DNA from: a virus
Virus record (IMG/VR): IMGVR_UViG_3300030060_007423
Coordinates: 1 to 64,000 of that record
DNA length: 64,000 nt
Reading direction: 5' to 3' (one strand)
Shown: positions 1 through 64,000 of the stretch, piece by piece
How positions within the stretch are numbered: the first letter of the stretch is position 1
Layout: each line of letters starts with the position of its first letter
The notes under the pieces: generated by a model
Database searches by the model: none
What the model saw: only the letters and a program-made list of their open reading frames with translations
Told to the model about the DNA's origin: nothing
Program-made: the position numbers and the translations under genes

Positions 1-2
1 CT

Positions 3-470
3 ATAGAATCCACAACAACAGTTACTCATGGTGGTGATTGGGATACGTCATCTACATCCATAGTTCGACTAGAATGTCCTTATAGAACTAAATCTGTAAT
101 TGGTGTACCGTATGATACATTTCCATTTATGAAAGAAATATTTACCAATATGTTTGCTGCTGTCATTGATTCAGACTTTTCACTGGAAGGTCCACCGTAC
201 CTTGCTAGGTATGATGTAGGTGACAGGCATAGTACCCATGTAGATAAAAATGACACATGGCCAAACAGACATTGGCTAGCAAGTATTCAATTATCAGACC
301 CTAATTTATATCGAGGAGGTGATCTTTATGTAGATAGGAGCTATGGTGACTTTACAGTTTACGGGCCACGAGATAAGGGCTGTGGTATAATTTACAATGG
401 GGATTTACAACACCTAGTTTCACCAATAACAGAAGGTTCAAGATATTCATTATCAGAGAGTGCTGGATAA
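3..470 (+). CDS. 2OG-Fe(II) oxygenase (prolyl-4-hydroxylase-like), 5' partial
   Basis: Frame is open from position 3; HxD (HVD), GGDL, distal H (LQHLVSPI) and RxS (RYS) motifs. Confidence 0.8.
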   Translation: MESTTTVTHGGDWDTSSTSIVRLECPYRTKSVIGVPYDTFPFMKEIFTNMFAAVIDSDFSLEGPPYLARYDVGDRHSTHVDKNDTWPNRHWLASIQLSDPNLYRGGDLYVDRSYGDFTVYGPRDKGCGIIYNGDLQHLVSPITEGSRYSLSESAG

Positions 471-541
471 ATGAATGATTGTGCTTAACTAATCATTTTA
501 ATAGTAATAAGTTTGATATTTATATAATAGGTATAACATAG

Positions 542-907
542 ATGGCAAATAAGACAAAAATAAAGTGGAAGGATGCAAACATCAAATGGGATGATGCAAA
601 AAGTGAGCAAGACGCATACAACGACGAGTTTGGCCAATTTGAGTTTACCTGGAATGATGTAGTTTTAATTGAGGAAATTATTGATGCTGTTGTTGGTGAA
701 GGTGCCGGCGGTAGTGTACAATCATACGTAGAAAAGGCTGAGGAAGAAAAGAAGAAAAGACTTGTTAGATTAGTCATGAGAAGACGAGGTATTAAAATGT
801 ATGATGAACAAAAAGAAGTAAAAAATATAACTGCACATGTAAAAGATATTGAAATGATTGTAGAAGAAGTAAAAAAATCAATCGTATTGGAGAATATAAA
901 TGTATAA
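542..907 (+). CDS. Hypothetical phage protein
   Basis: 121-aa ORF behind an ATATTTAT motif; overlaps next ORF. Confidence 0.7.
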   Translation: MANKTKIKWKDANIKWDDAKSEQDAYNDEFGQFEFTWNDVVLIEEIIDAVVGEGAGGSVQSYVEKAEEEKKKRLVRLVMRRRGIKMYDEQKEVKNITAHVKDIEMIVEEVKKSIVLENINV

Positions 908-1622
908 ATTGTATACCGATAAAACAGAAATTTTTGAATGTGATATTCAATTAACAGGTGCTAGTCTAAAAAATTCAAAGGCAAGATTAATTGTTGAGAC
1001 ACCAGATGTTAATTTACTTTTTAAGGGTGAAATATTAAAGGGTGGAAAATGTAGAGTTCCTGTTAAAAAATTAAAAGGAATTCTTGGTGAAACATCAGAA
1101 GGAAAAATAAAATTAGAAGTTATAGCAGATGATACATATTTTAATCCGTGGGAAAGCGAATTCAAGGTTGAAAGTAGTAAGCAAATTACTGTTGAGGTAA
1201 AATCACAATCATCAAATATAATTAAAGACGATTCTCCAAAAATGAAAGTAAATGTTCTAGGTGAAAACAATTCAACAACAAATACACCAGGAACTCGTGG
1301 ATATTCAGCATACCTTAAAAAGGGTGATGTAAAGAAGCAAAGAAAAAGTCTTAAAAAGTCAATTGAAAAAACAACAGGTTACAAACCAGCTAACGATGAA
1401 ATTTTTATTGAAGATGATATTACAATGTCAGAAAGAAAGCACATAGTAAACATAATGAAGTTATTAATTCGTGAAGATATTAATATCAAGAATCTTTCAA
1501 TAAAGAGAAACAAGCTAAATAAAATAGTTGCAGTATATACAAAAAGATTTCCAATAAACGAATCTGTAAAACCTAAAGTAATGGAAGGTGTTATAAAAGT
1601 ACTGTCAAAACTAAAAAAATAG
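900..1622 (+). CDS. Hypothetical protein
   Basis: 240-aa ORF with GGAG upstream. Confidence 0.7.
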   Translation: MYKLYTDKTEIFECDIQLTGASLKNSKARLIVETPDVNLLFKGEILKGGKCRVPVKKLKGILGETSEGKIKLEVIADDTYFNPWESEFKVESSKQITVEVKSQSSNIIKDDSPKMKVNVLGENNSTTNTPGTRGYSAYLKKGDVKKQRKSLKKSIEKTTGYKPANDEIFIEDDITMSERKHIVNIMKLLIREDINIKNLSIKRNKLNKIVAVYTKRFPINESVKPKVMEGVIKVLSKLKK

Positions 1623-1634
1623 GGAATGTAGGTA

Positions 1635-4600
1635 ATGCCCACAAATCTATCAGGCAGTAATATATCAGATACTTTTCAACAAGTTCTTCACACAACCGGT
1701 GATGGAAACATGTATGATGGTACGGGTTCTATTTTTATACCCCTATCAGCTAGTCATGAAATCACAACAGAACTTTCTTCATCACATGCATCTGTAGCAG
1801 ACTCACTAACACCAGGTGTTGACATAGATGCGAGAAATATAACAGCATCAGGAAATATAAGTTCTAGTGGAAATTTAATATTAGATAAAATTACAGGTCA
1901 AATAACAGCTTCTAAAATGATTATTGGGTCTAGTAATGAATTTGTAGTAACTGAAACTCATATCAAAACAAATACAGCAAATATAACTCACAATGATGGA
2001 AATGATGGTGTATTTTGGAAGTTCAAAGGTGAAAATGATGATAATCTTTTATACTTAAATGCACCTGAAGATAATGTTAAAATTGGTGGTGTACCGGGTT
2101 TAGGAGATAAAAAATTAACAGTAATTGGTGATATAAGTGCAAGTGGTGAAGTATATGCCAATAAATTTGTTGTTCAGAACACCCCAGCTTTAGGTAATTC
2201 TGGAGCTGAATTAAGACTTGGGGTTAATTCTAATTGGACAGCAACTCGTATAGGTAATTCTGGAGGTAGTACTATACTTGCTAGTCCAATAACAGCCTCA
2301 GGTGATATAAGTTCAAGTGGAAACATTTTTACATCTGGAAGTATTGGTGTAGGAACTGATAGTCCAGATGAAGCAATACATATCAAAGGACCAACACCTA
2401 GACTTAAAATAGAAGCCGCTGCAAACGGTACACCAAAAATAGAATTCAAAAACAATCAATCACCTACATTTGCTATTAAAAATGTTTTTGGAGATGGAGG
2501 ACTTCAAATTGCATCCGAAGGAGGTCCTGCAAAATCATTTGTAACTATTGGTGCAAATGATGGTGACATTATTGAATTAAGTGGTAGTGTAAATGTAACT
2601 GGTCCTGCAGGTACTATAACTGCATCAGGTGATATAAGTTCAAGTGACGGAATATATGCAAAAAATTATTATATAAAAGATGGGGAAGTTATTGCAGCCG
2701 CTGCAGGTACAACATTTTTTGGAAGATTGGGTCAAAAGACAACCATTACTGGTTCAAGAATTCTACTACAATCTAATGTAACAGCTTCAGGTGGTATACA
2801 AGCCAGCCATCTTCATGTTGGTGTAGGTGGAGTTCCAATTACTGATAGAATAGCACACTTAAGTAATTCAGGCAGTAGTACATACCTAAGACTATCAACA
2901 GTTGGAAATCACAACCAACTTATTGAATTCCAAAACCTACAAGAAGAACCAGATTTCACAATAGGAACTTATCATTCTGATGGTGGTTTTCAAGTCAGGT
3001 CCGATAACAAAACATTTTTAATAGTTGGTGCAGATGATGGTGACGAAATTTTTGCAAGTGGTAGTCTTAGAGTATCAGGTGACATAAGTGGTAGTGCAAC
3101 ATCAACAGGTTCATTTCAAGAAATTCGTACTAACTTTTTACGGGATATAGATGACCCAACAACTGGTATTGACTTTACATACGGTGACCAAGTACATCAT
3201 CGTGTTAACAATACTTCATACATAAGATTACGGGATACTTCTCAGGACATAGTAAGAATAAATGAAGGCTTTGCTGATATAGATTTTGAAGTACATGGTG
3301 ATAATCATTTATTATTAAAAACTGATGCAGCTGAAGATTATGTAGAAGTATCAGGTAGTTTAAGAGTTACAGGACAGGGTTATATAACTGCATCAGATAT
3401 AAGTGCAAGTAGTGAGATTATTGCGGAGAATTTGAGAGTGCCTGGAACACTTGCCTCAACTGGTATTTTTATAGATGCATTATCACCTGGTAAACCAACA
3501 ATAAATGCAAATAGTGGTAGGTTAATAATAGGTGCAGCACATTCATCATATACTGGTCAAGGTGTAACAATATTTTCATCAGGTTCAGGTGAAGGGCTAA
3601 AAATGGATGCGCTCGGAAACATAACAGCATCTGGTGATATAAGTGCAAGTGGTGAAATTTTTACAACTGACTTTTATGCACCTATTGGTATAAATGATGG
3701 GTATCATATTGGTGTAGGAGCAGCTGCAGGAAAACCTATACTTTCAATGGCAAACTCAGGCTCAGCCCTCAGAATAGGAGCAGATCACTCTACATACCTA
3801 GCAAGTGGTGTCAATATTTTTACTACTGGTTCCGATGGTTCAAAAGGATTATTTTTAGATAGTGGTGGTAACATAACATCATCAGGTAATATATCTGCAT
3901 CTCAAGGATTTTTTGATTATTTATACACTGGTGTTGAAATAGGTGAAAATGAAGTAACAGGTACCAATGAAGGTGCACTATTAAAAATTCATGCTTCAAG
4001 TTTTGCTTATAGTTCACAAATACAGTTCAAAGGTGCAGACACAGTAAGGTGGTCACTTGGTTTTCCATCCATAGCAGCTGGTGACAATGATTTTGTAATT
4101 CAACAGGGTTCAAATACAGCACTTAATGCATCAGGTAATTTTGTAATAAAGAGTGGTAGTAGCAATGTTGGTATTAATTATAAAGCTGGTGACGATATAC
4201 CTGCAAAATTATCAGTGGATGGGAACATATATACTACAGGCAATATAACAGCTTCAGGTAATATATATGTAGGTGATTATCTTTATTCTAATGGAAATTT
4301 TATTTTAGGTGAAATTGGTGGTCTTCAAAAGTTTGGTAATACTAATTTAACAAACGACTATTTAGGAAAATCACATATCTTCTCTACTGCTATAACAGCA
4401 TCCGGAGATATAAGTGCAAGTGGTATTGTAACTGTCAATCAATTAAGAGTTGATGGAAGAATATATCCAAACTATCCATTATCATCAGATCACTTTATAA
4501 GAAATACATCAGCTAATAACCCAATAGTAAGTGCAGTAGGTGGATTTCATACAGATGGAAATGTAACAGCTTCAGGTGATATAAGTGCAAGTGGGACAGT

Positions 4601-6368
4601 ATTTGCAGATAAATTTAGAGCAAGTCAATTTGGTGCTGATACTTCAACAAATAACTACGTAGCGTTTAATAGTACCCTACATCAAACTAATTTTGTTAAT
4701 GGTGGAACAACGTCTGCTACATTTGATAATTCATATATTGAATTAAATAGAAACATAACTGGTTCAGGTCAAATTTCAATGAGTGGTACTGGTGATCACA
4801 CTCTTGGTGGAAACCTAACAGTTCATGGTAGAATCAGGTCAGTAGGTTCTGATGTTACAATTGAAAATGGTACTATTACATTGTCAGGAAACATAAGTGG
4901 TAGTTTAACATCAACAGGTTCCTTTGCACATATTGTAACCGAGGGTGATACAGTTGAATTTAGAAGTGCTGGTAGTAAAATTGGTCAATTAAAAGTTGAC
5001 GATAGTACAGGATTTTCATTTGACACAGCAGATGGTACAGATAGAAAACCAGTAAGAATGGGTGAATTGCAAACTAAAACAATTCAAGTCGGTGGTAATA
5101 TAACAGCATCAGGTGATATAAGTGCAAGTAATGGAATAATAACTGCACACTCTTATGTAATACATAATAACAATTTAGCCACAAGACATGGTTCTGGTGA
5201 AATTGATTTGGGAAATGATAATGATATTATTGAAATACATGGAACAAGTATAAAGTTAGATGCGAACATAACAGCATCAGGTGGTATAAGTGCAAGTAAT
5301 GATATTCAAGGAAAAGGATTTTATACACCAACTGCAAGATTTTATGATGCATCTGCAAATAATGCAGCTATTCAAAGAAGTGATGGTGCAGCATTAGATA
5401 CATTACAACTAAAAGCGGACAGTGTAGAAACCACTACTATCAATTTAACAGGTAATATAAGCGCAAGTGGTCATATAAGTGCAAGTGGAAATGTAACAGC
5501 TGATAGGTTTATATCAAATGGACTTAATATTGGTATTGGAAATGCTTTAGAGGGTGTTCGTATTGGCTTTCAAAACTACACTCCTATTTCATTTGGAAAA
5601 GCCGCAAACCCAGCATTTTTCTATGGTGCAATAACTGCATCAAGTCGTATAAGTGCAAGTGGATTAGTAGCTGCAAATCAATTATATCTTGATTCAGGTG
5701 ACAATGGTATTGCATTTATTACATCTGCCTCAACCGCTAATCTAGGCGGGTCAATTGGACAACACAATGAAGGTATAGGAATCTCAATTCAACCAGGGAG
5801 TACATCAGCAGTTGCAACAGGTTTAATGATAACGTCATCAATATTTCCAGATGATAATACGGATCATAGGCATGGTATACATACTAAAGTTTCAATAGGA
5901 CGAGCTGTTGACTCAGGCTCAAGATTAAACTTTAATGTTTCAGGTTCATCAATGATTGGTAAGCGTGATATGGATTACTTAAACCATACACAAGTAGGTA
6001 TGGACGCACAAGGTGATATTATTAGACACGTATCAAATGTACAAACAATACCAGGTGCAATCTATACATTCTTAAGTAATGGAAATATTGGACTTGCAGA
6101 CAAAGACAGTGTAACTTCAACAGGTTCACTATTTATGGGTATTGGTTCTGGTGGTTCACAAAATGATGGATTGTTAATGAGAGGAGTAATCAAAACACAT
6201 ACATCATATGACCAACATTTTGGTGGGCCATTATGGTTAGGTGACAACGGCTCTGCATCAATTGCACCACCATCCGACGCTTCTGATATTGCAAGAATAA
6301 TTGGATATGTAATGAGTGGTTCAACAATATACTTTAATCCAGACAATTCATTTGTTAAGAGGTCATAA
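1635..6368 (+). CDS. Long virion fibre protein (tail or head fibre) with ITASGDISAS repeats
   Basis: 1577 aa, G/S/T-rich, about 15 copies of [IV]TASG[DN]IS[AS]S, GIGTDSP fibre-type motif. Confidence 0.75.
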   Translation: MPTNLSGSNISDTFQQVLHTTGDGNMYDGTGSIFIPLSASHEITTELSSSHASVADSLTPGVDIDARNITASGNISSSGNLILDKITGQITASKMIIGSSNEFVVTETHIKTNTANITHNDGNDGVFWKFKGENDDNLLYLNAPEDNVKIGGVPGLGDKKLTVIGDISASGEVYANKFVVQNTPALGNSGAELRLGVNSNWTATRIGNSGGSTILASPITASGDISSSGNIFTSGSIGVGTDSPDEAIHIKGPTPRLKIEAAANGTPKIEFKNNQSPTFAIKNVFGDGGLQIASEGGPAKSFVTIGANDGDIIELSGSVNVTGPAGTITASGDISSSDGIYAKNYYIKDGEVIAAAAGTTFFGRLGQKTTITGSRILLQSNVTASGGIQASHLHVGVGGVPITDRIAHLSNSGSSTYLRLSTVGNHNQLIEFQNLQEEPDFTIGTYHSDGGFQVRSDNKTFLIVGADDGDEIFASGSLRVSGDISGSATSTGSFQEIRTNFLRDIDDPTTGIDFTYGDQVHHRVNNTSYIRLRDTSQDIVRINEGFADIDFEVHGDNHLLLKTDAAEDYVEVSGSLRVTGQGYITASDISASSEIIAENLRVPGTLASTGIFIDALSPGKPTINANSGRLIIGAAHSSYTGQGVTIFSSGSGEGLKMDALGNITASGDISASGEIFTTDFYAPIGINDGYHIGVGAAAGKPILSMANSGSALRIGADHSTYLASGVNIFTTGSDGSKGLFLDSGGNITSSGNISASQGFFDYLYTGVEIGENEVTGTNEGALLKIHASSFAYSSQIQFKGADTVRWSLGFPSIAAGDNDFVIQQGSNTALNASGNFVIKSGSSNVGINYKAGDDIPAKLSVDGNIYTTGNITASGNIYVGDYLYSNGNFILGEIGGLQKFGNTNLTNDYLGKSHIFSTAITASGDISASGIVTVNQLRVDGRIYPNYPLSSDHFIRNTSANNPIVSAVGGFHTDGNVTASGDISASGTVFADKFRASQFGADTSTNNYVAFNSTLHQTNFVNGGTTSATFDNSYIELNRNITGSGQISMSGTGDHTLGGNLTVHGRIRSVGSDVTIENGTITLSGNISGSLTSTGSFAHIVTEGDTVEFRSAGSKIGQLKVDDSTGFSFDTADGTDRKPVRMGELQTKTIQVGGNITASGDISASNGIITAHSYVIHNNNLATRHGSGEIDLGNDNDIIEIHGTSIKLDANITASGGISASNDIQGKGFYTPTARFYDASANNAAIQRSDGAALDTLQLKADSVETTTINLTGNISASGHISASGNVTADRFISNGLNIGIGNALEGVRIGFQNYTPISFGKAANPAFFYGAITASSRISASGLVAANQLYLDSGDNGIAFITSASTANLGGSIGQHNEGIGISIQPGSTSAVATGLMITSSIFPDDNTDHRHGIHTKVSIGRAVDSGSRLNFNVSGSSMIGKRDMDYLNHTQVGMDAQGDIIRHVSNVQTIPGAIYTFLSNGNIGLADKDSVTSTGSLFMGIGSGGSQNDGLLMRGVIKTHTSYDQHFGGPLWLGDNGSASIAPPSDASDIARIIGYVMSGSTIYFNPDNSFVKRS

Positions 6369-6370
6369 TC

Positions 6371-6931
6371 ATGAATTATCTTGAAGCTTCCCTTACATTT
6401 GAGTCTGATAAGATTTATTATTCTGATGGTACATCAACATTTGAAGTAATGATGGATTGGGAAGACTCATTGATGTCAGCATCAGCTGCCTATGTTTGTG
6501 AAGGTGGAGGTGATATATTGGAAGTAGGTTTTGGTATGGGCATATCTGCTGGCTATATGCATTCTCATTCAATCTCTTCTCACACTATAATTGAAAATCA
6601 TCCAGATATAATTCCTAAAGCAATTGCATGGGCAAATGAAAAATCAAATGTTACAGTTGTAACTTCAAGTTGGTATGACATTAAAGATTCACTATCAACA
6701 TATGATGGTATATTTTATGATACTTATGGCGACCAAAACATGAATAACTTTAGTTCATCACTAGCTAGTTTGACAAAGTCAGGTACTCGTGTAACATGGT
6801 GGAATAACAATAACTCTGCAACAAATTATTACAACATACATAATGTAACATATCAAGAAATATCAGTTTCACCACAAACAAATGGATATTTTAATCACAC
6901 AACATATTACTTACCAAGGAGACAGTTCTAA
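6371..6931 (+). CDS. SAM-dependent methyltransferase, GAMT/RMT2-like
   Basis: VMMDWE, LEVGFGMG (motif I), HTIIENHP and DGIFYDTY motifs. Confidence 0.8.
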   Translation: MNYLEASLTFESDKIYYSDGTSTFEVMMDWEDSLMSASAAYVCEGGGDILEVGFGMGISAGYMHSHSISSHTIIENHPDIIPKAIAWANEKSNVTVVTSSWYDIKDSLSTYDGIFYDTYGDQNMNNFSSSLASLTKSGTRVTWWNNNNSATNYYNIHNVTYQEISVSPQTNGYFNHTTYYLPRRQF

Positions 6932-7662
6932 TGGCGGAGTTACAAGCAAGTTCGTTTAAGCGAGTGTCTGTAACATTATCAGATGGTACAAGCTTTGGTG
7001 GTGTACGAGCTGCAACCACAGGAACTAGTAATGGCTCTATTACAACCTCATTTAATGCAGCCGTTCAAATAATTAAAGATGCAGGTAGAGGTGCTGGAAC
7101 ATTTAGAGTTAGACGTGGATTTTTAGCATTTGATACATCAGGTATAACAGGTACTGTGTCATCAGCAACGCTTTCACTCACAGTTTCTCACGCCAGTGCA
7201 GACTTACCAAAAATGGCCATTGTTAGGGGAGAAGCCGATGGTTCTTCCACCGGTCATTTTGATTCTATTACTGGTTTCAATAATAGTGCAACTATGTCTG
7301 GAAATGTAACGGATTTAATTGATGGAACAAATGCAACTAACTTTTCTGGTGTTTCAACAAATACCACAGTTACAATTACATTAAATTCAACAGCCCGTGG
7401 AATTATTACATCAGAAGATGATTTGTACATAGTATTGGTTTCATATGAATATGATTACTTGCTTGTAGAACCATCAGGAAACGGATTTTTTGATGTAGGA
7501 CTTTATGGAACTAGTGTTGGTACCACATCATACCGACCTCATATTGATTATGTTGAAGTAGTTTCCGGGTATAGTCATGATGTAAATGGAATTGACTCTG
7601 ATGATATTGGTGAAATAAATACAATAGCTTCTGCAAATGTTGAATTATTTAATGGAGTATAA
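6931..7662 (+). CDS. Putative virion protein with DNRLRE/CBM96-like beta-sandwich
   Basis: RGFLAFDTSGI..VSSATLSL ... RPHI pattern; short C-terminal xNGx repeats. Confidence 0.55.
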   Translation: MAELQASSFKRVSVTLSDGTSFGGVRAATTGTSNGSITTSFNAAVQIIKDAGRGAGTFRVRRGFLAFDTSGITGTVSSATLSLTVSHASADLPKMAIVRGEADGSSTGHFDSITGFNNSATMSGNVTDLIDGTNATNFSGVSTNTTVTITLNSTARGIITSEDDLYIVLVSYEYDYLLVEPSGNGFFDVGLYGTSVGTTSYRPHIDYVEVVSGYSHDVNGIDSDDIGEINTIASANVELFNGV

Positions 7663-7680
7663 TATTTATATTAATAAAGT

Positions 7681-10128
7681 ATGATTAAGGAAAACAATAT
7701 GCAATTAGGAAACTGGCTAGCTGAACAAATACTTTTAGAGCAATCTAATATAAAAACCGTTGTTGCAATTTACCCAGGTAGATTTCAACCAATGGGAAAA
7801 CATCATGCACAAACCTACCGTGCACTAACATCAAAGTTTGATGATGTTTGGGTTGCAACAAGTGGAAAGGTTAGTCTTCCAAAGTCACCGTTTTCTTTTG
7901 GCGAAAAAAAGAAGATAATAAACTCTCATGGAATATCAAAGGTAAAACAGGTCAAAAATCCATACCAAGCTACAGAGATATTAAATAAGTATGACCCAGA
8001 AACAACAGCTGCCGTATTCATTGTTGGTAAGAAAGATGCAAGCAGATTAGGGGGCAAGTTTTTTAGGCCCTGGAAGGGTAAAGCACAAATCGGATATAAG
8101 GATGGCGCATATACATATATAGCACCACATGTGTCCCTAAGTGTTCCAGGCTATGGAGAAATGAGTGGAACTGCAATACGCAAAGCTCTAGGCGATACAT
8201 CACTTGAAAAGAAAGATAAAGTAAAAGTATTTAAGGGAATATTTGGCCACACAAAAAATTATGATTTCATTGTAAAGAAACTTGAAAAGTTAAATGAGAT
8301 TGTTGAAGGCTTTGTAAATAGTTTTGATTTTAGTAAATTTATTAATGAAACATCAGCAACACCAAATAATAATTCAGATGTAGATGATGGACCAAGATAT
8401 TTTTATGGCTATCAAAAAGCGTATAGGGAATCCACAGCTGAGATTGCAAAGAGCTTAGGTATGAGTGTATTAAATTATATTGTTGGTGATGAAGAGTTTT
8501 TTCAACATGACACTGTATACCCTAATGGTCCAACTGGTGCCGTTTCATATTTTCCAACAGGTGTACCCGGCCAACAAACTGGTACAAATGTTTACAAAGA
8601 CTCAGTTGGAAAAGTTGCATATAAAAAATACATAGAACACATTTCAGCTGTTGCACAACAAGTTGGTTATAAGTTTATTGATTTTATTAGTTTAGATAAA
8701 TTTATAGATGATAGCCCAGACGAACCAAAAAACATTACCAAATATGATTTAACAGAAAACATAAATTTACCAATAGAGGTTGGTGATACTGTTATGATGG
8801 GAAAGTTCAAAAATAAAAAAGTTGTTGTTAAAGATATATCTTGGAATGATAAGGGTGACTTATTAATAAATGGAAGACCTGCATTAAAAATTAGAATACC
8901 TAAAAAACAAAATATATTTAATGAAGGTTTAATTTTAGAAGGCGGTGCATACGGTCATATGTCTCACCCATTTGATGATAAAGGATTAACATTTGGTGAT
9001 TTCAAAAAAATAATTGAACTAGGACTTCAAGGAAGTATAGATTTAGAACAATCAGCAACTGAAAAAACAGATGGTCAAAATTTATTTATTAGTTGGAATA
9101 ATAAATTAGTTGCTGCAAGAAATACTGGTGATATAAAGCGTGGTGGAAAAGATTCTAAAGCAATTGCAAAAAAGTTTGCTGGCAGAGGAAATATAGAAAA
9201 AGCATTTAATTATGCAATGAGAGATTTATCAAAGGCAATTGGTGGATTGAGTGATAAACAAAAAAAGAAAATATTTGATGATGGAAACAACTGGGTGAAT
9301 ATGGAAATAATGTACCCGGCATCCTCAAATGTAATTAATTATGATGCACCATATTTACAATTTCACAATGTATTAAAATATAAAAATGGAAGTGCAGTTG
9401 GTGCCGTACATGATGGTGCAAGAATATTGGCTGGAATGGTTAAGCAAACAAATCAAAATGTACAAAAAAGTTTTAGTGTTATTGGACCTAAAATATTAAA
9501 GGTTAAACCTCATCAAGATTTTGGTGCAAAAAAATCATACTTTATTGGAAAGCTTAATAAATTGATGTCAAAATATAATATGGGAAATAGTAATACATTT
9601 GGCGAATATCATCAGGCATGGTGGGAAGATTATGTTGAAAAGAATTTAGGTGCAGTTGACAATACAATAAAGATGGGCTTGGTTAAACGCTGGGCATTTT
9701 TTGATAAATCATTTAGGTTAAATTCAAAAACAATTCCAGATAAAGACATCTTGACAAAAGTTATTGAAATTGACAAACAAAAACATGTAGACCAAGTAAA
9801 GAAAAATATGTTTCCATTTGAAACTTTGTTTTTTGAATTAGGTGCCGAGGTACTTAAAAATGTAGAAGGCTTTCTAGCCGGAAATCCAGAAAAAGCAGTT
9901 CAAAATGTTAGAAGACAAGTTGCAAAAGCAATTGGTGATGTTAGAAAAGGCGGTGACCTAAAAAAATTAAATAGATTAACACAACAACTTGAAAAGATAA
10001 AGGCTATTGGTGGATTCAAAACAATCATACCAAGTGAAGGTTTAGTTTTTATTTATAAAGGAAAAACATATAAGTTAACAGGAAGCTTTGGACCAGTAAA
10101 TCAAATCACTGGATTGATGAGCTTTTAG
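7681..10128 (+). CDS. Fusion of a cytidylyltransferase-like domain and a ligase-like (KxDG) nucleotidyltransferase domain; probable internal head protein
   Basis: N-terminal YPGRFQPMGKHH and MSGTAIR; C-terminal EGGAYGHMSHP, TEKTDG, EGLVF, YKLTG; alternative start at 7699 has AAGGA upstream. Confidence 0.7.
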   Translation: MIKENNMQLGNWLAEQILLEQSNIKTVVAIYPGRFQPMGKHHAQTYRALTSKFDDVWVATSGKVSLPKSPFSFGEKKKIINSHGISKVKQVKNPYQATEILNKYDPETTAAVFIVGKKDASRLGGKFFRPWKGKAQIGYKDGAYTYIAPHVSLSVPGYGEMSGTAIRKALGDTSLEKKDKVKVFKGIFGHTKNYDFIVKKLEKLNEIVEGFVNSFDFSKFINETSATPNNNSDVDDGPRYFYGYQKAYRESTAEIAKSLGMSVLNYIVGDEEFFQHDTVYPNGPTGAVSYFPTGVPGQQTGTNVYKDSVGKVAYKKYIEHISAVAQQVGYKFIDFISLDKFIDDSPDEPKNITKYDLTENINLPIEVGDTVMMGKFKNKKVVVKDISWNDKGDLLINGRPALKIRIPKKQNIFNEGLILEGGAYGHMSHPFDDKGLTFGDFKKIIELGLQGSIDLEQSATEKTDGQNLFISWNNKLVAARNTGDIKRGGKDSKAIAKKFAGRGNIEKAFNYAMRDLSKAIGGLSDKQKKKIFDDGNNWVNMEIMYPASSNVINYDAPYLQFHNVLKYKNGSAVGAVHDGARILAGMVKQTNQNVQKSFSVIGPKILKVKPHQDFGAKKSYFIGKLNKLMSKYNMGNSNTFGEYHQAWWEDYVEKNLGAVDNTIKMGLVKRWAFFDKSFRLNSKTIPDKDILTKVIEIDKQKHVDQVKKNMFPFETLFFELGAEVLKNVEGFLAGNPEKAVQNVRRQVAKAIGDVRKGGDLKKLNRLTQQLEKIKAIGGFKTIIPSEGLVFIYKGKTYKLTGSFGPVNQITGLMSF

Positions 10129-10176
10129 TATTTGACATTATATTTATAGATATATTATTTACAAAGATAGGGCAAT

Positions 10177-10755
10177 ATGAAAAAGGCTATTAGCGAAAGT
10201 AAAGTGCAGAGAATGAGAAACCTAGTAATGGGTAATCACAATGCAAAAACTAAAGTTCAGTCAGGTTATGTAACATCAACAGTTGAACATTCAGAAGGTG
10301 ATGTTTGGACTGAAGGTGGAAAAGAATGGACAATAAAAAACGGAATAAAACAAACTGTTAATAAATTAAATAGTATCCGTAAATTATTGTTTATGCCATT
10401 AACTTGTCCAGAATGTAATAGTAGAATGCGAGGTGAAATTGACAAAGCATCTTGGAACATAAATAAGAAATGTCATACATGTGTTGAAAAGGAAGAATCA
10501 AAACTTAAGACTAAAAATCTTACAGAAGTTAGAGCATATGAAAAAGAAGTTGTTAGTAGAATAAAAAAGGACGGTGAAATCTGGCTAAAAGATGTAACTA
10601 GTGAATTTGAAGATTTTATATCTGCTGATGTAAAAAATCAATATGTAACGGAGGCTGGGACAATTGAAGATTGGTCAGGCGGAAAGAGTAAAACACAACA
10701 AAGACAAGAATTTGACAAAAAGATAGCTAAAGCAAAGAAGAACATTGAGGAGTAA
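10177..10755 (+). CDS. Hypothetical protein with CxxC..CxxC zinc site
   Basis: CPEC...CHTC. Confidence 0.7.
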   Translation: MKKAISESKVQRMRNLVMGNHNAKTKVQSGYVTSTVEHSEGDVWTEGGKEWTIKNGIKQTVNKLNSIRKLLFMPLTCPECNSRMRGEIDKASWNINKKCHTCVEKEESKLKTKNLTEVRAYEKEVVSRIKKDGEIWLKDVTSEFEDFISADVKNQYVTEAGTIEDWSGGKSKTQQRQEFDKKIAKAKKNIEE

Positions 10756-10759
10756 AAAA

Positions 10760-11014
10760 ATGCCTAGATTGACAAACGAACATCTGCACACAAACATAAA
10801 GCTAGTCCAACAAGACTTAGAATATGTAAAAACAAATCAAGAAAAAATGCAATCCGATTTGTCAATGATAAAAAAGCAATTGTTGTCACCAGATGATGGT
10901 GCAATTGCAAGAGTAAATAAAAACACAGACTTTAGAAATAAAACACAAAAAGTATTATGGTCAATATGGATTGCACTTATTGGTATAATCGGTAAATTGA
11001 TATTTTGGAATTAA
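10760..11014 (+). CDS. Small coiled-coil protein with C-terminal TM helix (holin/XhlA-like)
   Basis: ATG 10760 follows GAGGAG; hydrophobic C-terminus VLWSIWIALIGIIGKLIFW. Confidence 0.6.
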   Translation: MPRLTNEHLHTNIKLVQQDLEYVKTNQEKMQSDLSMIKKQLLSPDDGAIARVNKNTDFRNKTQKVLWSIWIALIGIIGKLIFWN

Positions 11015-11018
11015 AACT

Positions 11019-12518
11019 ATGAAAAAGAAAACACTACAAAAATTAGTTAAAGAACAAGTAGCTTCATTACTAACAGAAAAATTTGCTTCTAAAAAAATTA
11101 CAGATATGTATCGTAAAATTACTGGTGGTAAATATTCAACCGATAAAAAATTCTGGGGTGCTGCATCAAAGGCGTATGGCATTGAGTGGGACAAGGTAAC
11201 AGACGACATGGTATCTGGACCAACGGGAAGAATGACAAGAAAAGGTTTTGAATTTCTTCTTGCAGCCAAAGACATGGTAGTGCGTGGTAGTGGTAGATAT
11301 GATTATGGCAGAACCATAAAAAAAGGTCAAATACTTAGTGCTACATATAATGGTAAGGCAATATATTTTGGAAGAAGTGGTGTAACAACAGGTGCTGCAT
11401 CAGCTGGAACATATCCTGAATATATAGGACTTAATGTAATGGGATTCAAAAATGCAGACCAAATTATCAAAAAACTTCCAGGCAAAGTTGAGGTATACCA
11501 AATAGATGTGGATAAAGCTCGTGGTGCAAAGGGTAAACGACAAGGTAGGTCAGACGCAAGAGCAGGTGCAACTGCACTTATGGACTTCAATGTAATTAAA
11601 AGAAAAAACCAAGCAAGATATGAAAAGGCACTAACTGATAGATTGGCTAAATCAAGTCCAGTTGACCAAGCTTGGAAAATGGTAGAGGCAACTCAAAAAA
11701 TGATAAATGATGCATTAAAGAAAGACCTTGATATGTTAAAGAAAGGAAAGGCTAAAGACAGCTGGAGAAGTTCAAGTAGCATACTACAAAATGCATACAA
11801 TAATATGACAAGGTCAATAACAAATATATTGAGTAATGAAAATGCTGCTATTAAAGGTGCAGAAAAAGATAAAGCAAATAAGTTAAAGTCCGGTGATAAA
11901 CAATCATGGAGTGAAGAGAAATATTATTTGGATAGAATTGTTGAAGAAGCCAGAAGCATTCAAAAAGAATATAAAGAAATGAAAATGGCATTATCTAAAA
12001 TCAATAAAGATAGGGAATATATTTCAGTTGTTAGAGAGCTTAAAAAAATTGGCCAAATGAATAAGAATGCACCAAAGGCTGATTATTCTGAAGATTCAAA
12101 TATGAATGAATCAGCAGAAAAAGGTCTTAAAGCAATTCCTGGAGTATTATCTTTTGATATAGAACAATTTCTGAAGAAACAAAAAGATGCTAAAAAACTA
12201 ACCAAAGGTAGTTTTACAGATTTAGTAAAGGCACTACATTCTAGAGGCTTTGGAGAAATTCCTAATGGAGCAAACCTTAGAAATTGGAAAGCAGTAGTTA
12301 AAAAGCATATCAAAGAATCTAACGTAAATGAATCAAAGAAACAACTTAAAGAAGAATACATTGAAATCATGAGAGACCTTGATAAAGGTTTGGCATTAGT
12401 AAAAGATTCATGGTTAGATTGGAAGAGAGGCCCTATGACAGAGCCAAGTGATATTAAACCAGCACAAAAAGAGTTGATTGGTTATATTGCAAAATGGATA
12501 AAGAAGAATATAAAGTAG
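11019..12518 (+). CDS. Hypothetical protein, probable internal head protein
   Basis: 499 aa, basic; leader KLVKEQVASLLTE and internal MNE/VNE/LKE sites. Confidence 0.6.
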   Translation: MKKKTLQKLVKEQVASLLTEKFASKKITDMYRKITGGKYSTDKKFWGAASKAYGIEWDKVTDDMVSGPTGRMTRKGFEFLLAAKDMVVRGSGRYDYGRTIKKGQILSATYNGKAIYFGRSGVTTGAASAGTYPEYIGLNVMGFKNADQIIKKLPGKVEVYQIDVDKARGAKGKRQGRSDARAGATALMDFNVIKRKNQARYEKALTDRLAKSSPVDQAWKMVEATQKMINDALKKDLDMLKKGKAKDSWRSSSSILQNAYNNMTRSITNILSNENAAIKGAEKDKANKLKSGDKQSWSEEKYYLDRIVEEARSIQKEYKEMKMALSKINKDREYISVVRELKKIGQMNKNAPKADYSEDSNMNESAEKGLKAIPGVLSFDIEQFLKKQKDAKKLTKGSFTDLVKALHSRGFGEIPNGANLRNWKAVVKKHIKESNVNESKKQLKEEYIEIMRDLDKGLALVKDSWLDWKRGPMTEPSDIKPAQKELIGYIAKWIKKNIK

Positions 12519-12525
12519 GGTAAAT

Positions 12526-12819
12526 ATGAAAAGGTCTGCAATATCAAAAATAGTATCTGAAGAACTCGGCAATATAAAAGAAGCTTCTATTTCTAAAAGA
12601 TTCCAAAAGGCAACTGAGGAATATCAAAAAATAGAACTCAAAATGCAGACTATTGTTAAAAAATTTATTGCTGAAAAAAATCCAAGAAAGAAAGAACAAT
12701 ATAAAAATCAATTACGAGATTTAACGGCTAAAAAGTCAGTAGCGGAAAAAGAATTCAAAGCCGCACTTCTTGGCGAACCGGTAACATTAAGTTCTTCACG
12801 ATTGGATTCATTAATATAA
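12526..12819 (+). CDS. Hypothetical protein, probable internal head protein
   Basis: Leader KIVSEELGNIKEA similar to that of the previous ORF. Confidence 0.55.
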   Translation: MKRSAISKIVSEELGNIKEASISKRFQKATEEYQKIELKMQTIVKKFIAEKNPRKKEQYKNQLRDLTAKKSVAEKEFKAALLGEPVTLSSSRLDSLI

Positions 12820-12834
12820 TTAGGAGAGTAAGTT

Positions 12835-13233
12835 ATGGGTTTAGGATTAGGTAAATTATTTACAGGTGGTGCCGGAGAACTAGTAGAATCAGTTGGTGGT
12901 GTACTTGATAATCTAACAACTTCCAAAGAAGAAAAATTAGAAGCTAAAAGAAAAATGAAAGAACTCATTGCCAACCATGAAGCGGCAATGGAAAAAAACA
13001 TTACAGATAGATGGAATGCAGATATGAATTCTGATTCTTGGTTATCAAAAAATGTAAGGCCAATGGTTCTTATATTTTTAATAGTATGTACTATGTTGTT
13101 GATATTCATCGATGCTGGAACAATAGCATTTGAAGTTGAAGAAAAATGGACAGATCTTTTACAATTAGTACTTATCACTGTAATTGGTGCATATTTTGGT
13201 GGTCGTTCATTAGAAAAGACAAAGAAAAAATAA
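12835..13233 (+). CDS. Holin-like membrane protein (3TM/GTA-holin type)
   Basis: RWNADM.SDSWLSKNVRP, hydrophobic helices, YFGGRSLEK end; AGGAG SD. Confidence 0.75.
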   Translation: MGLGLGKLFTGGAGELVESVGGVLDNLTTSKEEKLEAKRKMKELIANHEAAMEKNITDRWNADMNSDSWLSKNVRPMVLIFLIVCTMLLIFIDAGTIAFEVEEKWTDLLQLVLITVIGAYFGGRSLEKTKKK

Positions 13234-13314
13234 TACTAGTTGAAAGGGTTCAAACTAGAAAAATAATTTCATTTTTTTTAACTTATTAACCTTTTCATAT
13301 ATATTTATATATGT

Positions 13315-14889
13315 ATGAGCAATAAAAAATCAATAAAAGATATTATTCGTGAAGAGTATAAGCGGTGTTCATCTGACCCCGTACACTTCATGCGAAAGTA
13401 TTGCCAAATTCAACACCCAACACGTGGTAAAATAAACTTTAATTTATATCCATTTCAGGAAAAGACACTACAACAACTTCAAGGAAATGATTACAATATT
13501 ATATTGAAGTCTAGGCAGTTAGGTATATCTACACTATCTGCAGGATATTCATTATGGTCAATGTTATTTAATGAAGACTTTAATTGTTTAGTTATTGCAA
13601 CAAAACAAGATGTAGCAAAAAATCTTGTTACAAAAGTTAGAATTATGCATGACTTTTTACCAAGTTGGTTAAAGGGTCAATGTACAGAAGATAATAAGTT
13701 AAGTTTACGATTTAAGAATGGCTCACAAATAAAAGCAGTATCTGCTGCTGGAGATGCAGGTCGTTCTGAAGCACTATCATTGCTAGTAATGGATGAGGCA
13801 GCATTTATTGACAAGATTGATGAAATATGGGCATCTGCTCAACAAACTCTTGCAACAGGTGGTAAGGCAATTGTACTATCTACACCAAACGGTGTTGGAA
13901 ACTTTTTTCATAAAACATGGACAAAAGCTGAGGCTGGTGAAAACCTATTTAATACAATTAGACTTCATTGGTCACTACACCCAGAACGTGATAAAGATTG
14001 GCGAGAACAACAAGATGAATTACTTGGTCCAAAAATGGCAGCACAAGAATGTGATTGTGATTTTGTTAGTTCAGGTAATACTGTTGTTGATGGTAATCTT
14101 ATTGAGTGGTACAGGGAATCACATGCACAAGACCCAATAGAAACTAGAGGGTTTGATGGAAATTATTGGATTTGGGAACAACCAAACTATAGTAAATCAT
14201 ATATGGTTGTAGCCGATGTAGCTAGAGGTGATGGTACTGACTACTCTGCATTTCATGTAATAGATATTGATGACTGTTCACAAGTAGCAGAATATCGAGG
14301 ACAATTAACACCAAAGGAATTTGGAAATATGTTAGTTGCTGTTGCAACAGAATATAATGATGCATTACTTGTAATTGAAAATGCCAATGTTGGTTGGGGC
14401 TCAATACAAAGTGCAATTGATAGGGATTATAAGAATCTTTATTATACATATAAACAAGATGGTGTAGTAGATGCAACTACCCAACTTACAAAGGGCTATG
14501 ACTTAAAAGACAAAAGTCAAATGACCCCAGGTTTTACAACATCTGCAAAAACAAGACCACTTTTAATATCGAAGATTGATATTTATTTTAGAGAAAAGTC
14601 ATTCATTGTTAGGTCAAAAAGACTATTAGACGAACTATTAGTTTTTATATGGAATGGTCACAAGGCTGAGGCACAAAGTGGCTATAATGATGATTTGGTA
14701 ATATCTTTAGGAATAGGCTTATGGGTAAGAGATACTGCACTTAAGCTTAGGAATGAAGGTATATCTCTAAATAGGCGGGCATTAAATTCAATATCCAAAA
14801 CTGGAGTTTACTCATCTGTTAACCCAAACACAGATTGGTCAATGAAGATTAAGGGTAATGATGAAGATATTAGTTGGTTAATAAAATAG
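13315..14889 (+). CDS. gp17: Terminase large subunit
   Basis: LYPFQ, KSRQLGIST (Walker A), LLVMDEAAF (Walker B), STPNG, nuclease ADVARG and NDDLV. Confidence 0.97.
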   Translation: MSNKKSIKDIIREEYKRCSSDPVHFMRKYCQIQHPTRGKINFNLYPFQEKTLQQLQGNDYNIILKSRQLGISTLSAGYSLWSMLFNEDFNCLVIATKQDVAKNLVTKVRIMHDFLPSWLKGQCTEDNKLSLRFKNGSQIKAVSAAGDAGRSEALSLLVMDEAAFIDKIDEIWASAQQTLATGGKAIVLSTPNGVGNFFHKTWTKAEAGENLFNTIRLHWSLHPERDKDWREQQDELLGPKMAAQECDCDFVSSGNTVVDGNLIEWYRESHAQDPIETRGFDGNYWIWEQPNYSKSYMVVADVARGDGTDYSAFHVIDIDDCSQVAEYRGQLTPKEFGNMLVAVATEYNDALLVIENANVGWGSIQSAIDRDYKNLYYTYKQDGVVDATTQLTKGYDLKDKSQMTPGFTTSAKTRPLLISKIDIYFREKSFIVRSKRLLDELLVFIWNGHKAEAQSGYNDDLVISLGIGLWVRDTALKLRNEGISLNRRALNSISKTGVYSSVNPNTDWSMKIKGNDEDISWLIK

Positions 14890-14908
14890 GTTATATAGGA
14901 GAAAATAC

Positions 14909-16750
14909 ATGGCAGACAAAACTCTTTTTGGACGATTAAGAAAACTGTTTTCAACAGGCGTAATTATGCGTAGGGTTGGAACTGGTCTAAAAGTCGTTGA
15001 CACACAGAGAATACAGTCATCAGGAAATCTTGAAAGTAATAGATTAGTTGATAGATACAATAGATTACACTCACCATCAGCAGCATATTCGGTTTACCAA
15101 CCAGGACAAGGACATGTTGCATTAAGAATAGAATTATTTAATGATTATGAAGCTATGGATATGGATCCAATTATAGCATCTGCTTTAGATATTTATGCTG
15201 ATGAATGTTGTGTAAAAAATGAATTTGGTGATATACTAACAATTAATACAACAAATGATGCAATAAAGAAAACACTTCATAATTTGTTTTATGACGTAAT
15301 GAATATAGAATTTAATCTACATCCGTGGATTAGAAACCTTGTAAAGTATGGTGACTTTTATTTACAATTAGATATAACAGAAAAGTATGGTGTTACAGGC
15401 GTACACCCAATGTCTTCTTATTATGTAATACGTGAAGAAGGTGTAGACCCAAATCAACCAGAATATGTTAGGTTTGTTGTTGACGAATCTCAAGGTGGTC
15501 AAATTTATGGTTCAAATATGTCTCATAAAGAATATTTAGAAAACTATGAAGTTGCACACTTTAGGTTACTCGGCGATACAAACTTTTTACCTTATGGAAG
15601 GTCAATGGTAGAACCTGCAAGAAAGGGATGGAAACAATTAACACTTATGGAAGATGCAATGTTAATTCATAGAATTATGCGTGCACCAGAAAGAAGAGTG
15701 TTTAAGATTGATATAGGAAATATACCACCAGCTGAAGTTGATAACTATATGCAACAAACAATTAACAAAATGAAAAAAGCTCCTTTTGTTGATGAAAAGA
15801 CTGGCGATTATAACTTAAAGTTTAATATACAAAATATGCTTGAGGACTATTATCTTCCAGTTAGAGGTGGACAGAGTGGAACTGAAATAGAATCATTAAG
15901 TGGAATGGAATTTAATGGTACAGAAGATGTTGAATATTTAAGAAACAAAATGATGGCTGGTCTAAAAATACCAAAAGCATTTTTAGGCTATGATGAAAAC
16001 GTTGAAGGTAAGGCTACTTTAGCCGCTGAGGATGTTAGGTTTGCAAGAACAATTGAAAGAATACAAAAAATTGTAGTAAGTGAACTAACAAAAATTGCAA
16101 TTGTGCATTTATATACACAAGGGTATCATGAATCTGATTTAGTTAACTTTGACTTGTCATTAACAAATACATCAACGATTGCTGAAAATGAAAAGATTGA
16201 ACTTTGGAATAGTAAAGTAAATTTAGCATCATCTATGAAAGACATTAATATGATGTCAGAAGATTGGATATATAAAAATATTTTTAATCTATCAAGTAAT
16301 GAATCAGGTACTGAAAAGAATCGGGTAATAAACGACTTAAAACAACAATTTAGGCGTGAGCAAATAAAGATGGAAGGTAATGACCCAGCACAGTCTGGTG
16401 AAGCACTAGGTACTCCACATACACTTGCAACTCTAGACCCTGAAAAGAATTTAGAGCCACGTGATACTGCAATATTTGGCGGAGAAGAAGAAACTAGGGG
16501 AAGACCTGAAGAAGGTCCAAAGCCAGGAACTGATTCTTCAGCAAGAGGTAGAGACCCATTAGGAAATAAAACTTTAACTCAAGATTATAATAATCGTGAT
16601 AGGCGAACAGTGTCAACAGAGATAAAAAAGTCATTGGACGCAAAGTTTAGTAAGAAAAAAGTTATTAGTGAATTGTATAATGAAAATAATGTTAGTGAAC
16701 CAAGCTTATTGGATGAAAAAAACATCATTGATGATGAAAAACTACAATAG
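14909..16750 (+). CDS. gp20: Portal protein, T4 gp20-like
   Basis: MEDAMLIHRIMRAPERRVFKIDIGN, EDYYLPVRGG, GTEIESL. Confidence 0.97.
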   Translation: MADKTLFGRLRKLFSTGVIMRRVGTGLKVVDTQRIQSSGNLESNRLVDRYNRLHSPSAAYSVYQPGQGHVALRIELFNDYEAMDMDPIIASALDIYADECCVKNEFGDILTINTTNDAIKKTLHNLFYDVMNIEFNLHPWIRNLVKYGDFYLQLDITEKYGVTGVHPMSSYYVIREEGVDPNQPEYVRFVVDESQGGQIYGSNMSHKEYLENYEVAHFRLLGDTNFLPYGRSMVEPARKGWKQLTLMEDAMLIHRIMRAPERRVFKIDIGNIPPAEVDNYMQQTINKMKKAPFVDEKTGDYNLKFNIQNMLEDYYLPVRGGQSGTEIESLSGMEFNGTEDVEYLRNKMMAGLKIPKAFLGYDENVEGKATLAAEDVRFARTIERIQKIVVSELTKIAIVHLYTQGYHESDLVNFDLSLTNTSTIAENEKIELWNSKVNLASSMKDINMMSEDWIYKNIFNLSSNESGTEKNRVINDLKQQFRREQIKMEGNDPAQSGEALGTPHTLATLDPEKNLEPRDTAIFGGEEETRGRPEEGPKPGTDSSARGRDPLGNKTLTQDYNNRDRRTVSTEIKKSLDAKFSKKKVISELYNENNVSEPSLLDEKNIIDDEKLQ

Positions 16751-16803
16751 TTTGAATGTAACATTATATTTATATATGAGTATAAATTTATAAGTGGAAA
16801 AAA

Positions 16804-17679
16804 ATGATAAAGCACAGTAAATATAAAAATACTGGAATTTTATTTGAGCTTTTAGTAAGACAAACTGCAAGTGATACTCTTAAGGGTGTAAAGAAATCAA
16901 AATCATTGAATATGATAAATAAATTCTTCAATGGTTCTACATCTTTAGGAAAGGAACTGGTATTGTATCAAGGTTTGGTTAAAGAAACTTTTGATAAAGA
17001 TACAAAGGCCGAAAGGTTTATTAGTGCAGTACTTACTGAAAGAAGTAAATTAAGTAACAGAAACATAAAGGGTGAAAAGTATAATTTGATTAGAGAAATA
17101 AAAAACAATTATGACTTAAAGTCATTCTTTAATCAAAGAATACCAGATTATAAAGTACAAGCAACAATTTATAAAATGTTTGAACAAGAAACTGGTCGTA
17201 AAAAAATAAACCCGGTTAATTCTGTAAATAACCATTTCACAATTCTTGAACATATAACAAGAGGAAAGGTTAAACATACACCAGTTCAACCAACAGAATT
17301 AATAAATGAGTACTCAAAACAAAATGAAGAGTTAAGACTTTTATCATATAAAATATTAGTTGATAAATTTAATGAAAAATACGGAAAGTCATTAAATGAA
17401 TCTCAAAAAATGATATTAAAGAAATATATTAATAATATTTCAAATACAAAAGTATTAGCTGAATTTGTAAAATCTAAATTACCTATTATTGAAAATGATT
17501 TAACAAGAATTGGAAATAAGATTGGTGATAAAGTAGTTAAGATAAAATTAAATGAAGTGGTTAATCAATTAAAATCATTTTCAACATTAAAAGTAATTAA
17601 GGAAAATCACTTAGTTACTTTGTTAAGATATTATGAACTTATCCAGGAGTGTAAACATGTCATTGATAAAAAAGTTTGA
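16804..17679 (+). CDS. Hypothetical head-module protein
   Basis: 291-aa ORF between portal and protease, behind ATATTTAT. Confidence 0.75.
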   Translation: MIKHSKYKNTGILFELLVRQTASDTLKGVKKSKSLNMINKFFNGSTSLGKELVLYQGLVKETFDKDTKAERFISAVLTERSKLSNRNIKGEKYNLIREIKNNYDLKSFFNQRIPDYKVQATIYKMFEQETGRKKINPVNSVNNHFTILEHITRGKVKHTPVQPTELINEYSKQNEELRLLSYKILVDKFNEKYGKSLNESQKMILKKYINNISNTKVLAEFVKSKLPIIENDLTRIGNKIGDKVVKIKLNEVVNQLKSFSTLKVIKENHLVTLLRYYELIQECKHVIDKKV

Positions 17680-18163
17680 TACCCTAGTTGAAAAAATACT
17701 TGAAGGGGAATACGACATTCAAGAAACGGAAAAGGATGAAGACCTTGACGAGATGAGTGTAACTGGTGGTGTAGCTGGTTATCAAACTCCGTATGCATTT
17801 AGTGGTAAAACACCAAAGGATAAGAAGAAAAGAAAAAAAACAGCAACTGCAAGTACTGGGTATGAAGTTGTTGATGAAAAGAAAATTTCTCATGGGGATG
17901 TTCTTAGGGAAATTTATGGTCTTAACTATAACAAGTATAAAAAAGATGAATCTCTTAATGCAAAGCAAAAAGTTAATGGTGCTATAAGAGAAGTATCAAA
18001 AAGATTACTTCAAATAGAAAGAATAGTAAATAGAAATATAAAATTAAAAACAGAAGCAGGCGTGGATGGAAATCAGTATTGGAAATCTACAAGAAAAAAT
18101 TTAGGAAAGATATCAGAAAGAATGAATAGGATTTCTGCAAGATTAAGGAATTTATCATCATGA
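17657..18163 (+). CDS. Hypothetical head-module protein
   Basis: ATG 17657 follows CAGGAG; LDEMSVTGGVAGYQTPYAF. Confidence 0.7.
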   Translation: MSLIKKFDTLVEKILEGEYDIQETEKDEDLDEMSVTGGVAGYQTPYAFSGKTPKDKKKRKKTATASTGYEVVDEKKISHGDVLREIYGLNYNKYKKDESLNAKQKVNGAIREVSKRLLQIERIVNRNIKLKTEAGVDGNQYWKSTRKNLGKISERMNRISARLRNLSS

Positions 18164-18279
18164 AAATATCAGAAGAAATTTCACCTGCCGATATGAAAAA
18201 AATCAGAGAGCTTATTCGAAAAGAAATAGCTGAAGTGTATTTTTCTTTATATCGTAAAAGAGCAGTATGGGGAGCATAA
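18160..18279 (+). CDS. 39-aa small protein absent from the ORF track
   Basis: MKISEEISPADMKKIRELIRKEIAEVYFSLYRKRAVWGA; ATGA overlap with the upstream stop; fills the gap to 18281. Confidence 0.7.
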   Translation: MKISEEISPADMKKIRELIRKEIAEVYFSLYRKRAVWGA

Positions 18280-18280
18280 C

Positions 18281-18559
18281 ATGCCAGGACTAGCAGATAT
18301 GGCAATACCGGCCAACGGGGAGACAGTTAATAATCAAACAATTAGTGGAAGATTAGAAACTATGACTATTGCACCTACAATGGGTGACCCGGCAACGGAA
18401 ACAGTAACAGCGAATCCTCCATTGGAGAACGCAACAATTAATCCTTTAATGGGTGATCCTGCAACAGAAACAGTTGAAGCAAATCCCCCATTAGAGCAAA
18501 CAACTATTAACACAGTTTTAGGTGAACCGGATACTACGCCGTATCCGACAACATTGTAA
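18281..18559 (+). CDS. Small Pro/Thr-rich repeat protein
   Basis: MGDPATETVxANPPLE twice plus degenerate copies; GGGGAG upstream. Confidence 0.65.
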   Translation: MPGLADMAIPANGETVNNQTISGRLETMTIAPTMGDPATETVTANPPLENATINPLMGDPATETVEANPPLEQTTINTVLGEPDTTPYPTTL

Positions 18560-18574
18560 TATAAATTTTAGGAG

Positions 18575-19351
18575 ATGATGAAAATGGCTTTACAAATTTT
18601 AACATGGAATCAATGGCTAAGATTCCCAAACAACGCAAAACTTGCTGAAGATAATATTCACAAAGCAAAAGCTGAATATCTTCGTGAGCAGTATATGGCT
18701 GAACAATATTTCAATTATGTAAATATTGCACAACCAACTGGAAACAAGAAAAAAATAACTGGACTAACTAATCAAGTAACAACCCTTACATGGGAAGGTG
18801 TAGGTGCTGACCCTGTTTATGCAAATGGTGTTGCAGGTGGCGGATTACACAATTACTATTTTGAATTAGAATCTGTTACTGATGGTGAACCATTTTTACA
18901 CAATAGACAAAGATACGCATATGTATTCGTTTCTTCGTCAGTATCTGGAAATTCTTCAGTATATGCAGATTTATTACAAAGAAAGGATGGCTCAGGTGCA
19001 GATTACTTTGACGCTGTACATACTTCTTCATATACAACTGCTGACAATCCAAGTGTAACTGCATCAGCTGCAACGGCAATGATTGACACTATTAATGCAA
19101 CAGCTGCTACATACTTTACTGCAACGACTAGTTCACGTGGTGAAACTCTTGTAGTTACAAATGTATATAAAGGATTAGTTTCTTCATCAGCAGAATCATC
19201 AAGATTAGCAAGTACGGCATCTATTGCAGTAACTACTATTGGATATGATACATTTACAGATAGTACTGGTAATACTGGTGTTAATGACCCAGCACAAACA
19301 ATTGATGATAGAGGAATATCTGATAAATATAAACGATTTAGTAACCAATAA
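18575..19351 (+). CDS. Hypothetical Ser/Thr-rich virion protein
   Basis: 258 aa; AGGAG upstream (start may be 18578 or 18584). Confidence 0.65.
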   Translation: MMKMALQILTWNQWLRFPNNAKLAEDNIHKAKAEYLREQYMAEQYFNYVNIAQPTGNKKKITGLTNQVTTLTWEGVGADPVYANGVAGGGLHNYYFELESVTDGEPFLHNRQRYAYVFVSSSVSGNSSVYADLLQRKDGSGADYFDAVHTSSYTTADNPSVTASAATAMIDTINATAATYFTATTSSRGETLVVTNVYKGLVSSSAESSRLASTASIAVTTIGYDTFTDSTGNTGVNDPAQTIDDRGISDKYKRFSNQ

Positions 19352-19363
19352 GAAGGACGCTTT

Positions 19364-20026
19364 ATGAAAAGTTTACTAGTTGATTATACTAACTTTGATA
19401 TAACACCACAAATGATTACCGAGTCTGAACAACAGAATGGCGGAAAGGTAATATTGACAGGTGTTTTACAAAGAGCAGGCGCCAAAAACCAAAATGGTAG
19501 GGTATATCCTAAAGATATTTTGGCTAGGGAAGTTGCTGAGTATAAAAAAGGCCCAGTTGCCGAAAGGCGTGCACTCGGAGAATTGGACCACCCAGAATCA
19601 TCTGTAGTAAACTTATCAAATGCAAGCCACAATGTTTTAGATTGTTGGTTTCAAAACGATGACGTTATTGGTAAAGTTGAAATATTAGATACACCAAGTG
19701 GAAAAATACTTAAAGAACTATTAAAGGCAGGAATTAAGTTAGGAATAAGTAGTAGAGGCTTAGGTTCTGTTAGGGAACTTGGTGAAGGCACTGTTGAAGT
19801 ACAAGACGATTTTGAATTAATATGTTGGGACTTTGTATCAAATCCATCAACCCACGGAGCATTTATGAAACCCATGAATGAATCCGTAAATCTATCATCT
19901 CCTGTTGATAGATTTGATTCAATAAACAATATAATTAGAGAAATCATTTGTGAAACAACTGGAAAGTGTTCTATAAAACATGCAAAACACTCGTGTAAAT
20001 GTGGCGGAACATGTGGCCACTGTTAA
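19364..20026 (+). CDS. gp21: Prohead core protease, T4 gp21-like
   Basis: KNQNGRVYP, ALGELDHP, GISSRGLGS, DFVSNPS. Confidence 0.96.
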   Translation: MKSLLVDYTNFDITPQMITESEQQNGGKVILTGVLQRAGAKNQNGRVYPKDILAREVAEYKKGPVAERRALGELDHPESSVVNLSNASHNVLDCWFQNDDVIGKVEILDTPSGKILKELLKAGIKLGISSRGLGSVRELGEGTVEVQDDFELICWDFVSNPSTHGAFMKPMNESVNLSSPVDRFDSINNIIREIICETTGKCSIKHAKHSCKCGGTCGHC

Positions 20027-20038
20027 TTGGAGAATGTA

Positions 20039-20578
20039 ATGAAACTTAAAAAACTATATGAAAATATAAAAGATGAATCTTTCACAGTAAAAGAAAAGAA
20101 AGAATTCATGCAGGCAATTTCAGAATTTAATAATTTTGGAAAACAAATATATAGAACTTCTGAAGTTAATGAAGCTATAACAACTATTACTGAACTTGTT
20201 GAAAAAGCACAAAAAATTACAATTGGTGAAACGGCCGATTGGTTTGATGGTGTTTCAGTAAAACGTGATATGAAAAGCTTAGGTGAATCATTATCGTTAT
20301 TTAACAAAACTGCAAAAGAAATGAGTGGTATGCAACAAAGAATGGAATCACTATATGAAGATATGGGATACAAACTTGGCAAATACTTTAACATTGCAGA
20401 AAAGCTTGACAATATTGATGATAAGGAAGCTGCAATGGATTTTGATGATTTACCTGACAAAGACATTGATAATGATGGTGATACTGATAAGTCAGATAAA
20501 TACCTACATCACAAATTAGGAAACGTTGCTAAGAGAACAGAAAATAGATTAAAGAAATTAGCCGCTATAAAAAAATAA
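20039..20578 (+). CDS. Hypothetical head protein with EF-hand-like DxDxDG motif
   Basis: ATG 20039 after GGAG; DKDIDNDGDTDKSDKYL. Confidence 0.65.
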   Translation: MKLKKLYENIKDESFTVKEKKEFMQAISEFNNFGKQIYRTSEVNEAITTITELVEKAQKITIGETADWFDGVSVKRDMKSLGESLSLFNKTAKEMSGMQQRMESLYEDMGYKLGKYFNIAEKLDNIDDKEAAMDFDDLPDKDIDNDGDTDKSDKYLHHKLGNVAKRTENRLKKLAAIKK

Positions 20579-20591
20579 ATCATCGCTACTT

Positions 20592-20631
20592 AAAAAAGTC
20601 CTATAATAATTTTTTATTGTAGGATTTTTTT
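20592..20631 (+). terminator. Intrinsic terminator hairpin upstream of bS21
   Basis: AAAAAAGTCCTATAATAA / TTATTGTAGGATTTTTTT inverted repeat after stop 20578. Confidence 0.7.
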
Positions 20632-20640
20632 GTTATATTA
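20608..20640 (+). promoter_or_regulatory. Early-type promoter motif, copy 1 (before bS21)
   Basis: AATTTTTTATTGT-N11-GTTATATTA, seen at 6 sites just upstream of gene starts. Confidence 0.65.
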
Positions 20641-20676
20641 CTACTAATAAAATTTTAACAATAAAAATAGACGTGT

Positions 20677-21015
20677 ATGAGTAAATTCAAACCAAGAACT
20701 AGAAATGGTCAAGTAATTAAGAATTACATAAAGAGAACAGACTTTGTTCTTCCGGGTTGCGCTAATGGCGTAAAAGTACCAAATGCTTCACCCGGAGCAT
20801 TAGAGAAATCATTAAAGATTCTAAAAAGACAATTAAAGGATACTGAAATGTTTACTGAGTTGAGGGAGAGACAATATTTTGAAAAGCCTTCTGCAAAGAA
20901 ACGTAAACAAAAACAGCAAGCTATCAGAGCTCAAAAGAAATGGGAGAGAGATAGAAAGCGGTATGAAAAACAACATCCTTGTTGGACAGTTATTAGAAAC
21001 GGACAAGCACAATAA
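20677..21015 (+). CDS. rpsU: Phage-encoded 30S ribosomal protein bS21 with terminal extensions
   Basis: LEKSLKILKR...ELRERQYFEKPSAKKR core; located between protease and scaffold genes. Confidence 0.9.
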   Translation: MSKFKPRTRNGQVIKNYIKRTDFVLPGCANGVKVPNASPGALEKSLKILKRQLKDTEMFTELRERQYFEKPSAKKRKQKQQAIRAQKKWERDRKRYEKQHPCWTVIRNGQAQ

Positions 21016-21022
21016 GTTAATT

Positions 21023-21045
21023 GGGAGATTTATTCTCCCTTTTTT
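21023..21045 (+). terminator. Intrinsic terminator after bS21
   Basis: GGGAGA-tttat-TCTCCC followed by T6. Confidence 0.8.
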
Positions 21046-21087
21046 CATTTTTATAGTTAAAAATACACACTTTTAGTATATACAAAT

Positions 21088-21095
21088 ATATTTAT
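21088..21095 (+). promoter_or_regulatory. Late-type promoter motif ATATTTAT (representative copy, before scaffold/capsid)
   Basis: Same octamer at 516, 7662, 10140, 13301, 16766, 21088, 24050, 24755, 24768, 27440, 27789, 30618, 31195, 32446, 44658, 47139, 52526, all in or at the edge of intergenic gaps. Confidence 0.7.
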
Positions 21096-21210
21096 CAAAT
21101 ATAATACACTATCAACCTCAAATATAGTGGTCACAAATTATTTATATTAATTCTATTATAGTTCAATAATAACTATATTTCCTGTAAACAAATATTAAAG
21201 GAGAACAATT

Positions 21211-22272
21211 ATGGCAAAAAGTGATTTGCTCAAAGAAGCTATTGCGGACGCTAAGGCGGTTCGTGAAACTGCAATCGCTAACGCTAAACTTGCTCTTGAA
21301 GAAGCTTTCACTCCGAAACTTCAAAGTATGTTGTCTAAGAAAATCTCAGAAGAGATGGAAGAAGATGATGATACTGAAGAAATGGAAGAGAATGTAGGAT
21401 CTTCTGAAATTGGAAAAGGTGACAACAGTTCACCGTCAGCTGATGCATCAGATTCATCAGACTTAGCAGATAACGTGGAAACCAAAAAAGAAACGGCCGA
21501 AGAGGGCGAAGAAATGGATGAAATGGAAGTTGAGGATGATTTAACTGAAGGCGAAGAAACTGACGAAGAAATGATGGAAACTGAAACTGATGAAATGGAA
21601 GAAGATGAAACTGAAGAAGTTTACGAAGCAGAAGAAACTGATGAGGACGACGAATTAGCCGAAATCATTAAAGAATTAGAAACTGATGAAGACGACATGG
21701 AGGTTGAAGAACCGAGTGCTGAAGACGTTCCTAGTGAAGAACCTGCTGAAGAACCAACTGAAGTTCCTGCTGATGAAATGGCAATGGAAGACGAGGAAAC
21801 CGACGAAATGGAAGAAGACATTGACATCCAAGAAGTTATTAAGGCGTTAAAAGAAGACGACGAAAATGACGAAATGATGGAAGATGAAACTGATGAAATG
21901 GAAGAAATGGTACCTGAATCTAAATTAAGAGAGGCTTATAACACTATTAGTGAAATGAGAAAAACTCTTAATGAAGTAAATCTTCTAAATGCTAAACTAT
22001 TATTTTCAAACAAATTGTTTAGAAGTAACGGTTTATCTGAAGGTCAGAAAATGAAAGTTATCGAAACATTCGATAGAGCAACTAACGTTAGAGAGGTAAA
22101 ATTAATTTACACAACTTTAGCTGAGTCTTTTAAGAGTCCAGTTAAAACTAAAAACAGAGTAACTGAAGGATTTGCGTCCAAACCAACAAAAGGTACTAAG
22201 TCTGCTAAGACTGTTATCAGTGAGGGAACAACGCTATCTAACAGATTTAAGAAATTAGCTAACATTCTATAA
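21211..22272 (+). CDS. gp22: Prohead core scaffold protein, gp22-like
   Basis: Extremely acidic low-complexity middle, coiled-coil ends, directly upstream of the capsid gene; AAGGAG SD. Confidence 0.8.
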   Translation: MAKSDLLKEAIADAKAVRETAIANAKLALEEAFTPKLQSMLSKKISEEMEEDDDTEEMEENVGSSEIGKGDNSSPSADASDSSDLADNVETKKETAEEGEEMDEMEVEDDLTEGEETDEEMMETETDEMEEDETEEVYEAEETDEDDELAEIIKELETDEDDMEVEEPSAEDVPSEEPAEEPTEVPADEMAMEDEETDEMEEDIDIQEVIKALKEDDENDEMMEDETDEMEEMVPESKLREAYNTISEMRKTLNEVNLLNAKLLFSNKLFRSNGLSEGQKMKVIETFDRATNVREVKLIYTTLAESFKSPVKTKNRVTEGFASKPTKGTKSAKTVISEGTTLSNRFKKLANIL

Positions 22273-22283
22273 GGAGAAAAAAA

Positions 22284-23987
22284 ATGTCAAATATAGGCAA
22301 CTTATTAAATGAAGCTGGCACTCAAATGAGAAAGCAACAAGATGCTACTAAACATCTTACTAATAAATGGAACAAAACTGGACTATTAGAGGGTATCGGA
22401 CACGAGTACGATAAAACTGGTATGGCTGTTTTACTTGAAAACCAAGCAAGACAACTTATCGATGAAAACTCATCTACTGGTACAACTACTTCATCTGAAC
22501 AATGGTCAGGTGTTGCTCTTCCACTAGTTAGAAGAATCTTTAGTGAAATTGCTGCAAAAGATTTTGTTAGTGTACAGCCAATGAATCTTCCTTCTGGACT
22601 AGTATTTTATTTAGATTTCAAATACGGTTCAGCAGAAGGAATCAACGATGGTAATAGATTTACCAAAGGATCCGATGTATTCGGAAACACATCTGCATCA
22701 GGCGACCCAGCCGGTGGTCTTTACGGTGCAGGAAGATATGGATATTCAATCAAAGATAAATCAGCAACAAGAGATAGTTTAACATTTGCAACTGCATCTT
22801 GGAAAGAAGCTGACTTTGATGGTAATCACTATTCTGCATCTAGCGCAATTGCTGCATTAGTTGCAAAAACTGGTGATGCTCCAATTAAATTAACTAAAGT
22901 ATCGTTTGGTATCGGTGACTTAAGTAATGTTGACAAATTGTCAGTAAGATCATGGGCTATAACTGGTTCATCTGTTGATGCTGCTGATACAATTGGTCAA
23001 TTTAACTTTTTAACTGATGCTTCTGGAAACGAAGTAACACTTACAGATAATGTATCTGATAGCGTTGCAGTATCTGCATCATTATTCGTTAACTTATCTC
23101 CAGGTGCTGGTGGAGCTTCTTCATCATTAGGCTTAAACTATAAAGCACAGCCTGCTGATACTTCAAGAGGTGACTTTGAAGATACTACTGGTGGTAACCC
23201 TGATAAGGACGCTGCTGGTGATATTCAGATTCCAGAAATCGATGTACAATTAAGAAGTGAAGCTATTGTTGCTAAGACTAGAAAATTAAAGGCAGTTTGG
23301 TCTCCTGAGTTCGCTCAAGACTTAAATGCTTACCACAGTATTGATGCTGAAGCTGAATTAACTTCTATGTTATCTGAGTATGTTTCTATGGAAATTGACT
23401 TAGAAATTTTAGATATGTTAATTCAAAACGCATTAACTGTTGATTACTGGTCAGCTACAATTGGTGAAACTATAAACGCTGAAGGAACGGCATTCGTTGC
23501 TGCATCTAACGCTGAAGCTTACCAACAAGGTACTTGGTTCCAAACACTTGGAACTAAAATCCAAAAAGTATCAAACAAAATACATCAGAAAACATTACGT
23601 GGTGGCGCAAACTTCGTAGTATGTTCTCCTGAAGTAGCAACTATTCTAGAATCAATTCCAGGATACGCTGCTGATACTGATGGTACTGCAATCGGTAAAC
23701 AAGGATTCGCAATGGGCGTTCAAAAAGTTGGTGCATTAAACAACAGATATACAGTTTACAAAAACCCTTACATGACTGAGAATACAATCTTGTTAGGATT
23801 TAGAGGAACTCAATTCCTTGAAACTGGTGCTGTTTATGCTCCGTACATTCCGCTTATCATGACTCCATTAGTGTATGACCCTCAAAACTTTACTCCAAGA
23901 AAAGGTGTAATGACGAGATACGCTAAGAAAATCGTGAGACCAGAATTCTATGGAAAAATCCATGTTAAAGATTTGAACAAACTTTAA
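22284..23987 (+). CDS. gp23: Major capsid protein, T4 gp23-like
   Basis: VQPMNLPSGLVFYL, AKTRKLKAVWSPEFAQDL, YAPYIPL, GVMTRY. Confidence 0.98.
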   Translation: MSNIGNLLNEAGTQMRKQQDATKHLTNKWNKTGLLEGIGHEYDKTGMAVLLENQARQLIDENSSTGTTTSSEQWSGVALPLVRRIFSEIAAKDFVSVQPMNLPSGLVFYLDFKYGSAEGINDGNRFTKGSDVFGNTSASGDPAGGLYGAGRYGYSIKDKSATRDSLTFATASWKEADFDGNHYSASSAIAALVAKTGDAPIKLTKVSFGIGDLSNVDKLSVRSWAITGSSVDAADTIGQFNFLTDASGNEVTLTDNVSDSVAVSASLFVNLSPGAGGASSSLGLNYKAQPADTSRGDFEDTTGGNPDKDAAGDIQIPEIDVQLRSEAIVAKTRKLKAVWSPEFAQDLNAYHSIDAEAELTSMLSEYVSMEIDLEILDMLIQNALTVDYWSATIGETINAEGTAFVAASNAEAYQQGTWFQTLGTKIQKVSNKIHQKTLRGGANFVVCSPEVATILESIPGYAADTDGTAIGKQGFAMGVQKVGALNNRYTVYKNPYMTENTILLGFRGTQFLETGAVYAPYIPLIMTPLVYDPQNFTPRKGVMTRYAKKIVRPEFYGKIHVKDLNKL

Positions 23988-24011
23988 TAGATTGATTTTT
24001 TAATATTGCTT

Positions 24012-24045
24012 AAGGGCCCTCTTTTTTGAGGGCCTTTTTGTTTTT
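24012..24045 (+). terminator. Intrinsic terminator after major capsid gene
   Basis: GGCCCTC-T6-GAGGGCC followed by a T-rich run. Confidence 0.9.
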
Positions 24046-24073
24046 GTTGATATTTATTGTAAAGGAGATTGTT

Positions 24074-24745
24074 ATGGCGCAACCATTTGCACGAGATGCA
24101 GGCACAAAAAATAATAAGAAGGGATATAGATTTCTTCTATCATTAAATGAAGAGCAAAAACTAGCGAAGGCTGAGATAATCAAAAACACAATTTCCGTTA
24201 TACTTGGAAAGGCTGGGTCGGGTAAAACTCTTTTGGCATGTCAAATTGCATTACACGAAGTGTTAAGTAAATCAAGAAAAAAAATAATTATTACTAGACC
24301 CACCATTTCTAAAGAAGACTTAGGACACCTTCCTGGAAACATGGAAGAAAAAATGTCTCCTTGGGTGGCACCAATTTATGGCAATATGTATCAACTACTT
24401 AGAAAGGAAAGAGTAGAACAAATGATAAGTAAAGGCCAGATAGAAATTGTACCTGTTAGTTATATGAGAGGTAGAACATTTTTAGATTCATGTGTTATTG
24501 TTGATGAATGTCAAAACCTTGACCATGAACAGACATTAATGATATTACAAAGGATTGGAATAAATAGCCGTATGATGTTCTGTGGAGACACAGACCAAGT
24601 TGACCTTAAGAAGAATGGTGATAGCGGTTTAAGCTTTCTAAAAAAGATAACAACAGTTGATGGCTTACATACAATAGAACTATTAGAAAATCATAGGCAC
24701 CCAATTCTTACAGAGATATTATCAGTATATAAATCATATAAATAA
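24074..24745 (+). CDS. phoH: PhoH-like ATPase
   Basis: GKAGSGKT, LGHLPG, YMRGRTF, IVDECQN, GDTDQVD; ATG 24074 after AAGGAG. Confidence 0.95.
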   Translation: MAQPFARDAGTKNNKKGYRFLLSLNEEQKLAKAEIIKNTISVILGKAGSGKTLLACQIALHEVLSKSRKKIIITRPTISKEDLGHLPGNMEEKMSPWVAPIYGNMYQLLRKERVEQMISKGQIEIVPVSYMRGRTFLDSCVIVDECQNLDHEQTLMILQRIGINSRMMFCGDTDQVDLKKNGDSGLSFLKKITTVDGLHTIELLENHRHPILTEILSVYKSYK

Positions 24746-24799
24746 GCATGATTGATATTTATATTTGATATTTATTTATAATAGATAAAGGAGATTAGT

Positions 24800-25942
24800 A
24801 TGGCTACAGCCCAAATATGGCCTGGTTCATCATCATTCGCAACCGGAGGTACACCTTTTGGATTATATGATTCAGATATGGCTTTTACTTCATCGGCAGA
24901 TAACACAGCTGCTTGGTGTGCTAAAAGATTAGGTTACCCAATTGTTGATGTAGAACTACAAGCAGAAAATTTTTATGCATGCTTTGAAGAAGCGGTGACG
25001 GAATATGGTGCACAAATAAATTATATGAACATCAAAAATAATTTATTTGTTATGCAAGGACAAGACACTGGGTCTAATCTATCTCAAAGAAATATTAAAC
25101 CAACAGCTGAAAATATTATTAGAATTTCTGAACAGTATGGTTCAGAGGTTGGTGTTGGTGGAACTATTGATTGGAGGTCAGGCTCAATAGACGTTAGTCA
25201 AGATGTACAAGTATATGATTTAGATACTTATGCAGAAGTTTCACATAGTGGTAAGGCAATGGAAATTAAGAGAGTATTTTATCAAGGAGCTCCAGCCATT
25301 GCAAAATATTTTGATCCGTATATTGGAACAGGAATGGGAAGCCAACAGTTATTGGATTCATTTAGTTGGGGCGATATGTCGCCAGCTGTCAATTATTTAA
25401 TGTTACCAATGTATGATGACCTTCTTAGAGTACAAGCAATTGAATTTAATGATCACATTAGAAAATCTGCATATACTTTTGAACTTATAAATAATAAGTT
25501 AAGAATATTTCCAATACCTGGTAATAATTTCAAATTGCATTTTCATTATATATTAAGAGAAGATAGAAATCCAGTTTCAGGTTCACAAGGTCAATCTGAA
25601 ATTAGTGACTTTTCAAATATTCCATATAACAATTTAATATATTCTCAAATAAATGATTCTGGAAAACAATGGATAAGAAAATATACATTATCATTGGTAA
25701 AAGAATTGCTAGGAAGTATACGTGGTAAATATAGTTCACTTCCAGGCGTAAAAGGTGAAGTAAGTTTAGATGGTGATACCTTAAGAAGTGAAGCAAGTGC
25801 AGAAAAAGAAATACTAATTACACAACTAAGAGATGACTTAGAAGCGGTTAGTCGTAGAAATATGATGGAGCGTGAAAATGAAATATCACAGTTCCAAAAT
25901 GAAGCATTAAATAAATTTCCTTATGGAATTTACATTGGATAA
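24800..25942 (+). CDS. gp13: Neck protein, gp13-like
   Basis: RLGYPIVDVEL; WIRKYTL..KELLG.IRGKY; position after capsid gene. Confidence 0.8.
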   Translation: MATAQIWPGSSSFATGGTPFGLYDSDMAFTSSADNTAAWCAKRLGYPIVDVELQAENFYACFEEAVTEYGAQINYMNIKNNLFVMQGQDTGSNLSQRNIKPTAENIIRISEQYGSEVGVGGTIDWRSGSIDVSQDVQVYDLDTYAEVSHSGKAMEIKRVFYQGAPAIAKYFDPYIGTGMGSQQLLDSFSWGDMSPAVNYLMLPMYDDLLRVQAIEFNDHIRKSAYTFELINNKLRIFPIPGNNFKLHFHYILREDRNPVSGSQGQSEISDFSNIPYNNLIYSQINDSGKQWIRKYTLSLVKELLGSIRGKYSSLPGVKGEVSLDGDTLRSEASAEKEILITQLRDDLEAVSRRNMMERENEISQFQNEALNKFPYGIYIG

Positions 25943-25947
25943 ATAGT

Positions 25948-26493
25948 ATGGCATTATTTGGAAGACAACGGGATATAAAGCTATTTAATAGTTTGAATAG
26001 GGAAATGATAAATGACATTTCTGATTTGAAGATAGACATTTATAAGCCATCGTTATCTGATTCAAAAATAAACCTGTATGGTGAAGCAACAAAAAGAGTA
26101 TACCTATCAGCAGTTAGAGTAGCATGTTTAATAGATTTGGAAAATCCAGAATTTTCAGAAGATGAATTGGCTGGCTTTGATGTATCACAAACTGTAACGT
26201 ATTACTTTCTAAAAGATATACTTCAAAACGATGCTGATATTGTATTAGAAGTAGGTGATGTATTTAATTGGGATGAATCATATTGGGAGGTTGATACTGT
26301 TAATGAAAGTGATTACTTTTTAGGAAAAAATCCTGATACAAATAAAGATGTTGTTGGAAAGGCAATAGAGAATAGATTTGGTTCAAGCATTTCAATAATT
26401 TGTGAAACGCATTTAACTAGAAGAACGGCATTATCAATAGAACAAACAAATACTGGATATTCAGAAAAATATAACTTACCAAGTAACCTATAA
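25948..26493 (+). CDS. gp14: Neck/head-closure protein, gp14-like
   Basis: NLYGE and EVGDVF motifs; synteny. Confidence 0.65.
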   Translation: MALFGRQRDIKLFNSLNREMINDISDLKIDIYKPSLSDSKINLYGEATKRVYLSAVRVACLIDLENPEFSEDELAGFDVSQTVTYYFLKDILQNDADIVLEVGDVFNWDESYWEVDTVNESDYFLGKNPDTNKDVVGKAIENRFGSSISIICETHLTRRTALSIEQTNTGYSEKYNLPSNL

Positions 26494-26495
26494 AA

Positions 26496-27416
26496 ATGGA
26501 ACAAAGAAAAAAACCTATACCAAAGCAAGCAGTTTCTAAAACTGTAAATAGGGCAGAACAAGTCAAAAGAGATGACAATGTCCAAAACTTTGATATGGGA
26601 TTGTATCAGATAGATGAAACAATAAAATATTATTTTGATAATGTAATAATGCCACAAGTTACAGATAGTAATGACAATGTTGTACCTGTACCTGTAATTT
26701 ATGGTTCTCCTCAAAGATGGAAGGCTGCTCAAAAATCAGGTTTCTATCGTGATAAAAAAGGTAGAATACAACTTCCATTAATAATGTATAAGAGAACGGG
26801 TATTGAAAAGAATAGAAATTATTCTAGACATTTTGACCATGCAAATAACAATTTGTATTATACATTTGAAAATAGAAATACACAAATAAATAAATATGAT
26901 AATTTTTCTGCACTGATTGGTCAAAAACCAAAAAAAGAATTACATAAAGTAGTTGTACCATCTTATGTTAATTTAACATATGAATGTATTATATGGTGTG
27001 AATTTATAGAACAGATAAATAAAGTGGTTGAGGCTGTTGAATATGCAAGTGATTCATATTGGGGTGACCCTGAAAGATTTAAGTTCTCTTCAAAAATTGA
27101 TTCGTTTGACGGCGTAACTGATTTGGTACAAGGTGGTGATAGAACAGTAAGAAGTTCATTTTCAATAAATATGTTTGGATATATTATACCAGATGCGCTA
27201 CAGAAAAAACTTAAAGAATCAAGTCAAAAAGTATTTACATCTGCAAAAGTTACATTTGGAAATGAAACTGTATCTGGAGACATAGCAAATTTAATGGGTG
27301 GTGATCCGTTAGAAAACCCTGATAGCGTTGGTCGACCAATAATTCCAGAATCCGATGCATCACCATCAGATGAGCTTAGAGGAATTTCATCTAGAAGGCT
27401 TCGTGGCAAAAAATAA
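26496..27416 (+). CDS. gp15: Tail terminator/sheath stabiliser, gp15-like
   Basis: VPVIYGSPQRW, LPLI; synteny. Confidence 0.7.
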   Translation: MEQRKKPIPKQAVSKTVNRAEQVKRDDNVQNFDMGLYQIDETIKYYFDNVIMPQVTDSNDNVVPVPVIYGSPQRWKAAQKSGFYRDKKGRIQLPLIMYKRTGIEKNRNYSRHFDHANNNLYYTFENRNTQINKYDNFSALIGQKPKKELHKVVVPSYVNLTYECIIWCEFIEQINKVVEAVEYASDSYWGDPERFKFSSKIDSFDGVTDLVQGGDRTVRSSFSINMFGYIIPDALQKKLKESSQKVFTSAKVTFGNETVSGDIANLMGGDPLENPDSVGRPIIPESDASPSDELRGISSRRLRGKK

Positions 27417-27483
27417 TCACATTTTAGAAAAAGTTTTAGATATTTATTATTGTTAACTTATTTATATTAAAAGGAGAAATGTT

Positions 27484-27762
27484 ATGGCAGAAACGACAGA
27501 AAAAGTCGACAATATCAAGTTTACAACAGATGAGATTGACAAATTAAAAGATATAAGAAATAGATACCAAGAATTAGTTTTTCAACTGGGACAAGTAAGA
27601 GCCCAACAAATAGATTTTGAAATTAAAGAATCAAATATTACAAACTCGGTTAAAGAACTAAAAAAGGAAGAGCAAACTTTTGCAGCTGAATTAAACACGA
27701 AATATGGAGCAGGTTCATTAGATATACAAACTGGTGAATTTAACCCATTAAAAAAGCAGTAA
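27484..27762 (+). CDS. Small coiled-coil hypothetical protein
   Basis: 92 aa, KYGAGSLDIQTGEF end; AAGGAG SD and late motif. Confidence 0.75.
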   Translation: MAETTEKVDNIKFTTDEIDKLKDIRNRYQELVFQLGQVRAQQIDFEIKESNITNSVKELKKEEQTFAAELNTKYGAGSLDIQTGEFNPLKKQ

Positions 27763-27856
27763 AACTTGGTCTTTCGGTTTCTGAGTTTATATTTATATAT
27801 GTAATTATTAGCACAAAAACAATGTGTTGAGTTAAATTAATTTATGGAGAAAATAG

Positions 27857-30601
27857 ATGGCCGAAAAAATAGTTAGTCCTGGTGTATTTACCTTAGAAAA
27901 GGACCTCTCATTTGTCCCACAGGGTGTGTCTGAAATTGGAGCGGCGATAGTAGGACCTACAGAGAAGGGCCCTGCATTCGTACCAACTTTAGTTTCAAAC
28001 TACGGAGAGTTTGAGAGAATATTTGGAACAGACACAGATGTGTCATATGTACCCTACACAGTTAAAGAATATTTGCAAAGTGCAGGAACTGTAACAATCG
28101 TTAGAGTTTTAGATGTTGGTGGTTATACACTAACACCACTTGGAATACAATTATCAGATTCAGGAAATGCGGCAGCTGCTGCTTCTGGGTCATTGGTACT
28201 TAGAAGTATTTCAGGTTCAGACTTCTTTATTACTGGTTCAGGTGGTACAATTTATAAATTTGTTGGTACAACCGACATAGGTGCAACTGATGAAGATTCA
28301 GATACTACAAAACTATTCTTTATCTCTGGTGCAGACATAAGTCATGCAGCTTTATCTGCATCTTTTGAAAACTTCATCAACGAGTTAAATGCTAACTCAA
28401 CAACAATGGGTATTAATTTCCAAACATCATCAGCAGCTGGACAATTTTCAGTTCATATGACTGCATCTACTGCAGGTACTGGTGGTAACACGTTAGGAAT
28501 TAAAATGTCAGCAACCGCTTCTCAAGTTGATACATTAGAAGGTGGTACTGCTGCTGGAGCTGGTGCAAGATTAGTATCAGTTATCCATCCAGGAAACAAT
28601 GCAAATGACGCAACAGGTAATTATGATGCTTCAACATTCGGCACGTCTACATCAACAAGTACTCTGTTTAGATTATCTGGTTCAGCTGATACAACTGGAA
28701 CAGATGTAACTGCATCGTTTAACACATCAGACAACACATACATTGAGAATATATTTGATGATACACCTAAATCTGCTAAGTCAGGATACTTACTAGTTAA
28801 CTTTAGAGAATATCAAGCAAGTTCATATACAACGGCAACATCAGTATCATACGTAACAAGTTCTATTGATTACGGAAATGGTGGAACAGATGCTAGCCCA
28901 GCGTATAAACAAGCAGCTACTCCAATGATTACTTCACAATTTATCGATGGTACAAATACTACTGATTTATTCCAAGTAAAAACAAGAGCTCATGGTGATT
29001 CAACAAACCGTTCTTATAAAATAGCTATTACAGATGTTAAATTTGCAAGTGAAGTACCAAATAGTGATTATGGTACGTTTACACTTTCAGTTAGAGACTT
29101 TAATGATACTGATAAAAACCCAGTAGTATTGGAATCTTTTGCTGGTTTAACATTAAATAGAATGTCTCCAAACTTTGTTAGTAGAGTAATTGGTGACCAA
29201 AACATAACTGTAGATGGTGATGGTAAAATTACCGTTTCTGGTGACTATCCAAATAGAAGCCAATACATCTACTTAGCACCAGCAACTGGATTGAATGAAG
29301 GTGGTCTTGCTAAACCATTAGTACCATTTGGATTTGCTAAGGTTAAAGAACCAACCCCATCAGCATTTGGAACATGTCCAACTGCATCGTTGAAAACAAC
29401 ACAACAAGATTCTGCAGGTGCATATCAATCATATGTTCACTACGGATTTGATTTTGATAATATATTAACGGCAAATGACAATATCAATTACTTAAACCCA
29501 ATTGATACAAATGCAGGAAATGGTAACAATGTAATATTTAACCTTGCTGCTAATTTCTCTCATATTAGTCATTCAACTGCTGCAAGCTTATCATTATCAG
29601 GTTCTACTTCACCACTTAACGCAAGAAAGTTCGCTGTTCCATTCCAAGAAGGATTTAATGGAATGAATCCAGGTGTTAAGAAAAATGCAGGTGGAGATAT
29701 AACTGCAGGTAATACATTCGGATTCAATCTTTCATCAGCTACTGATACAGGTGCTAAATCATATAAGAAAGCATTAAAGGCAATCAGTAACCAAGATGAG
29801 TTTGATATTAATATGATTGTAACTCCTGGTGTTATTTCAAGATTACACGCTTCAACTGCTCAACAAGCAATTGATGTTGCAGAACAAAGAAGTGACTGTT
29901 TCTATATAATGGATGCAGGAGCTAAAACTGATTCTATATCATCAATCACTGGTGAAGTTGAAAATTATGATACTAGTTACGCTGCAACGTACTACCCATG
30001 GGTTAAGATACGAGATGCTGCTACGAACCAATTTAAGTTTGTACCGCCATCAGTAGTACTACCTGGAGTATATTCATTCAATGACAAAGTTGCTCATGAA
30101 TGGTTTGCACCGGCTGGTCTTAACAGAGGTGGACTTACAACTGTAACTGACGTATACAATAGATTAACACATGCAGATAGAGACGAACTATATGATGGAA
30201 GAGTTAATCCTATTGCATCGTTCCCAGGACAAGGTGTAACTGTATTTGGACAGAAAACATTACAGGTTAAAGCATCTGCTCTTGACAGAGTAAATGTTAG
30301 AAGATTATTAATTAACCTTAAGAAATTCATTGCATCAACTGCTAGATTCTTAGTATTTGAAAATAACACTACAGCAACAAGAAATAGATTCCTAAGTACA
30401 GTGAATCCATATCTAGAAAGTGTACAACAAAACCAAGGACTATATGCGTTTAGAGTTGTAATGGACGAAACAAACAATACCCCAGATATGATTGATAGAA
30501 ATATCATGAAAGGTGAAATATTTATTCAACCTGCGAAAGCAGCAGAATTTATAGTTGTTGACTTCAACATTTTACCAACTGGAGCATCGTTTAATGACTA
30601 A
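27857..30601 (+). CDS. gp18: Tail sheath protein
   Basis: SPGVF, KGPAFVP, YYPWV, WFAPAGLNRG, DRVNVRRL, FENN. Confidence 0.97.
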   Translation: MAEKIVSPGVFTLEKDLSFVPQGVSEIGAAIVGPTEKGPAFVPTLVSNYGEFERIFGTDTDVSYVPYTVKEYLQSAGTVTIVRVLDVGGYTLTPLGIQLSDSGNAAAAASGSLVLRSISGSDFFITGSGGTIYKFVGTTDIGATDEDSDTTKLFFISGADISHAALSASFENFINELNANSTTMGINFQTSSAAGQFSVHMTASTAGTGGNTLGIKMSATASQVDTLEGGTAAGAGARLVSVIHPGNNANDATGNYDASTFGTSTSTSTLFRLSGSADTTGTDVTASFNTSDNTYIENIFDDTPKSAKSGYLLVNFREYQASSYTTATSVSYVTSSIDYGNGGTDASPAYKQAATPMITSQFIDGTNTTDLFQVKTRAHGDSTNRSYKIAITDVKFASEVPNSDYGTFTLSVRDFNDTDKNPVVLESFAGLTLNRMSPNFVSRVIGDQNITVDGDGKITVSGDYPNRSQYIYLAPATGLNEGGLAKPLVPFGFAKVKEPTPSAFGTCPTASLKTTQQDSAGAYQSYVHYGFDFDNILTANDNINYLNPIDTNAGNGNNVIFNLAANFSHISHSTAASLSLSGSTSPLNARKFAVPFQEGFNGMNPGVKKNAGGDITAGNTFGFNLSSATDTGAKSYKKALKAISNQDEFDINMIVTPGVISRLHASTAQQAIDVAEQRSDCFYIMDAGAKTDSISSITGEVENYDTSYAATYYPWVKIRDAATNQFKFVPPSVVLPGVYSFNDKVAHEWFAPAGLNRGGLTTVTDVYNRLTHADRDELYDGRVNPIASFPGQGVTVFGQKTLQVKASALDRVNVRRLLINLKKFIASTARFLVFENNTTATRNRFLSTVNPYLESVQQNQGLYAFRVVMDETNNTPDMIDRNIMKGEIFIQPAKAAEFIVVDFNILPTGASFND

Positions 30602-30644
30602 AAACCTGTGAAGGTAGATATTTATAATAAATGGAGAAAATAAA

Positions 30645-31133
30645 ATGGCAGAGTTAATCGACCCAAATGAAATAATGTTTAGAGCTTTTCAGCCGAAAGT
30701 TCAAAACCGATTTGTAATGATAATTGATGGTATACCTAGTTTTATCTGTAAAAGAGCTAGTAGACCAAGTATCAATACAGAAGCAAAAAAGTTAGACCAC
30801 ATAAACACTTACAGAAAGATTGCAGGTAAATCTGAGTGGCAAGACGTTACTGTAGGACTATATGATCCTATTGTACCATCTGGTGCACAAGCTGTAATGG
30901 AGTGGGTAAGACTACACTATGAATCAGTAACAGGTAGAGCAGGATATAGCGATTTCTATAAGAAAGACGTTACATTCCATGTATTAGGACCTGTTGGTGA
31001 CAAAGTAGAAGAATGGACACTTAAAGGTGCATTTATTACTGCTGCTACATTTGGTGATTTAGATTGGACGGCTGACGAACCACTAGAAATCGAAATGACT
31101 CTATCTTACGACTACGCAATATTACAATTCTAA
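30645..31133 (+). CDS. gp19: Tail tube protein
   Basis: 162 aa after sheath; NRF, WTLKGAF, LSYD. Confidence 0.9.
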   Translation: MAELIDPNEIMFRAFQPKVQNRFVMIIDGIPSFICKRASRPSINTEAKKLDHINTYRKIAGKSEWQDVTVGLYDPIVPSGAQAVMEWVRLHYESVTGRAGYSDFYKKDVTFHVLGPVGDKVEEWTLKGAFITAATFGDLDWTADEPLEIEMTLSYDYAILQF

Positions 31134-31155
31134 TCATTGTGTAATAAATATTCAG

Positions 31156-31188
31156 AAAAGGTCCCAGTTTTGGGACTTTTTTTGTTTT
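31156..31188 (+). terminator. Intrinsic terminator after tube gene
   Basis: GTCCCA-gttt-TGGGAC followed by T7. Confidence 0.9.
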
Positions 31189-31248
31189 ATAAATATATTT
31201 ATATATACCAATGAACAACAATAGTTTTATTAAATAGGAGAAAAAGTT

Positions 31249-32172
31249 ATGAGCAGTATGGACCCAGATTATCCTGGAGCACAGGGGAAACCAAAAACTG
31301 AAGTTTCAAATACAGAATTGAAACAACAACTCAAAGAACAATACCAAGAAAAGAAGCAAGTAGAAAAGACGTCAACAAAAGTTGACCCAGTTAATTTTCC
31401 AACGGAAATAATTGAGCTTCCTAGTAAAGGTTTAGTTTACACAAAAGATAACCCATTATCATCAGGTTTAATTGAAATGAAATATATGACAGCGAGAGAG
31501 GAAGATATTCTAACTACTCAGTCATATATTAAACAAGGAATTGTACTTGATAAATTATTTCAAGAATTGATTATAAGTAATGGTGAAGGTTTAGCTATTA
31601 ACTACAATGATTTAGTTGTAGGTGATAAAAATGCAATTATGGTTGCAGCAAGAGTATTAGGATATGGTAAAGATTATACTATCGAAATCATAGACCCAAC
31701 AGATGATGCTGGTAAAAAGCAAGAACAAACATTTGATATATCTAATTTACCAGATAAAGAAATTGCAGATATAATTCATGAAAATCCACATGTAGGAGAA
31801 TACCCATTTACACTTCCAAAGGCAGGAAAGAAAATTAAGGTACAGTTAATTACTCATGGTGAAGAAAAGAAGTTAGAGCGTAAAGTTGCAGGTATTAAGA
31901 AAAGGTCTAAAGGCCAAGATGCAACAAATAGAATGTTGAGTACTCGATTAAAGACATTAATTGTAGAAGTAGACGGTGAAAGAAACGTACCTTATATTAA
32001 TAAGTTTGTCGATGAAATGTTACTTGCTCAAGACGCCCGAGCAGTTAGAACGTTTATAGGTGACATTATGCCAGATGTGGATATGTCATTTAAGTTTATC
32101 AGCGATGAAACTGGCGAGGAGAGGGAGATGGAGATACCGATTGGTATCACGTTTTTTTGGCCTGACGCCTAA
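31249..32172 (+). CDS. Tail assembly chaperone / baseplate hub assembly protein (gp26-like)
   Basis: IELPSKG.VY, MTAREEDIL, FFWP end; between tube and tape measure. Confidence 0.75.
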   Translation: MSSMDPDYPGAQGKPKTEVSNTELKQQLKEQYQEKKQVEKTSTKVDPVNFPTEIIELPSKGLVYTKDNPLSSGLIEMKYMTAREEDILTTQSYIKQGIVLDKLFQELIISNGEGLAINYNDLVVGDKNAIMVAARVLGYGKDYTIEIIDPTDDAGKKQEQTFDISNLPDKEIADIIHENPHVGEYPFTLPKAGKKIKVQLITHGEEKKLERKVAGIKKRSKGQDATNRMLSTRLKTLIVEVDGERNVPYINKFVDEMLLAQDARAVRTFIGDIMPDVDMSFKFISDETGEEREMEIPIGITFFWPDA

Positions 32173-32428
32173 GGATAAACCATTACTTCATAAGGCTATA
32201 TTTCAACTTGTATTTTTTGGGGGTGAAACTGGTGCAGGTTTTTCATGGGATGTAGTTTATAATTTACCAATATGGTTAAGAAATTTTTATTCTGATGAAG
32301 TAGAGGCATGGTTCCGAAGAAAGAACGAAGCTTCAACTGACCGGAACTTTAATAAGAACAACAAAGACAAAAATAATAAAACATCTGGAGTTGTTAATCC
32401 CCCATCATTTGGTACCGGAGGCCGCTAA
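32153..32428 (+). CDS. Frameshift-accessed extension of the tail chaperone (gpGT/gp51-like)
   Basis: Open +1 frame from the T7 run with no Met; contains YNLPIWLRNFY. Confidence 0.65.
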   Translation, partial: FFGLTPKDKPLLHKAIFQLVFFGGETGAGFSWDVVYNLPIWLRNFYSDEVEAWFRRKNEASTDRNFNKNNKDKNNKTSGVVNPPSFGTGGR

Positions 32429-32445
32429 TTTTTAGCGGCTTCTTG
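32417..32445 (+). terminator. Hairpin/terminator at the end of the chaperone extension
   Basis: GGAGGCCGCTAA / TTAGCGGCTTCT. Confidence 0.7.
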
Positions 32446-32490
32446 ATATTTATAATTGAGTATAAATACCACTAATAGAGGAGAATTTAC

Positions 32491-32700
32491 ATGATTGGTA
32501 AAGCACTAGGACGATTCATAGCATTCATTGCAGGAGCAGGTCCATATAAAGAACTTAAAAATATTGTAAAAGACAATCCAGAATTCGCAAACGAATATCG
32601 TTCAATAAGATCCGATTTAGATAGAGACATTGCAGAGGCAGAAGCTTTATTAAAAAAGATACAAAAGAAAACTGGTAAAAAAATAAAATCAATTAAGTAA
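32491..32700 (+). CDS. Hypothetical small protein
   Basis: GAGGAG SD; late motif at 32446. Confidence 0.7.
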   Translation: MIGKALGRFIAFIAGAGPYKELKNIVKDNPEFANEYRSIRSDLDRDIAEAEALLKKIQKKTGKKIKSIK

Positions 32701-32726
32701 CAATTATTTCAACAATAGGTTAACCA

Positions 32727-35700
32727 ATGGCTACACAAAAAAACATAGATAGTCTTCGTGAGCAAAGCGAGATAATGGATGGGTTAGTTTCTAAACAAGA
32801 GAAGCTATCACAACTATATTCTAAACAGCAAACAGCTTATGAGGAAATGGACAAGCGAACAACTGAAGCAAAAAACTTGTCTAAAGTTCTTGTGATGAAT
32901 AAAGCCAAAGAGGTTAAACACCAGGAAAAATTAAATAATTTTGCAGACAAATACGAAAAGACCTTAAAGAAAGTTGAGCGTGCACAACAAAGAATGAATA
33001 TGAATATTGATAAAGTATCTGGAAAATTTGCAGATATGGCAAGAAATGTTCCGTTCATTGGTGATAACCTTGCACAGAGTATTGAAGATGGTGCAGAAGA
33101 TGCTAAAAAGGCAATGGGATCATTCTTTGATAAATCAATGACTCAACAAGAAAGAATGAAAAAAGGTTTTAAGGGAATGGGTAGCGTTGTTAAGATGGTA
33201 TTTGGTGGTTTAATAATGGCCGCTATAGGTGGAATCTTTTCATTTATCTTTCAACAAATCCAACGTGCACGTGACTTAATGTATGAAATAGACTCAGCAG
33301 CAACTGGTGTTCAACGAAGTCTAAAGTTAAGTGGAAAGGGTGTTGCTAATTTAACAAGAGGTTTAAGTGGTGTAAAATATTACGGTGATGCATTTGCTTC
33401 ATCAATGACGGCTGTACAAGAGTCAATGGGATTCCTTCCACAACTTACAGCTAAAGAAGCCAACCTAATGGCTAGGTTAAATAAAAACATGGGTCTTGGT
33501 GCTGACACAATAGCATCCATGTATAAAAATGCCAGCAGAATGAATATGTCATTTGACAAGTATGCTGACCATGTTGATAGAACAACCAAAATGCTCAATG
33601 AGCAAATGGGCACTAACTTTACAATTGCAGAAATACAAGAAGAGATTGCAAAGGCTGGTGATGATGTACTTGCAATGTACCAAAAAGAAAATGGCGAACT
33701 TGAAAAACAAGTAATGCTTGGTAAAAAGATTGGTCTTAACCTATCACAACAAGCTAAAATGGCTAGAGGTTTACTTGATATTGAATCTTCACTTGAGGCT
33801 CAAATGGAAGCCCAAATGTTGACGGGTAAACAACTTAATTTTGATAAAGCAAGACAGTTGGCATTAGAAGGTGATACTGCCGGTGCAAGTAAAGCAATAC
33901 TTGACCAAGTAGGTGGTGTAGCAGAATTCAACAAAATGAATATTCTACAGAAAGAAGCAATTGCAAAGGCTGCAGGATTAGAAGTTGGTGAACTTGAAAA
34001 ATCACTAGAGACACGAGAAAAAATAGCAGCTGGTGACCAAATGGCTGGAGATACTGGTACATTAGCACAAGGTGCAGGAAATGTAAGTGCAAGTGAAGCT
34101 AAAGAAATGAGAGAAGATGCAATTGCAAGTCAATTCTCAGGTATAGCAGAAAAGATTGAAAATATTAAAAAGAACATTCAAAATTTTGTTCTTAAACATT
34201 TACCAACAGTTATTGATTTTTTAGAGAAAAATGGTGGAACACTTCTTAAAGTTGCAGGTGTTTTAACTGGTGCATACATATTAAAGAAAGCATTTAATTC
34301 ATTAAAGGTATTGTTTGGAGGAAGAAGTAACTTTTTTGAAAAAGGTACAATGATGAATCCAATGGTTACTGCACCAATTGGTGGAAGTGGCGGTGGTGGA
34401 GGTGACTTCACTGATATGATAAGAGGTGCAAAGAAAGGTGATATATTCAAATATCTTAAAAAAGGATTTAGTCCAAAAAATATTACAAGAACTCTTAATC
34501 GTGGTATTATAAAGGGATTTGGTAAAAGTGGATTCAAAACACTAGCTAGGTTAGGTGGTGGTAGTGCAATAAAGGCATTAAGTGGAGCAGCAGGTCTTAT
34601 AACAACTGGTGTAATGGTTGCAAAAGATTTAAGTGACGCATCAACATCAAGAAGTGGTCGTCAAAGAGGAGCTGCAAATACTGGTGCTGCAGGAGCTGCA
34701 ACAGGTGCTGCACTAGGAGCTGCTATTGGTAGTGTAATTCCAGGTGTTGGTACATTACTTGGTGCTGGTGTTGGTGCAGGTATAGGATACTTAACTGGTA
34801 AAATTATAGGTAGTAGTGATGCATTTGCAAATAGTTTTGATAAAGCATCAGAAAAATTAGATGCAGCGTTTAAGGCAAGAACAGATATAGAAGATAGACT
34901 AATTGGTCAATATGGAGAAATACCTCCACACGTACAAGAACTAATGAATAGTTTAGATGAGGCATCCAATGCAAATATGGAAGCAGTTTATGCACAAGAC
35001 AATGCACTGTCACAACAACAAGCTGCTATGGAAGAGGCCTCTGGATTTTTTAATGATAATGAATCCCAAATTATTGGCGCAATGTTTCCACCAGAAATAG
35101 CTGAACGTGTAGAAAGACAAGCACAAAACTTTATTGATGATGGTGGTGGAACAATGGCAGAATTCTTTGATGAGTTCCCTCACTACAAAAAACAAATGTA
35201 CGACTTGTATACTTCAGGTGTTGAAGATGCTGAAATGAAACAAAGTATAATCAACAAGTTAGATGAACAAATGCAAGATGATTTTTCTAGTATGAGACAG
35301 TTTGGTAATCGTCTACAAGATGTAAGTTCAGAAGTTGGTAGTTTTTCACAAGCATGGATGATGGAAGTAATGGCATCTGATGAACGTGTAAAGAATAAAG
35401 CAATTGACTTACAACAAGAACTATATGATGAAATAGGTGGATTTGAAAATGCAACTGCACAACAAAAGAAAGACATCAATAAAAAAGTAGAAGCAGAAAT
35501 GAAAGTCTTTAGACAGGAAGAAGAGAAAAAGTTAAATGCAACCAAGCTTGAGATGGAGGAAGACTATGGTAAAACATGGTGGGGTAGAATGGGAGACTTT
35601 GCATCTGAAAAGTGGGCGGCAGCAGCTGAATGGGCAAAGGGTGCATGGGATTCAATATCAGGTTGGGCCAGTGGAGTTTGGGATAGTGTATCAACTTGGG

Positions 35701-36590
35701 CCAGCGGTGCATGGGAATCTACTAAAAACTTTGCAAGTAATGCATGGGAAAAAACAAAAGGATTTGCAAGTAGTGCTTGGGAAAATACTAAAACATTTGC
35801 AAGCAATACTTGGAATTCAATTGGAGACATGGCAAGTAGTGTATGGTCAAGTATAAGTAGTTTTGCTGGTGGAGTATGGGATTCTATAACAGGTTTTGCA
35901 AGTGACTGTTGGGATGGCATATCTGGTGTTGCAACTGATGTATGGGATAGTGTATCAGGAACAGCAACAGAAGTATGGGATAGTGTATCAGGAACAGCTA
36001 CCGCTGCATGGGATGGAATTCAAAATGCAGGAACGGCAGTATATAATGCAATGCCGGAATCTTGGCAAAATTCATTAGATAGTATAGTTAGTAAAGCTGG
36101 TGATATGTGGGATAGTGTAAAAGGAATGGCAAGTGGAGTTTGGGACAGTGTATCAGGTTGGGCTGAAGGAGCATTTGACAAAGCTAAGAGTTTAGTAAGT
36201 AATGCCTGGGAAGGTGCAAAGGATGTTGGTAGTTCTATTATTGATACATTAGTTTTCTGGGATGATGGTATTATCACAAGTGATGGTACAATGATACAAA
36301 CAGACCCGGCAGATTATATTATGGCAACCAAAAATCCATTTAAGAGTTTTGCACAAGGTATTGCTGGTGGAGCTGGAAAAGTATTTGACGCTGTTGGTAG
36401 TATATTTGGTGATGAATCAGAAAAAGAAGATGAACGTGAAAAGGATAGAAATAGACAACATGCAGAATTAATGGGTGCACTACACGCACTTATCAGAGTA
36501 ACCAAAGAAGGAACTGTAACATTAAATATGGACGGTAAAAAAGTTGGTGAAACTGTTCATGCATCATTAGCACCTAGAGGAGTAGTATAA
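32727..36590 (+). CDS. Tape measure protein
   Basis: 1287 aa helical, glycine-zipper hydrophobic segments, 11-residue Trp periodicity; follows the chaperone. Confidence 0.9.
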   Translation: MATQKNIDSLREQSEIMDGLVSKQEKLSQLYSKQQTAYEEMDKRTTEAKNLSKVLVMNKAKEVKHQEKLNNFADKYEKTLKKVERAQQRMNMNIDKVSGKFADMARNVPFIGDNLAQSIEDGAEDAKKAMGSFFDKSMTQQERMKKGFKGMGSVVKMVFGGLIMAAIGGIFSFIFQQIQRARDLMYEIDSAATGVQRSLKLSGKGVANLTRGLSGVKYYGDAFASSMTAVQESMGFLPQLTAKEANLMARLNKNMGLGADTIASMYKNASRMNMSFDKYADHVDRTTKMLNEQMGTNFTIAEIQEEIAKAGDDVLAMYQKENGELEKQVMLGKKIGLNLSQQAKMARGLLDIESSLEAQMEAQMLTGKQLNFDKARQLALEGDTAGASKAILDQVGGVAEFNKMNILQKEAIAKAAGLEVGELEKSLETREKIAAGDQMAGDTGTLAQGAGNVSASEAKEMREDAIASQFSGIAEKIENIKKNIQNFVLKHLPTVIDFLEKNGGTLLKVAGVLTGAYILKKAFNSLKVLFGGRSNFFEKGTMMNPMVTAPIGGSGGGGGDFTDMIRGAKKGDIFKYLKKGFSPKNITRTLNRGIIKGFGKSGFKTLARLGGGSAIKALSGAAGLITTGVMVAKDLSDASTSRSGRQRGAANTGAAGAATGAALGAAIGSVIPGVGTLLGAGVGAGIGYLTGKIIGSSDAFANSFDKASEKLDAAFKARTDIEDRLIGQYGEIPPHVQELMNSLDEASNANMEAVYAQDNALSQQQAAMEEASGFFNDNESQIIGAMFPPEIAERVERQAQNFIDDGGGTMAEFFDEFPHYKKQMYDLYTSGVEDAEMKQSIINKLDEQMQDDFSSMRQFGNRLQDVSSEVGSFSQAWMMEVMASDERVKNKAIDLQQELYDEIGGFENATAQQKKDINKKVEAEMKVFRQEEEKKLNATKLEMEEDYGKTWWGRMGDFASEKWAAAAEWAKGAWDSISGWASGVWDSVSTWASGAWESTKNFASNAWEKTKGFASSAWENTKTFASNTWNSIGDMASSVWSSISSFAGGVWDSITGFASDCWDGISGVATDVWDSVSGTATEVWDSVSGTATAAWDGIQNAGTAVYNAMPESWQNSLDSIVSKAGDMWDSVKGMASGVWDSVSGWAEGAFDKAKSLVSNAWEGAKDVGSSIIDTLVFWDDGIITSDGTMIQTDPADYIMATKNPFKSFAQGIAGGAGKVFDAVGSIFGDESEKEDEREKDRNRQHAELMGALHALIRVTKEGTVTLNMDGKKVGETVHASLAPRGVV

Positions 36591-39445
36591 TGCCAGTACC
36601 AACTAATACAAATCTTAAAGCATGGTATGAATCAAATGGAACATCACTACATAATGTTTCAGGAACGCCAACACCACCAACTACTTATCAGTTAGATGGT
36701 CAAACCTATGGTGACATTCATGGAGAAAAAGGAGACACATCTCCAGGTACAGGTATTGAGGAAACAAATGTTGATAACACAAATACATCTGTAACTTCAA
36801 ATGAGTTTACACCACAGTTTGATAGTATTACAAAATATAAAGATGTACACGGTGAAAAAGCTGATATAAATCCAGGAACAGGTATTGAAGAAACAAATTA
36901 TATTAATACTCAAACAAATGTTATATCATCAGAGTTTCTTCCACAATACAATCAGTTATTAAAATATTCTACTATTAATGGTGAATACATGGATCTTGAC
37001 CCAGGTGTTGGTATTGATGCACACGACCAAAGTGTAACTACAACAAATACTTCAGACCCAGCATTTACACCACAGTTTGATGCATCAAGTAAATATAAAG
37101 ATGTCAATGGCGAATTTGGTGATACAAATGTTGGTGCAGGTATTGAGGCACATGACCAAGGTGTAACTACAACAAACCAAGATGGTACAGATTATGGGTT
37201 TACACAAATATATCAAATAGGTGGTGATAAATATCGTGACATACATGGACAATATATTGATATATCCCCAGATGAAGGTATTCAAGAAAGTGGAATAATA
37301 GGTGCAAACGACGGGATTGGTAGTACAGGTACAAATATATCAGGGCTAGGAGCGGCTCAAACACCAAATACAATATGGGATAACGTTACAACATATAGCT
37401 CAGTAAATGGAACTTATGGCGACACACCAGCACCTGGTGATAGTATACTTTCAAGTGGACCAAACAACCCGTTTACTGGAAACTTAACACTTACAAATAT
37501 AGTTTCTGAAAATACGTCACAGTTTTTTAATTTTTCGCCAGCATATGAACAAACTTCACAATATAATGCAACTGTACCTATTCGTGCAGGAAGCGATGTA
37601 TCACCACTAGCAGTAAAATCACAACAATCATCTACTGAAGGTGGAACACTATATTTAACAAATCCAGGTACTGATAATGCATTATCATCAATGGACCATG
37701 TAAATTACTATAAAGGTACAAATCCAATATCAACATTTAGTAAAGAATTATTTGGCGCATCTGGTGGAAATAGATATGATGAAAAAGTTTTACTTGGTAG
37801 CAATGACCCAGATAATAGCCCTCTTGCAAAATACGCAATGTTAGAGGAATCGGATAGTGCACTAAAAACACAATACTTAAAGTTTAATTTAAGAAAGGAT
37901 TCTCCAAATAAATTTTCTTGGGGTGCAATAACAGACCAACCATATATTCTTAGAGGTATACAAAGAAGTGGCGGAGCTTTTCCTGATGGTGAGCCTGAAC
38001 CACAAACTTGGGGATTTGGATTAGCCGATGCAGACAAAGTTCCTGCAGGACTTGGTGATATAGCTGCACTTGTTGAAAGATTTGTATTTGATATTATAAG
38101 AGTTGGTAAATTTGCAATAAGTCCAAATGGTATATTTTGGTTAGATAAATTATTTGGAATACAGAGTTTATTACTATCAAGGTCTCTAGGTTCTAGGATA
38201 ACTAGAAAAGAAAATAATATGTTGGCTATGAGTGAAATTGAGGCTGAAGTAGATGACCCTTCTGGTGATATAATGGCAAAGGCAACAAAAAATGCAACAT
38301 CAGATAGAACGCCAAATTGGCAAACCCTTACATACATGCAAATTCTTAAGGCAAGAATTAAAAGAAAGGGTGGTAAGTCAATACATGCAATTGACTTTAG
38401 GGCTATAAAAGGAATATTTGGTAGAACACGTGGACGTGACCCAGGATTAGGTAAAAACTTTTATATGAAAAATAGTTTAGAGGCAAAACTTGGATACCCA
38501 AATTCTGGCCAGTTCAATGTTGATAGGACAAAACCATTTGCATTACATGATAATGATTATGTTGGAAATATACATGATAAAATAAACATGTTAATGACAG
38601 GTGATCAACCTGCTGAAGGTGCAGGACAATTGATTAAGTTTAACTTTCATGGAATCCAAGCAGCCCAAAATGATGAAGGTACAGCTGCACCAGTATCAAA
38701 GCAAGTAGATGCAATGTATTTTCGTGAATCAATAACAGGATTGACTGATGCGTTTGTACCAACATATGTTCCTATAAATTATATTGGTCGTTCTAGTGGT
38801 GGAATGATATATCAAAATACCGTTAGAAATATTGGATTTAATTTTGAAGTATATGCAAATAGTAAAAATGAAATGGCACCTATGTGGAATAAATTAAACA
38901 CATTAGCTTCATATACATATCCACACTTTTTTAATTCAATTCCAAATGGACAAGGAATGCCTGGTGCACCAATTATGACATTAACAGTTGGTGATTTATA
39001 TGTAGACTTGCCTGGCGTATTAACAACATTCAATATTACATTTCCAGATAATGCAATGTGGGACATATATGGTGGTGGAGTTGAACCTGAATATGAAAAT
39101 AGAAAAGGTGTAAAGTTAACACCACTAAACAATGGCGATTACTGGCAACTTCCTAGACATTGCTCTATCAATGTAGGCTTTGCAGTTATTAATCATGAAT
39201 TTGAACAAGCTGGCAAAATGAATCTATTTGGTCCGCCTAGAACTGTTCAAGCAGACGGTTCAGTAGACCTTAAAACTGGATTGCCATATCTTAATAATAA
39301 TTATCCGGCATTTTCTGACCCTACTTACAATAAAGAAGTTGAAACTCCAGGAATGAACTTAATGAAAGACTTAGTTCCTGACTTAGATACTCAACAAGAT
39401 CCAGGACAAGATGATGATAGTGTAATTGGTGGACTTGCAGGATAG
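36590..39445 (+). CDS. Baseplate tube-initiator-like protein (gp48/gp54-like C-terminus) with N-terminal ~43-aa repeats
   Basis: C-terminal YIGR...Y.NTVRNIGFNF...LTVGDLY tube-fold pattern; synteny. Confidence 0.6.
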   Translation: MPVPTNTNLKAWYESNGTSLHNVSGTPTPPTTYQLDGQTYGDIHGEKGDTSPGTGIEETNVDNTNTSVTSNEFTPQFDSITKYKDVHGEKADINPGTGIEETNYINTQTNVISSEFLPQYNQLLKYSTINGEYMDLDPGVGIDAHDQSVTTTNTSDPAFTPQFDASSKYKDVNGEFGDTNVGAGIEAHDQGVTTTNQDGTDYGFTQIYQIGGDKYRDIHGQYIDISPDEGIQESGIIGANDGIGSTGTNISGLGAAQTPNTIWDNVTTYSSVNGTYGDTPAPGDSILSSGPNNPFTGNLTLTNIVSENTSQFFNFSPAYEQTSQYNATVPIRAGSDVSPLAVKSQQSSTEGGTLYLTNPGTDNALSSMDHVNYYKGTNPISTFSKELFGASGGNRYDEKVLLGSNDPDNSPLAKYAMLEESDSALKTQYLKFNLRKDSPNKFSWGAITDQPYILRGIQRSGGAFPDGEPEPQTWGFGLADADKVPAGLGDIAALVERFVFDIIRVGKFAISPNGIFWLDKLFGIQSLLLSRSLGSRITRKENNMLAMSEIEAEVDDPSGDIMAKATKNATSDRTPNWQTLTYMQILKARIKRKGGKSIHAIDFRAIKGIFGRTRGRDPGLGKNFYMKNSLEAKLGYPNSGQFNVDRTKPFALHDNDYVGNIHDKINMLMTGDQPAEGAGQLIKFNFHGIQAAQNDEGTAAPVSKQVDAMYFRESITGLTDAFVPTYVPINYIGRSSGGMIYQNTVRNIGFNFEVYANSKNEMAPMWNKLNTLASYTYPHFFNSIPNGQGMPGAPIMTLTVGDLYVDLPGVLTTFNITFPDNAMWDIYGGGVEPEYENRKGVKLTPLNNGDYWQLPRHCSINVGFAVINHEFEQAGKMNLFGPPRTVQADGSVDLKTGLPYLNNNYPAFSDPTYNKEVETPGMNLMKDLVPDLDTQQDPGQDDDSVIGGLAG

Positions 39446-39456
39446 GAGGATAGATA

Positions 39457-39756
39457 ATGAATAGAGGACAATTTACAAATAAACATATTAAAGATGGAAA
39501 GATGAGGTATAATCAAACACTATTGTCAACTATACCTAAAAATCCAAATGATATTTATGTCATTACAGTTGTTGGAGATAGACTAGATTTAATATCTAAT
39601 ACATATTATGGTTCACCTAATTTTTGGTGGATTATTGCAGCAGCAAATAATGTTGGACTTGGAACAACTGCTGTTGCTGGAGGAATACAATTAAGAATAC
39701 CTGCGGAGACAGGTGCATTAGCTACATTAATGGAAAGATTACAACAAAGAGGATAA
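39457..39756 (+). CDS. Baseplate LysM/gp53-like protein
   Basis: GDRLDLIS..YYG...WWIIA.AN...G.QLRIP. Confidence 0.85.
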   Translation: MNRGQFTNKHIKDGKMRYNQTLLSTIPKNPNDIYVITVVGDRLDLISNTYYGSPNFWWIIAAANNVGLGTTAVAGGIQLRIPAETGALATLMERLQQRG

Positions 39757-39763
39757 ATAAGTT

Positions 39764-42703
39764 ATGTCATGGAGAGGAATATTTTTAGACCCAATAGATC
39801 CTAATATACAGGAAAGATTAAACGCTAGGCAATATCAACTATCAAAGGGTTCACATGCATCATTTGGAGAATCAAAGGATGGAGATTCATTACAAGTTAG
39901 TGGTGATACTTTTTTCAATAAACCAGGAGGAGCTTTACATGCAGGTTTAACAGAACCAATTGGTAAAACTGCATGGGTAAAAATGTTATCAAATGCAGTC
40001 ATATCAGATGATGTGTTATACAATGGCCAAAAGCATGCAGCTGATAGTGATTTTGTCAAAAATATGAGACTTAACTTTCAACTATATGGTGGACAGATTG
40101 ATGCAACTGCAAAGGGTAATACTCCACAGCAATTCAAAATGACTTCACCAAGTAAATTATGGTATAGGCCTGGACCACAATTTAGAAACACACCAGCACC
40201 TGGTATAACTAGAGTATCAATTGACCAGTCAGGTATGATGGGTTCTATACGAAAGGCAAAAATTGATTTTACAGTATTTACTGAAAATGATTTGCATCTC
40301 TATCAAATGTTATATATGACACCTGGAATTAGTGTTGTATTAGAATGGGGATGGTCACACTATAAGGGAACATTTTTACCTGAATGTGAAAGTCAAGATG
40401 AATATGTTACTGCAATTCGTGATAGAAGTTTAGGTAGTGGTGAAAGTACAGACCCAGAGCAAGCAGGTTTATATGATGGAATGCTTGGTGTAATTAGTAA
40501 TTTTCAATACACAGTTAGACAAGATTCTGGTTATGATTGCCAAGTGGATTTAATGAGTCCTAATTCATTTGTTGTAGATGCACCACTAAAAAAGAATAAT
40601 TTAGGTTTTACAATTACGCCAAAAAATGGAGATGAAGGAAGTGCTGAACCATTATCTGATATTAAAGCTATACGTGCATACTTAGAAGGTGAAAGTCTAA
40701 CTGATGATGGTGAAATTGGAAATCCTGCTATACAGGGTAATGCATTAAAGAAAGGATTAAGTGATAGTTCAACTAGAGCATGGATGAAAAAAAATCTAAA
40801 TTTAGGTGAAAGGGAAACTTGGTTAAAGTATAACATTAAAGGAAAATCAAAAGATGTCATTAATTGTAAAGTTTGTTTTGCAGCAGAGGACGAACCAGGT
40901 GTATATTCAATACCCCAAATTAAGTTAAGAAAAGACCAACCTAATAAGTTTGGTGGTAAAATTGGAGAATACTTTGCATGTTATAATACAAAGTCAACAA
41001 AAGACCCACATATTTATTCATTTCAAACAATGATTGGTAAAGAACTTGACATGAAAGCTACATATGTAAGCTGGAGATTTATTGAAGATGTTTTATGTAG
41101 AGTGTTAGCATGGGAAATGAATGATTTACAAGATGGTGGTAATGCTGACAACTTTTTTGTACTTAGTGCAACACAAAGATATAAACGTGCAGCCTCTGGA
41201 AAGAGTAAAGATACTGGTGAAACTATGACTGTTGATGCAAAGTATGGTCAATGGATACCAAATATGTTTACTTGGAGAGTAGGTAAAGACATTAAAGAAA
41301 CTACAACATATGATGATGAAACTGGTGAACCTATTACACCAGAAGATAAAGCTGACCCATTAGAACCAATGAGTTCTGACCCAACATTATGTATCTGGCC
41401 AGGACAGTATGAAAATTGGGCTGCATACAAACCATTTCTTGAAAAATACCACACTGCTAAAATGGAAGCTTCAGAAGAGGCTAAAGATAAGCAGCCAACA
41501 TTTGATGATGCATACCGAAAGAGATTATTATTTGTACCTGGACAGTTAAAGAATACAAGTAATGCACTTTGGCAATCAAGTAAAAAAATAAATGTATCTA
41601 TTCACAAAGCAGGAAATGCTAAAATTAAAGGGTTAGGTAAGATTTATGGTAAAAAGGCAACAATGGTTCCATTAAGAAATATTTATGTAAATTTTGATTT
41701 AGTAGAAGATGTATTAAGAACACTTACAAGTGAACCAAATAGAAACAACATTAAAGATTTTCTATTGACACTCTGTGAAAATGTAAATAGTTGTTTTGGC
41801 AATCAGTGGGACCCAGTTATTGTTGACAATCCAAACACTCCAGGTATTGAAATTCGAGATATGAATGTTCAAAACTCTCTTGCACTATCAAGTTGGATGT
41901 CAAACTCAGATAATAAGTGGGAAACAGTTTCTGCCGATGCAAATAAACCTGCAGCCTTTGATGAAAATGCTGAGGAACAGATGTTGGCTAATGAATATGG
42001 TAGAAAAAATATTGATACTTCTGGTACGCATTTACAATTTGCATATGATTTTGGTGCACTAACAAAATATTCACTTGTTAGAAATGTTACTATGACATCA
42101 AAAATACCAAGTGGTTTACAAGCAATGATGTTTATTGGTGCAACATCAGCACTTAAAGATGATGACGATGCTGGTGGTCAAAGTTCAGGTGCAGAGTTTG
42201 CTGTTCAGTCTGCAAGAATACAAGATAGACTATATGCATCTGAAACTGCAAGGAGAGATGATAAAGATGAACCAACAATGACTGCTGATGAAACATGGAT
42301 GATTTCAATGTGGAATGCTTATGGTGAATATACAACTAATGCATTTGAAATGGCAAAAGATGGTTTAGATAATGTTGTTGAAAAAACAGAAAAAAAATTA
42401 ATTACTGGTGGTTATGTACAAGCAGCACGGATGATAGAGATAAGTGCAACAGGTGATGATTCAGCAGGTGCAACTGAAGAAGATGACTATTCTCCACTAC
42501 TTCCATTTAATGTTGGATTTACTACAGACGGTATTGCTGGAATATACATGGGTAATGCATTTGCACTTCCAGATGTTTTACCTAGAAGACATGCAAGGGC
42601 TGCATTGTTTATGGTTACAAAGGTTGGCCATACAATACAAGGTGGTGATTGGGAAACAACAATTGATGGCATGATGCGATTGTCAAAACAGGCTGGAAAA
42701 TAA
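39764..42703 (+). CDS. Putative baseplate hub protein
   Basis: 979 aa; PGI.V.LEWGW and C-terminal V.HTI....WETTI; synteny. Confidence 0.55.
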   Translation: MSWRGIFLDPIDPNIQERLNARQYQLSKGSHASFGESKDGDSLQVSGDTFFNKPGGALHAGLTEPIGKTAWVKMLSNAVISDDVLYNGQKHAADSDFVKNMRLNFQLYGGQIDATAKGNTPQQFKMTSPSKLWYRPGPQFRNTPAPGITRVSIDQSGMMGSIRKAKIDFTVFTENDLHLYQMLYMTPGISVVLEWGWSHYKGTFLPECESQDEYVTAIRDRSLGSGESTDPEQAGLYDGMLGVISNFQYTVRQDSGYDCQVDLMSPNSFVVDAPLKKNNLGFTITPKNGDEGSAEPLSDIKAIRAYLEGESLTDDGEIGNPAIQGNALKKGLSDSSTRAWMKKNLNLGERETWLKYNIKGKSKDVINCKVCFAAEDEPGVYSIPQIKLRKDQPNKFGGKIGEYFACYNTKSTKDPHIYSFQTMIGKELDMKATYVSWRFIEDVLCRVLAWEMNDLQDGGNADNFFVLSATQRYKRAASGKSKDTGETMTVDAKYGQWIPNMFTWRVGKDIKETTTYDDETGEPITPEDKADPLEPMSSDPTLCIWPGQYENWAAYKPFLEKYHTAKMEASEEAKDKQPTFDDAYRKRLLFVPGQLKNTSNALWQSSKKINVSIHKAGNAKIKGLGKIYGKKATMVPLRNIYVNFDLVEDVLRTLTSEPNRNNIKDFLLTLCENVNSCFGNQWDPVIVDNPNTPGIEIRDMNVQNSLALSSWMSNSDNKWETVSADANKPAAFDENAEEQMLANEYGRKNIDTSGTHLQFAYDFGALTKYSLVRNVTMTSKIPSGLQAMMFIGATSALKDDDDAGGQSSGAEFAVQSARIQDRLYASETARRDDKDEPTMTADETWMISMWNAYGEYTTNAFEMAKDGLDNVVEKTEKKLITGGYVQAARMIEISATGDDSAGATEEDDYSPLLPFNVGFTTDGIAGIYMGNAFALPDVLPRRHARAALFMVTKVGHTIQGGDWETTIDGMMRLSKQAGK

Positions 42704-42705
42704 TT

Positions 42706-43269
42706 ATGAGTGATGGTATACAAAAAGCATTATATACTGCAGGTGGTGAATATATACTAAATGGTAAGGACTATATTGGTTATTATCATGTACACCCTGA
42801 TTTAGGTGCAATGGTTGGAAAGATTCATACTCCAAAAATACCACATGAAAGATTAATTGGAATTGATGAAAACCCAATTTTATCAGGATATAGGTCTGCA
42901 TATGTTGATGGTGAAGCTCTTGAAACGGCACAAACAACAAAGCTACCATTTACATATATTCCTAGACCTTCTACAGAAGATTATAAAAATGGTTATATAA
43001 CTCGATATTTTATTTCAAAGAGAAATGATTGGAATCAAATATTTGAAACATCAGAAAAAGAATTTCCAAAAAAATTAGCAGGTCTTTCAGATGGCCTTTG
43101 GGAAGATCTTGAATTAGATTGGCATATAACAGATAATTTAGAACAAGAGAGTTCAATACAATATAATATAAGTACTGAATTTAAGAATGATCAAATTGTT
43201 AAAGAAGCTAGTAAAATAATACCAACAGTTCAAAATTACTTAAAAGATTTAACACAGTTCAGTACTTAA
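42706..43269 (+). CDS. Hypothetical baseplate-region protein
   Basis: 187 aa; YIGYYH, DYKNGYITRYF. Confidence 0.65.
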   Translation: MSDGIQKALYTAGGEYILNGKDYIGYYHVHPDLGAMVGKIHTPKIPHERLIGIDENPILSGYRSAYVDGEALETAQTTKLPFTYIPRPSTEDYKNGYITRYFISKRNDWNQIFETSEKEFPKKLAGLSDGLWEDLELDWHITDNLEQESSIQYNISTEFKNDQIVKEASKIIPTVQNYLKDLTQFST

Positions 43270-43270
43270 T

Positions 43271-43303
43271 AATTTTTTATTGTCAATTATTTTAGTTATA
43301 TTA
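43271..43303 (+). promoter_or_regulatory. Early-type promoter motif, copy 2
   Basis: AATTTTTTATTGT-CAATTATTTTA-GTTATATTA. Confidence 0.65.
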
Positions 43304-43317
43304 AAACAAAATTAGTT

Positions 43318-44658
43318 ATGATTATAGAAACTCAACAGAATTTCTCACACATTTGTGAAAAGATACAGAATAATGATAGTATTGTTATTCCTGTACTATC
43401 TGACATAACAAAGCATTCATTAAACAATAGGGTTCACTTAGTTTATATACATACGCTAATTGATAGTAAAGATTATATAATACCTTTTACTGGTGAAGAT
43501 TCCCTTTTGAATTTTGATATAGATTTATTTGATTTATCTGGTGATGCAAAAACCTATGTTTTTGATAGTAAAATCATCTATAATCTATTTCAGTGCAAAA
43601 ACATAAAGGATGTTAACTTGATTAATTATTTTGTTAATAACTCTTCATTAGATGTGTCCAAATGCGTTACTAGTGCGCATATTTACTATCAAAGTAAGTA
43701 CTGGAAGTATAGAAATATTAATGAGTATATTCCTATATTAAAGCATTATGAAATGTGTAAAAACATAAAGGACTTAATGTTACCATTTATTAAAAATGAT
43801 GATAGTTTACAATATACTGAGTATACAAATTTAATACAAAATTTTTCAGCAATAGAAAAAAATGGATTACATATAGATTCAACTAGTTTTGAAAAAACAT
43901 TTAAGGGTGGCGATTCATATAATGTTTGTAATGATAAAATATTTACCGAGTACAATATTTACACAACAACTGGTAGACCAAGTAATAGGCATGGTGGAAT
44001 AAACTTTGCTGCACTAAATAAAGATGATAATACAAGAAGTATTTTTACAAGTAGATATGAAAATGGAAAATTAATAGAGTTTGATTTTGATGCATATCAT
44101 CTAAGACTTATAGCAGATATAATTGGATATGAATTTCCAGATAGTTCTGTACACAAATATTTAGCTAGGCAATACTTTAAGAAAGACAATGTATCAGATG
44201 ATGAATATAAAAAGTCAAAAGAAATGTCATTTAGGGTATTATATGGTGGTGTACCTGATAACTTAAGTGGAATTGAATATTTTAATATGATAAGAAAATT
44301 CATAAACATTCTATGGGATGATTATAAAAGAAATGGTTATATTGAAACTCCAATATTCAATAGAAGATTATATTCAAATAACTATGAAGACATAAACAAG
44401 AATAAGTTGTTTAATTATTATGTACAAGCAGCTGAAACTGAAAATAATTCTAAGGTAATTACTAAACTGTTAGATTTGCAAAAATCAAATAATGTTAATT
44501 TAATTTTATCAACATATGATTCTTTTTTATTTGATTGTGAAAATATAGATGAAAAATTAATTAATGATATGAAACATTGTTTTAACCACCCAGTTAGTAT
44601 AAATTATGGTAAAACATACCAAGATATGAAAAACTTCACATCTGAGGTTATAAGTTGA
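43318..44658 (+). CDS. Short atypical family A DNA polymerase-like protein
   Basis: TTTGRPS, motif A DFDAYHLR, motif B KKSKEMSF..LYG, motif C TYDSF; only 446 aa. Confidence 0.8.
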   Translation: MIIETQQNFSHICEKIQNNDSIVIPVLSDITKHSLNNRVHLVYIHTLIDSKDYIIPFTGEDSLLNFDIDLFDLSGDAKTYVFDSKIIYNLFQCKNIKDVNLINYFVNNSSLDVSKCVTSAHIYYQSKYWKYRNINEYIPILKHYEMCKNIKDLMLPFIKNDDSLQYTEYTNLIQNFSAIEKNGLHIDSTSFEKTFKGGDSYNVCNDKIFTEYNIYTTTGRPSNRHGGINFAALNKDDNTRSIFTSRYENGKLIEFDFDAYHLRLIADIIGYEFPDSSVHKYLARQYFKKDNVSDDEYKKSKEMSFRVLYGGVPDNLSGIEYFNMIRKFINILWDDYKRNGYIETPIFNRRLYSNNYEDINKNKLFNYYVQAAETENNSKVITKLLDLQKSNNVNLILSTYDSFLFDCENIDEKLINDMKHCFNHPVSINYGKTYQDMKNFTSEVIS

Positions 44659-44683
44659 TATTTATATTGTAAAGGAATAGCTT

Positions 44684-46738
44684 ATGAACATAGATAGTAT
44701 AGTTAGAGACTGGGCTTATAAGGTAAATGACGGTTGCCCAGACCCAAAGAACAGAAATCATTTTCAAATATTGGAAGATGTATTAAAGTCTCAAGGATAT
44801 TCACCTGACTTTATTTCTAGCTATCTGTCAAATGTTGTAGACCCAAACAAACCAATTAAAGAATTTCAAAAACGCTGTGTAGATATTGGAAAAATTCTTG
44901 CAGAAGAAAGATTATTAACTGAAGCTTCTGTTTGGGACAAACCAGTTGGAACTGAATTAATATCTGTGACAAATACAGATTCACTATTTACAGCTGCAGG
45001 TGAAACTCCACCTAAAGGTCCATTTTTTGTTCAGTCAAAAACTAGTGATGCAAAAGAATTAAATATTGGTGGAGCAGCTGATTACACTGTTTATATTAAA
45101 GCAAGTGATAATGGAATAACATATGCAATTACTGGATCAAAATCTAAGCTTAAGAAAATGTTTGGAAATGTTGGAAAAGGTAAAAGCGGAGGTGATGTAA
45201 CTTGGAATGAAACCACTTTAGAATCTGCTGCATGTGCTGGTCTATATTTTGATGCAATAAAACACCACAATAAATTAACATCAGGTAATGCAACAGATGC
45301 AGACCAACAAGCTGCAATTTCTGCATTTGAAAGTTCATTAAGATCTGAATCTGCTGGTGCATCTGGGCTTAAGGGAAAACTTAACGCATTACCAGATTTA
45401 CTTGTTGCTTTAGAATTGGCTATTGGTGTACAAAAATTTGCAACTGCTCATGGTTGTACAGGTTGGAATTTTATTCACAAAAGTATAGGAAAGTATTACT
45501 CAGCTGGTGAACAAAATGATAATTTAGACAAAAAAGGTTTTAAGGACAATACTGCTGACACAATAATAACAAAATCGCCAGCAGCTACTCTTATTGCCAA
45601 TATTGCAAAAGATAAAGTTTCATTTGATAGTTCAGGTAAATGTACAACAGAATCAGGTGATGAGTTTTATCAGATAAGTAATAAAAAGTCAGATGGAGGT
45701 GCACAGTTAGGTAGAATAGTAAAGAGCTTTAGGGATATGTATGGTACAAAATCACCAAATGATACTTGGAGACTTCAACTGACAAAGGAATTTATAGAAT
45801 ATGGAAATAGTGAATTTTTACTAAATGAAGGTTTAAGTGACTATTTCAAACAAGGGCTAAAATATATTAAGGATAAATTCATTTCAGCATTTTCTAAAAT
45901 AAAGAGTAAAGTATCTTCATTTAGTAAAACAATGGTAAAGAGTTTATCAGTAAAGAAAACAAAACCATCATCAAGCCTAGATAAGTTTATGAGGTCAAGA
46001 TTTAAGACCGCATCAAAACAACTTAAAGAAGCAAAATCACAGCCTAAAAAATATAGTTATTCTGGGTATGCACAATTATGTGGTCAGTTGGCCATGCAAG
46101 GAAACATGACAGAATTAAAGAGCTTACATAGTAAAGCAACTGGTGAATGGTTAATATTAAAAAAATTATTGGATATTCCAAATGACGGAATAGATGGCAC
46201 AAAACAATCTGAAGGTCCAGTACTTACAAAACCAAAAAATGAAAATGATGGTGCAAAATATGCACTTAAACTAATGATAAATTTTATGGCATATGAACAT
46301 TTAACTGCCATGTTAAGAAGTAAAGGCGGAAACGTAAAAGAGGTTTCAACTGTTCTTAAAGAATTTGTTGAATTGGAAAAAGAAATGTATTTTGGTAGAA
46401 CAGAATTACCTTTATTCAAGGTATATGGCGTTCCACCTAGTGGCAAGGCATACCAATATCTAAAAAGTGGAAAAGAATTTAGGGAAGATAGGTTAAAGGC
46501 AATGGATATGCAAGATGCTGTAAAGGATGGAAAGTACATACCAGGTGTAGTTGTTGATTCAAAAGTTCAGAAAGGAAAAGGTCACACTTCTGTTAAAATG
46601 TGGATATTACATTCTATATCTGAAGGTGGCACACAATACACTCAAGTTGATTTACGTTCAGGAAGTGAAGACACATTATCATTCTCAGTATCAGGTGGAA
46701 GTATAAAACCAGGAAGATTGGTATTAGGGAAGATATGA
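44684..46738 (+). CDS. Hypothetical protein, probable head-packaged, possible PD-(D/E)xK-like core
   Basis: Late motif at 44658; LLTE/LLNE/LKE sites; NTADTII ... QISNKK. Confidence 0.55.
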   Translation: MNIDSIVRDWAYKVNDGCPDPKNRNHFQILEDVLKSQGYSPDFISSYLSNVVDPNKPIKEFQKRCVDIGKILAEERLLTEASVWDKPVGTELISVTNTDSLFTAAGETPPKGPFFVQSKTSDAKELNIGGAADYTVYIKASDNGITYAITGSKSKLKKMFGNVGKGKSGGDVTWNETTLESAACAGLYFDAIKHHNKLTSGNATDADQQAAISAFESSLRSESAGASGLKGKLNALPDLLVALELAIGVQKFATAHGCTGWNFIHKSIGKYYSAGEQNDNLDKKGFKDNTADTIITKSPAATLIANIAKDKVSFDSSGKCTTESGDEFYQISNKKSDGGAQLGRIVKSFRDMYGTKSPNDTWRLQLTKEFIEYGNSEFLLNEGLSDYFKQGLKYIKDKFISAFSKIKSKVSSFSKTMVKSLSVKKTKPSSSLDKFMRSRFKTASKQLKEAKSQPKKYSYSGYAQLCGQLAMQGNMTELKSLHSKATGEWLILKKLLDIPNDGIDGTKQSEGPVLTKPKNENDGAKYALKLMINFMAYEHLTAMLRSKGGNVKEVSTVLKEFVELEKEMYFGRTELPLFKVYGVPPSGKAYQYLKSGKEFREDRLKAMDMQDAVKDGKYIPGVVVDSKVQKGKGHTSVKMWILHSISEGGTQYTQVDLRSGSEDTLSFSVSGGSIKPGRLVLGKI

Positions 46739-47139
46739 TGAAAACACAATTATTATGCACATTTTCAGTAAGAAAGGGTTATCATAAAACAATTGATATA
46801 ATTGTTGATACATATGATGTACTATATAATAAAATATTTGTTTTAGAAAACGTTGGTGATGATAGGGAAGTAATGTGTACATATAATGTTGAACAAGGTG
46901 AAGATTCACAAATATTAGAAAATACAATATCATTACATAGAAAAAAACAAACAAATACACTATATACAATTAATGCACTAAATAGATTAATTCAGTCTGT
47001 TAATAATGGAGTGTTAGATACAACATATCAAGTAGAATGGGACAACTATAGAAACTCATTATTAACTACAGCTGATAATGAACTTAAAAGAATAGATACA
47101 AAAGTTCTTGATATTGTGCATATAAAAATTAAAAATTGA
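46735..47139 (+). CDS. Hypothetical phage protein
   Basis: 134 aa; ATGA overlap with upstream gene. Confidence 0.75.
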   Translation: MMKTQLLCTFSVRKGYHKTIDIIVDTYDVLYNKIFVLENVGDDREVMCTYNVEQGEDSQILENTISLHRKKQTNTLYTINALNRLIQSVNNGVLDTTYQVEWDNYRNSLLTTADNELKRIDTKVLDIVHIKIKN

Positions 47140-47149
47140 TATTTATAGT

Positions 47150-47590
47150 AAATAATTTTTTATTGTCAAATAAATTTAGTATATTACAAATTAATAATTA
47201 AAAACTACAAAACTAAAAAGTTTATGGGTAAATTAACCTTAGCGGTCCTGCTATTCTTAATAGGACAATCAATAATCTGGTTTCAGACCAACGGCCAATT
47301 CCTTTGGAAATGGTTCGACAAAAATCCAATAATTTTATCAATAGGACTAGGAAGTATAATTTCTTATGTCTTTATTTTAGCAACAAAATATTCTTTTGAG
47401 TATTTTGATGGATTGTTATGGCCTGGTAGATTTTTAGGTTTTGCTTTGGGAATTAGTTCATATGCTTTATTGACTTGGTGGTTTATGGGTGAAGGTATTA
47501 CAGCTAAAACATTTGTATCACTAATATTGGCAGGATTAATTATAGGAGTGCAAATTTTTTGGAAATAATTTTTTATTGTCAAATAAATTT
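47150..47590 (+). repeat. 28-bp perfect direct repeat (47150-47177 and 47563-47590) carrying early promoter copies 3 and 4
   Basis: AAATAATTTTTTATTGTCAAATAAATTT twice, flanking one gene. Confidence 0.85.
47224..47568 (+). CDS. Small 4-TM membrane protein
   Basis: Four hydrophobic segments in 114 aa (SMR/DMT-like size). Confidence 0.7.
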   Translation: MGKLTLAVLLFLIGQSIIWFQTNGQFLWKWFDKNPIILSIGLGSIISYVFILATKYSFEYFDGLLWPGRFLGFALGISSYALLTWWFMGEGITAKTFVSLILAGLIIGVQIFWK

Positions 47591-47628
47591 GTTATATTAG
47601 TATTAACTAAAAAATAAAGGAGAAAAAC

Positions 47629-47802
47629 ATGGAACTTTTTGAAAAACTTCAAGACCTAGTAAATTCTACTCAAGCAGATATTGATAAATTCAATAGTGGA
47701 AACAAATCTGCAGGAACACGAGTTAGAAAAGCTATGCAAGAAGTTAAAAACATGGCACAAGATGTAAGAATTGAAGTGCAAAACATTAAAAATGATAAAT
47801 AA
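47629..47802 (+). CDS. Histone H1-like (Hc1 family) small protein, absent from the ORF track
   Basis: MELFEKLQDLVNSTQADIDKFNSGNKSAGTRVRKAMQEVKNMAQDVRIEVQNIKNDK; GNKSAGTRVRK signature; AAGGAG SD. Confidence 0.85.
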   Translation: MELFEKLQDLVNSTQADIDKFNSGNKSAGTRVRKAMQEVKNMAQDVRIEVQNIKNDK

Positions 47803-47821
47803 TAATTAAAAGGAGAAAAAG

Positions 47822-48598
47822 ATGGCACTAGATTTAGAAGCAATCAGACAGAAGTTAAACAAACTTCAAACACAGACGGGAAAACAAGACAATTTATGGA
47901 AACCCGAACCAGGAAAAAATCAAATTAGAATTGTACCTTATCAGCATAATAAAGACAATCCGTTTTTAGAAATGTATTTTCATTATGATTTAGGTAAAAA
48001 GAACTACTTATCACCTGTAACATTTGGTGAAGCTGACCCAGCAGTTGAATTTGCTGAAAAGTTAAAAGCTACAGGAAATAAGGACGATTGGCAAATGTCA
48101 AGAAAGTTAGAACCAAAAATGAGAACTTATGTTCCTATTCTTGTAAGAGGAAAGGAATCAGAAGGTGTTAAATATTGGGGATTTGGAAAAACAGTTTACC
48201 AAGAATTATTAAGTTTTATAGCTGACCCAGACTATGGTGATATTACGGACTTAAGTGGAGGTAGAGATGTTGTTGTTGAATACCATACACCTGAAGAAGC
48301 AGGTAATAGCTTTGGTAAAACTACTATTAGAGTTAAGCCAAACCAAACTGCTGCAACAGAAGATAAAAATGTTGCTGAAAAAATTCTAAATGGACAAAAA
48401 GATATTTTTGAAATCTTTAGAAAAGTTTCTTATGGTGACTTAAAGCAAGCTTTAGAAGAATGGTTAAACCCAGATGGTGATACAGGTGGAGCTCCACAAG
48501 TTGATACACCAGCACAATCTACTTCACAAAAGGTAGAGTCACAAGGTGTAAAATCATCTGATGATATTAACAAAGCGTTTGACGATTTATTTAGTTAG
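47822..48598 (+). CDS. Single-stranded DNA-binding protein, gp32-like
   Basis: WKP..G...IRIVP, YGDITD, acidic tail ending FDDLFS; upstream of recA. Confidence 0.8.
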   Translation: MALDLEAIRQKLNKLQTQTGKQDNLWKPEPGKNQIRIVPYQHNKDNPFLEMYFHYDLGKKNYLSPVTFGEADPAVEFAEKLKATGNKDDWQMSRKLEPKMRTYVPILVRGKESEGVKYWGFGKTVYQELLSFIADPDYGDITDLSGGRDVVVEYHTPEEAGNSFGKTTIRVKPNQTAATEDKNVAEKILNGQKDIFEIFRKVSYGDLKQALEEWLNPDGDTGGAPQVDTPAQSTSQKVESQGVKSSDDINKAFDDLFS

Positions 48599-48608
48599 GA
48601 GATAGTAT

Positions 48609-49736
48609 ATGGCAAAGAAAGTAAATACAAAGAGAGATGATTTAGCAAATTTGTTGGCAGATAGTCTTAACAAAAAGTTCAAGGACTATAAAGTTGCTTA
48701 CTTTCTTGACGGTACAGAAGAAACACCAACTGACTTAACAGAGTGGATTAGTACTGGGTCATCTATGCTTGACTTGGCAATTTCTAACAGAAAAAATGGT
48801 GGTATACCAGTTGGTAGAATTACTGAAATAACTGGTCTTGAAGGTAGTGGAAAGAGTCTTATGGCTGCTCACCTACTTGCAAATACACAAAAACAAGGTG
48901 GACTTGCAGTTTACATTGATACAGAAAATGCAATGAATGAAGAATTTGCTACGGCAATTGGAATTGATGTTGCAAATATGTTATATATTCAATTGGAAAC
49001 TGTTGAGGAAATTTTTGAGGTTATGGAAAACATCATCACTAAAGTTAGAGAAAGCGATAAAGATAGGCTTGTTACAATAGTTGTAGATTCATTGGCTGGC
49101 TCAACAACCAAAGTTGAGAGTGAGGCTGATTATAGCAAAGATGGCTGGGCAACCAGTAAGGCAATTATTTTATCAAAGGCTATGCGTAAGATTACTCAAA
49201 TGATAGGAAGGCAGAGAATTTGTCTCGTATTTACAAACCAACTTAGACAAAAGATGGGGGTTATGTTTGGTGATCCTTGGACTACATCTGGAGGTAAGGC
49301 AGTAGCTTTCCATTCCAGTTGTAGACTAAGGCTAAAACCTATGGGACAAATAAAAGCCAGAGTTGATGGTCAAGAACAAGTTATGGGTATTAAAACCGTT
49401 GCACAAGTTGTAAAAAATAGAATGGGCCCACCATTAAGAAAGTCACAATTTGAAATTTATTTTGAAAGTGGTATTGATGATTTTGGTGGATGGTTACATG
49501 TTCTAAAAGATTACAAACTTGTTAAGCAAGGTGGTAGTTGGTACACATATACTGACCAAAATGGTAAGGACCATAAATTTATGTCAAAGGATTGGAATTC
49601 ATTATTGGAAAACAATGAAGAACTAAGAACAGAAATTTATGATAAAATTGCAGATACAATTATTATGAATTACAAAGTTGATAATTTTGGAATTGATGAT
49701 GTTGAAATCAGCAGTGAACCAGTACCAGAAGGATAA
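48609..49736 (+). CDS. recA: RecA/UvsX recombinase
   Basis: ISTGS..LD, GLEGSGKS, IDTENA, VVDSLA, NQLR, SGGKAV.F, VKNR. Confidence 0.96.
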   Translation: MAKKVNTKRDDLANLLADSLNKKFKDYKVAYFLDGTEETPTDLTEWISTGSSMLDLAISNRKNGGIPVGRITEITGLEGSGKSLMAAHLLANTQKQGGLAVYIDTENAMNEEFATAIGIDVANMLYIQLETVEEIFEVMENIITKVRESDKDRLVTIVVDSLAGSTTKVESEADYSKDGWATSKAIILSKAMRKITQMIGRQRICLVFTNQLRQKMGVMFGDPWTTSGGKAVAFHSSCRLRLKPMGQIKARVDGQEQVMGIKTVAQVVKNRMGPPLRKSQFEIYFESGIDDFGGWLHVLKDYKLVKQGGSWYTYTDQNGKDHKFMSKDWNSLLENNEELRTEIYDKIADTIIMNYKVDNFGIDDVEISSEPVPEG

Positions 49737-49742
49737 TAGGTT

Positions 49743-49998
49743 ATGAATAAGTAATTGGTGGCTAACCCCACCTTTTACTTCGTCTTACACAACAACAGCC
49801 TTCTCGTGGCGTAGGATGTTAAGGTCAAAAATCCGCACTTATCGAATGATTATTTGACCGACCAATGTTGTTAACGAGTGATTTGTCTTTGGCCAAGTGA
49901 CCCCAAAGCAAATTTATGATTAAGGTATATGTGGCTGATACCAATTGTTCTCTAATCGTCACTGTTGGAGATACTATAAACATATACTATGTCAGCTT
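49743..49998 (+). ncRNA. Putative structured non-coding RNA of unknown class
   Basis: Largest ORF-free gap, richer in GC than its flanks, several nested stems, followed by a terminator. Confidence 0.6.
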
Positions 49999-50000
49999 GG

Positions 50001-50039
50001 AAGCCCTGGATTTGTTTTATCAATGAAGGGGCTTTTTTT
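50001..50039 (+). terminator. Intrinsic terminator
   Basis: AAGCCCT ... GGGGCTT stem followed by T run. Confidence 0.75.
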
Positions 50040-50047
50040 ACCAAAAA

Positions 50048-50080
50048 TATTTTTTTATCCCAAATAAAATAGTTATATTA
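50048..50080 (+). promoter_or_regulatory. Early-type promoter motif, copy 5
   Basis: TATTTTTTTATCC-CAAATAAAATA-GTTATATTA. Confidence 0.6.
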
Positions 50081-50104
50081 TACTAAACAAAAAGATAATA
50101 GCAT

Positions 50105-51154
50105 ATGTCAAAAAGCAGATACTTTTCAATACTTGAAACACTACAGGAGAATACTGATACTCCTTCTAACCCCAATGATAGAATATTAATCGTTGACGGG
50201 CTAAATACATTTATCAGAGCATTTGCAGCAAACCCAGTAACAAATGAAGATGGAATACATGTTGGTGGAATAACTGGTACACTAATGTCAATTGGATACG
50301 CAATAAAACAAATTAAACCAACACGTGTTATTATTTGTTTTGATGGAAAAGGTGGTAGCCAAAGAAGAAGAAAAATATTTCCAGATTATAAAGCAAATCG
50401 TAGAGTAAAATCTAGGCTTACACGGCATGGAAATCATAATACAATGGAAGATGAATCATTGTCTATGAAACAACAATTAATGAGGTGTGCTCAATATTTA
50501 CAACAATTACCAGTTACTGTTTTAAGTGTTGAAAATATTGAAGCAGATGATAGTATGGCATATATTTCTCAACAGGTATATCCTGATAGTCAAAAGTTTA
50601 TTATGTCAACAGATAGGGATTTTTTACAATTAGTATCTGACAAAGTACATGTATGGTCACCAACAAAAAAGAAGTTTTATTTTAAGGAAACAATAATGGA
50701 AGAGTATGGTATACCATCTCATAACTTTTTATTATATAGAACAATTGAAGGTGATGCATCTGATAATATCCCAGGAATTAGAGGTGCAGGTAGAAAAACC
50801 ATTGCAAATAGAATTCCTATAATAACAGAGAACAGGACAGTAACTATTGATGAAATAATTGATTTTACAGCACAAAATTCAAAATATAAAATATTAAAAA
50901 CAATTTCTGAATCAAAAGAATTGTTAGATATGAATTATAAACTAATGCAATTAGATGAGGTAGATATATCAGGTTCAGCAAAGACAAAGATAATGAATAC
51001 AGTAAGGTCACCTATCCAACGATTAGTAAAATATGAATTTCAAAAAATGATTTTAGAAGACAAAATCAATGGTTCAATTAAAAACCCAGACTTATGGTTA
51101 AAGCAAGTATTTTTACCATTAGACTCTTATGCAGGAATGACAAATGACAAGTAG
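50105..51154 (+). CDS. 5'-3' exonuclease / flap endonuclease (PolI N-terminal or T4 RNase H family)
   Basis: LIVDG, FDG, YKANR, EADD, STDRDFLQL, GDASDNIPG. Confidence 0.93.
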   Translation: MSKSRYFSILETLQENTDTPSNPNDRILIVDGLNTFIRAFAANPVTNEDGIHVGGITGTLMSIGYAIKQIKPTRVIICFDGKGGSQRRRKIFPDYKANRRVKSRLTRHGNHNTMEDESLSMKQQLMRCAQYLQQLPVTVLSVENIEADDSMAYISQQVYPDSQKFIMSTDRDFLQLVSDKVHVWSPTKKKFYFKETIMEEYGIPSHNFLLYRTIEGDASDNIPGIRGAGRKTIANRIPIITENRTVTIDEIIDFTAQNSKYKILKTISESKELLDMNYKLMQLDEVDISGSAKTKIMNTVRSPIQRLVKYEFQKMILEDKINGSIKNPDLWLKQVFLPLDSYAGMTNDK

Positions 51155-52505
51155 AATATCTGATTACGGTACAATATTTCAAGTAAAGTTAATAGCCTCA
51201 CTATTTACAGATAAGGCATTTCTTCAACAAATTACAGATATTCTAGAACCTAAAATGTTTGAAAATGAAGCAAATTTTTACATTGTAAAAGAAATCCAAA
51301 ATTACTTTAATGAATATAAAGCTCCTCCAACCTTAGAGGTAATGAAAGTGAAGGTTGCTGAAATAGAAAGTGAACTTCTTAAACAAACTGTAGTTGATAC
51401 ATTAAAGGAAGCATATAGAAATTTGGAAGCTTCTGATTTGGATTTTGTAAAACAACAAACTCTTGACTTTTGTAAAAACCAATGCATCAAATCTGCAATA
51501 ATGGATTCAGTTGAATTACTTAAGTTTAATGATTTTGATGGAATTAAATCTAAAGTTGATGCAGCAATGAAAGCTGGTGTAGAAAAGAATGTTGGCCATG
51601 AGTATAAAAATGACGTTGATGAAAGGTATTTGGAAAGTGTAAGAAACACTATAACAACTGGCTGGGATGTAATTGATGATATTGCCGATGGTGGTTTAGG
51701 GAAAGGTGAACTTGGAGTATTTGTTGCTCCTGCAGGTATTGGTAAGTCATGGGCATTAGTAAATGTTGGTGCAAATGCTGCAAAGGCTGGACTAAATGTT
51801 ATACACTATACTTTAGAGCTAAATGAGGCTTATGTTGGATTGAGATATGATAGTGTATTTACTGGTATATCTGCACAAGATTTGAAATTTAATATTGAAG
51901 AGGTAAAAAAGACAGTTGAAAATATGAAGGGAGATTTAATTGTTAAGCAATATCCAACAAAGTCTGCTTCAGTTTCAACAATTGGTGCGCATATTGAAAA
52001 ATGTAGGGTGCAAGGTTTCAAACCGGACTTGGTGATTGTTGATTATGCTGACCTATTAAGAGACATAAGTGGAGGCCGAGAAGTACGACATATGCTAGGT
52101 AACATTTATGAAGACTTAAGAGGACTAGCTGGTGAACATGAAATTCCGGTTTGGACTGCATCACAAGCAAACCGTTCAGCACTAGAAGAAGATGTAATTG
52201 GAGCAGAGAAAATTGCAGAATCATATAGTAAAATAATGACAGCAGATTTTGTTGTTTCATTAAGTAGAAAAATAGAAGATAAATTAGCCGGAACAGGTAG
52301 ATGGCACGTAATTAAAAATAGGTTTGGACCTGACGGAATGACATTTCCAAGTAAAGCAAATATGTCAAATGGTCAAATGCAAATATTTGAATCAAATTCT
52401 GTGCAGGGACAAGAGACACAAAAGGACATGAATAATCATAACGAATACTTAAGAAAAATATTAAAAAATAAGTACAAAGAACTTGATAAAGACAACAATA
52501 GTTGA
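51144..52505 (+). CDS. dnaB: Replicative DnaB-like helicase (gp41-like)
   Basis: APAGIGKS, TLEL, IVDYADLL, TASQANR, KNRFG. Confidence 0.93.
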   Translation: MTSRISDYGTIFQVKLIASLFTDKAFLQQITDILEPKMFENEANFYIVKEIQNYFNEYKAPPTLEVMKVKVAEIESELLKQTVVDTLKEAYRNLEASDLDFVKQQTLDFCKNQCIKSAIMDSVELLKFNDFDGIKSKVDAAMKAGVEKNVGHEYKNDVDERYLESVRNTITTGWDVIDDIADGGLGKGELGVFVAPAGIGKSWALVNVGANAAKAGLNVIHYTLELNEAYVGLRYDSVFTGISAQDLKFNIEEVKKTVENMKGDLIVKQYPTKSASVSTIGAHIEKCRVQGFKPDLVIVDYADLLRDISGGREVRHMLGNIYEDLRGLAGEHEIPVWTASQANRSALEEDVIGAEKIAESYSKIMTADFVVSLSRKIEDKLAGTGRWHVIKNRFGPDGMTFPSKANMSNGQMQIFESNSVQGQETQKDMNNHNEYLRKILKNKYKELDKDNNS

Positions 52506-52599
52506 CTTTATATAAATATATTTTGATATTTATTACAGACTGGCAATTAGCCGGTTATTTTTTTCAGTAATTGTTCTATAAAGTAAAGAGGAAAGTATA

Positions 52600-54459
52600 A
52601 TGGAAGTATCTAATCAGATTTTATCAAACATAACAGTACATATGAAGTACGCTAAGTTTATTCCAGAACTTGGGAGAAGAGAAACGTGGGAAGAGCTTGT
52701 TACAAGAAACAAAGCCATGCATATTAAAAAATATCCACAATTGAAAGAAGAAATTGAAGAAAAGTACAAGTTTGTGTATGACAAAAAAATACTTCCATCA
52801 ATGCGTAGTTTACAGTTTGGTGGAAAACCAATTGAAATTTCACCAAATAGAATTTACAACTGTGCATATCTGCCTATAGATTCTATTGATGCTTTTAGTG
52901 AAACAATGTTTTTGTTGTTAGGTGGAACAGGTGTTGGTTATTCAGTACAAAAACACCATGTTGAAAAACTACCAATGATACAAAAACCATACCCAAAGAG
53001 AAAGAAAAGATTCTTAATTGGTGATAGTATAGAAGGTTGGGCAGATGCCATTAAAGTTCTTATGAAATCTTATATGAATGGTGGTGGAAGTAGAATAGAG
53101 TTTGACTTTTCAGATATTAGACCTAAAGGTGCAATGCTTGTAACATCAGGTGGTAAAGCTCCAGGACCTCAACCACTTAAAGAGTGTGTATTAAAGGTTA
53201 AGGGTATTTTAGAACAAAAAGAATCTGGTGAAAAATTAACTACAATTGAAGCTCATGATATTGTATGCCATATCGCTGATGCAGTTCTTGCAGGTGGTAT
53301 TCGTAGAGCCGCTCTTATTAGTTTGTTTAGTGCAGACGATGACCAAATGATTGCTTGTAAATCAGGTAACTGGTGGGAGCTAAATCCACAACGTGGTAGA
53401 GCAAATAATTCAGCTTGTTTAATGAGACATAAAATCACAAAAGAGTTTTTTATGGATCTTTGGAAAAGGGTAGAATTATCTGGTGCAGGTGAACCTGGTA
53501 TCTATTTTAATAATGACAAAGACTGGGGAACTAACCCATGTTGCGAAATAGCATTAAGGCCATTTCAGTTTTGTAATTTATGTGAAGTAAATGCTAGTGA
53601 CATAGAAGACCAAGAAGACTTAAATGAAAGAGTTAAAGCAGCTGCATTTATAGGTACACTTCAAGCAGGTTATACATCTTTTCATTATCTTAGAGATATT
53701 TGGAGAGAAACAACAGAAAAAGAAGCACTCATTGGTGTAAGTATGACAGGTATTGGTAGTGGTACTGTTTTAGGATATGATATGAAACAAGCTGCTGACA
53801 AAGTAAAGAGGGAAAATACTCGAGTTGCAAAAATTATTGGTGTAAACAAATCGGCAAGAACAACAACAGTTAAACCTGCAGGAACAACAAGTTTAGTTTT
53901 AGGTACCTCATCTGGAATCCATGCATGGCATAATGATTATTATATCAGAAGAATTAGAGTTGGTAAAAATGAATCAATATATAATTATTTGAAAACAAAC
54001 CACCCAGTTCTAGTTGAAGATGAATATTTTAGACCACATGATACTGCTGTTATTCAAGTACCACAAAAAGCTCCAGAAGGTTCAATACTTAGAACAGAAT
54101 CACCTTTCCAACTATTTGATAGAGTAAAGAGAGTTGCAACTGAATGGGTCAAATCAGGACATCGTAAAGGTTCAAATAGTCACAATGTATCAGCAACAGT
54201 TTCTCTTAAAGAAGAAGATTGGCAGTTGGCTGGCGAGTGGATGTGGGAAAACAGGACTCACTATAATGGTTTATCTGTTTTACCTTATGATGGCGGAACT
54301 TATACTCAAGCACCATTTGAAGATATAGATAAAACAACATATGATGAAATGATGAAGTCTTTAACAGAAGTTGATTTATCAAATGTTGTAGAGCTTGAAG
54401 ATAATACAAATTTATCTGGCGAATTGGCTTGCGCAGGAGGTAGCTGTGAGATTACATAA
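52600..54459 (+). CDS. nrdJ: Class II (B12-dependent) ribonucleotide reductase
   Basis: RETW, YNCA, TNPCCEI, FCNLCE, VKPAGT, C-terminal CAGGSC; no small subunit adjacent. Confidence 0.92.
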   Translation: MEVSNQILSNITVHMKYAKFIPELGRRETWEELVTRNKAMHIKKYPQLKEEIEEKYKFVYDKKILPSMRSLQFGGKPIEISPNRIYNCAYLPIDSIDAFSETMFLLLGGTGVGYSVQKHHVEKLPMIQKPYPKRKKRFLIGDSIEGWADAIKVLMKSYMNGGGSRIEFDFSDIRPKGAMLVTSGGKAPGPQPLKECVLKVKGILEQKESGEKLTTIEAHDIVCHIADAVLAGGIRRAALISLFSADDDQMIACKSGNWWELNPQRGRANNSACLMRHKITKEFFMDLWKRVELSGAGEPGIYFNNDKDWGTNPCCEIALRPFQFCNLCEVNASDIEDQEDLNERVKAAAFIGTLQAGYTSFHYLRDIWRETTEKEALIGVSMTGIGSGTVLGYDMKQAADKVKRENTRVAKIIGVNKSARTTTVKPAGTTSLVLGTSSGIHAWHNDYYIRRIRVGKNESIYNYLKTNHPVLVEDEYFRPHDTAVIQVPQKAPEGSILRTESPFQLFDRVKRVATEWVKSGHRKGSNSHNVSATVSLKEEDWQLAGEWMWENRTHYNGLSVLPYDGGTYTQAPFEDIDKTTYDEMMKSLTEVDLSNVVELEDNTNLSGELACAGGSCEIT

Positions 54460-54637
54460 ACCTGATTGGATAGAAGAGTTATACCTTAAAGAGTATATTA
54501 ACAAACAATCAACCAAAGATTATTATTGGGAAAATGGCAAAATGGTAATGACAGAAAATTACCATGTAAACCGAGGTTACTGTTGTAAAAACGGATGTAA
54601 GCATTGCCCTTATGAAAACAGTAAATCAACAGGCTAA
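54395..54637 (+). CDS. Small Cys-rich protein (DUF5522-like); true start uncertain
   Basis: YYWENGKMVMTE.YH..RGYCC.NGC.HCPY. Confidence 0.65.
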   Translation: MKIIQIYLANWLAQEVAVRLHKPDWIEELYLKEYINKQSTKDYYWENGKMVMTENYHVNRGYCCKNGCKHCPYENSKSTG

Positions 54638-54821
54638 AATTTTACAAGATGAGATTAAAGCCAAAAAGTTAGAATTGTCTAAATTACAAGATGATTGTAA
54701 ACATGAAAAAAAACAAATAAAAATGGATGAAACAAACTCCGCAATGTGGGAATGTGAAAATTGTTCAAGACGACTAAGATACCCTACACCTGCAGAGATG
54801 GATATATGGATTAGCAAGTAA
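54612..54821 (+). CDS. Small putative zinc-binding protein
   Basis: CKH ... CENC. Confidence 0.6.
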   Translation: MKTVNQQAKILQDEIKAKKLELSKLQDDCKHEKKQIKMDETNSAMWECENCSRRLRYPTPAEMDIWISK

Positions 54822-55723
54822 TGAACATATTAAGTAGTTATGTAGGAAATACGCCTTTAGTTCCAATTACTATGGGAGGTTACACAGTCTGGTGTAAATG
54901 TGAATTTATGAATCCCGGTGGTTCTGTTAAAGATAGAATGGCCACCCACATATTAAATAGTGCTGAACACAATAAATTAATCAAAAAAGGTGATACACTA
55001 ATAGAGGCAACTTCAGGAAATACTGGAATTGCTTTTGCTATGTTAGCAGCTGAACGAGGTTATAAAATGAAAATTGTTATGCCGTGCAATATGAGCGAAG
55101 AACGTAAACAAATGTTAAAGTTTTATGGCGCCGAATTAATAGAGGTTGATGCAGGTGATTTTGATGCTGCAATTGATTTAAGAGATACACTTGCAAATGC
55201 TAAGGGATGGTTTAATTGTAATCAGTTTCATAACCCACTAAATATAGAAGCACACTATAAAAATACAGGACCAGAGATAGAAAGACAAGTTAGGTCTCAA
55301 CTTGATAGCTATGATTATGATGGATGGCCTCAAGCATTTGTGGCTGGAACAGGTACTGGTGGAACAATTATGGGTTGTGGAAAATACCTACAAAAACATT
55401 ATCCAGGTATAAGTTTAGTTGCAGTTGAACCAGAAGAAAGTGCCGTCATGTCAGGGATGGAACCAGGCTTACATGGTATACAAGGAATTGGTGATGGTAG
55501 TAAGTTTTTAGTAGACTTAAACAAAATTAGTGATATTATAACTGTACATACAGAATGTGCAAAAAAAGTAGCAAAACATTTGGCATTACGATATGGCTTA
55601 TTTGTTGGAATAAGTGCTGGTGCAAATGTTAAGGCCGCATTTGAATGGTTACGTGACAATGATAAAAAACATGCAATAACTATTCTTTGTGATAGAGGTG
55701 AAAGGTATTTTAGTTGCTTATGA
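54821..55723 (+). CDS. cysK: Cysteine synthase (PLP-dependent, CysK/CysM family)
   Basis: GNTPL, NPGGSVKDR, EATSGNTG, NQF.N, GTGGT, HGIQGIG, DRGERY. Confidence 0.93.
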   Translation: MNILSSYVGNTPLVPITMGGYTVWCKCEFMNPGGSVKDRMATHILNSAEHNKLIKKGDTLIEATSGNTGIAFAMLAAERGYKMKIVMPCNMSEERKQMLKFYGAELIEVDAGDFDAAIDLRDTLANAKGWFNCNQFHNPLNIEAHYKNTGPEIERQVRSQLDSYDYDGWPQAFVAGTGTGGTIMGCGKYLQKHYPGISLVAVEPEESAVMSGMEPGLHGIQGIGDGSKFLVDLNKISDIITVHTECAKKVAKHLALRYGLFVGISAGANVKAAFEWLRDNDKKHAITILCDRGERYFSCL

Positions 55724-56430
55724 ATTATTTATTTGATGTAGATGGTACATTAACCCCAAGTAGGTTAAAAATTGATCCAGAATTTGAGAAATTTTTCTTA
55801 AATTGGATGAAAAACAAAGATGTTTATTTAGTTACAGGTTCAGATAAGGATAAAACAATAGAACAAGTAGGTATAAAAATTTGGACAAATGTTACAAGAG
55901 CATATCAATCATGTGGCAATGCTGTTTATGAAAATGGTATGTTAATTGACCAACGTGATTTTATACTAGAGCCTGAACTCAAAAAGCTATTATTAGAATT
56001 TGTAAAGTGGTCAGATTGTCCAAAACAATTTAGTAATCATATTGAGGAAAGAATTGGATTGGTTAACTTTAGTACTATTGGTAGAACTTGTACTCAAGAC
56101 GCAAGAAATGATTATTATAAATGGGACAATAAGATTAAAGAAAGAGAATCTTTTTGTAAAATAATTGAAGAAAAATTTCCAGAATTAGAAGCAACTGTAG
56201 GTGGAGAAATATCAATAGACATTTATCCTAAAGGGCAAAATAAAGCACAAGTGTTAGATGATATAATTGGACCTGTTACATTTTTTGGTGATAAATGCAA
56301 ACCTGGTGGTAATGACTATCCAATAGTAAATCGCTTAGGCATGCTAAATGAAGAAAATGAACTATCAGTAACTGTTCATGAAGTATCTAATTGGAAAGAT
56401 ACATTAAAAATATTAAATAGTTATAAATGA
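55720..56430 (+). CDS. Phosphomannomutase, HAD-IIB (eukaryote-type PMM)
   Basis: FDVDGTLT, VTGSD, IEER.GLVNFS.IGR, GGEISIDI, FFGDK..PGGNDY. Confidence 0.85.
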   Translation: MNYLFDVDGTLTPSRLKIDPEFEKFFLNWMKNKDVYLVTGSDKDKTIEQVGIKIWTNVTRAYQSCGNAVYENGMLIDQRDFILEPELKKLLLEFVKWSDCPKQFSNHIEERIGLVNFSTIGRTCTQDARNDYYKWDNKIKERESFCKIIEEKFPELEATVGGEISIDIYPKGQNKAQVLDDIIGPVTFFGDKCKPGGNDYPIVNRLGMLNEENELSVTVHEVSNWKDTLKILNSYK

Positions 56431-56624
56431 AAAAAGTAAAAATATCATTCTCAAAACCAGTTAAGTTAAATAGGCATGAACCTGTAACTGAAGTGATAAT
56501 AGATAAAACAGTATCCGAAGGTCACAATTCAATTGAAAGAGACATTCAATATATCCTCTGCAATGCAATGAGTGATATGAGATACAAGGGACTAAAATCA
56601 TTTAATGTAGAAATTATAGAATAA
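56427..56624 (+). CDS. Hypothetical protein
   Basis: 65 aa, overlapping both neighbours. Confidence 0.6.
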   Translation: MKKVKISFSKPVKLNRHEPVTEVIIDKTVSEGHNSIERDIQYILCNAMSDMRYKGLKSFNVEIIE

Positions 56625-57481
56625 TGAAATGTATAGTTGGAAATAATTTAACAGCATTGTTAGCATCTCACATATTTAGTGATTTAGATTTTTATAACCA
56701 TGAAAAACAAATGGTTGAAGAATATACATACATTCCTACAACCGCATCTATTATTGATATATTAGATTGTTTAGGTTTAGACTTTTCAATAAAATCATTT
56801 AAGTGTTGTTTTGATAATCGTGGAAAACTATCTGCAAAATTTGATGAAACATTTGTAAATATTTGGTGTATACATACAAGAGGCAAATCAGTTGTTGAGA
56901 AAAGTTACATTGATAATTTATCACATAAGGTAAGTTACATATCAATAAATGATTTACCACCACTTGAAAGTCTAAATATATTAAAATCAGTTTTACTAGA
57001 AAAATCAAATGCAAAATCAACAATATCAGGCATTGAAGAATTAGAAGATTACAAAAAAGTTTTGTGGTGCCATGATTTGCGATTACTCAATAGTGGCATT
57101 ATAACTGAATATGTTGATAGTTATCAGTATATATGTAAGCATTCAGAAGTAGATGGTATAAACCAAATATTTGATGTTGTATATAGCATAGGAAAACCAT
57201 ATTACAGAAAAATTTACTCAGGAGAAAATGTAATATATAGTGCAATGCGAAAAATATATGACAAAACAGTTGATGATAATACAGTTTTAGAATCATCACC
57301 AACAATACAGATTGTTGACAACCTTAGATTAAATTCATTCAAAAAGTTTGACTTATTAGGTGTATATTCACAATGGGATTTAGGTATGAGTTTAGGAAAG
57401 GTACTTATGCGTTGCAATGAACTTAGAGAATATTACATTGATGATAAAAAAATATCTAAAAATATTTTTATTTCTCAATAA
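56624..57481 (+). CDS. Hypothetical protein, possibly a degenerate flavin-binding fold
   Basis: N-terminal CIVGNNLTALLA and C-terminal LLGVYSQW resemble eroded GxGxxG and GRxxxW motifs. Confidence 0.45.
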   Translation: MKCIVGNNLTALLASHIFSDLDFYNHEKQMVEEYTYIPTTASIIDILDCLGLDFSIKSFKCCFDNRGKLSAKFDETFVNIWCIHTRGKSVVEKSYIDNLSHKVSYISINDLPPLESLNILKSVLLEKSNAKSTISGIEELEDYKKVLWCHDLRLLNSGIITEYVDSYQYICKHSEVDGINQIFDVVYSIGKPYYRKIYSGENVIYSAMRKIYDKTVDDNTVLESSPTIQIVDNLRLNSFKKFDLLGVYSQWDLGMSLGKVLMRCNELREYYIDDKKISKNIFISQ

Positions 57482-57495
57482 TTTTTGTTATATTA
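57463..57495 (+). promoter_or_regulatory. Early-type promoter motif, copy 6
   Basis: TATTTTTATTTCT-CAATAATTTTT-GTTATATTA. Confidence 0.6.
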
Positions 57496-57524
57496 GATAA
57501 AATAAAGAAAACAGGTTATATACT

Positions 57525-58394
57525 ATGAGAAAATATTGGTCAGTACCAAAAACCGAGTCAGGTAGATACAGCGGTTTACATGAAGCTTTTTATTGGGAAT
57601 TACAAAATATTGTGAATCAACGAAACACAGTAAAAAGTCGTGGAACAAATCAAAAAGAAGTATTGTTTAGAAGTTTTATTATTGATGACCCAACAAATCT
57701 AGGAATTTGGTGGCCAAGTAGAAAATTTAATGAAACATATACATTAGCAGAATTTCTTTGGTATTTGTCAAGAAACCCAAATGCAACTAATATTGGTAAA
57801 TTTGCAAGAATTTGGTTAAACATTAAAGACAACGAGGATAATGTAGAATCAAATTATGGCTGTTATGTTTTTGGAAATCAATGGAACTGGTCTGTAAATG
57901 AATTAACAAAAGACAAGGATAGTCGGCGTGCAACATTTGTTATAGGACAACCATATCATAAAACAAAAAATCCAAATGATATACCATGTACACAATACTT
58001 ACAGTTTTTTATAAGAAATAATAAACTTCATATGGGAGTAAGTATGAGAAGTAATGATATTATTTTTGGAATGTCAAATGATATTTTTATATTTTGTTTA
58101 TTTCAACAATTAATGTATAATGAATTAAAACAAGTATACTCAGATTTAGAACTTGGTTCATATTATCACCATGCAGGAAGTTTACACTTGTATGAAATGC
58201 ACAATGAAATGGCAAATAATATTTTAGTTATTGACGGTGAGGATACTGAATATTATGGAAAGCATTATAAATTAAAAGAACATATAACATTAGATTATAT
58301 ACAACAAACTAAAATGTATTTACCAACTAAAGATATGACAAAAGAAGAAATTGGTGAATATGCAAATGATATTAGTAAAAGTTTATTTATATGA
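57525..58394 (+). CDS. Thymidylate-synthase-fold enzyme, dCMP hydroxymethylase-like
   Basis: DSRRA, DIPCT, MRSNDIIFGMSND (Asp at the specificity position), GSLHLY. Confidence 0.8.
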   Translation: MRKYWSVPKTESGRYSGLHEAFYWELQNIVNQRNTVKSRGTNQKEVLFRSFIIDDPTNLGIWWPSRKFNETYTLAEFLWYLSRNPNATNIGKFARIWLNIKDNEDNVESNYGCYVFGNQWNWSVNELTKDKDSRRATFVIGQPYHKTKNPNDIPCTQYLQFFIRNNKLHMGVSMRSNDIIFGMSNDIFIFCLFQQLMYNELKQVYSDLELGSYYHHAGSLHLYEMHNEMANNILVIDGEDTEYYGKHYKLKEHITLDYIQQTKMYLPTKDMTKEEIGEYANDISKSLFI

Positions 58395-58675
58395 AAAAGA
58401 AAGAATCAATATTAAAAAGAGCAGACGGTATAATCAATAACCGTTCAGAAGAAAAAGAAAGAAAATACGGACCATTTAGCGAAGGCATGGAAAGAGCAGC
58501 TAAAATTGCAAGTGGTATGACAGGAAAAGACTTTGTAGCAGAAGATATGTACGCTGCACTAGTTGCACTAAAATTATCAAGACACTCATATAACTATAGG
58601 GAAGATAATCTACTTGATGCTGTTGCGTATTTAGGAGGTTTGGATAACTATATAAAGGAAAATAAAAATGGCTAG
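58391..58675 (+). CDS. DUF6378-like all-alpha protein (putative dNTP pyrophosphatase fold)
   Basis: YG...A...S...LKLSR....DNLLD...Y pattern. Confidence 0.6.
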   Translation: MKKKESILKRADGIINNRSEEKERKYGPFSEGMERAAKIASGMTGKDFVAEDMYAALVALKLSRHSYNYREDNLLDAVAYLGGLDNYIKENKNG

Positions 58676-58853
58676 AAAAATAGTAAGAAAATGGAACCCA
58701 GATTATAAAAAAGCATGGGTAAGGGTAGCTTTACAAAATGCATTAAGTACAATAGATTATGGTGAGCTATCAACCGCAAGTAAAAGACTTATATCTCAAG
58801 TACTAGCAGAATGTGATATAAAGGCAAAGGAAAAAGAGGAGATGGTAAAATGA
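58668..58853 (+). CDS. Hypothetical protein
   Basis: 61 aa; AAGGA upstream; overlaps neighbours. Confidence 0.6.
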   Translation: MARKIVRKWNPDYKKAWVRVALQNALSTIDYGELSTASKRLISQVLAECDIKAKEKEEMVK

Positions 58854-59287
58854 AAATATCAAAAGTAAGAGAAGTAAAAACACCAATAAGAGCAAATAGT
58901 ACAGACGCAGGAATAGATTTTTTTGTACCTGAAGACACAAAGAGATTCACATTATCACCAGGAGATTCTTGTCTTATTCCATCAGGTGTAAAAGTAAATG
59001 TACCTGAAGGGTTTGCTTTAGTAGCATTTAATAAATCAGGAGTTGCAGTTAAAAAATCTTTACATGTTGGGGCATGTGTAGTTGACTGTGGCTATCAAGG
59101 AGAAGTTCACATTAATCTAACAAATGTTGGTGATTGTGAAACTGATATAAATCCCGGTGATAAAATAGTTCAGTTTGTATTATTACCTTTAGGCAATCCT
59201 AAAGTAGAATTGGTAGAAGAAAGCAACTTATATGAATCAGAATCTTCAAGAGGTGAAGGAGGATTTGGAAGTACTGGGACTAAATAA
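58850..59287 (+). CDS. dut: Trimeric dUTPase
   Basis: AGID, KSG, VVDCGYQGE, GDKIVQ, RGEGGFGSTG. Confidence 0.95.
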   Translation: MKISKVREVKTPIRANSTDAGIDFFVPEDTKRFTLSPGDSCLIPSGVKVNVPEGFALVAFNKSGVAVKKSLHVGACVVDCGYQGEVHINLTNVGDCETDINPGDKIVQFVLLPLGNPKVELVEESNLYESESSRGEGGFGSTGTK

Positions 59288-59673
59288 TGAGTGGATTAGA
59301 TAACAGACCAAAGACAATATTTTGTGATATAGATGGTACACTAGTAAAACACATGGCGCCATCAGAGGCAACATCTCCATATAACAAAATGGAAGTAATA
59401 CCTGGAACAATTGAAAAATTATTAGAGTGGGAAAGAAAAGGTTACAATATAATTTTAACAACTGGTAGAAAAGCATGTATGAGAAAACAAACTGAAAATC
59501 AACTTGCTGAGGCTGGGATAGTTTATGACCAATTAGTAATGGGATTTGGTGGTGGTGCAAGATACTTGATAAATGATATGAAAACAGATGGAAGAAATGC
59601 CACTGCATTTGCAATAAACCTTAAAAGAAATACAGAAGGAATAAAGGATATAAATTTAGACCTTCCGTACTAA
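59287..59673 (+). CDS. Small HAD-family phosphatase
   Basis: FCDIDGTL, LTTGR, YDQLVMG, IND. Confidence 0.85.
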   Translation: MSGLDNRPKTIFCDIDGTLVKHMAPSEATSPYNKMEVIPGTIEKLLEWERKGYNIILTTGRKACMRKQTENQLAEAGIVYDQLVMGFGGGARYLINDMKTDGRNATAFAINLKRNTEGIKDINLDLPY

Positions 59674-59684
59674 TTGAGATAGTT

Positions 59685-59906
59685 ATGATAATAAGAACAA
59701 CTAATAAAAATAATAAATACGAGTATTCAAAGTATAAACCAGGCGATGTGTTTGAAGTAATAAATGATTTTGGTGAATACTATACTGCAAGATTTTTGTC
59801 AGGTAGTAAAGCAGATGATATATGTGCAGTTAAAAAAACAGATTGTGTACAGGTGCATTTAGGTAGTTATAAAACTCCAGGCCCAGAAACAATGACAACA
59901 GATTAA
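59685..59906 (+). CDS. Hypothetical small protein
   Basis: 73-aa ORF filling the gap. Confidence 0.55.
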   Translation: MIIRTTNKNNKYEYSKYKPGDVFEVINDFGEYYTARFLSGSKADDICAVKKTDCVQVHLGSYKTPGPETMTTD

Positions 59907-59907
59907 T

Positions 59908-61491
59908 ATGAATAACACAACAGTAATAATACCAGCAGCTGGGTTGGCAACAAGAATGAGGCCACTTTCAAGTAACATGTCAAAGGCAATGATACCTGTT
60001 TGTGGTAAACCTATTATTTCATACATCATAGATGAATTATTAAAATATGATAGTGTAAATGAAATAATCATTGTTGAAAATAAATTGCATGATATTAGTG
60101 AGTTTGTTAAATCTACATATTCATTTGTTGAAAACACATTTAAGTTTGTTGAACAAAAAAACCCTAAAGGGCCACTCCATGCAATTGAAGTAGGTTGGAA
60201 AAAATCAACAAAGAAAGACAACTCTATATTGGTCTGGTTAGGTGATACTATTTGTCGTGATAAATTAAATTTTGATAGTCCAGGATTTTTAGGTGTATCA
60301 AAAATTGAGCAAAAATCAAGATGGTGTTTAGTTGATAGTGACGGTAAAACATTTTATGATAAACCTGATACAGATGTACCAACAGATTCTGCTCTTATTG
60401 GTTTATATTATTTCAATGATAGAAAATGGTTTAATGACTCCATTAAGAAAGGAATGAATAAACCTCAACATAAAGGTGAACATCAAATAGCTGCACTACT
60501 TTCAGAATATCTTACCTATATACCTAAATTTGAGCTATTAGATACTAAAGAATGGTATGATTGTGGTGAATTAAAAACGTATTATGAATCAACAGCCCGT
60601 TTAATGCAAGGTTCATCTAGAGAGTTCAATACACTTGAGATAGATACATTTTTAGGTACAATTACTAAAAAGGCAACTGGCGATAAAGCACTTAAGATTG
60701 AGAAAGAAAAGACTTGGTTTAGTACATTAAGTGATACACAACGGCTATTTGTACCACAAATTTTAGAATCTCAACATGGCGAAATGAAAATGTCATGGGA
60801 AGCAGGTACACCACTAAATGAAGTTTGGTTATATGAAAGAATGAATGCTGATACATGGATAGGTGTTACAAACTCAGTGTTAGATATATACCACAAAGTA
60901 TTCTATAATTCAGGAAAAGAAAGACTTGCAGATTGCTATGAAATGTATATTCAAAAAAATATGGATAGATTAGATAGTGATATGTATAGTGATTTTGTGG
61001 CAAAGGATACTGCAAAAAATTTCATTAAATCTTCAGGCCTTAGATTATTAAAGACAACTAAATGGAGTAATAGAATTCATGGTGATTTACATTTAGGTAA
61101 TATGTTGTTTAATAGTCATAATGGTAGAATTAAGTTACTAGACCCAAGAGGCCATTTTGGAATGTCAGAGTTTTCTGGTGATTCACAATATGATATGGGT
61201 AAATTAATGCATGATTGGTACTGTGGATATATGATGATATTATCTGGAAGATATCACATTGAAGGCTCAGATGTAATACTACATTGGGATGAAGAAAAAA
61301 GAAATAAAATATTAGTTAATATGCTAATTAAAATGAAAGGTTATGGGTATGATGTTGAAAATATTAAGAGACTTTCAATAATGTTATTTTTAACATGTAT
61401 CCCATTTCACCAAGACAATCCAGAAAGATGTAGAGCTTTTTGGTTACGAGCAATGAATTTAATATATAGGGAATTTAGAAATGAAAAATGA
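59908..61491 (+). CDS. Sugar-phosphate nucleotidyltransferase fused to an APH/choline-kinase-like domain
   Basis: IPAAGLATRMRP..SKAM.P, LGD, WYDCG; HGDLHLGN and LLDPRG. Confidence 0.88.
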   Translation: MNNTTVIIPAAGLATRMRPLSSNMSKAMIPVCGKPIISYIIDELLKYDSVNEIIIVENKLHDISEFVKSTYSFVENTFKFVEQKNPKGPLHAIEVGWKKSTKKDNSILVWLGDTICRDKLNFDSPGFLGVSKIEQKSRWCLVDSDGKTFYDKPDTDVPTDSALIGLYYFNDRKWFNDSIKKGMNKPQHKGEHQIAALLSEYLTYIPKFELLDTKEWYDCGELKTYYESTARLMQGSSREFNTLEIDTFLGTITKKATGDKALKIEKEKTWFSTLSDTQRLFVPQILESQHGEMKMSWEAGTPLNEVWLYERMNADTWIGVTNSVLDIYHKVFYNSGKERLADCYEMYIQKNMDRLDSDMYSDFVAKDTAKNFIKSSGLRLLKTTKWSNRIHGDLHLGNMLFNSHNGRIKLLDPRGHFGMSEFSGDSQYDMGKLMHDWYCGYMMILSGRYHIEGSDVILHWDEEKRNKILVNMLIKMKGYGYDVENIKRLSIMLFLTCIPFHQDNPERCRAFWLRAMNLIYREFRNEK

Positions 61492-62752
61492 AAACATTAA
61501 AGTAGCTATCTTTGTTTTAGGTGGTGCAATTAAATTTGTAAAGAAGAATCTTAAACGTGCTGATGGAACTAATGAGTATTATAAACTTATAAAGTCACTC
61601 TGTGCTAATCCAAAAATTGGTGAAGTACTAATTATTCAAAAAAGTGATTGGGGAAAACTTGACGATGAGTTAAAACAAGAATATGACCCACGTGGAGTTT
61701 TAAGATATATCTATGATGAATTAGACCCAAAGGATATTAGACCTGATAAGGGTGAAGATATGCAATTGACATTAAACTATCAAAAGCTTGATGAATATCT
61801 AAATCACGATGAAACAAAACCAGATTTTGGTTTAGGATTTATTGGACCTGGTTATATGACAAATAATGTTATACCAAATTTTTTAGATGGTGTTCGTGAT
61901 CCTAGTTCAAAAGTAAAACTTTTAGGTATGACATATAATTATTCTTCACCAATTGTACACTACTTAAATAAATCAGACCTTCCTTGGTTTATGATATGTA
62001 CAGATCCAAGATATACAAAGCCAACATTCAAAGCAAAGGATACTGTAAACTATCCAAAAGAAATAATTGCACAATACAACACAACAAGTATTTGGCACAG
62101 CTTAAAGGAATATAGAAACGATGCTGAATTTGAAGATAAGACATTAAATGTAAGATATAGTGGAATAGAAAAACTTAATCTTGTAGATGAAGAAATTATC
62201 AACCCAGATAATAGCAGACCTAATAAATTTACAATAGTTGCAATGCAAAGTGTAACAGGTCAAGCAACAAAGGACAAAAGGTTTGATGCAATTAAGGAAT
62301 GGATTCTTGACCGTGATACAAACCAAGAGGTTGAAATATATGGAAAATGGAAGGAACACTTTACAGATGGTTACCCACAATTTAAGGGATATGTTACACC
62401 AGCTGAAATAGACCAAAAGTTTAAGGAAACTAGGTATACATTAGTTGTACCAATTGGACCTGATTGGGTAACAAGCAAATATGCTGAGGTACTCTTAATG
62501 GGTGTTGTACCTTTTTTCCATCCAACATACGATACACAAGGAAATGTTTTACCACTTAATCACTTTTGTAGGGTTTCAAGTCCACAAGAATTTTATGATA
62601 AAATGAAATTCTTAGATGATGTCCCAGAAAAGAGAATACAATTGGTTAAATTATTACAGGACAATTTAATAAAAAATGTTACAGATGGATCATTTGTATA
62701 TGACATTGTAAATAAATCATTAGAAAACACAAATATAGGAGTTAGAATATGA
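61481..62752 (+). CDS. DNA glycosyltransferase, T4 beta-glucosyltransferase-like (GT-B)
   Basis: KVAIF.LG, TNE, TDPR, IEK, FKG, WVTSKYAE, YDT align in order with T4 BGT features as recalled. Confidence 0.75.
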   Translation: MKNENIKVAIFVLGGAIKFVKKNLKRADGTNEYYKLIKSLCANPKIGEVLIIQKSDWGKLDDELKQEYDPRGVLRYIYDELDPKDIRPDKGEDMQLTLNYQKLDEYLNHDETKPDFGLGFIGPGYMTNNVIPNFLDGVRDPSSKVKLLGMTYNYSSPIVHYLNKSDLPWFMICTDPRYTKPTFKAKDTVNYPKEIIAQYNTTSIWHSLKEYRNDAEFEDKTLNVRYSGIEKLNLVDEEIINPDNSRPNKFTIVAMQSVTGQATKDKRFDAIKEWILDRDTNQEVEIYGKWKEHFTDGYPQFKGYVTPAEIDQKFKETRYTLVVPIGPDWVTSKYAEVLLMGVVPFFHPTYDTQGNVLPLNHFCRVSSPQEFYDKMKFLDDVPEKRIQLVKLLQDNLIKNVTDGSFVYDIVNKSLENTNIGVRI

Positions 62753-63972
62753 GCGAAATAAAATGGGCAACTATTATCCCACTTATAGGTGGTAGTGCAA
62801 TAGGTTGCAATATGACAACAAAAAATCAACCAGTAGGACACTTAACATATAATGCTTTTGCAGCAAATGAATCACATATTAGAAGACATTGGCCAGATGT
62901 ACCATATCATTCTTTAGATGAGGGAACTATTCCTAATTTAGGTTCTCTTGATTTTGTAAATAGTGTATGCCCATGTGCTGGGTTATCGATGTTAAATTCA
63001 TCTGCTATTGAAGGTAGTATTAATAAGAGAGGTAGTGATGCTGCACAGAATGAATGGATGTATAAATCAACTAGAGTTGTATTGGAAAATTATAAACCTA
63101 AAGTATTATGGGGTGAAAATGCACCGGGACTATTTACCAAGCTTGGTGAAGGCGTAGTTGAAAAATTAAAAGCTATTGGAAAGGAATATGATTATAGTTT
63201 TTCAATGATTAAAACAAATACAGAATTACATGGTATACCACAAAGAAGAATTAGAACATTTTACTTTTTTTGGAAAGGTACTAAGCCACCTATATTTGAT
63301 TGGTATAAAAAAGACTGTAAAACATTAGCAGATTATTTAGCAGAAGTACCAGCTGATGCAAGTTGTCAAGATATGTTTATGGTACCAGGAACTGTAACTG
63401 ACCACTTTAAGCCATATCAGTTTATTCTTGAAAGAGAGGGTAAAACACATCAGGAATTTGTTGAATGGTGGAATCATGGAACGTTATATCAATACCTTGA
63501 AAAATATGAACTTGTACATGACTGTATTGATTGGTTAAAGAAATACCACCCAGAAGCAGGCTTTAGTAAAAAGAATGGTACAAATACATTTATCAGTATG
63601 TTAGAACATGTACTTAAAAAGAGGTCAATGGGATTAGGATATTGGGATAGTTCACCTCATATTTTTAGTAAATCATTTAATGCATTGATTGGTAGAAACA
63701 TGTTTAATGGTGTACACCCAACTGAAAATAGGTACTTAAATGTTAGAGAATTTTTACACTTAATGGGATTACCTCACGACTTTGCAATTGAAGATGTAAA
63801 GCAAGTAAATCATATTGCACAAAATGTACCAACATGTACTGCAAGAGATATGACTGAACAAGTTGTAAAATATATCAATGGTGAATTACAAACAGCAGAT
63901 GGCTATTTTGTAAAGCAAGACAATACGAATAGAAAAATTACACAAGAATCTTTACAAACGCAATTGTTTTAA
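62749..63972 (+). CDS. C5 cytosine DNA methyltransferase-like protein with atypical SAM-binding motifs
   Basis: PCAGLS (IV), ENAPGL (VI), PQRRIRTF (VIII), LNVREFLHLMG (IX); motif I reads IPLIGG, motif X IAQNVP. Confidence 0.85.
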   Translation: MSEIKWATIIPLIGGSAIGCNMTTKNQPVGHLTYNAFAANESHIRRHWPDVPYHSLDEGTIPNLGSLDFVNSVCPCAGLSMLNSSAIEGSINKRGSDAAQNEWMYKSTRVVLENYKPKVLWGENAPGLFTKLGEGVVEKLKAIGKEYDYSFSMIKTNTELHGIPQRRIRTFYFFWKGTKPPIFDWYKKDCKTLADYLAEVPADASCQDMFMVPGTVTDHFKPYQFILEREGKTHQEFVEWWNHGTLYQYLEKYELVHDCIDWLKKYHPEAGFSKKNGTNTFISMLEHVLKKRSMGLGYWDSSPHIFSKSFNALIGRNMFNGVHPTENRYLNVREFLHLMGLPHDFAIEDVKQVNHIAQNVPTCTARDMTEQVVKYINGELQTADGYFVKQDNTNRKITQESLQTQLF

Positions 63973-64000
63973 CATGTCACCAGAGGTTCAAAAAATAATA

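What the first reader, a model, noticed from the sequence alone, without database searches (positions are those of the whole stretch)
49743..50039. Unannotated ~300-nt multi-domain structured RNA downstream of recA
Seen: the largest non-coding gap in a gene-dense genome folds by eye into hairpin 1 (AAGTAA 49749-54 / TTACTT 49775-80; GGTGG / CCACC); a three-way junction (ACAAC 49789-93 / GTTGT 49867-71; AACAGCCT / AGGATGTT; GGTCAAA-AATC 49823-33 / GATT-A-TTTGACC 49848-59); a second junction (AAC-G-AGTGAT 49873-82 / GTCACT-GTT 49958-66; CTTTGG / CCAAAG; GATTA / TAATC; GGTAT / ATACC). Two 3' segments, ACATATAC 49980-87 and TGTCAGCT 49990-97, are complementary to GTATATGT 49924-31 and GGCTGATA 49933-40 in crossed order, implying a pseudoknot or switch. 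G-U pairs and the terminator favour a + strand RNA. It matches no tRNA, tmRNA or small ribozyme core I recognise. Inference: a novel phage ncRNA in the SSB-RecA transcript, or an origin-associated RNA.
Basis: partly seen in the sequence, partly recalled or inferred. Interest (0 to 1): 0.82.

Follow-up and report, generated by a model that had tools for sequence, protein, structure and literature searches.

The report
HDV-like ribozyme fused to unknown RNA
The gap behind this uncultured marine phage's recA gene holds a hepatitis-delta-type self-cutting ribozyme (a known kind, missed by Rfam) joined to a second, strongly conserved folded RNA that matches no known family and whose job is still open.

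Summary
The structured RNA is real, lies on the + strand, and is a composite of four parts.
- **Hairpin:** 49749-49780.
- **Ribozyme (module A):** an HDV-like self-cleaving ribozyme, 49782-49872. The predicted cut is C49781|G49782 and the candidate catalytic C is 49862.
- **Module B:** a ~125-nt multi-helix RNA with a kissing loop, 49875-49999, with no Rfam match.
- **Terminator:** 50000-50039.

Both modules recur, alone or together and in either order, in the recA-to-exonuclease spacer of related phage contigs. Other relatives have a spacer of only 17-34 nt.

Covariation supports both folds. For the ribozyme, 94.9% of cells are paired against 36-45% in slid controls. For module B the figures are 81.5% against 31-46%.

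Contigs from marine RNA libraries (two samples, one study) begin their match exactly at G49782, the cut site I had written down beforehand. This is a weak hint of cleavage.

Its statement that no ribozyme core is present is wrong.

My reading is that self-cleavage separates the recA message, which then ends in a hairpin, from a ribozyme-plus-B RNA. The function of B is unknown. A stable ncRNA derived from the 3'-UTR is most likely, and I found no antiterminator.

This scan has noted HDV-like ribozymes in other phages before, so the ribozyme is a new member of a known kind. Module B is the new part.

The parts
49749..49780 (+). Hairpin 1: AAGUAA/UUACUU plus GGUGG/CCACC, with loop CUAACC. It ends one nucleotide before the predicted cut and would become the 3' end of the recA message.
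   Evidence: Read from the sequence and present in the MFE fold. The inner stem plus U-rich tail is flagged as terminator-like. In most ribozyme copies of relatives a stable hairpin of unrelated sequence ends 1-3 nt before the cut site.
49782..49872 (+). HDV-like self-cleaving ribozyme (module A).
- P1: 49782-88 / 49811-17, with first pair G49782.U49817
- P2: 49791-97 / 49866-72
- P3: 49798-800 / 49808-10
- L3: UUCUCGU, 49801-07
- P1.1: C49803-G49818, plus U49802.U49819
- P4: 49823-33 / 49848-59
- J4/2: 49860-65
The predicted cut lies between C49781 and G49782.
   Evidence: Alignment A1 holds 37 distinct copies. Pair counts: 94.9% paired against 36-45% when slid, and 14 pairs with compensatory change (0 of 500 shuffles reach this). 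P1 and P3 are 100% paired and the P1.1 C-G pair is invariant. Contigs from RNA libraries begin their match at 49782.
49862..49862 (+). Candidate catalytic cytosine, equivalent to C75 of HDV. It is the first C of the C-N-R-A run before the 3' strand of P2.
   Evidence: Invariant in all 37 distinct copies, while the next two positions vary (C/U and A/G). The pattern used to collect copies did not specify this position. Published work places the catalytic C at the first position of J4/2 (PMC10879173).
49875..49999 (+). Module B, a conserved multi-helix RNA of no known family.
- P0: 49875-79 / 49995-99
- Pa outer stem: 49880-85 / 49909-14
- Pa inner stem: 49887-92 / 49903-08
- Z: 49917-20 / 49991-94
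- X: 49925-32 / 49980-87
- Invariant internal loop: GGCUGAUACCAAUU 49933-46 opposite UAUAA 49975-79
- Pin: 49947-52 / 49968-74
- Kissing loop: AGUGAC 49896-49901 with GUCACU 49958-63
   Evidence: Model R2 was built only from relatives and finds the window copy at 49871-50009 (39.3 bits, E 9e-6). Pair counts on A4: 81.5% paired against 31-46% when slid, and 33 of 43 pairs with compensatory change. Kissing-loop covariation is shown. The MFE fold of the window sequence alone gives the same architecture.
50000..50039 (+). Intrinsic terminator: a stem of about 50000-07 / 50028-35 around a large loop, followed by U7 at 50033-39.
   Evidence: MFE folds. Every module B copy of groups 1, 2, 3 and 5 is followed 2-9 nt later by a strong hairpin plus U run, and the stem sequence differs between groups.
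50040..50104 (+). AT-rich spacer ahead of the 5'-3' exonuclease gene (start 50105). It probably holds that gene's own promoter and ribosome-binding site.
   Evidence: Inference from position. Part of the spacer recurs in L001-L003. No sigma-70 consensus match on the + strand was found.

Best explanation
The region is a four-part RNA island in the 3' untranslated part of the gp32-recA transcript.

Transcription runs past the recA stop codon (49734-36) through hairpin 1, the ribozyme and module B, and stops at the terminator at 50000-50039.

The 91-nt HDV-like ribozyme folds into its nested double pseudoknot. It cuts its own 5' edge between C49781 and G49782, with C49862 acting as general acid.

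This leaves two products:
- the recA message, ending in hairpin 1 with a 2',3'-cyclic phosphate;
- an RNA of roughly 230-260 nt with a 5'-hydroxyl, made of the ribozyme, module B and the terminator.

Module B is an independent, compactly folded domain. A closing stem brings its ends together. An invariant internal loop is held between two helices, and a 6-bp kissing loop ties its two hairpins.

I think B most likely acts as a stable non-coding RNA whose ends are set by the ribozyme and the terminator. In some relatives the ribozyme sits on B's 3' side instead.

**Shown:** conservation, covariation of both folds, modular occurrence, and invariance of the catalytic-site residues.
**Weakly indicated:** an RNA end at G49782.
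**Inferred:** cleavage chemistry, stabilisation of the recA message, and any function of module B.
For: **Ribozyme fold**
- The topology P1/P1.1/P2/P3/P4 is kept in 37 distinct copies. 94.9% of cells are paired, against 36-45% for slid partners. 14 pairs show compensatory change, which 0 of 500 shuffles reach.
- In the window and L001, P2 has an entirely different sequence (AACAACA/UGUUGUU) from the other copies (AAAGGC/GCCUUU) but still pairs.
- G+1 and the J4/2 cytosine are invariant. The first P1 pair is G.U in 34 of 37 copies.
- L3 (UUCNCGU) and the single C-G plus U.U P1.1 resemble active HDV-like ribozymes. The Ackermannviridae ribozyme, whose P1.1 is one Watson-Crick pair plus U:U, cleaves at 4.2 per min (PMC13635239).

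**RNA end at the predicted cut site**
- I recorded the cut site in notes, before laying reads.
- Three contigs from marine RNA libraries then began their match exactly at 49782. They come from two samples of one study. One is a variant carrying the compensatory P4 change C49826T/G49856A.

**Context of the ribozyme in relatives**
- A hairpin ends 1-3 nt before the cut site in most copies.
- The ribozyme always lies behind a stop codon. In relatives it is followed by an ORF, by tRNA-Ala or by a U tract.

**Module B**
- 81.5% of cells are paired against 31-46% when slid, and 33 of 43 pairs show compensatory change.
- The kissing-loop pairs are GGUGAC/GUCACC, GAUGGC/GUCAUC, AGUGAC/GUCACU, UAUAGC/GCUAUA and GGAUGC/GCAACC.
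- In group 4 relatives, P0 of B ends 3-5 nt before the ribozyme's cut site, so cleavage would trim B's 3' end.

**Strand**
- Many G.U pairs would be A.C mismatches on the other strand.
Against: - No Rfam HDV model reaches its threshold. The best is HDV-F-prausnitzii at 15.5 bits, E 2.4, covering only 49782-49829. A scan of relatives gave nothing.
- Self-cleavage has not been assayed.
- The RNA evidence comes from assembled contigs of a single study. Contigs cannot prove an RNA end, a strand or even transcription. Each also carries 2-3 unaligned letters at its upstream end.
- The alignment used for module B was fitted to the model structure, which favours pairing.
- The function of module B rests on context only. 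It is found solely in this one spacer, which would also fit a cis-acting role.
- In group 2 relatives the terminator behind B is followed at once by the exonuclease gene's ribosome-binding site, with no room for a promoter. B plus its terminator must therefore affect downstream expression there.
Confidence: 0.72

Rival explanations
1. Module B is a cis-acting sensor, such as a riboswitch or a protein-binding attenuator. It would set how much transcription reads through the following terminator into the exonuclease-helicase-ribonucleotide reductase genes. The ribozyme would be an unrelated neighbour.
For: - B is tied to this one spacer.
- In groups 1, 2, 3 and 5 it is always followed within 2-9 nt by a strong terminator.
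- In group 2 the exonuclease ribosome-binding site follows the terminator directly.
- An invariant internal loop clamped by a distal loop-loop contact is a common aptamer design (established knowledge of purine-type riboswitches).
- The invariant strand GCUG can also pair with a conserved (C/U)AGC in the 3' strands, which would allow a switch.
Against: - No segment of B is complementary to either terminator arm in a way kept across groups, and P0 does not overlap the terminator.
- In group 4, B is followed by the ribozyme and a tRNA rather than by a terminator.
- In the window the exonuclease gene has its own 65-nt AT-rich upstream region.
- The alternative pairing shows no covariation.
Confidence: 0.2
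2. Module B is itself a second self-cleaving ribozyme of an undescribed class, cutting within its invariant strand near C49935|U49936.
For: - Different self-cleaving classes tend to sit side by side (established from the discovery of twister-sister, hatchet and pistol).
- A and B replace each other at the same genomic site.
- The deepest RNA-library contig spans exactly 49782-49935 and ends inside the invariant GCUGAUACC.
Against: - Contigs of two other samples run across 49935/36, and a contig end proves little.
- No match to any ribozyme family even at E 10.
- The CUGAUAC...GAAA resemblance to the hammerhead core fails at its essential G8/A9 positions and in topology (sequence reading).
Confidence: 0.07
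3. The RNA end at 49782 is a transcription start, or an assembly break. The HDV-like fold would then be a structural 5' leader of module B that does not cleave.
For: - The evidence for the end is contigs only, from one study.
- Hairpin 1 looks like a terminator that could end recA transcripts just upstream.
Against: - The sequence upstream of the cut site is not conserved among 37 copies, being varied hairpins with no shared promoter motif.
- G+1, the L3 cytosine and the J4/2 cytosine are invariant, as expected for catalysis.
- In many relatives the element lies about 20 nt behind one ORF and about 25-35 nt before the next, leaving no room for a promoter.
Confidence: 0.08
4. The region is an origin-associated or DNA-level element, or a plain spacer holding only a terminator and a promoter.
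For: It lies among replication genes (gp32, recA, exonuclease, DnaB). Some relatives carry only a terminator plus a promoter-like motif here.
Against: - Compensatory changes including G.U pairs point to an RNA read from the + strand.
- Relatives with spacers of 17-34 nt lack the element altogether.
Confidence: 0.02

Closest known systems
HDV / CPEB3 / HDV-like (delta-like) self-cleaving ribozymes (Rfam RF00094, RF00622, RF02682)
   Same: - Nested double pseudoknot with a 7-bp P1 that starts with a G.U pair.
- 3-bp P3 closed by a 7-nt L3. UUCNCGU here resembles the CPEB3 loop, as recalled from memory.
- A P1.1 pair from the L3 cytosine to the G just after P1.
- A P4 hairpin, and C-N-R-A in J4/2 before the 3' strand of P2.
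- Cleavage at the ribozyme's own 5' edge.
   Different: - It scores below every Rfam HDV model (15.5 bits at best).
- P4 is long (10 bp with a conserved internal bulge) and carries a conserved loop, CC(U/G)CAC.
- P1.1 has only one Watson-Crick pair plus U.U.
- The host is an uncultured marine dsDNA phage.
Theta ribozymes, the minimal HDV-like ribozymes of gut Caudoviricetes (Kienbeck et al. 2024, PMC10879173)
   Same: Both are phage-encoded HDV-like ribozymes that define the end of a neighbouring RNA. In group 4 relatives the ribozyme sits 3-5 nt behind the closing stem of module B, much as theta ribozymes sit behind tRNAs.
   Different: - Theta ribozymes are minimal, with a short or absent P4, and mostly follow tRNA genes.
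- This one has a full P4. It follows a protein gene or module B.
- Where a tRNA is present (L029, L042, L076), the tRNA lies downstream of the ribozyme.
HDV ribozyme of an Ackermannviridae phage (crystal structure and kinetics, PMC13635239)
   Same: Both are HDV-type ribozymes of dsDNA phages. Both have a weakened P1.1 of one Watson-Crick pair stacked on a U:U pair, which still allows fast cleavage.
   Different: The phage lineage and the sequence are different. No biological role was assigned there. Here the genomic context (a hairpin upstream, a structured RNA downstream) is defined.
3'-UTR-derived small RNAs that share the mRNA's terminator, and riboswitch aptamers clamped by loop-loop contacts (comparison for module B only)
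   Same: - Position at the end of an mRNA just before an intrinsic terminator.
- A closing stem.
- A conserved internal loop held by a distal kissing loop.
   Different: - No sequence or model similarity to any Rfam family.
- No antiterminator, no identified ligand and no identified target.
- One end is set by a ribozyme rather than by RNase E.

Membership tests
HDV-like self-cleaving ribozymes | Nested double-pseudoknot secondary structure (P1, P1.1, P2, P3, P4 in the canonical order) | tested here: met
   all five helices are present in 37 distinct copies. 94.9% of cells are paired against 36-45% when slid. There are compensatory changes in P1 (4 of 7 pairs), P2, P3 and P4.
HDV-like self-cleaving ribozymes | Cleavage site directly 5' of a G that opens P1, usually as a G.U wobble | tested here: met
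   G at the first P1 position is invariant. The pair is G.U in 34 of 37 copies and G-C in 3. In the window it is G49782.U49817.
HDV-like self-cleaving ribozymes | Catalytic cytosine at the first position of J4/2 | tested here: met
   C49862 is invariant in 37 of 37 copies while its neighbours vary. The position was not part of the search pattern. The definition comes from PMC10879173.
HDV-like self-cleaving ribozymes | P1.1 formed between L3 and the nucleotides following P1 | tested here: met
   C49803-G49818 is invariant as C-G. The second position is U.U, as in the active Ackermannviridae ribozyme.
HDV-like self-cleaving ribozymes | Match to a curated covariance model (Rfam HDV_ribozyme, CPEB3, HDV-F-prausnitzii, drz families) | tested here: not met
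   No hit at gathering score. The best is RF02682 at 15.5 bits against a 44-bit cut-off, E 2.4. There was no hit in relatives. These models are narrow, and the class is usually defined by a structure descriptor.
HDV-like self-cleaving ribozymes | Self-cleavage giving a 5'-OH product that starts at G+1, abolished by C-to-U at the catalytic site | tested here: inconclusive
   Three RNA-library contigs (two samples, one study) begin their match at 49782. Contigs cannot prove an RNA end.
Theta ribozymes (tRNA-associated minimal HDV-like) | Minimal form with reduced P4, located directly behind a tRNA gene | tested here: not met
   P4 has 10 bp plus a 14-nt loop. There is no tRNA in the window. In L029, L042 and L076 the tRNA-Ala lies downstream of the ribozyme.
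Transcription-terminating riboswitch (considered for module B) | Aptamer whose closing-stem strand or another segment competes with the terminator (antiterminator) | tested here: not met
   Terminators start 2-9 nt after P0 and share no conserved complementarity with B across groups.
Any Rfam family (module B) | Covariance-model match | tested here: not met
   There were no matches for the window region at E up to 10, other than chance snoRNA and miRNA hits. Four representative relatives gave none at E up to 1.

The most novel reading that the evidence does not exclude
Module B is a new class of functional RNA. It could be a ligand- or protein-sensing domain, a decoy against host defence, or a second catalytic RNA that cuts near C49935|U49936. 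Marine phages would then package it as a swappable RNA cassette whose ends are cut to size by an HDV-like ribozyme. The ribozyme-plus-B chimera would be an abundant phage small RNA in the ocean.
Probability: 0.2. Interest if true: 0.85.

Novelty: new variant of a known kind. Interest (0 to 1): 0.62.

Why it matters
- **Biological roles of HDV-like ribozymes.** These are still poorly understood outside retrotransposons and the tRNA-linked theta ribozymes of gut phages. Here a full-size HDV-like ribozyme sits at a defined place in an uncultured marine phage lineage: just behind a protective hairpin at the end of the recA message, and next to a second structured RNA. That gives a concrete, testable role in shaping RNA ends, namely message 3' ends and the ends of a non-coding RNA.
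- **A gap in Rfam.** Rfam's HDV models miss this whole subfamily, which has at least 37 distinct copies.
- **Module B as a new RNA family.** It is well supported, with seven helices, a covarying kissing loop and an invariant internal loop. It comes with an alignment and a model, which makes it a good candidate for structure probing and ligand or partner searches.
- **A swap site for small RNA genes.** The recA-exonuclease spacer holds the ribozyme, module B, a third motif or tRNA-Ala in different relatives. This is of interest for phage accessory functions.

Tried and rejected
- **Rfam:** no family at gathering score on the whole window. At E up to 10 on 49650-50150 there were only chance hits, plus a sub-threshold HDV-F-prausnitzii hit that served as a lead. 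Scans of 13 relatives' loci gave nothing.
- **ARAGORN:** no tRNA or tmRNA.
- **blastn against 50,697 phage records:** no match. The nearest cultured phage RecA is only 54% identical, so no host could be named.
- **RNAalifold on the MAFFT alignment of module B:** it predicted nothing, because the groups were misaligned. I replaced this with a covariance-model alignment.
- **Module B core pattern in IMG/VR and in metagenomes:** every hit outside the recA spacer was a chance match in coding sequence.
- **Second hit of the ribozyme model at 9996-10066 (-):** P1 is broken and it lies antisense inside an 815-aa ORF, so it is spurious.
AACAGCCU/AGGAUGUU, AGUGAU/GUCACU, GAUUA/UAAUC and GGUAU/AUACC are not kept in relatives.
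- **The crossed Y-Y' pairing:** pairable but without covariation.
- **Hammerhead reading of CUGAUAC...GAAA:** rejected on core residues and topology.
- **Antiterminator search:** I looked for one between module B and its terminators and found none that is conserved.
- **RNA libraries:** no contig was laid on 49504-49781 or on the exonuclease gene. Absence of cover in contigs proves nothing and is not used as evidence.
- **Literature searches for a described RNA at this locus:** nothing found.

Full report
**Setting.** The window comes from a 170.8-kb uncultured virus record. Around the finding lie the following + strand genes:
- a gp32-like SSB (47822-48598);
- a RecA (48609-49736);
- a 5'-3' exonuclease (50105-51154);
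- a DnaB-type helicase;
- a class II ribonucleotide reductase.

The 368 nt between recA and the exonuclease gene form the longest stretch of the window without an ORF of 60 aa or more. The nearest cultured phage RecA is only 54% identical, and the spacer has no blastn match among 50,697 phage records.

The decisive material came from relatives. A scan of IMG/VR with the RecA protein gave 430 related loci, of which 80 were fetched. In these the recA-exonuclease spacer ranges from 17 nt to about 410 nt, or about 2 kb where extra genes are inserted.

Similarity searches with the window's spacer split it into two independent modules:
- Module A (about 49782-49872) occurs alone in some loci.
- Module B (about 49875-49999) occurs alone in others.
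- Both occur in the window, L001 and L003.
- In L042, L043, L103, L106 and L123 the order is B then A.

**Module A is an HDV-like ribozyme.** Reading the copies side by side shows the canonical order of an HDV-type nested double pseudoknot.

In the window the elements are:
- P1: G49782-C49788 with G49811-U49817
- P2: 49791-97 with 49866-72
- P3: GCC 49798-800 with GGC 49808-10, closing a 7-nt L3 (UUCUCGU)
- P1.1: C49803-G49818, plus U49802.U49819
- P4: 49823-33 with 49848-59
- J4/2: G-A-C-C-A-A, 49860-65

I collected further copies with a pattern that specified only L3, the segment after P1 and the P4 loop. On the resulting alignment of 37 distinct copies (A1), a structure-aware count gave:
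- 94.9% of cells paired, against 36-45% for partners slid by 1-3 columns;
- 14 pairs with changes on both sides, which 0 of 500 shuffles reach;
- P1 and P3 100% paired;
- four of seven P1 pairs covarying, for example A-U to G-C in 11 copies.

P2 has a wholly different sequence in the window and L001 than in all the others, yet still pairs. The G at +1, the L3 cytosine that forms P1.1, and the first C of the C-N-R-A run before P2 (C49862) are invariant, while neighbouring positions vary.

Published work places the catalytic cytosine at the first position of J4/2 and uses its mutation as a negative control (PMC10879173). An Ackermannviridae phage HDV ribozyme with one Watson-Crick pair plus a U:U pair in P1.1 cleaves at 4.2 per min (PMC13635239).

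Rfam's HDV models do not reach threshold. The best is RF02682 at 15.5 bits. Membership therefore rests on the structural definition, not on a curated model.

A covariance model of the module finds only this one copy in the 170.8-kb record. The second, weak hit is antisense inside an ORF and is spurious.

**Context of the ribozyme.**
- In most copies a stable hairpin of unrelated sequence ends 1-3 nt before the predicted cut. In the window this is hairpin 1 (49749-49780).
- The element always lies in the recA-to-exonuclease interval, except for three contigs that hold neither gene.
- It sits about 20-70 nt behind a stop codon, either that of recA or that of an inserted 63-65-aa ORF.
- It is followed by a U-rich tract and then by an ORF, by tRNA-Ala(UGC) (L029, L042, L076) or, in the window, by module B.

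This is the arrangement expected of an intercistronic processing element. The upstream RNA would end in a hairpin with a cyclic phosphate. The downstream RNA would begin with a folded, 5'-hydroxyl ribozyme.

**RNA-library evidence.** I wrote the predicted cut site into the notebook before looking for sequencing runs. Four marine metatranscriptome runs of one study hold parts of the stretch.

Laid on 49300-50300, the contigs were:
- Two contigs of one sample, at depth 33 and 6.3 with no mismatches, cover 49782-49935.
- One contig of another sample covers 49782-50010. It is a variant carrying the compensatory P4 change C49826T/G49856A.
- A fourth contig covers 49858-50008.

Three contigs therefore begin their match exactly at G49782.

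The limits are clear. These are assembled contigs from one study. They show neither strand nor true ends, each has 2-3 unaligned letters at its upstream end, and DNA can contaminate RNA libraries. I treat the result as a weak but pointed hint, because it coincides to the nucleotide with a prior prediction.

The deepest contig ends at 49935, inside the invariant strand of module B. This is unexplained.

**Module B.** The copies fall into five sequence groups. All share the following elements:
- a closing stem P0;
- a long hairpin Pa with an internal loop;
- a helix Z;
- a small hairpin Ps, absent in the window;
- a helix X;
- an invariant internal loop, GCUGA(U/A/C)ACCAA on one strand opposite ACUAGAAA-like on the other;
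- a hairpin Pin.

The apical loop of Pa is complementary to the loop of Pin, and the pairing changes between groups:
- GGUGAC/GUCACC
- GAUGGC/GUCAUC
- AGUGAC/GUCACU (the window)
- AGUGGC/GUCACU
- UAUAGC/GCUAUA
- in groups 2 and 5, GGAGC/GCGCC and GGAUGC/GCAACC, each with a conserved A-purine mismatch

A covariance model built only from groups 1 and 2 recovered the window copy (49871-50009, 39.3 bits, E 9e-6) and also groups 3 and 4.

On the resulting alignment, 81.5% of cells pair against 31-46% when slid. 33 of 43 pairs show compensatory change, and the covariation score is 0.515 against 0.06-0.14. The alignment was fitted to the nested helices, which favours them. The kissing loop was not part of the model.

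The minimum-energy fold of the window's own sequence reproduces P0, Pa, Z, X and Pin.

It shows no covariation, and its 3' strand overlaps Z and P0, which covary with other partners. It may be an alternative conformer or a coincidence extended in this genome.

**What module B does.**
- It occurs only in this spacer. Every pattern hit elsewhere, in IMG/VR and in metagenomes, was a chance match in coding sequence.
- In groups 1, 2, 3 and 5 a strong terminator follows P0 by 2-9 nt. I could not find a conserved antiterminator.
- In group 4 the ribozyme follows P0 by 3-5 nt, so cleavage would trim B's 3' end, as theta ribozymes do for tRNAs.
- The site also hosts tRNA-Ala and a third conserved motif in other relatives.

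I therefore favour a discrete, stable non-coding RNA whose ends are set by the ribozyme and the terminator. I keep a cis-regulatory role as the main rival. The argument for that rival is that in group 2 the exonuclease gene's ribosome-binding site follows the terminator directly.

**Comparison and novelty.** The ribozyme is a new member of a known class. It differs from the theta ribozymes in its full P4 and in its context. AI notes of this scan report other HDV-like ribozymes punctuating phage operons, or trimming a large non-coding RNA, in other genomes. That agrees with this reading but is not independent evidence. Module B has no counterpart that I could find in Rfam 15 or in the searchable literature.

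**Verdict.**
- The whole is a new variant of a known kind: an HDV-like ribozyme joined to an unclassified conserved RNA.

Noticed in passing
L029:1918-1992, L042:3250-3324, L076:1203-1277: A tRNA-Ala(UGC) gene starts 3-4 nt after the 3' strand of the ribozyme's P2 in three relatives. The recA-exonuclease spacer therefore also hosts tRNA genes, and here the tRNA lies downstream of the HDV-like ribozyme rather than upstream.
   Followed up: partly
L034:4125-4195; also just upstream of the ribozyme in L087, L088, L098, L101, L116: A third conserved motif ('module C', containing AGGUUNAAGACCGGCAUCA and a GGGAGG...CCCUCCCC helix) occupies the same spacer in other relatives. It is followed either by a terminator or by the ribozyme. 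It has no Rfam hit.
   Followed up: no
window 49935/49936: The deepest RNA-library contig (depth 33) ends exactly between C49935 and U49936, inside the invariant GCUGAUACC strand of module B. Contigs of two other samples run across this place.
   Followed up: partly
L063:4946-5143, L083, L085-L091, L111 and others: In relatives with inserted genes, the ribozyme follows a conserved small ORF of 63-65 aa by about 20 nt and precedes another ORF of 114-144 aa by about 25-35 nt. Neither ORF was identified.
   Followed up: no
L023, L049, L067, L081, L103, L106, L120, L211 (downstream of the terminator or the ribozyme U tract): The motif TTGTTAATAACTTTT recurs just upstream of the exonuclease gene in many relatives and is probably a phage promoter element. 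The window has a different AT-rich sequence there (AAATATTTTTTTATCCCAAA, 50045-50064, a single copy in the window).
   Followed up: no
L009:3419-3655: One relative carries a small protein-coding ORF, preceded by a ribosome-binding site, in the recA-exonuclease spacer in place of any RNA module.
   Followed up: no
window 9996-10066 (-): There is a weak match (21.8 bits) of the ribozyme model, sharing ACCUUCAC.UGGU and ACCAAUAGCCUUU. It is antisense inside the 815-aa ORF 7681-10128, P1 is absent, and I judge it spurious.
   Followed up: yes

Follow-up and report, generated by a model that had tools for sequence, protein, structure and literature searches.

Gene content of the locus

The window analysed here is a stretch of 64,000 nt of viral DNA (positions 1 to 64,000 of IMG/VR record IMGVR_UViG_3300030060_007423). 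Close to its end we found a tightly packed run of genes on the + strand, from a phosphomannomutase (PMM) gene starting at 55714 to a cytosine-5 methyltransferase (MTase) gene with its stop at 63972 (Table 1). All nine gene types named in the original prediction were present, and their coordinates were confirmed. The genes are co-directional, with starts and stops overlapping or a few bases apart; no terminator-like site was found on the + strand within 54000-64000.

Table 1. Features of the gene block (positions in the window)
Feature	Coordinates	Strand	Support
Eukaryotic-type phosphomannomutase (PMM), HAD-IIB	55714..56430	+	DVDGT motif; PF03332 E 7e-29
65-aa ORF	56427..56624	+	No Pfam or PHROG hit; 65% identical copy in nearest relative L009
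Flavoprotein-fold protein, 285 aa, UDP-galactopyranose mutase / protoporphyrinogen oxidase-like	56624..57481	+	AF2 pLDDT 87.8
Predicted T4 gp42-type dCMP hydroxymethylase (5hm-dCMP synthase)	57525..58394	+	PF00303 E 1.7e-14
DUF6378 protein	58391..58675	+	PF19905 36.9 bits, cut-off 27.1
61-aa ORF	58668..58853	+	No hit above any family cut-off; 75% identical copy in L009
Trimeric-type dUTPase	58850..59287	+	PF00692 E 1.7e-19; TIGR00576 102.9 bits, cut-off 102.55
Small HAD phosphatase, AfhF-type sugar-bisphosphate phosphatase homologue	59287..59673	+	DIDGT motif
73-aa ORF	59685..59906	+	No hit above any family cut-off; 62% identical copy in L009
Bifunctional sugar-1-phosphate nucleotidyltransferase (N-terminal) + APH-like sugar kinase (C-terminal), AfhE homologue	59908..61491	+	PF00483 E 1e-20
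Candidate GT-B DNA glycosyltransferase, closest to T4 beta-glucosyltransferase	61481..62752	+	AF2 pLDDT 88.9
Divergent DNA cytosine-5 methyltransferase, all catalytic motifs	62749..63972	+	PF00145 54 bits, cut-off 22

The thymidylate synthase homologue

The best solved relatives of the thymidylate synthase (TS) homologue were MilA (3e-20) and T4 gp42 (1e-18), compared with ~1e-6 for E. coli-type ThyA and 8e-5 for 9iqu and 9iqc, chains of 234/238 aa deposited only as 'thymidylate synthase', which are presumably the HY126 5-hydroxy enzyme. Residues C155, E76, D152, D178 and D186 align with gp42 C148, E60, D145, the D169 equivalent and D179; the protein has retained the Cys and the counterpart of Glu60, with Asp at the positions of ThyA N177, L143 and D169. 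The dCMP-type Asp expected earlier is thus confirmed by the alignment of D186 with gp42 D179.

Asn at ThyA-D169 is the criterion for RB69-type 5-hydroxycytosine synthases, a rule resting on the tested set of one paper (PMC13326640), and in our alignment Asn occupies this position in Bas46, of the proven 5-hydroxy enzyme lineage. In a motif scan 43 TS homologues were matched (37 from glycosyltransferase (GT) loci, plus 9183, T2 and RsoM2USA), all with Asp at D169 (42 with MRSND and one with MRSQD) and all with an acidic residue just before the Cys. The original prediction had allowed for either hmC or hC; because the protein lacks the D169N change that marks 5-hydroxy-dCMP synthases, the choice resolves towards hmC and away from hC. 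The TS homologue would then be a T4 gp42-type dCMP hydroxymethylase, predicted from its residues to add a hydroxymethyl and not a hydroxyl group.

Sugar-donor genes and the glycosyltransferase

The comparison with RB69 made earlier is apt because the nucleotidyltransferase-kinase fusion (NTase-kinase) and the HAD phosphatase, both present as foreseen, are homologues of AfhE and AfhF, the UDP-arabinose enzymes of RB69-like phages (RB69, HY126) described in 2025-26 (PMC13326640). Over its whole length the NTase-kinase can be aligned with the 'UDP-arabinose biosynthesis' enzyme of Mosigvirus Bas46 (24% identity, E 4e-19), kinase motifs IHGDxxxxN...DPRG included. The HAD family profile matched the Bas46 phosphatase in hhalign with probability of 98.6% (E 1e-15), while pairwise BLAST alone found nothing between the two.

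Neither this genome nor any of five related genomes yielded an arabinose-5-phosphate isomerase; the donor input would therefore be either arabinose 5-phosphate (Ara5P) of the host or a different pentose/hexose phosphate, arabinose being the precedent. As identity to AfhE is only 24%, transfer of its substrate to our enzyme is unsafe. Donor-synthesis genes vary among related GT-MTase lineages. That the sugar on the DNA is not glucose is plausible.

T4 beta-glucosyltransferase (BGT) was the top match of the GT model both in Foldseek (E 3e-9) and in VIA (Z 21.4, with 18.2 for T4 AGT and 16.2 for the HY126 GT), in line with the BGT-like enzyme anticipated. By sequence the GT has ~16% identity to BGT and no match to the BGT Pfam family. 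Residues D175 and E32 are invariant across the GT family; its relatives form at least 278 protein clusters, nearly all without a name from their source.

One could argue from the AfhE and AfhF homologues that the chemistry is of RB69 type, with a flavin-dependent 5-hydroxy-dCMP synthase as the TS homologue and arabinosyl-5-hydroxycytosine in the DNA. Diverse metaviromic TS homologues are reported to make 5hodC (PMC13326640), and here the TS gene adjoins the gene of a flavoprotein-fold protein. This neighbour, with no family hit by sequence, has a model resembling UDP-galactopyranose mutases (UGM; VIA Z 17.2) and protoporphyrinogen oxidases (PPOX; Z 14.9); however, the dinucleotide-binding GxGxxG is lost (VGNNLTA in place of the GxGxAG of distant homologues in the alignment), so that 'flavoprotein relic' was a fitting description. 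RB69-type chemistry is further disfavoured by the missing isomerase, by the lack of the diagnostic Asn in this phage and every TS homologue scanned, and by gp42 and MilA matches some 13-15 orders of magnitude better than those to 9iqu and 9iqc. The GT, too, is BGT-like, unlike the GT4-type arabinosyltransferases, and gave no tblastn match in the Bas46 cluster. We consider this alternative improbable.

It is similarly improbable, in our view, that no DNA is glycosylated at all and that the locus is a patchwork, in which genes of nucleotide metabolism and an orphan methylase protecting against restriction stand beside auxiliary genes for carbohydrates (PMM, NTase-kinase, GT) that serve host envelope glycans. 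Typical auxiliary genes are indeed present (PMM, cysK), and a separate glycan-type cluster with two GT4, one GT2, a sulfotransferase and an APS kinase lies 7-15 kb downstream. The genome also strongly avoids C-containing palindromes (observed/expected 0.17 for GATC and 0.08 for CCATGG; CGCG 0 of 17), which counts against the explanation we prefer as well, being unexpected if a bulky adduct shielded every C. Yet the closest solved structures of the GT are the T4 DNA glucosyltransferases, and DNA modification is the only setting from which homologues of AfhE and AfhF are known. In phages infecting Gram-positive as well as Gram-negative hosts, the genes for NTase-kinase, HAD and GT accompany one for a cytosine-specific TS homologue.

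Conservation in related phages

Co-occurrence of these genes in related phages had been proposed as a check. Of 80 related viral contigs, 78 had a GT homologue followed downstream by an MTase homologue, with a gap between matches of at most 105 nt in 62 loci; the linkage spans 18 MTase clusters at 70% identity, i.e. at least 18 lineages. Wherever flanking sequence suffices, gp42-type hydroxymethylases accompany the pair. Longer orders recur as well, TS-dUTPase-HAD-NTase/kinase-GT in Enterococcus phage 9183 and TS-HAD-NTase/kinase-GT-x-MTase in Pseudoalteromonas phage XG4. Given such recurrence, the arrangement is not due to chance.

Phage vB_Psh_XG4 (PP712099) is a cultured carrier of the system. 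Like our phage it has gp42-like, HAD, NTase-kinase, GT and MTase genes in one run, which also holds a gene for a 368-aa protein (between GT and MTase) and a gp56-like dCTPase, the latter carried by one metagenomic relative (G005) too. Unlike our phage, XG4 has neither PMM nor an adjacent dUTPase, and no copy of the flavoprotein relic was found within a 12-kb stretch. Enterococcus phages 9183, Planchet and TJE4 have Tmk, TS, dUTPase, HAD, NTase-kinase and GT in the same order as here but are without the MTase. We found no report on the DNA chemistry of these four phages.

The tight GT-MTase adjacency resembles the gene logic of phage C5-MTase/TET/GT clusters (Burke et al. 2021, PMC8256090), in which a C5-MTase and a DNA GT likewise stand side by side. 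A post-replicative route could be imagined, in which 5mC written by the MTase is turned into 5hmC within the DNA by an oxidase and then glycosylated by the adjacent GT, while the TS homologue has some other use. In contrast to those clusters, a search for TET/JBP dioxygenases, run without a positive control, gave no match in this genome or in the genomes of five relatives, of which three are at least 91% complete; this suggests that the hydroxymethyl group comes from the TS homologue. With a hydroxymethylase acting at the nucleotide level, the hydroxymethyl handle can be made without the methylase. The constant company of gp42-type enzymes argues against this route too, and the gp56-type dCTPase in the XG4 cluster makes sense only for pre-replicative replacement; we regard the route as very unlikely.

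The cytosine-5 methyltransferase

The start of the MTase gene and the stop of the GT gene share 4 bases (ATGA). The MTase family profile matched M.HaeIII (E 4.5e-12), as well as DNMT1 and M.HhaI. Motifs LIGG, PCAxLS, ENAP, HGxPQxRxR and QNVP were invariant in an alignment of 20 sequences, and the same positions were at least 98% conserved across 49 sequences; conservation is low in the target-recognition region, a pattern also seen in sequence-specific MTases. The 'extra MTase-fold step' of the original prediction therefore holds as a conserved gene linkage, its chemistry being a matter of prediction.

In fully hmC-substituted DNA a C5-methylase has no obvious substrate, yet XG4 carries both dCTPase and MTase, which makes a role of the enzyme on residual cytosine weak. 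One could speculate that the enzyme does not simply methylate, but, tethered to the sliding clamp, acts on nascent DNA by the covalent Cys-C6 mechanism and turns residual C into a 5-substituted form, or else activates 5hmC/glycosyl-5hmC for further substitution. It is invariantly next to the GT even where the dCTPase should leave no cytosine; motif IV has PCA where PCQ is usual, and motif X has QNVP where GNxVP is usual, the altered sites being those of pocket-lining HhaI Q82 and N304, where mutation changes the group transferred. Clamp-motif-like C-terminal tails also occur on MTase and GT relatives, and the MTase here ends in ...QTQLF. Still, the SAM-binding and catalytic motifs all fit an ordinary C5-MTase, the Q-to-A and N-to-Q changes may merely offset each other, and cyanophage S-TIM5 has a member of this MTase family on its own. 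Such a function seems unlikely.

Proposed pathway and comparison with known systems

We favour, with moderate confidence, the reading of 57525-63972 as a cytosine hypermodification module in which hmC is made from dCMP, a sugar from a phage-made donor is transferred by a GT-B enzyme, and a C5-MTase is co-conserved. The hypermodification system originally proposed is supported by a nucleotide-level TS-fold step, NDP-sugar synthesis, a BGT-fold GT and a linked MTase-fold enzyme. This marine phage most likely has its cytosine replaced by 5-hydroxymethylcytosine bearing a sugar from a donor of its own making, a variant of the T4/RB69 camouflage systems; the base, the sugar and the extent of replacement in the phage DNA are what the genes lead us to infer.

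By homology and diagnostic residues, the gp42-type enzyme would turn dCMP into 5-hydroxymethyl-dCMP, with the pyrimidine pool managed by the neighbouring dUTPase; after phosphorylation by a kinase, hm-dCTP would be incorporated at replication. By analogy with AfhE and AfhF, the C-terminal kinase domain of the NTase-kinase would phosphorylate a sugar phosphate at C1, the small HAD would take off the distal phosphate, and the N-terminal nucleotidyltransferase would then yield the NDP-sugar. Judging from fold and context, the BGT-like enzyme would move the sugar onto the hydroxymethyl group in DNA. The C5-MTase, linked to the GT, would presumably work on DNA alongside it, our best guess being that it methylates, with SAM, those cytosines that were not replaced, its variable target-recognition region determining the sites. 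Against this pathway, 170.8 kb (80% of the genome by CheckV estimate) yielded neither a dNMP or thymidylate kinase nor a gp56-type dCTPase; relatives do carry such genes.

With the T-even glucosyl-5-hydroxymethylcytosine pathway (T4 gp42, gp56, gp1, alpha-/beta-glucosyltransferases) our phage shares a gp42-type enzyme that agrees in its catalytic and specificity residues, a DNA glycosyltransferase of GT-B type for which T4 BGT is the nearest solved fold and, as predicted from genes, pre-replicative base replacement followed by post-replicative glycosylation. It differs in making its own NDP-sugar, whereas T4 takes UDP-glucose from the host, and in having a C5-cytosine methylase linked to the GT. 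T4 is not known to carry a C5-methylase, and in the T2 stretches examined the only methylase was the Dam adenine methylase. The 170.8 kb yielded no homologue of gp56 or gp1.

With the arabinosyl-5-hydroxycytosine system (RB69, DLP3, HY126, Bas46), comprising 5hodCMP synthase, AfhE, AfhF, arabinose-5-phosphate isomerase and GT4-type arabinosyltransferases (PMC13326640), it shares the full-length AfhE-like NTase-kinase, an AfhF-like HAD at profile level, and clustering of donor genes with a cytosine-specific TS homologue and DNA glycosyltransferase(s). The differences are Asp at ThyA-D169, and with it a predicted hydroxymethyl group in place of hydroxyl, the BGT-like GT, the lack of the isomerase, and a C5-methylase, of which none was seen in the RB69-type clusters examined. 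The original prediction did not recognise the combination as a described pathway. The sugar-donor route has been published, in 2025-26, for arabinosyl-5-hydroxycytosine (PMC13326640); on the full combination of genes in the block we found no paper.

Accessory genes

PMM, the flavoprotein-fold protein without FAD motif, the DUF6378 protein and the three small ORFs are lineage-specific accessories. The PMM gene is present as predicted, but its membership in the pathway is not upheld: it is absent from the syntenic site of L009 and from the whole 105-kb record of that relative, and its homologues in cyanophages S-SSM7 and P-TIM68 were tied by our searches to no such module. It is probably an auxiliary metabolic gene outside the pathway. 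Among the 80 GT loci the flavoprotein relic was found only in L009; it is not part of the core.

The DUF6378 protein showed no PDB sequence match at E 10 and no similarity to T2 gp56; the start of its gene overlaps the hydroxymethylase stop. Its assignment and that of the dUTPase are borne out by the PF19905 and PF00692 matches. The dUTPase gene directly follows the TS homologue in Enterococcus phage 9183, while two small genes lie between them here.

Gene run and setting of the module

The record to which the window belongs is 170.8 kb long with an estimated completeness of 80%; the window is its first 64 kb. GC content is ~33%, and the window encodes a DnaB-like helicase, a ribonucleotide reductase, a family-B DNA polymerase and GroES/GroEL. 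On the + strand at 54.8-64.0 kb genes follow one another without a break, their starts and stops overlapping or touching; no + strand terminator-like site was detected within this run. All the genes named in the original prediction were observed, and each is backed by a fold or a significant family match. Megablast with the region as query gave no match among 50,697 phage records.

Genes of the predicted cytosine modification module and its upstream neighbors
Feature	Position (nt)	Strand	Evidence
PMM			PF03332, E 7e-29
Flavoprotein relic, 285 aa	56624-57481	+	fold match
TS homologue	57525-58394	+	PF00303, 54 bits
DUF6378			above family cut-off
dUTPase			PF00692; TIGR00576 just above cut-off
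HAD, 128 aa			DIDGT (DxDGT nucleophile motif)
NTP_transferase domain + kinase fusion, 527 aa			PF00483, E 1e-20
C5-methylase	62749-63972	+	PF00145, 54 bits versus cut-off 22

A gene for a cysteine synthase-like PLP enzyme (54821-55723, +; TIGR01136, 304 bits, just under the cut-off) overlaps the PMM start; the nearest relative has it too. It is probably an auxiliary sulfur/cysteine gene, not a member of the DNA pathway. A DUF5522 gene lies close to it, at 54395-54637. The possibility that the DUF6378 protein is a dCTPase of MazG or gp56 type was considered and rejected: no PDB sequence matched at E 10, no similarity to T2 gp56 was seen, and there was no MazG-family match in the genome.

Predicted nature of the modified base

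Judging from the residues and relatives of the TS homologue, the modified base is most likely 5-hydroxymethylcytosine (hmC). The best solved relatives of this protein were the CMP hydroxymethylase MilA (3e-20) and T4 gp42 (1e-18); E. coli-type thymidylate synthases scored ~1e-6. Two PDB entries of 234/238 aa deposited just as 'thymidylate synthase' (9iqu and 9iqc), which we presume to be the HY126 5-hydroxylase, scored 8e-5. Enzymes of the gp42 type are recognized by a Glu60 equivalent, whose role is in hydrating the methylene intermediate, and by Asp at the ThyA-N177 position, which confers cytosine specificity. In the window protein E76 aligns with gp42 E60, and the dCMP-type Asp expected from the first reading of the sequence was indeed found, D186 (GMSND) being aligned with gp42 D179 (GFRND) at the ThyA-N177 position. 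The catalytic Cys, C155, is equivalent to gp42 C148; both E76 and C155 are invariant in the alignment of TS homologues. The ThyA-L143 position is acidic, D152 (NDIPCT), to be compared with gp42 D145 (SDFMCT).

The original prediction left the choice between hmC and 5-hydroxycytosine (hC). RB69-type phages make 5-hydroxy-dCMP via a flavin-using TS homologue, and all tested 5-hydroxylases are marked by Asn at the ThyA-D169 position (Lee et al., NAR 2026, PMC13326640). This D169N signature of the 5-hydroxy-dCMP synthases (RB69 gp48/DLP3 gp80 type) is absent from the window TS homologue, which has Asp (MRSND), as in T2 gp42; the enzyme of Bas46, a Mosigvirus with an RB69-type arabinosyl-5-hydroxycytosine cluster, has MRSQN. 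Among the 43 TS homologues that a motif scan matched (37 from GT loci, plus those of Enterococcus phage 9183, T2 and RsoM2USA) Asp occupied this position in 43/43 sequences (42 MRSND, 1 MRSQD), and D-F/I/V-x-C-T was likewise present in 43/43. The gp42-type residues thus argue for hmC, and Asp in place of Asn at the D169 position argues against hC; we favor 5-hydroxymethylation over 5-hydroxylation with good confidence.

With regard to the upstream gene described as a possible flavoprotein relic, the fold match was confirmed. The nearest folds to its model (pLDDT 87.8) were UDP-galactopyranose mutases (Z 17.2-15), followed by a small margin by protoporphyrinogen oxidases (14.9). The FAD-binding GxGxxG motif, needed along with a complete three-domain architecture (~365 aa or more) for a UDP-galactopyranose mutase, is gone and reads VGNNLTA, in a protein of 285 aa. 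The family has only ~20 representative relatives; GxGxAG is kept in the distant ones, and VGNNLTA or IGSNNYA is found in the clade of the window. Since the locus of the nearest relative (L009) was the only one with a copy among the 80 viral loci fetched via the glycosyltransferase, the relic is a lineage-specific accessory.

Genomic context of the relic family was looked up in four contigs, three of which were too short to be informative. In an ENA metagenome contig (L092, 4778-8699) a relic homologue with intact GxGxxG comes after DnaB and RNR; next follow a dUTPase_2/NT5C fusion, a thymidylate-kinase-like gene, UDG and an NDP-sugar epimerase, and no TS-family match is on record among the listed genes. 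This contig may represent a different, flavin-based nucleotide modification pathway.

Predicted synthesis of the sugar donor

The enzymes predicted to make the donor are, by sequence comparison, homologues of those of the UDP-arabinose route. The NTase-kinase, with an N-terminal NTP_transferase domain and a C-terminal APH-like kinase, aligned over residues 6-525 with the 'UDP-arabinose biosynthesis' enzyme of Bas46 (24% identity, E 4e-19), including the kinase motifs IHGDxxxxN and DPRG. The Bas46 enzyme is the homologue of HY126 AfhE, which acts as Ara5P 1-kinase and UDP-arabinose pyrophosphorylase (PMC13326640); the homology of the NTase-kinase to this AfhE-type enzyme is full-length. The HAD protein and the Bas46 phosphatase did not match in pairwise BLAST, and the kinship with AfhF, the HAD sugar-bisphosphate phosphatase of the HY126-type route, is visible by profile comparison only: the five-member family profile matched the Bas46 phosphatase with hhalign probability 98.6% (E 1e-15, 106 columns). 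As both the NTase-kinase and the HAD protein are homologous to Bas46 enzymes, the logic of kinase, phosphatase and nucleotidyltransferase appears to be conserved; a sugar-phosphate would be converted to sugar-1,x-bisphosphate, then to sugar-1-phosphate and finally to NDP-sugar.

A match to arabinose-5-phosphate isomerase (SIS domain) was found neither in this genome nor in five related genomes, with the control matched in 14/14 genomes. Either Ara5P would be supplied by the host, or another sugar would be used. The donor is likely to vary between lineages, because in one of them (L073) a TagD-like cytidylyltransferase takes the place of the NTase-kinase fusion ahead of the same GT-methylase pair, which suggests the use of a different donor, e.g. 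a CDP-linked one. In L073 (9515-12441) and its relatives (L069-L087) the replacement consists of the TagD-like protein (PF01467) and two proteins of ~316-348 aa.

PMM, listed in the original prediction as a gene of the run, probably does not belong to the pathway. It is absent from Pseudoalteromonas phage vB_Psh_XG4 (XG4), as well as from the syntenic place in L009 and from the 105-kb record of the latter, in which the glycosyltransferase is 93% identical to that of the window; PMM homologues were seen in the cyanomyophages S-SSM7 and P-TIM68. On these grounds we consider PMM unsupported as a source of the DNA sugar.

A second carbohydrate cluster is located in the same genome beyond the window, at 71128-79016 of the whole record (L002, 9128-17016). 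It contains an APS-kinase domain fused to a HAD domain (the latter 45% identical to the HAD protein of the module), a weak cytidylyltransferase-like ORF, a SLOG protein, a GT2, a sulfotransferase and two GT4 glycosyltransferases, one matching 'GT4 in conflict systems'. The cluster could serve for glycan extension or sulfation on DNA, or it could act on the host envelope.

Glycosyltransferase

The glycosyltransferase (GT) was originally described as BGT-like, which holds for its fold and fails for family membership by sequence. For the model built from a 30-sequence alignment (pLDDT 88.9), a GT-B fold with two Rossmann domains, T4 BGT was the top match both in Foldseek (E 3e-9, TM 0.47-0.63) and in VIA (Z 21.4, 313 residues aligned, rmsd 4.5, 16% identity), with lower VIA Z values for generic GT-B folds (≤19.4), T4 alpha-GT (18.2) and the HY126 GT (16.2). 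The BGT Pfam family PF09198 was not matched; the sole Pfam match, PF13524, had 23.8 bits with a cut-off of 25.

The GT family is large: its members make up no fewer than 278 protein clusters, many of which lie on contigs of 100-425 kb and almost none of which is named in its source. A GT relative was confirmed by tblastn in 229 viral-contig stretches; by these counts the module is common among uncultured phages. In a 681-aa protein from a Logan contig (P0011) kinase and transferase share a single polypeptide: a choline-kinase-type domain (PF01633) is joined to a GT relative with 48% identity.

The C5-methylase and its linkage to the glycosyltransferase

The expected co-occurrence of genes in related phages was observed: a homologue of the methylase (MTase) is situated downstream of the GT, on the same strand, in 78/80 viral loci, and the two matches are ≤105 nt apart in 62/78. 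The linkage does not come from one recent clade, given that the MTase sequences still form 18 clusters when grouped at 70% identity (27 at 90%), though relatedness still inflates the count. Prediction of a GT-MTase complex, run without controls, scored 0.00, which carries no weight for or against binding.

The assignment of the protein to the C5-MTase fold was confirmed by the PF00145 match, with motifs I, IV, VI, VIII, IX and X in canonical order. In an alignment of 20 MTases LIGG (I), PCAxLS (IV), ENAP (VI), HGxPQxRxR (VIII), motif IX (RE..G.P.DF) and QNVP (X) are invariant; in 49 MTase sequences these motif positions are ≥98% conserved, and the stretch between VIII and IX is variable. The family profile aligned motif-for-motif with M.HaeIII (E 4.5e-12) and also with DNMT1 and M.HhaI. 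The score against TIGR00675 was 34 bits (cut-off 100), and other residues stand in for the usual Gln of motif IV and Gly-Asn of motif X. With catalytic motifs conserved, the VIII-IX stretch variable and the profile fitting M.HaeIII, DNMT1 and M.HhaI, the protein resembles an active DNA C5-methylase with sequence specificity. The same family also occurs as a solitary gene in cyanophage S-TIM5.

C5 of hmC, however, is already substituted, and in XG4 and one metagenomic relative a T4 gp56-like dCTPase (40-48% identity) is encoded, so that little cytosine should remain there for such an enzyme. As a working reading, weakly held, we suppose that the MTase methylates cytosines escaping replacement.

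The C-termini of the cluster proteins bear on a further possibility. The window MTase ends in ...QTQLF and the MTases of nearer relatives in ...K-x-K-x-LF; ...TLEEFFA or NLxEFFG terminates many more distant ones. A tail of ...LF, mostly ...SLF, is present in 22/30 GT relatives; the window GT is without it. In the window the TS homologue terminates in ...SKSLFI and the relic in ...KNIFISQ, and the TS homologues of nearer relatives (L010-L024) have a conserved tail ...YF(Y/F/W)IQ. Such tails were found on 6/212 + strand ORFs of the genome, 3/6 of them in the module cluster. We take them to be similar to sliding-clamp-binding peptides, such as the bacterial QLxLF motif and the RB69 polymerase C-terminus; by this resemblance they are putative clamp-binding motifs. 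The PolB of the phage itself has no clamp-motif-like tail.

The gene logic of C5-MTase, TET and GT is known for post-replicative hypermodification (Burke et al., PMC8256090). It does not seem to explain the GT-MTase pairing, because TET/JBP (PF12851) had no match in this genome and five related genomes, in a search run without a positive-control genome. Two residues lining the cofactor pocket of M.HhaI, Gln of motif IV and Asn of motif X, influence the group transferred (PMC3526304); the window MTase has Ala and Gln, respectively, at these positions, which may be a compensating swap or an altered pocket. One could speculate that the protein, tethered to the clamp, acts on C5 of cytosine after replication by a chemistry beyond plain methylation, converting residual C to a 5-substituted form or activating 5hmC or glycosyl-5hmC for a further substitution. 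We regard this as improbable; if true, virion DNA would contain one or two cytosine derivatives not described so far.

Sequence composition and cytosine shielding

Palindromes are strongly avoided in the 170.8-kb genome, with observed/expected values of 0.17 for GATC and 0.08 for CCATGG, and with CGCG at 0 versus 17 expected. Avoidance extends to the C-free TTTAAA (0 versus 152 expected) and to GATATC, with one C per strand (observed/expected 0.17). A search of the same 170.8 kb (80% of the genome by estimate) revealed neither a dNMP or thymidylate kinase nor a gp56 homologue. The palindrome avoidance and the missing dNMP kinase and gp56 would be points against a fully shielded genome.

The observed/expected value of CpG was 0.38 and that of TpG/CpA 1.28. 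The CpG depletion is common to this genome and its nearest relative and not to other methylase-bearing loci; one explanation considered was that the MTase methylates CpG and so left its mark on the sequence. This explanation was rejected: the CpG ratio spans 0.28-1.5 across MTase-bearing loci, and the depletion thus follows lineage or host.

Comparison with known systems

The module resembles T4 in its predicted base (hmC) and BGT-type transferase, and the RB69 type in donor synthesis; in contrast to the module, neither the T4 nor the RB69 system is known to have a conserved C5-methylase. We found no paper describing the combination of a T4-type base, RB69-type donor synthesis and a C5-methylase, in agreement with the initial impression that this is not a described pathway. 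As the donor genes vary and the GT-methylase pair stays, 5hmC is predicted to bear a range of sugar or sugar-like adducts.

Hypermodification of phage DNA governs the access of restriction enzymes, CRISPR nucleases and modification-dependent defences, and its enzymes are a source of tools, e.g. T4 BGT for 5hmC mapping. Once the task of a C5-methylase in hmC DNA is understood, mixed masking of cytosines or a new C5 chemistry could come to light. XG4 shares the TS-HAD-NTase/kinase-GT-MTase cluster, and Enterococcus phage 9183 lacks the methylase. Our literature search returned no paper on the DNA chemistry of XG4 or the Enterococcus phage. XG4 is a cultured phage with an unannotated GenBank record labeled 'UNVERIFIED_ORG' (PP712099); the whole module, together with the gp56-like dCTPase, is located at 100-7552 of the locus taken from this record (L004), making XG4 the best experimental handle on the module.

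Follow-up and report, generated by a model that had tools for sequence, protein, structure and literature searches.

A large viral clade of cytosine-C5 methyltransferase-fold proteins with variant motifs, linked to genes for predicted dCMP hydroxymethylases

The gene at 62749..63972 of the window, i.e. the whole stretch of 64,000 nucleotides analysed here (IMG/VR virus record IMGVR_UViG_3300030060_007423, positions 1 to 64,000), encodes a protein with the fold of DNA cytosine-C5 methyltransferases (MTases). It belongs to a clade which is large and essentially viral. Alignments of the family show a pocket that is apparently remodelled in all branches at the positions facing the transferred group and cytosine C5, and the clade probably belongs to pre-replicative cytosine-hypermodification modules, in which the dCMP hydroxymethylase is of the gp42 type. 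As C5-substituted cytosine cannot be methylated, pre-replicative hmC substitution and C5-MTases usually count as alternative routes. That a C5-MTase-fold clade is linked to dCMP-type TS enzymes therefore calls for an explanation. SAM-dependent methylation of those cytosines which escape hmC substitution is the role that we favour, tentatively, for this MTase.

The MTase gene and its neighbours are arranged in the window as follows:
54821-55723, upstream of the MTase gene: cysK-like PALP enzyme
55714-56430, upstream of the MTase gene: PMM/HAD
56624-57481, upstream of the MTase gene: unknown protein
57525..58394, + strand: gp42-type TS-fold enzyme, predicted dCMP hydroxymethylase (RSND...SND)
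58391..58675, + strand: DUF6378 protein, conserved between the TS-like and dUTPase genes
58850..59287, + strand: trimeric dUTPase-family protein, conserved beside the TS-like gene
59287-59673, upstream of the MTase gene: HAD
59908..61491, + strand: sugar-1-P nucleotidyltransferase fused to a kinase-like domain, 527 aa
61481..62752, + strand: GT-like protein, 423 aa, abutting the MTase gene (weak BGT / Glyco_trans_1_2 matches)
62737..62741, + strand: ribosome-binding site AGGAG of the MTase gene, 8 nt upstream of the ATG
62749..63972, + strand: C5-MTase-fold gene, 407 aa (P0001), of the virus-restricted variant clade (ORF, PF00145 match and model)

The TS-fold enzyme showed its best matches to the CMP/dCMP hydroxymethylases MilA and T4 gp42 and possesses an Asp at the gp42-D179 position. 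Asp is present at both the ThyA-D169 and the ThyA-N177 positions; the latter points to dCMP specificity, and since the Asp at ThyA-D169 is kept, the enzyme is without the D169N signature of 5-hydroxy-dCMP synthases (PMC13326640). The preliminary description had placed the MTase next to hmC genes, and this is borne out by the gp42/MilA-like Asp-type TS gene at 57525-58394 and by the GT-like gene that abuts the MTase gene. The region downstream of the MTase gene contains small ORFs and encodes DNA polymerase B, a GroEL-like protein, a PD-(D/E)XK nuclease, an APS kinase-HAD protein and additional GTs.

All genome-wide negative results refer to the virus's own genome of 170.8 kb, which is estimated to be 80% complete. 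Profile searches of these 170.8 kb gave no match for Tet_JBP (PF12851), 2OG-FeII_Oxy_3 (PF13640) or PhyH (PF05721), and CmoA (TIGR00740) was likewise not found there. Like the T4 gp42 / beta-glucosyltransferase system, the genome combines a gp42-type Asp TS with a weakly BGT-like GT. It differs from the T4 system in carrying NDP-sugar genes of its own and in possessing only the trimeric dUTPase-family protein, with no match for a gp56/MazG-type dCTPase (MazG, PF03819) in the 170.8 kb. To our knowledge, T-even phages possess no C5-MTase-fold gene.

The ATG of the MTase gene at 62749 overlaps the stop codon of the upstream GT-like gene (ATGA), which suggests translational coupling. The 407-aa protein matched the Pfam profile PF00145 (E 2e-14; 54.2 bits, cut-off 22) and is the only PF00145 protein of the 170.8 kb genome. 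This alignment begins only at residue 49, and the NCBIfam dcm profile gave 34 bits, far below its cut-off of 100.65. Among the PHROGs, only the generic phrog_116 was matched. Sequence matches in the PDB (M.HhaI and M.HaeIII) span motifs IV-VIII and IX-X; for the N-terminal 79 residues no PDB sequence match was obtained, even at E 10, and in comparison to canonical C5-MTases the first 60 residues cannot be recognised from the sequence. A megablast search of isolate phages gave no match.

The motifs of the protein are located as follows:
62773..62793, + strand: motif I variant IIPLIGG (residues 9-15); compared to the canonical FxGxGG, Phe is replaced by Ile and the first Gly by Leu
62971..62988, + strand: motif IV PCAGLS (PC, residues 75-76), with Cys76 kept and Ala at the HhaI Gln82 position
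63112..63132, + strand: motif VI GENAPGL (ENA, residues 123-125, instead of ENV), with Glu123 invariant
63235..63273, + strand: motif VIII IPQRRIRTFYFFW, with QxRxR intact (QRRIR, residues 165-169) according to motif comparison
63811..63831, + strand: motif X HIAQNVP (IAQNVP, residues 356-361) instead of the canonical GNxVP, with Gln358 at the HhaI Asn304 position

The conservation of these motifs was determined with 129 sequences, each representing one cluster at 50% identity; the most distant of them are about 34% identical. C76 is present in 127/129 and R167 and R169 in 129/129 representatives, and C76, E123, R167 and R169 are each conserved in 127-129 of the 129. In motif I of this set, P11 occurs in 120/124, L12 in 123/124 and G14 in 124. 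Residue 77 is A, S or G and in none of the 129 cluster representatives Q; A125 is found in all of them (129/129), and in motif X Q358 occurs in 124 and N359 in 121. Further conserved positions of the family are N40-D/E41, Y/F/W34, W103 and D/N/E57. The variant motifs are family characters and not the decay or an idiosyncrasy of one gene. The preliminary description had reported intact catalytic PC, ENA and QxRxR motifs beside a motif I of IIPLIGG and a motif X of IAQNVP. The former proved to be near-invariant in the 129 representatives; the latter two are family-wide, and in the profile alignment I-A-Q-N-V-P lies on I-G-N-A-V-P of M.HaeIII.

Profile, fold, Pro-Cys, the Glu of motif VI and QxRxR place the protein in the C5-MTase superfamily, and the canonical FxGxGG loop, the Gln after Pro-Cys and the Gly-Asn of motif X are absent. 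With M.HhaI and M.HaeIII it has the fold, the Pro-Cys of motif IV, the Glu of motif VI, the QxRxR of motif VIII and the order of the motifs in common. In contrast to these enzymes, the clade possesses IPLIGG, Ala for Gln82, ENA for ENV and AQNVP for GN(S/A)VP, is restricted to viruses and is tied to dCMP-type TS genes. With Cys76, Glu123 and Arg167/169 intact, the protein is predicted to be a catalytically competent DNA cytosine-C5 transferase. The signature PLxGG, PC[ASG], ENAP and QNVP lets annotators tell the clade from ordinary Dcm-like genes.

In M.HhaI, Val121 may pack on the flipped base; no conclusion here depends on this residue. Gln82 (motif IV) and Asn304 (motif X) of this enzyme line the pocket around the transferable group; both Q82A and N304A admit bulky groups, and with Q82A methylation is about 16-fold lower and the transfer of larger groups is higher (Lukinavicius et al., PMC3526304). 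The two conserved pocket-opening positions of the engineered M.HhaI Q82A/Y254S/N304A (PMC3526304) are naturally replaced in the present clade. Here, however, the Asn304 position is occupied by Gln instead of the engineered Ala, and motif I additionally has the Leu.

An AlphaFold2 model of the MTase, for which 25 relatives served as input, was confident (pLDDT 88.9; pTM 0.87) with the exception of the catalytic loop 77-98. In a Foldseek search, M.HaeIII was matched with E 1e-13, and the top structural matches were M.HaeIII, MET1, DIM2, ZMET2, CmoX (8YF3, rank 7) and M.HhaI. In the model, beta2 ends at Y34, D57 forms the end of beta3, and the conserved N40-D/E41 lies in the helix after beta2. 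The adenine-binding Asp seems to be retained as D57 at the end of beta3, and the usual SAM ribose-binding acid seems not to be at its canonical place. The D/N/E57 at this position, together with the invariant N40-D/E41 and W103, suggests that an adenosyl-type ligand is still bound. A complex prediction of the GT-like protein with the MTase (score 0.00) was counted neither for nor against.

The family comprises more than 3000 clusters at 90% identity and, at E <1e-30, 313 clusters at 50% identity. In IMG/VR, 333 stretches matched the MTase, and the ESM Atlas clusters of the family are assigned to 94-100% to Viruses. Among 185,579 prokaryote species genomes, no more than 5 loci were detected, of which 4 resemble phage contigs in MAG bins and have a TS-like gene nearby. 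Isolate carriers are the S-TIM5 cyanophage group and Pseudoalteromonas phage XG4; gp301 of Bacillus phage G is a more distant isolate member. A search of the literature accessible to us yielded no description of the clade or of its association with hmC genes, and nothing relevant on dCMP hydroxymethylase and cytosine methyltransferase together in phages. C5-MTases are not mentioned in the MetaGPA paper.

The linkage was analysed in 80 IMG/VR loci, which represent 16 lineages at 70% MTase identity. A homologue of the Asp-type TS-fold or of the GT-like gene is present within 10 kb (≤10 kb) and on the same strand in 16/16 metagenomic lineages, and in 11/16 lineages a TS gene lies within these 10 kb. 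GT-like homologues occur 1.3-9.8 kb upstream of the MTase gene in most lineages, and homologues of the nucleotidyltransferase-kinase fusion about 5 kb upstream in 3 other lineages. The largest lineage comprises 48 loci at 60-65% identity; its GT-like gene is located 2.3-2.9 kb upstream of the MTase gene, and its TS-like gene, at a distance of 45-60 kb, is visible only in longer contigs. Where a contig has no TS-like gene, its completeness is mostly 11-28%. All 22 TS-like proteins of the loci (22/22), and 15 more which were fetched from elsewhere in the contigs, are of the Asp type (RSxD...D), whereas canonical ThyA copies of the same genomes keep Asn. Isolate Asp-type TS proteins are the 'ThyA' of S-TIM61 (PLD), the TS-like protein of XG4 (PND) and the second TS-like protein of phage G (PYD), so that MTase and Asp-type TS are linked in 3 isolate lineages (S-TIM61, XG4 and phage G). 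For comparison, any homologue of the window's TS-like gene (E 1e-5 or better) occurs in 1097 of 50,697 phage records (2.2%). The co-occurrence of IPLIGG-type homologues with dCMP hydroxymethylases, proposed earlier as a check, was thus found as an Asp-type TS in every isolate lineage and as a TS-like gene on the contig of the MTase in 13/16 metagenomic lineages.

Phage MTases often sit among DNA-metabolism genes, and the module that contains the MTase gene also encodes DNA polymerase B, helicase, RNR and exonuclease. The protein might accordingly be an ordinary orphan anti-restriction MTase with no tie to hmC, whose adjacency merely reflects this clustering. We consider this improbable, since the linkage persists in rearranged loci, where the TS gene is found upstream, downstream or 50 kb from the MTase gene, at 34-65% identity, holds in 3 isolate lineages, and the family is nearly absent from cellular genomes.

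The gene directly upstream of the MTase gene varies. It is GT-like in the window, L006 and L055, and in the lineage of L008 and L058-L064 it encodes an HMUDK_hel (5-hmdU DNA kinase-like) protein (29.5 bits in L008, cut-off 25). In both cases seen, this gene is a DNA-level tailoring enzyme. Such neighbours would fit an MTase which itself tailors hmC. In DNA, Cys76 would attack 5-hmC, or phosphorylated or glycosylated 5-hmC, at C6; the ring activated in this way would expel the C5 leaving group and a nucleophile would be added, or formaldehyde would be released site-specifically. SAM would not be needed, and the former cofactor pocket would hold the co-substrate. According to reports from the Klimasauskas laboratory, C5-MTases deprived of SAM derivatise 5hmC in vitro or remove its hydroxymethyl group. 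The universal partner of the MTase is an enzyme making 5-substituted dCMP, the MTase appears translationally coupled to two unrelated tailoring genes (GT-like in the window, HMUDK_hel kinase-like in L008), and the replacements of Q82 by Ala, ENV by ENA and GN by AQ reshape the space around C5. However, copies in a eukaryote context keep the motifs without a visible hmC pathway, W103 and the conserved Asp that terminates beta3 hint at an adenosyl ligand, and phages of the T4 type glucosylate hmC without such an enzyme. We know of no natural precedent for hmC tailoring of the C5-MTase type, and this role is regarded as unlikely.

As donor of a thiol, the preliminary description had speculatively put forward the cysteine synthase. 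This was rejected, since the PALP/cysK-like gene accompanies the MTase gene only in the near-identical phage L010 (92%-identical). Across the lineages, no conserved cofactor-synthase partner of the MTase was seen.

A further enzyme with a replaced Asn in motif X is CmoX of Synechococcus phage S-B43 (PDB 8YF3), which is also a phage C5-MTase homologue and acts as a DNA cytosine C5-carboxymethyltransferase inside a hypermodification cluster (Yang et al., PMC12783734), a setting that it has in common with the present clade. CmoX carries Arg350 at the HhaI Asn304 position, a change which switches the cofactor, and uses carboxy-SAM from the phage CmoA, which it requires (PMC12783734). It keeps Phe25, Glu47/Phe48 and Asp69 and possesses SPPC, in contrast to the VCPC and Gln358 of the present MTase, whose own genome encodes no CmoA. 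A protein of the CmoX type is ruled out by VCPC (not SPPC), Gln (not Arg) and the missing CmoA. More generally, the same principle might apply to the MTase, with a modified SAM as donor of a group that exceeds methyl in size and is placed on cytosine C5. The cofactor switch of CmoX (PMC12783734) is in line with this, as is the opening of HhaI to bulky groups by Q82A and N304A, positions which both differ family-wide here. Nevertheless, a candidate cofactor synthase conserved across the lineages was not seen, and the changes of the first Gly to Leu and of Asn to Gln add bulk instead of removing it. Only a small probability is given to this transfer.

Phage C5-MTs coupled to TET/5mYOX also have GT neighbours in cytosine hypermodification clusters, and Burke et al. 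(2021, PMC8256090) saw no activity in E. coli for some clades in which the motifs are disturbed. These C5-MTs are post-replicative, whereas the partner of the present clade is a pre-replicative TS-fold enzyme and no TET was found in the 170.8 kb genome.

Beside the phage proteins, long forms of 600-1460 aa were identified which possess the same IPLIGG, VCPCAGLS, GENAPGL and xQNVP motifs together with K/E-rich tails. They are encoded on eukaryote-like contigs of low gene density beside SH3, RhoGEF and Ctr fragments, and several transcripts occur in the transcriptome of the copepod Neocalanus flemingeri. One long form has a CXXC zinc finger. In a quick tree, whose root is unsure, the long forms cluster together and adjoin the largest phage lineage. 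They may conceivably correspond to the DNMTs of dinoflagellate retrotransposons. As they occur in eukaryote-like hosts, bare cytosine and SAM are the expected substrates there. In another protein (P0253), an MT-like domain is joined to a weak Tet_JBP match; Tet_JBP scored above the cut-off in none of the 34 related contigs. In the lineage of L080, the one that is without a nearby Asp-type TS gene, the MTase gene lies beside three 2OG-Fe(II) oxygenases and adjoins another methyltransferase and GT25. The earlier idea of hmC tailoring or of another cofactor is supported in part. The altered positions do control the transferred group (PMC3526304, PMC12783734), TS genes co-occur and tailoring genes are neighbours; the eukaryote-context copies, the weak TET fusion and the 2OG lineage favour plain methylation in some members.

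For the MTase of the window, methylation of escaped cytosines would proceed as follows. The enzyme would retain SAM use, with the cofactor in a re-built adenosyl pocket, and would act after replication on cytosines which entered the phage DNA unsubstituted, as these may do because no gp56/MazG-type dCTPase was found. It would turn them into 5mC, and no bare C would be left beside hmC or glycosyl-hmC. Several observations are consistent with this role. The copies with identical motifs in eukaryote-like contigs, one of them with CXXC, are expected to have bare cytosine as DNA substrate, the L080 MTase is accompanied by three 2OG-Fe(II) oxygenases and GTs, and P0253 shows the weak TET fusion. Furthermore, MazG-type dCTPases gave no match in the 170.8 kb genome, a conserved cofactor-synthase partner was not seen, and the conserved acid at the end of beta3, N40-D/E41 and W103 suggest an adenosyl-type ligand.

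Other observations argue against methylation of escaped cytosines. Neither of the two residues which experiments placed beside the transferred group is kept, and in HhaI the single change Q82A already lowers methylation about 16-fold (PMC3526304). The first Gly of FxGxGG is a near-invariant Leu (123/124), in the model beta2 ends at Tyr34 with the ribose-binding acid displaced, and the NCBIfam dcm score is far under the cut-off. It is hard to see why an ordinary MTase should be found only in genomes with dCMP-type TS, or why it should be almost lacking in 185,579 prokaryote genomes. The neighbour of the dUTPase family could also be a dCTPase, in which case no bare cytosine would be left. The remaining probability lies with non-catalytic or other roles of the MTase-fold protein.

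If the MTase is a backup methylase which closes the gaps of an incomplete hmC substitution, this would be a new two-layer anti-restriction strategy. It is possible, if rather doubtful, that the clade represents a natural DNA C5 transferase which no longer methylates and in which covalent C6 activation serves to derivatise 5hmC (or an activated ester) or to install a non-methyl group. If true, phage cytosine hypermodification would gain a new enzymatic step, which would parallel in nature the 'methyltransferase-directed' hmC chemistry carried out in vitro, and a new DNA chemistry of this kind would have a potential use for hmC labelling tools.

The gene annotated as 'ThyA' in Cyanophage S-TIM61, a member of the S-TIM5 group, lies 3 kb from the C5-MTase-like gene of this phage. 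At the residue that sets the preference for dUMP or dCMP, the 'ThyA' of the S-TIM5 group carries Asp (PLD), and it is probably a dCMP-modifying enzyme. In several large phages, a canonical ThyA (Asn) occurs together with an Asp-type TS homologue (contigs G007, G008, G010 and G032, which underlie loci L038, L039, L046 and L087), which implies that dTMP and modified dCMP are made separately in these phages. The window has a DUF6378 gene whose position between the Asp-type TS gene and a dUTPase-family gene is kept in at least six lineages. Its product is a candidate for a part of the nucleotide-level step, e.g. dCTP exclusion.

S-TIM61 locus (L003), 8781-9617: annotated 'ThyA'
Window, 58391-58675: DUF6378 gene

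The neighbourhoods of the MTase-like gene differ in content. The cluster of a 242-kb phage comprises, in this order, genes for a TS-like protein, DUF6378, a dUTPase, an unknown protein, myo-inositol-1-phosphate synthase, an FkbM-type methyltransferase, an HMUDK_hel kinase-like protein, the MTase-like protein and an epimerase; this gene content suggests a cytosine adduct of the phospho or inositol type. A second cluster, in which two DUF6734 genes flank the MTase-like gene, continues with three 2OG-Fe(II) oxygenases, one of them weakly TET-like, a Methyltransf_24 protein and a GT25, and may represent a post-replicative variant of the cytosine-modification pathway. Bacillus phage G encodes a more remote member of the MTase family, gp301 (motif X IAQGVP, motif I FIFGG). 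Nearby are gp306 (alpha-glucosyltransferase), gp309 (sugar-1-P thymidylyltransferase) and gp310 (HAD). Besides a canonical ThyA, this phage has a TS-like gene of the Asp type, which lies 13 kb from gp301.

L008, 3603-12150: cluster of the 242-kb phage
L080, 5898-14696: cluster with 2OG-Fe(II) oxygenases
Phage G locus (L004), 1286-9068: region around gp301

Two GT1 genes and one GT2 gene come after an APS-kinase/HAD fusion and a small cytidylyltransferase-like protein in the region past the window. This gene set and the cysK-like gene at 54821-55723 give a hint of sulfur chemistry or sulfation in the phage of the window.

L002, 9128-10236 (7-8 kb past the window end): APS-kinase/HAD fusion and cytidylyltransferase-like protein, then GTs

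Long, single-exon forms of the phage-type MTase (600-1460 aa) were also detected, with variant motifs identical to those of the phage type and K/E-rich tails; one possesses a CXXC finger. Their contigs are eukaryote-like, with low gene density and SH3, RhoGEF and Ctr fragments, and several long copies occur among the transcripts of the copepod Neocalanus flemingeri.

L117, 7065-9386: long copy
L119, 421-2235: long copy
Proteins P0044, P0078, P0122, P0297 and P0313: long copies

The phage-type motifs in eukaryote-like contigs and copepod transcripts suggest that this gene was transferred between phages and a marine eukaryote, in either direction.
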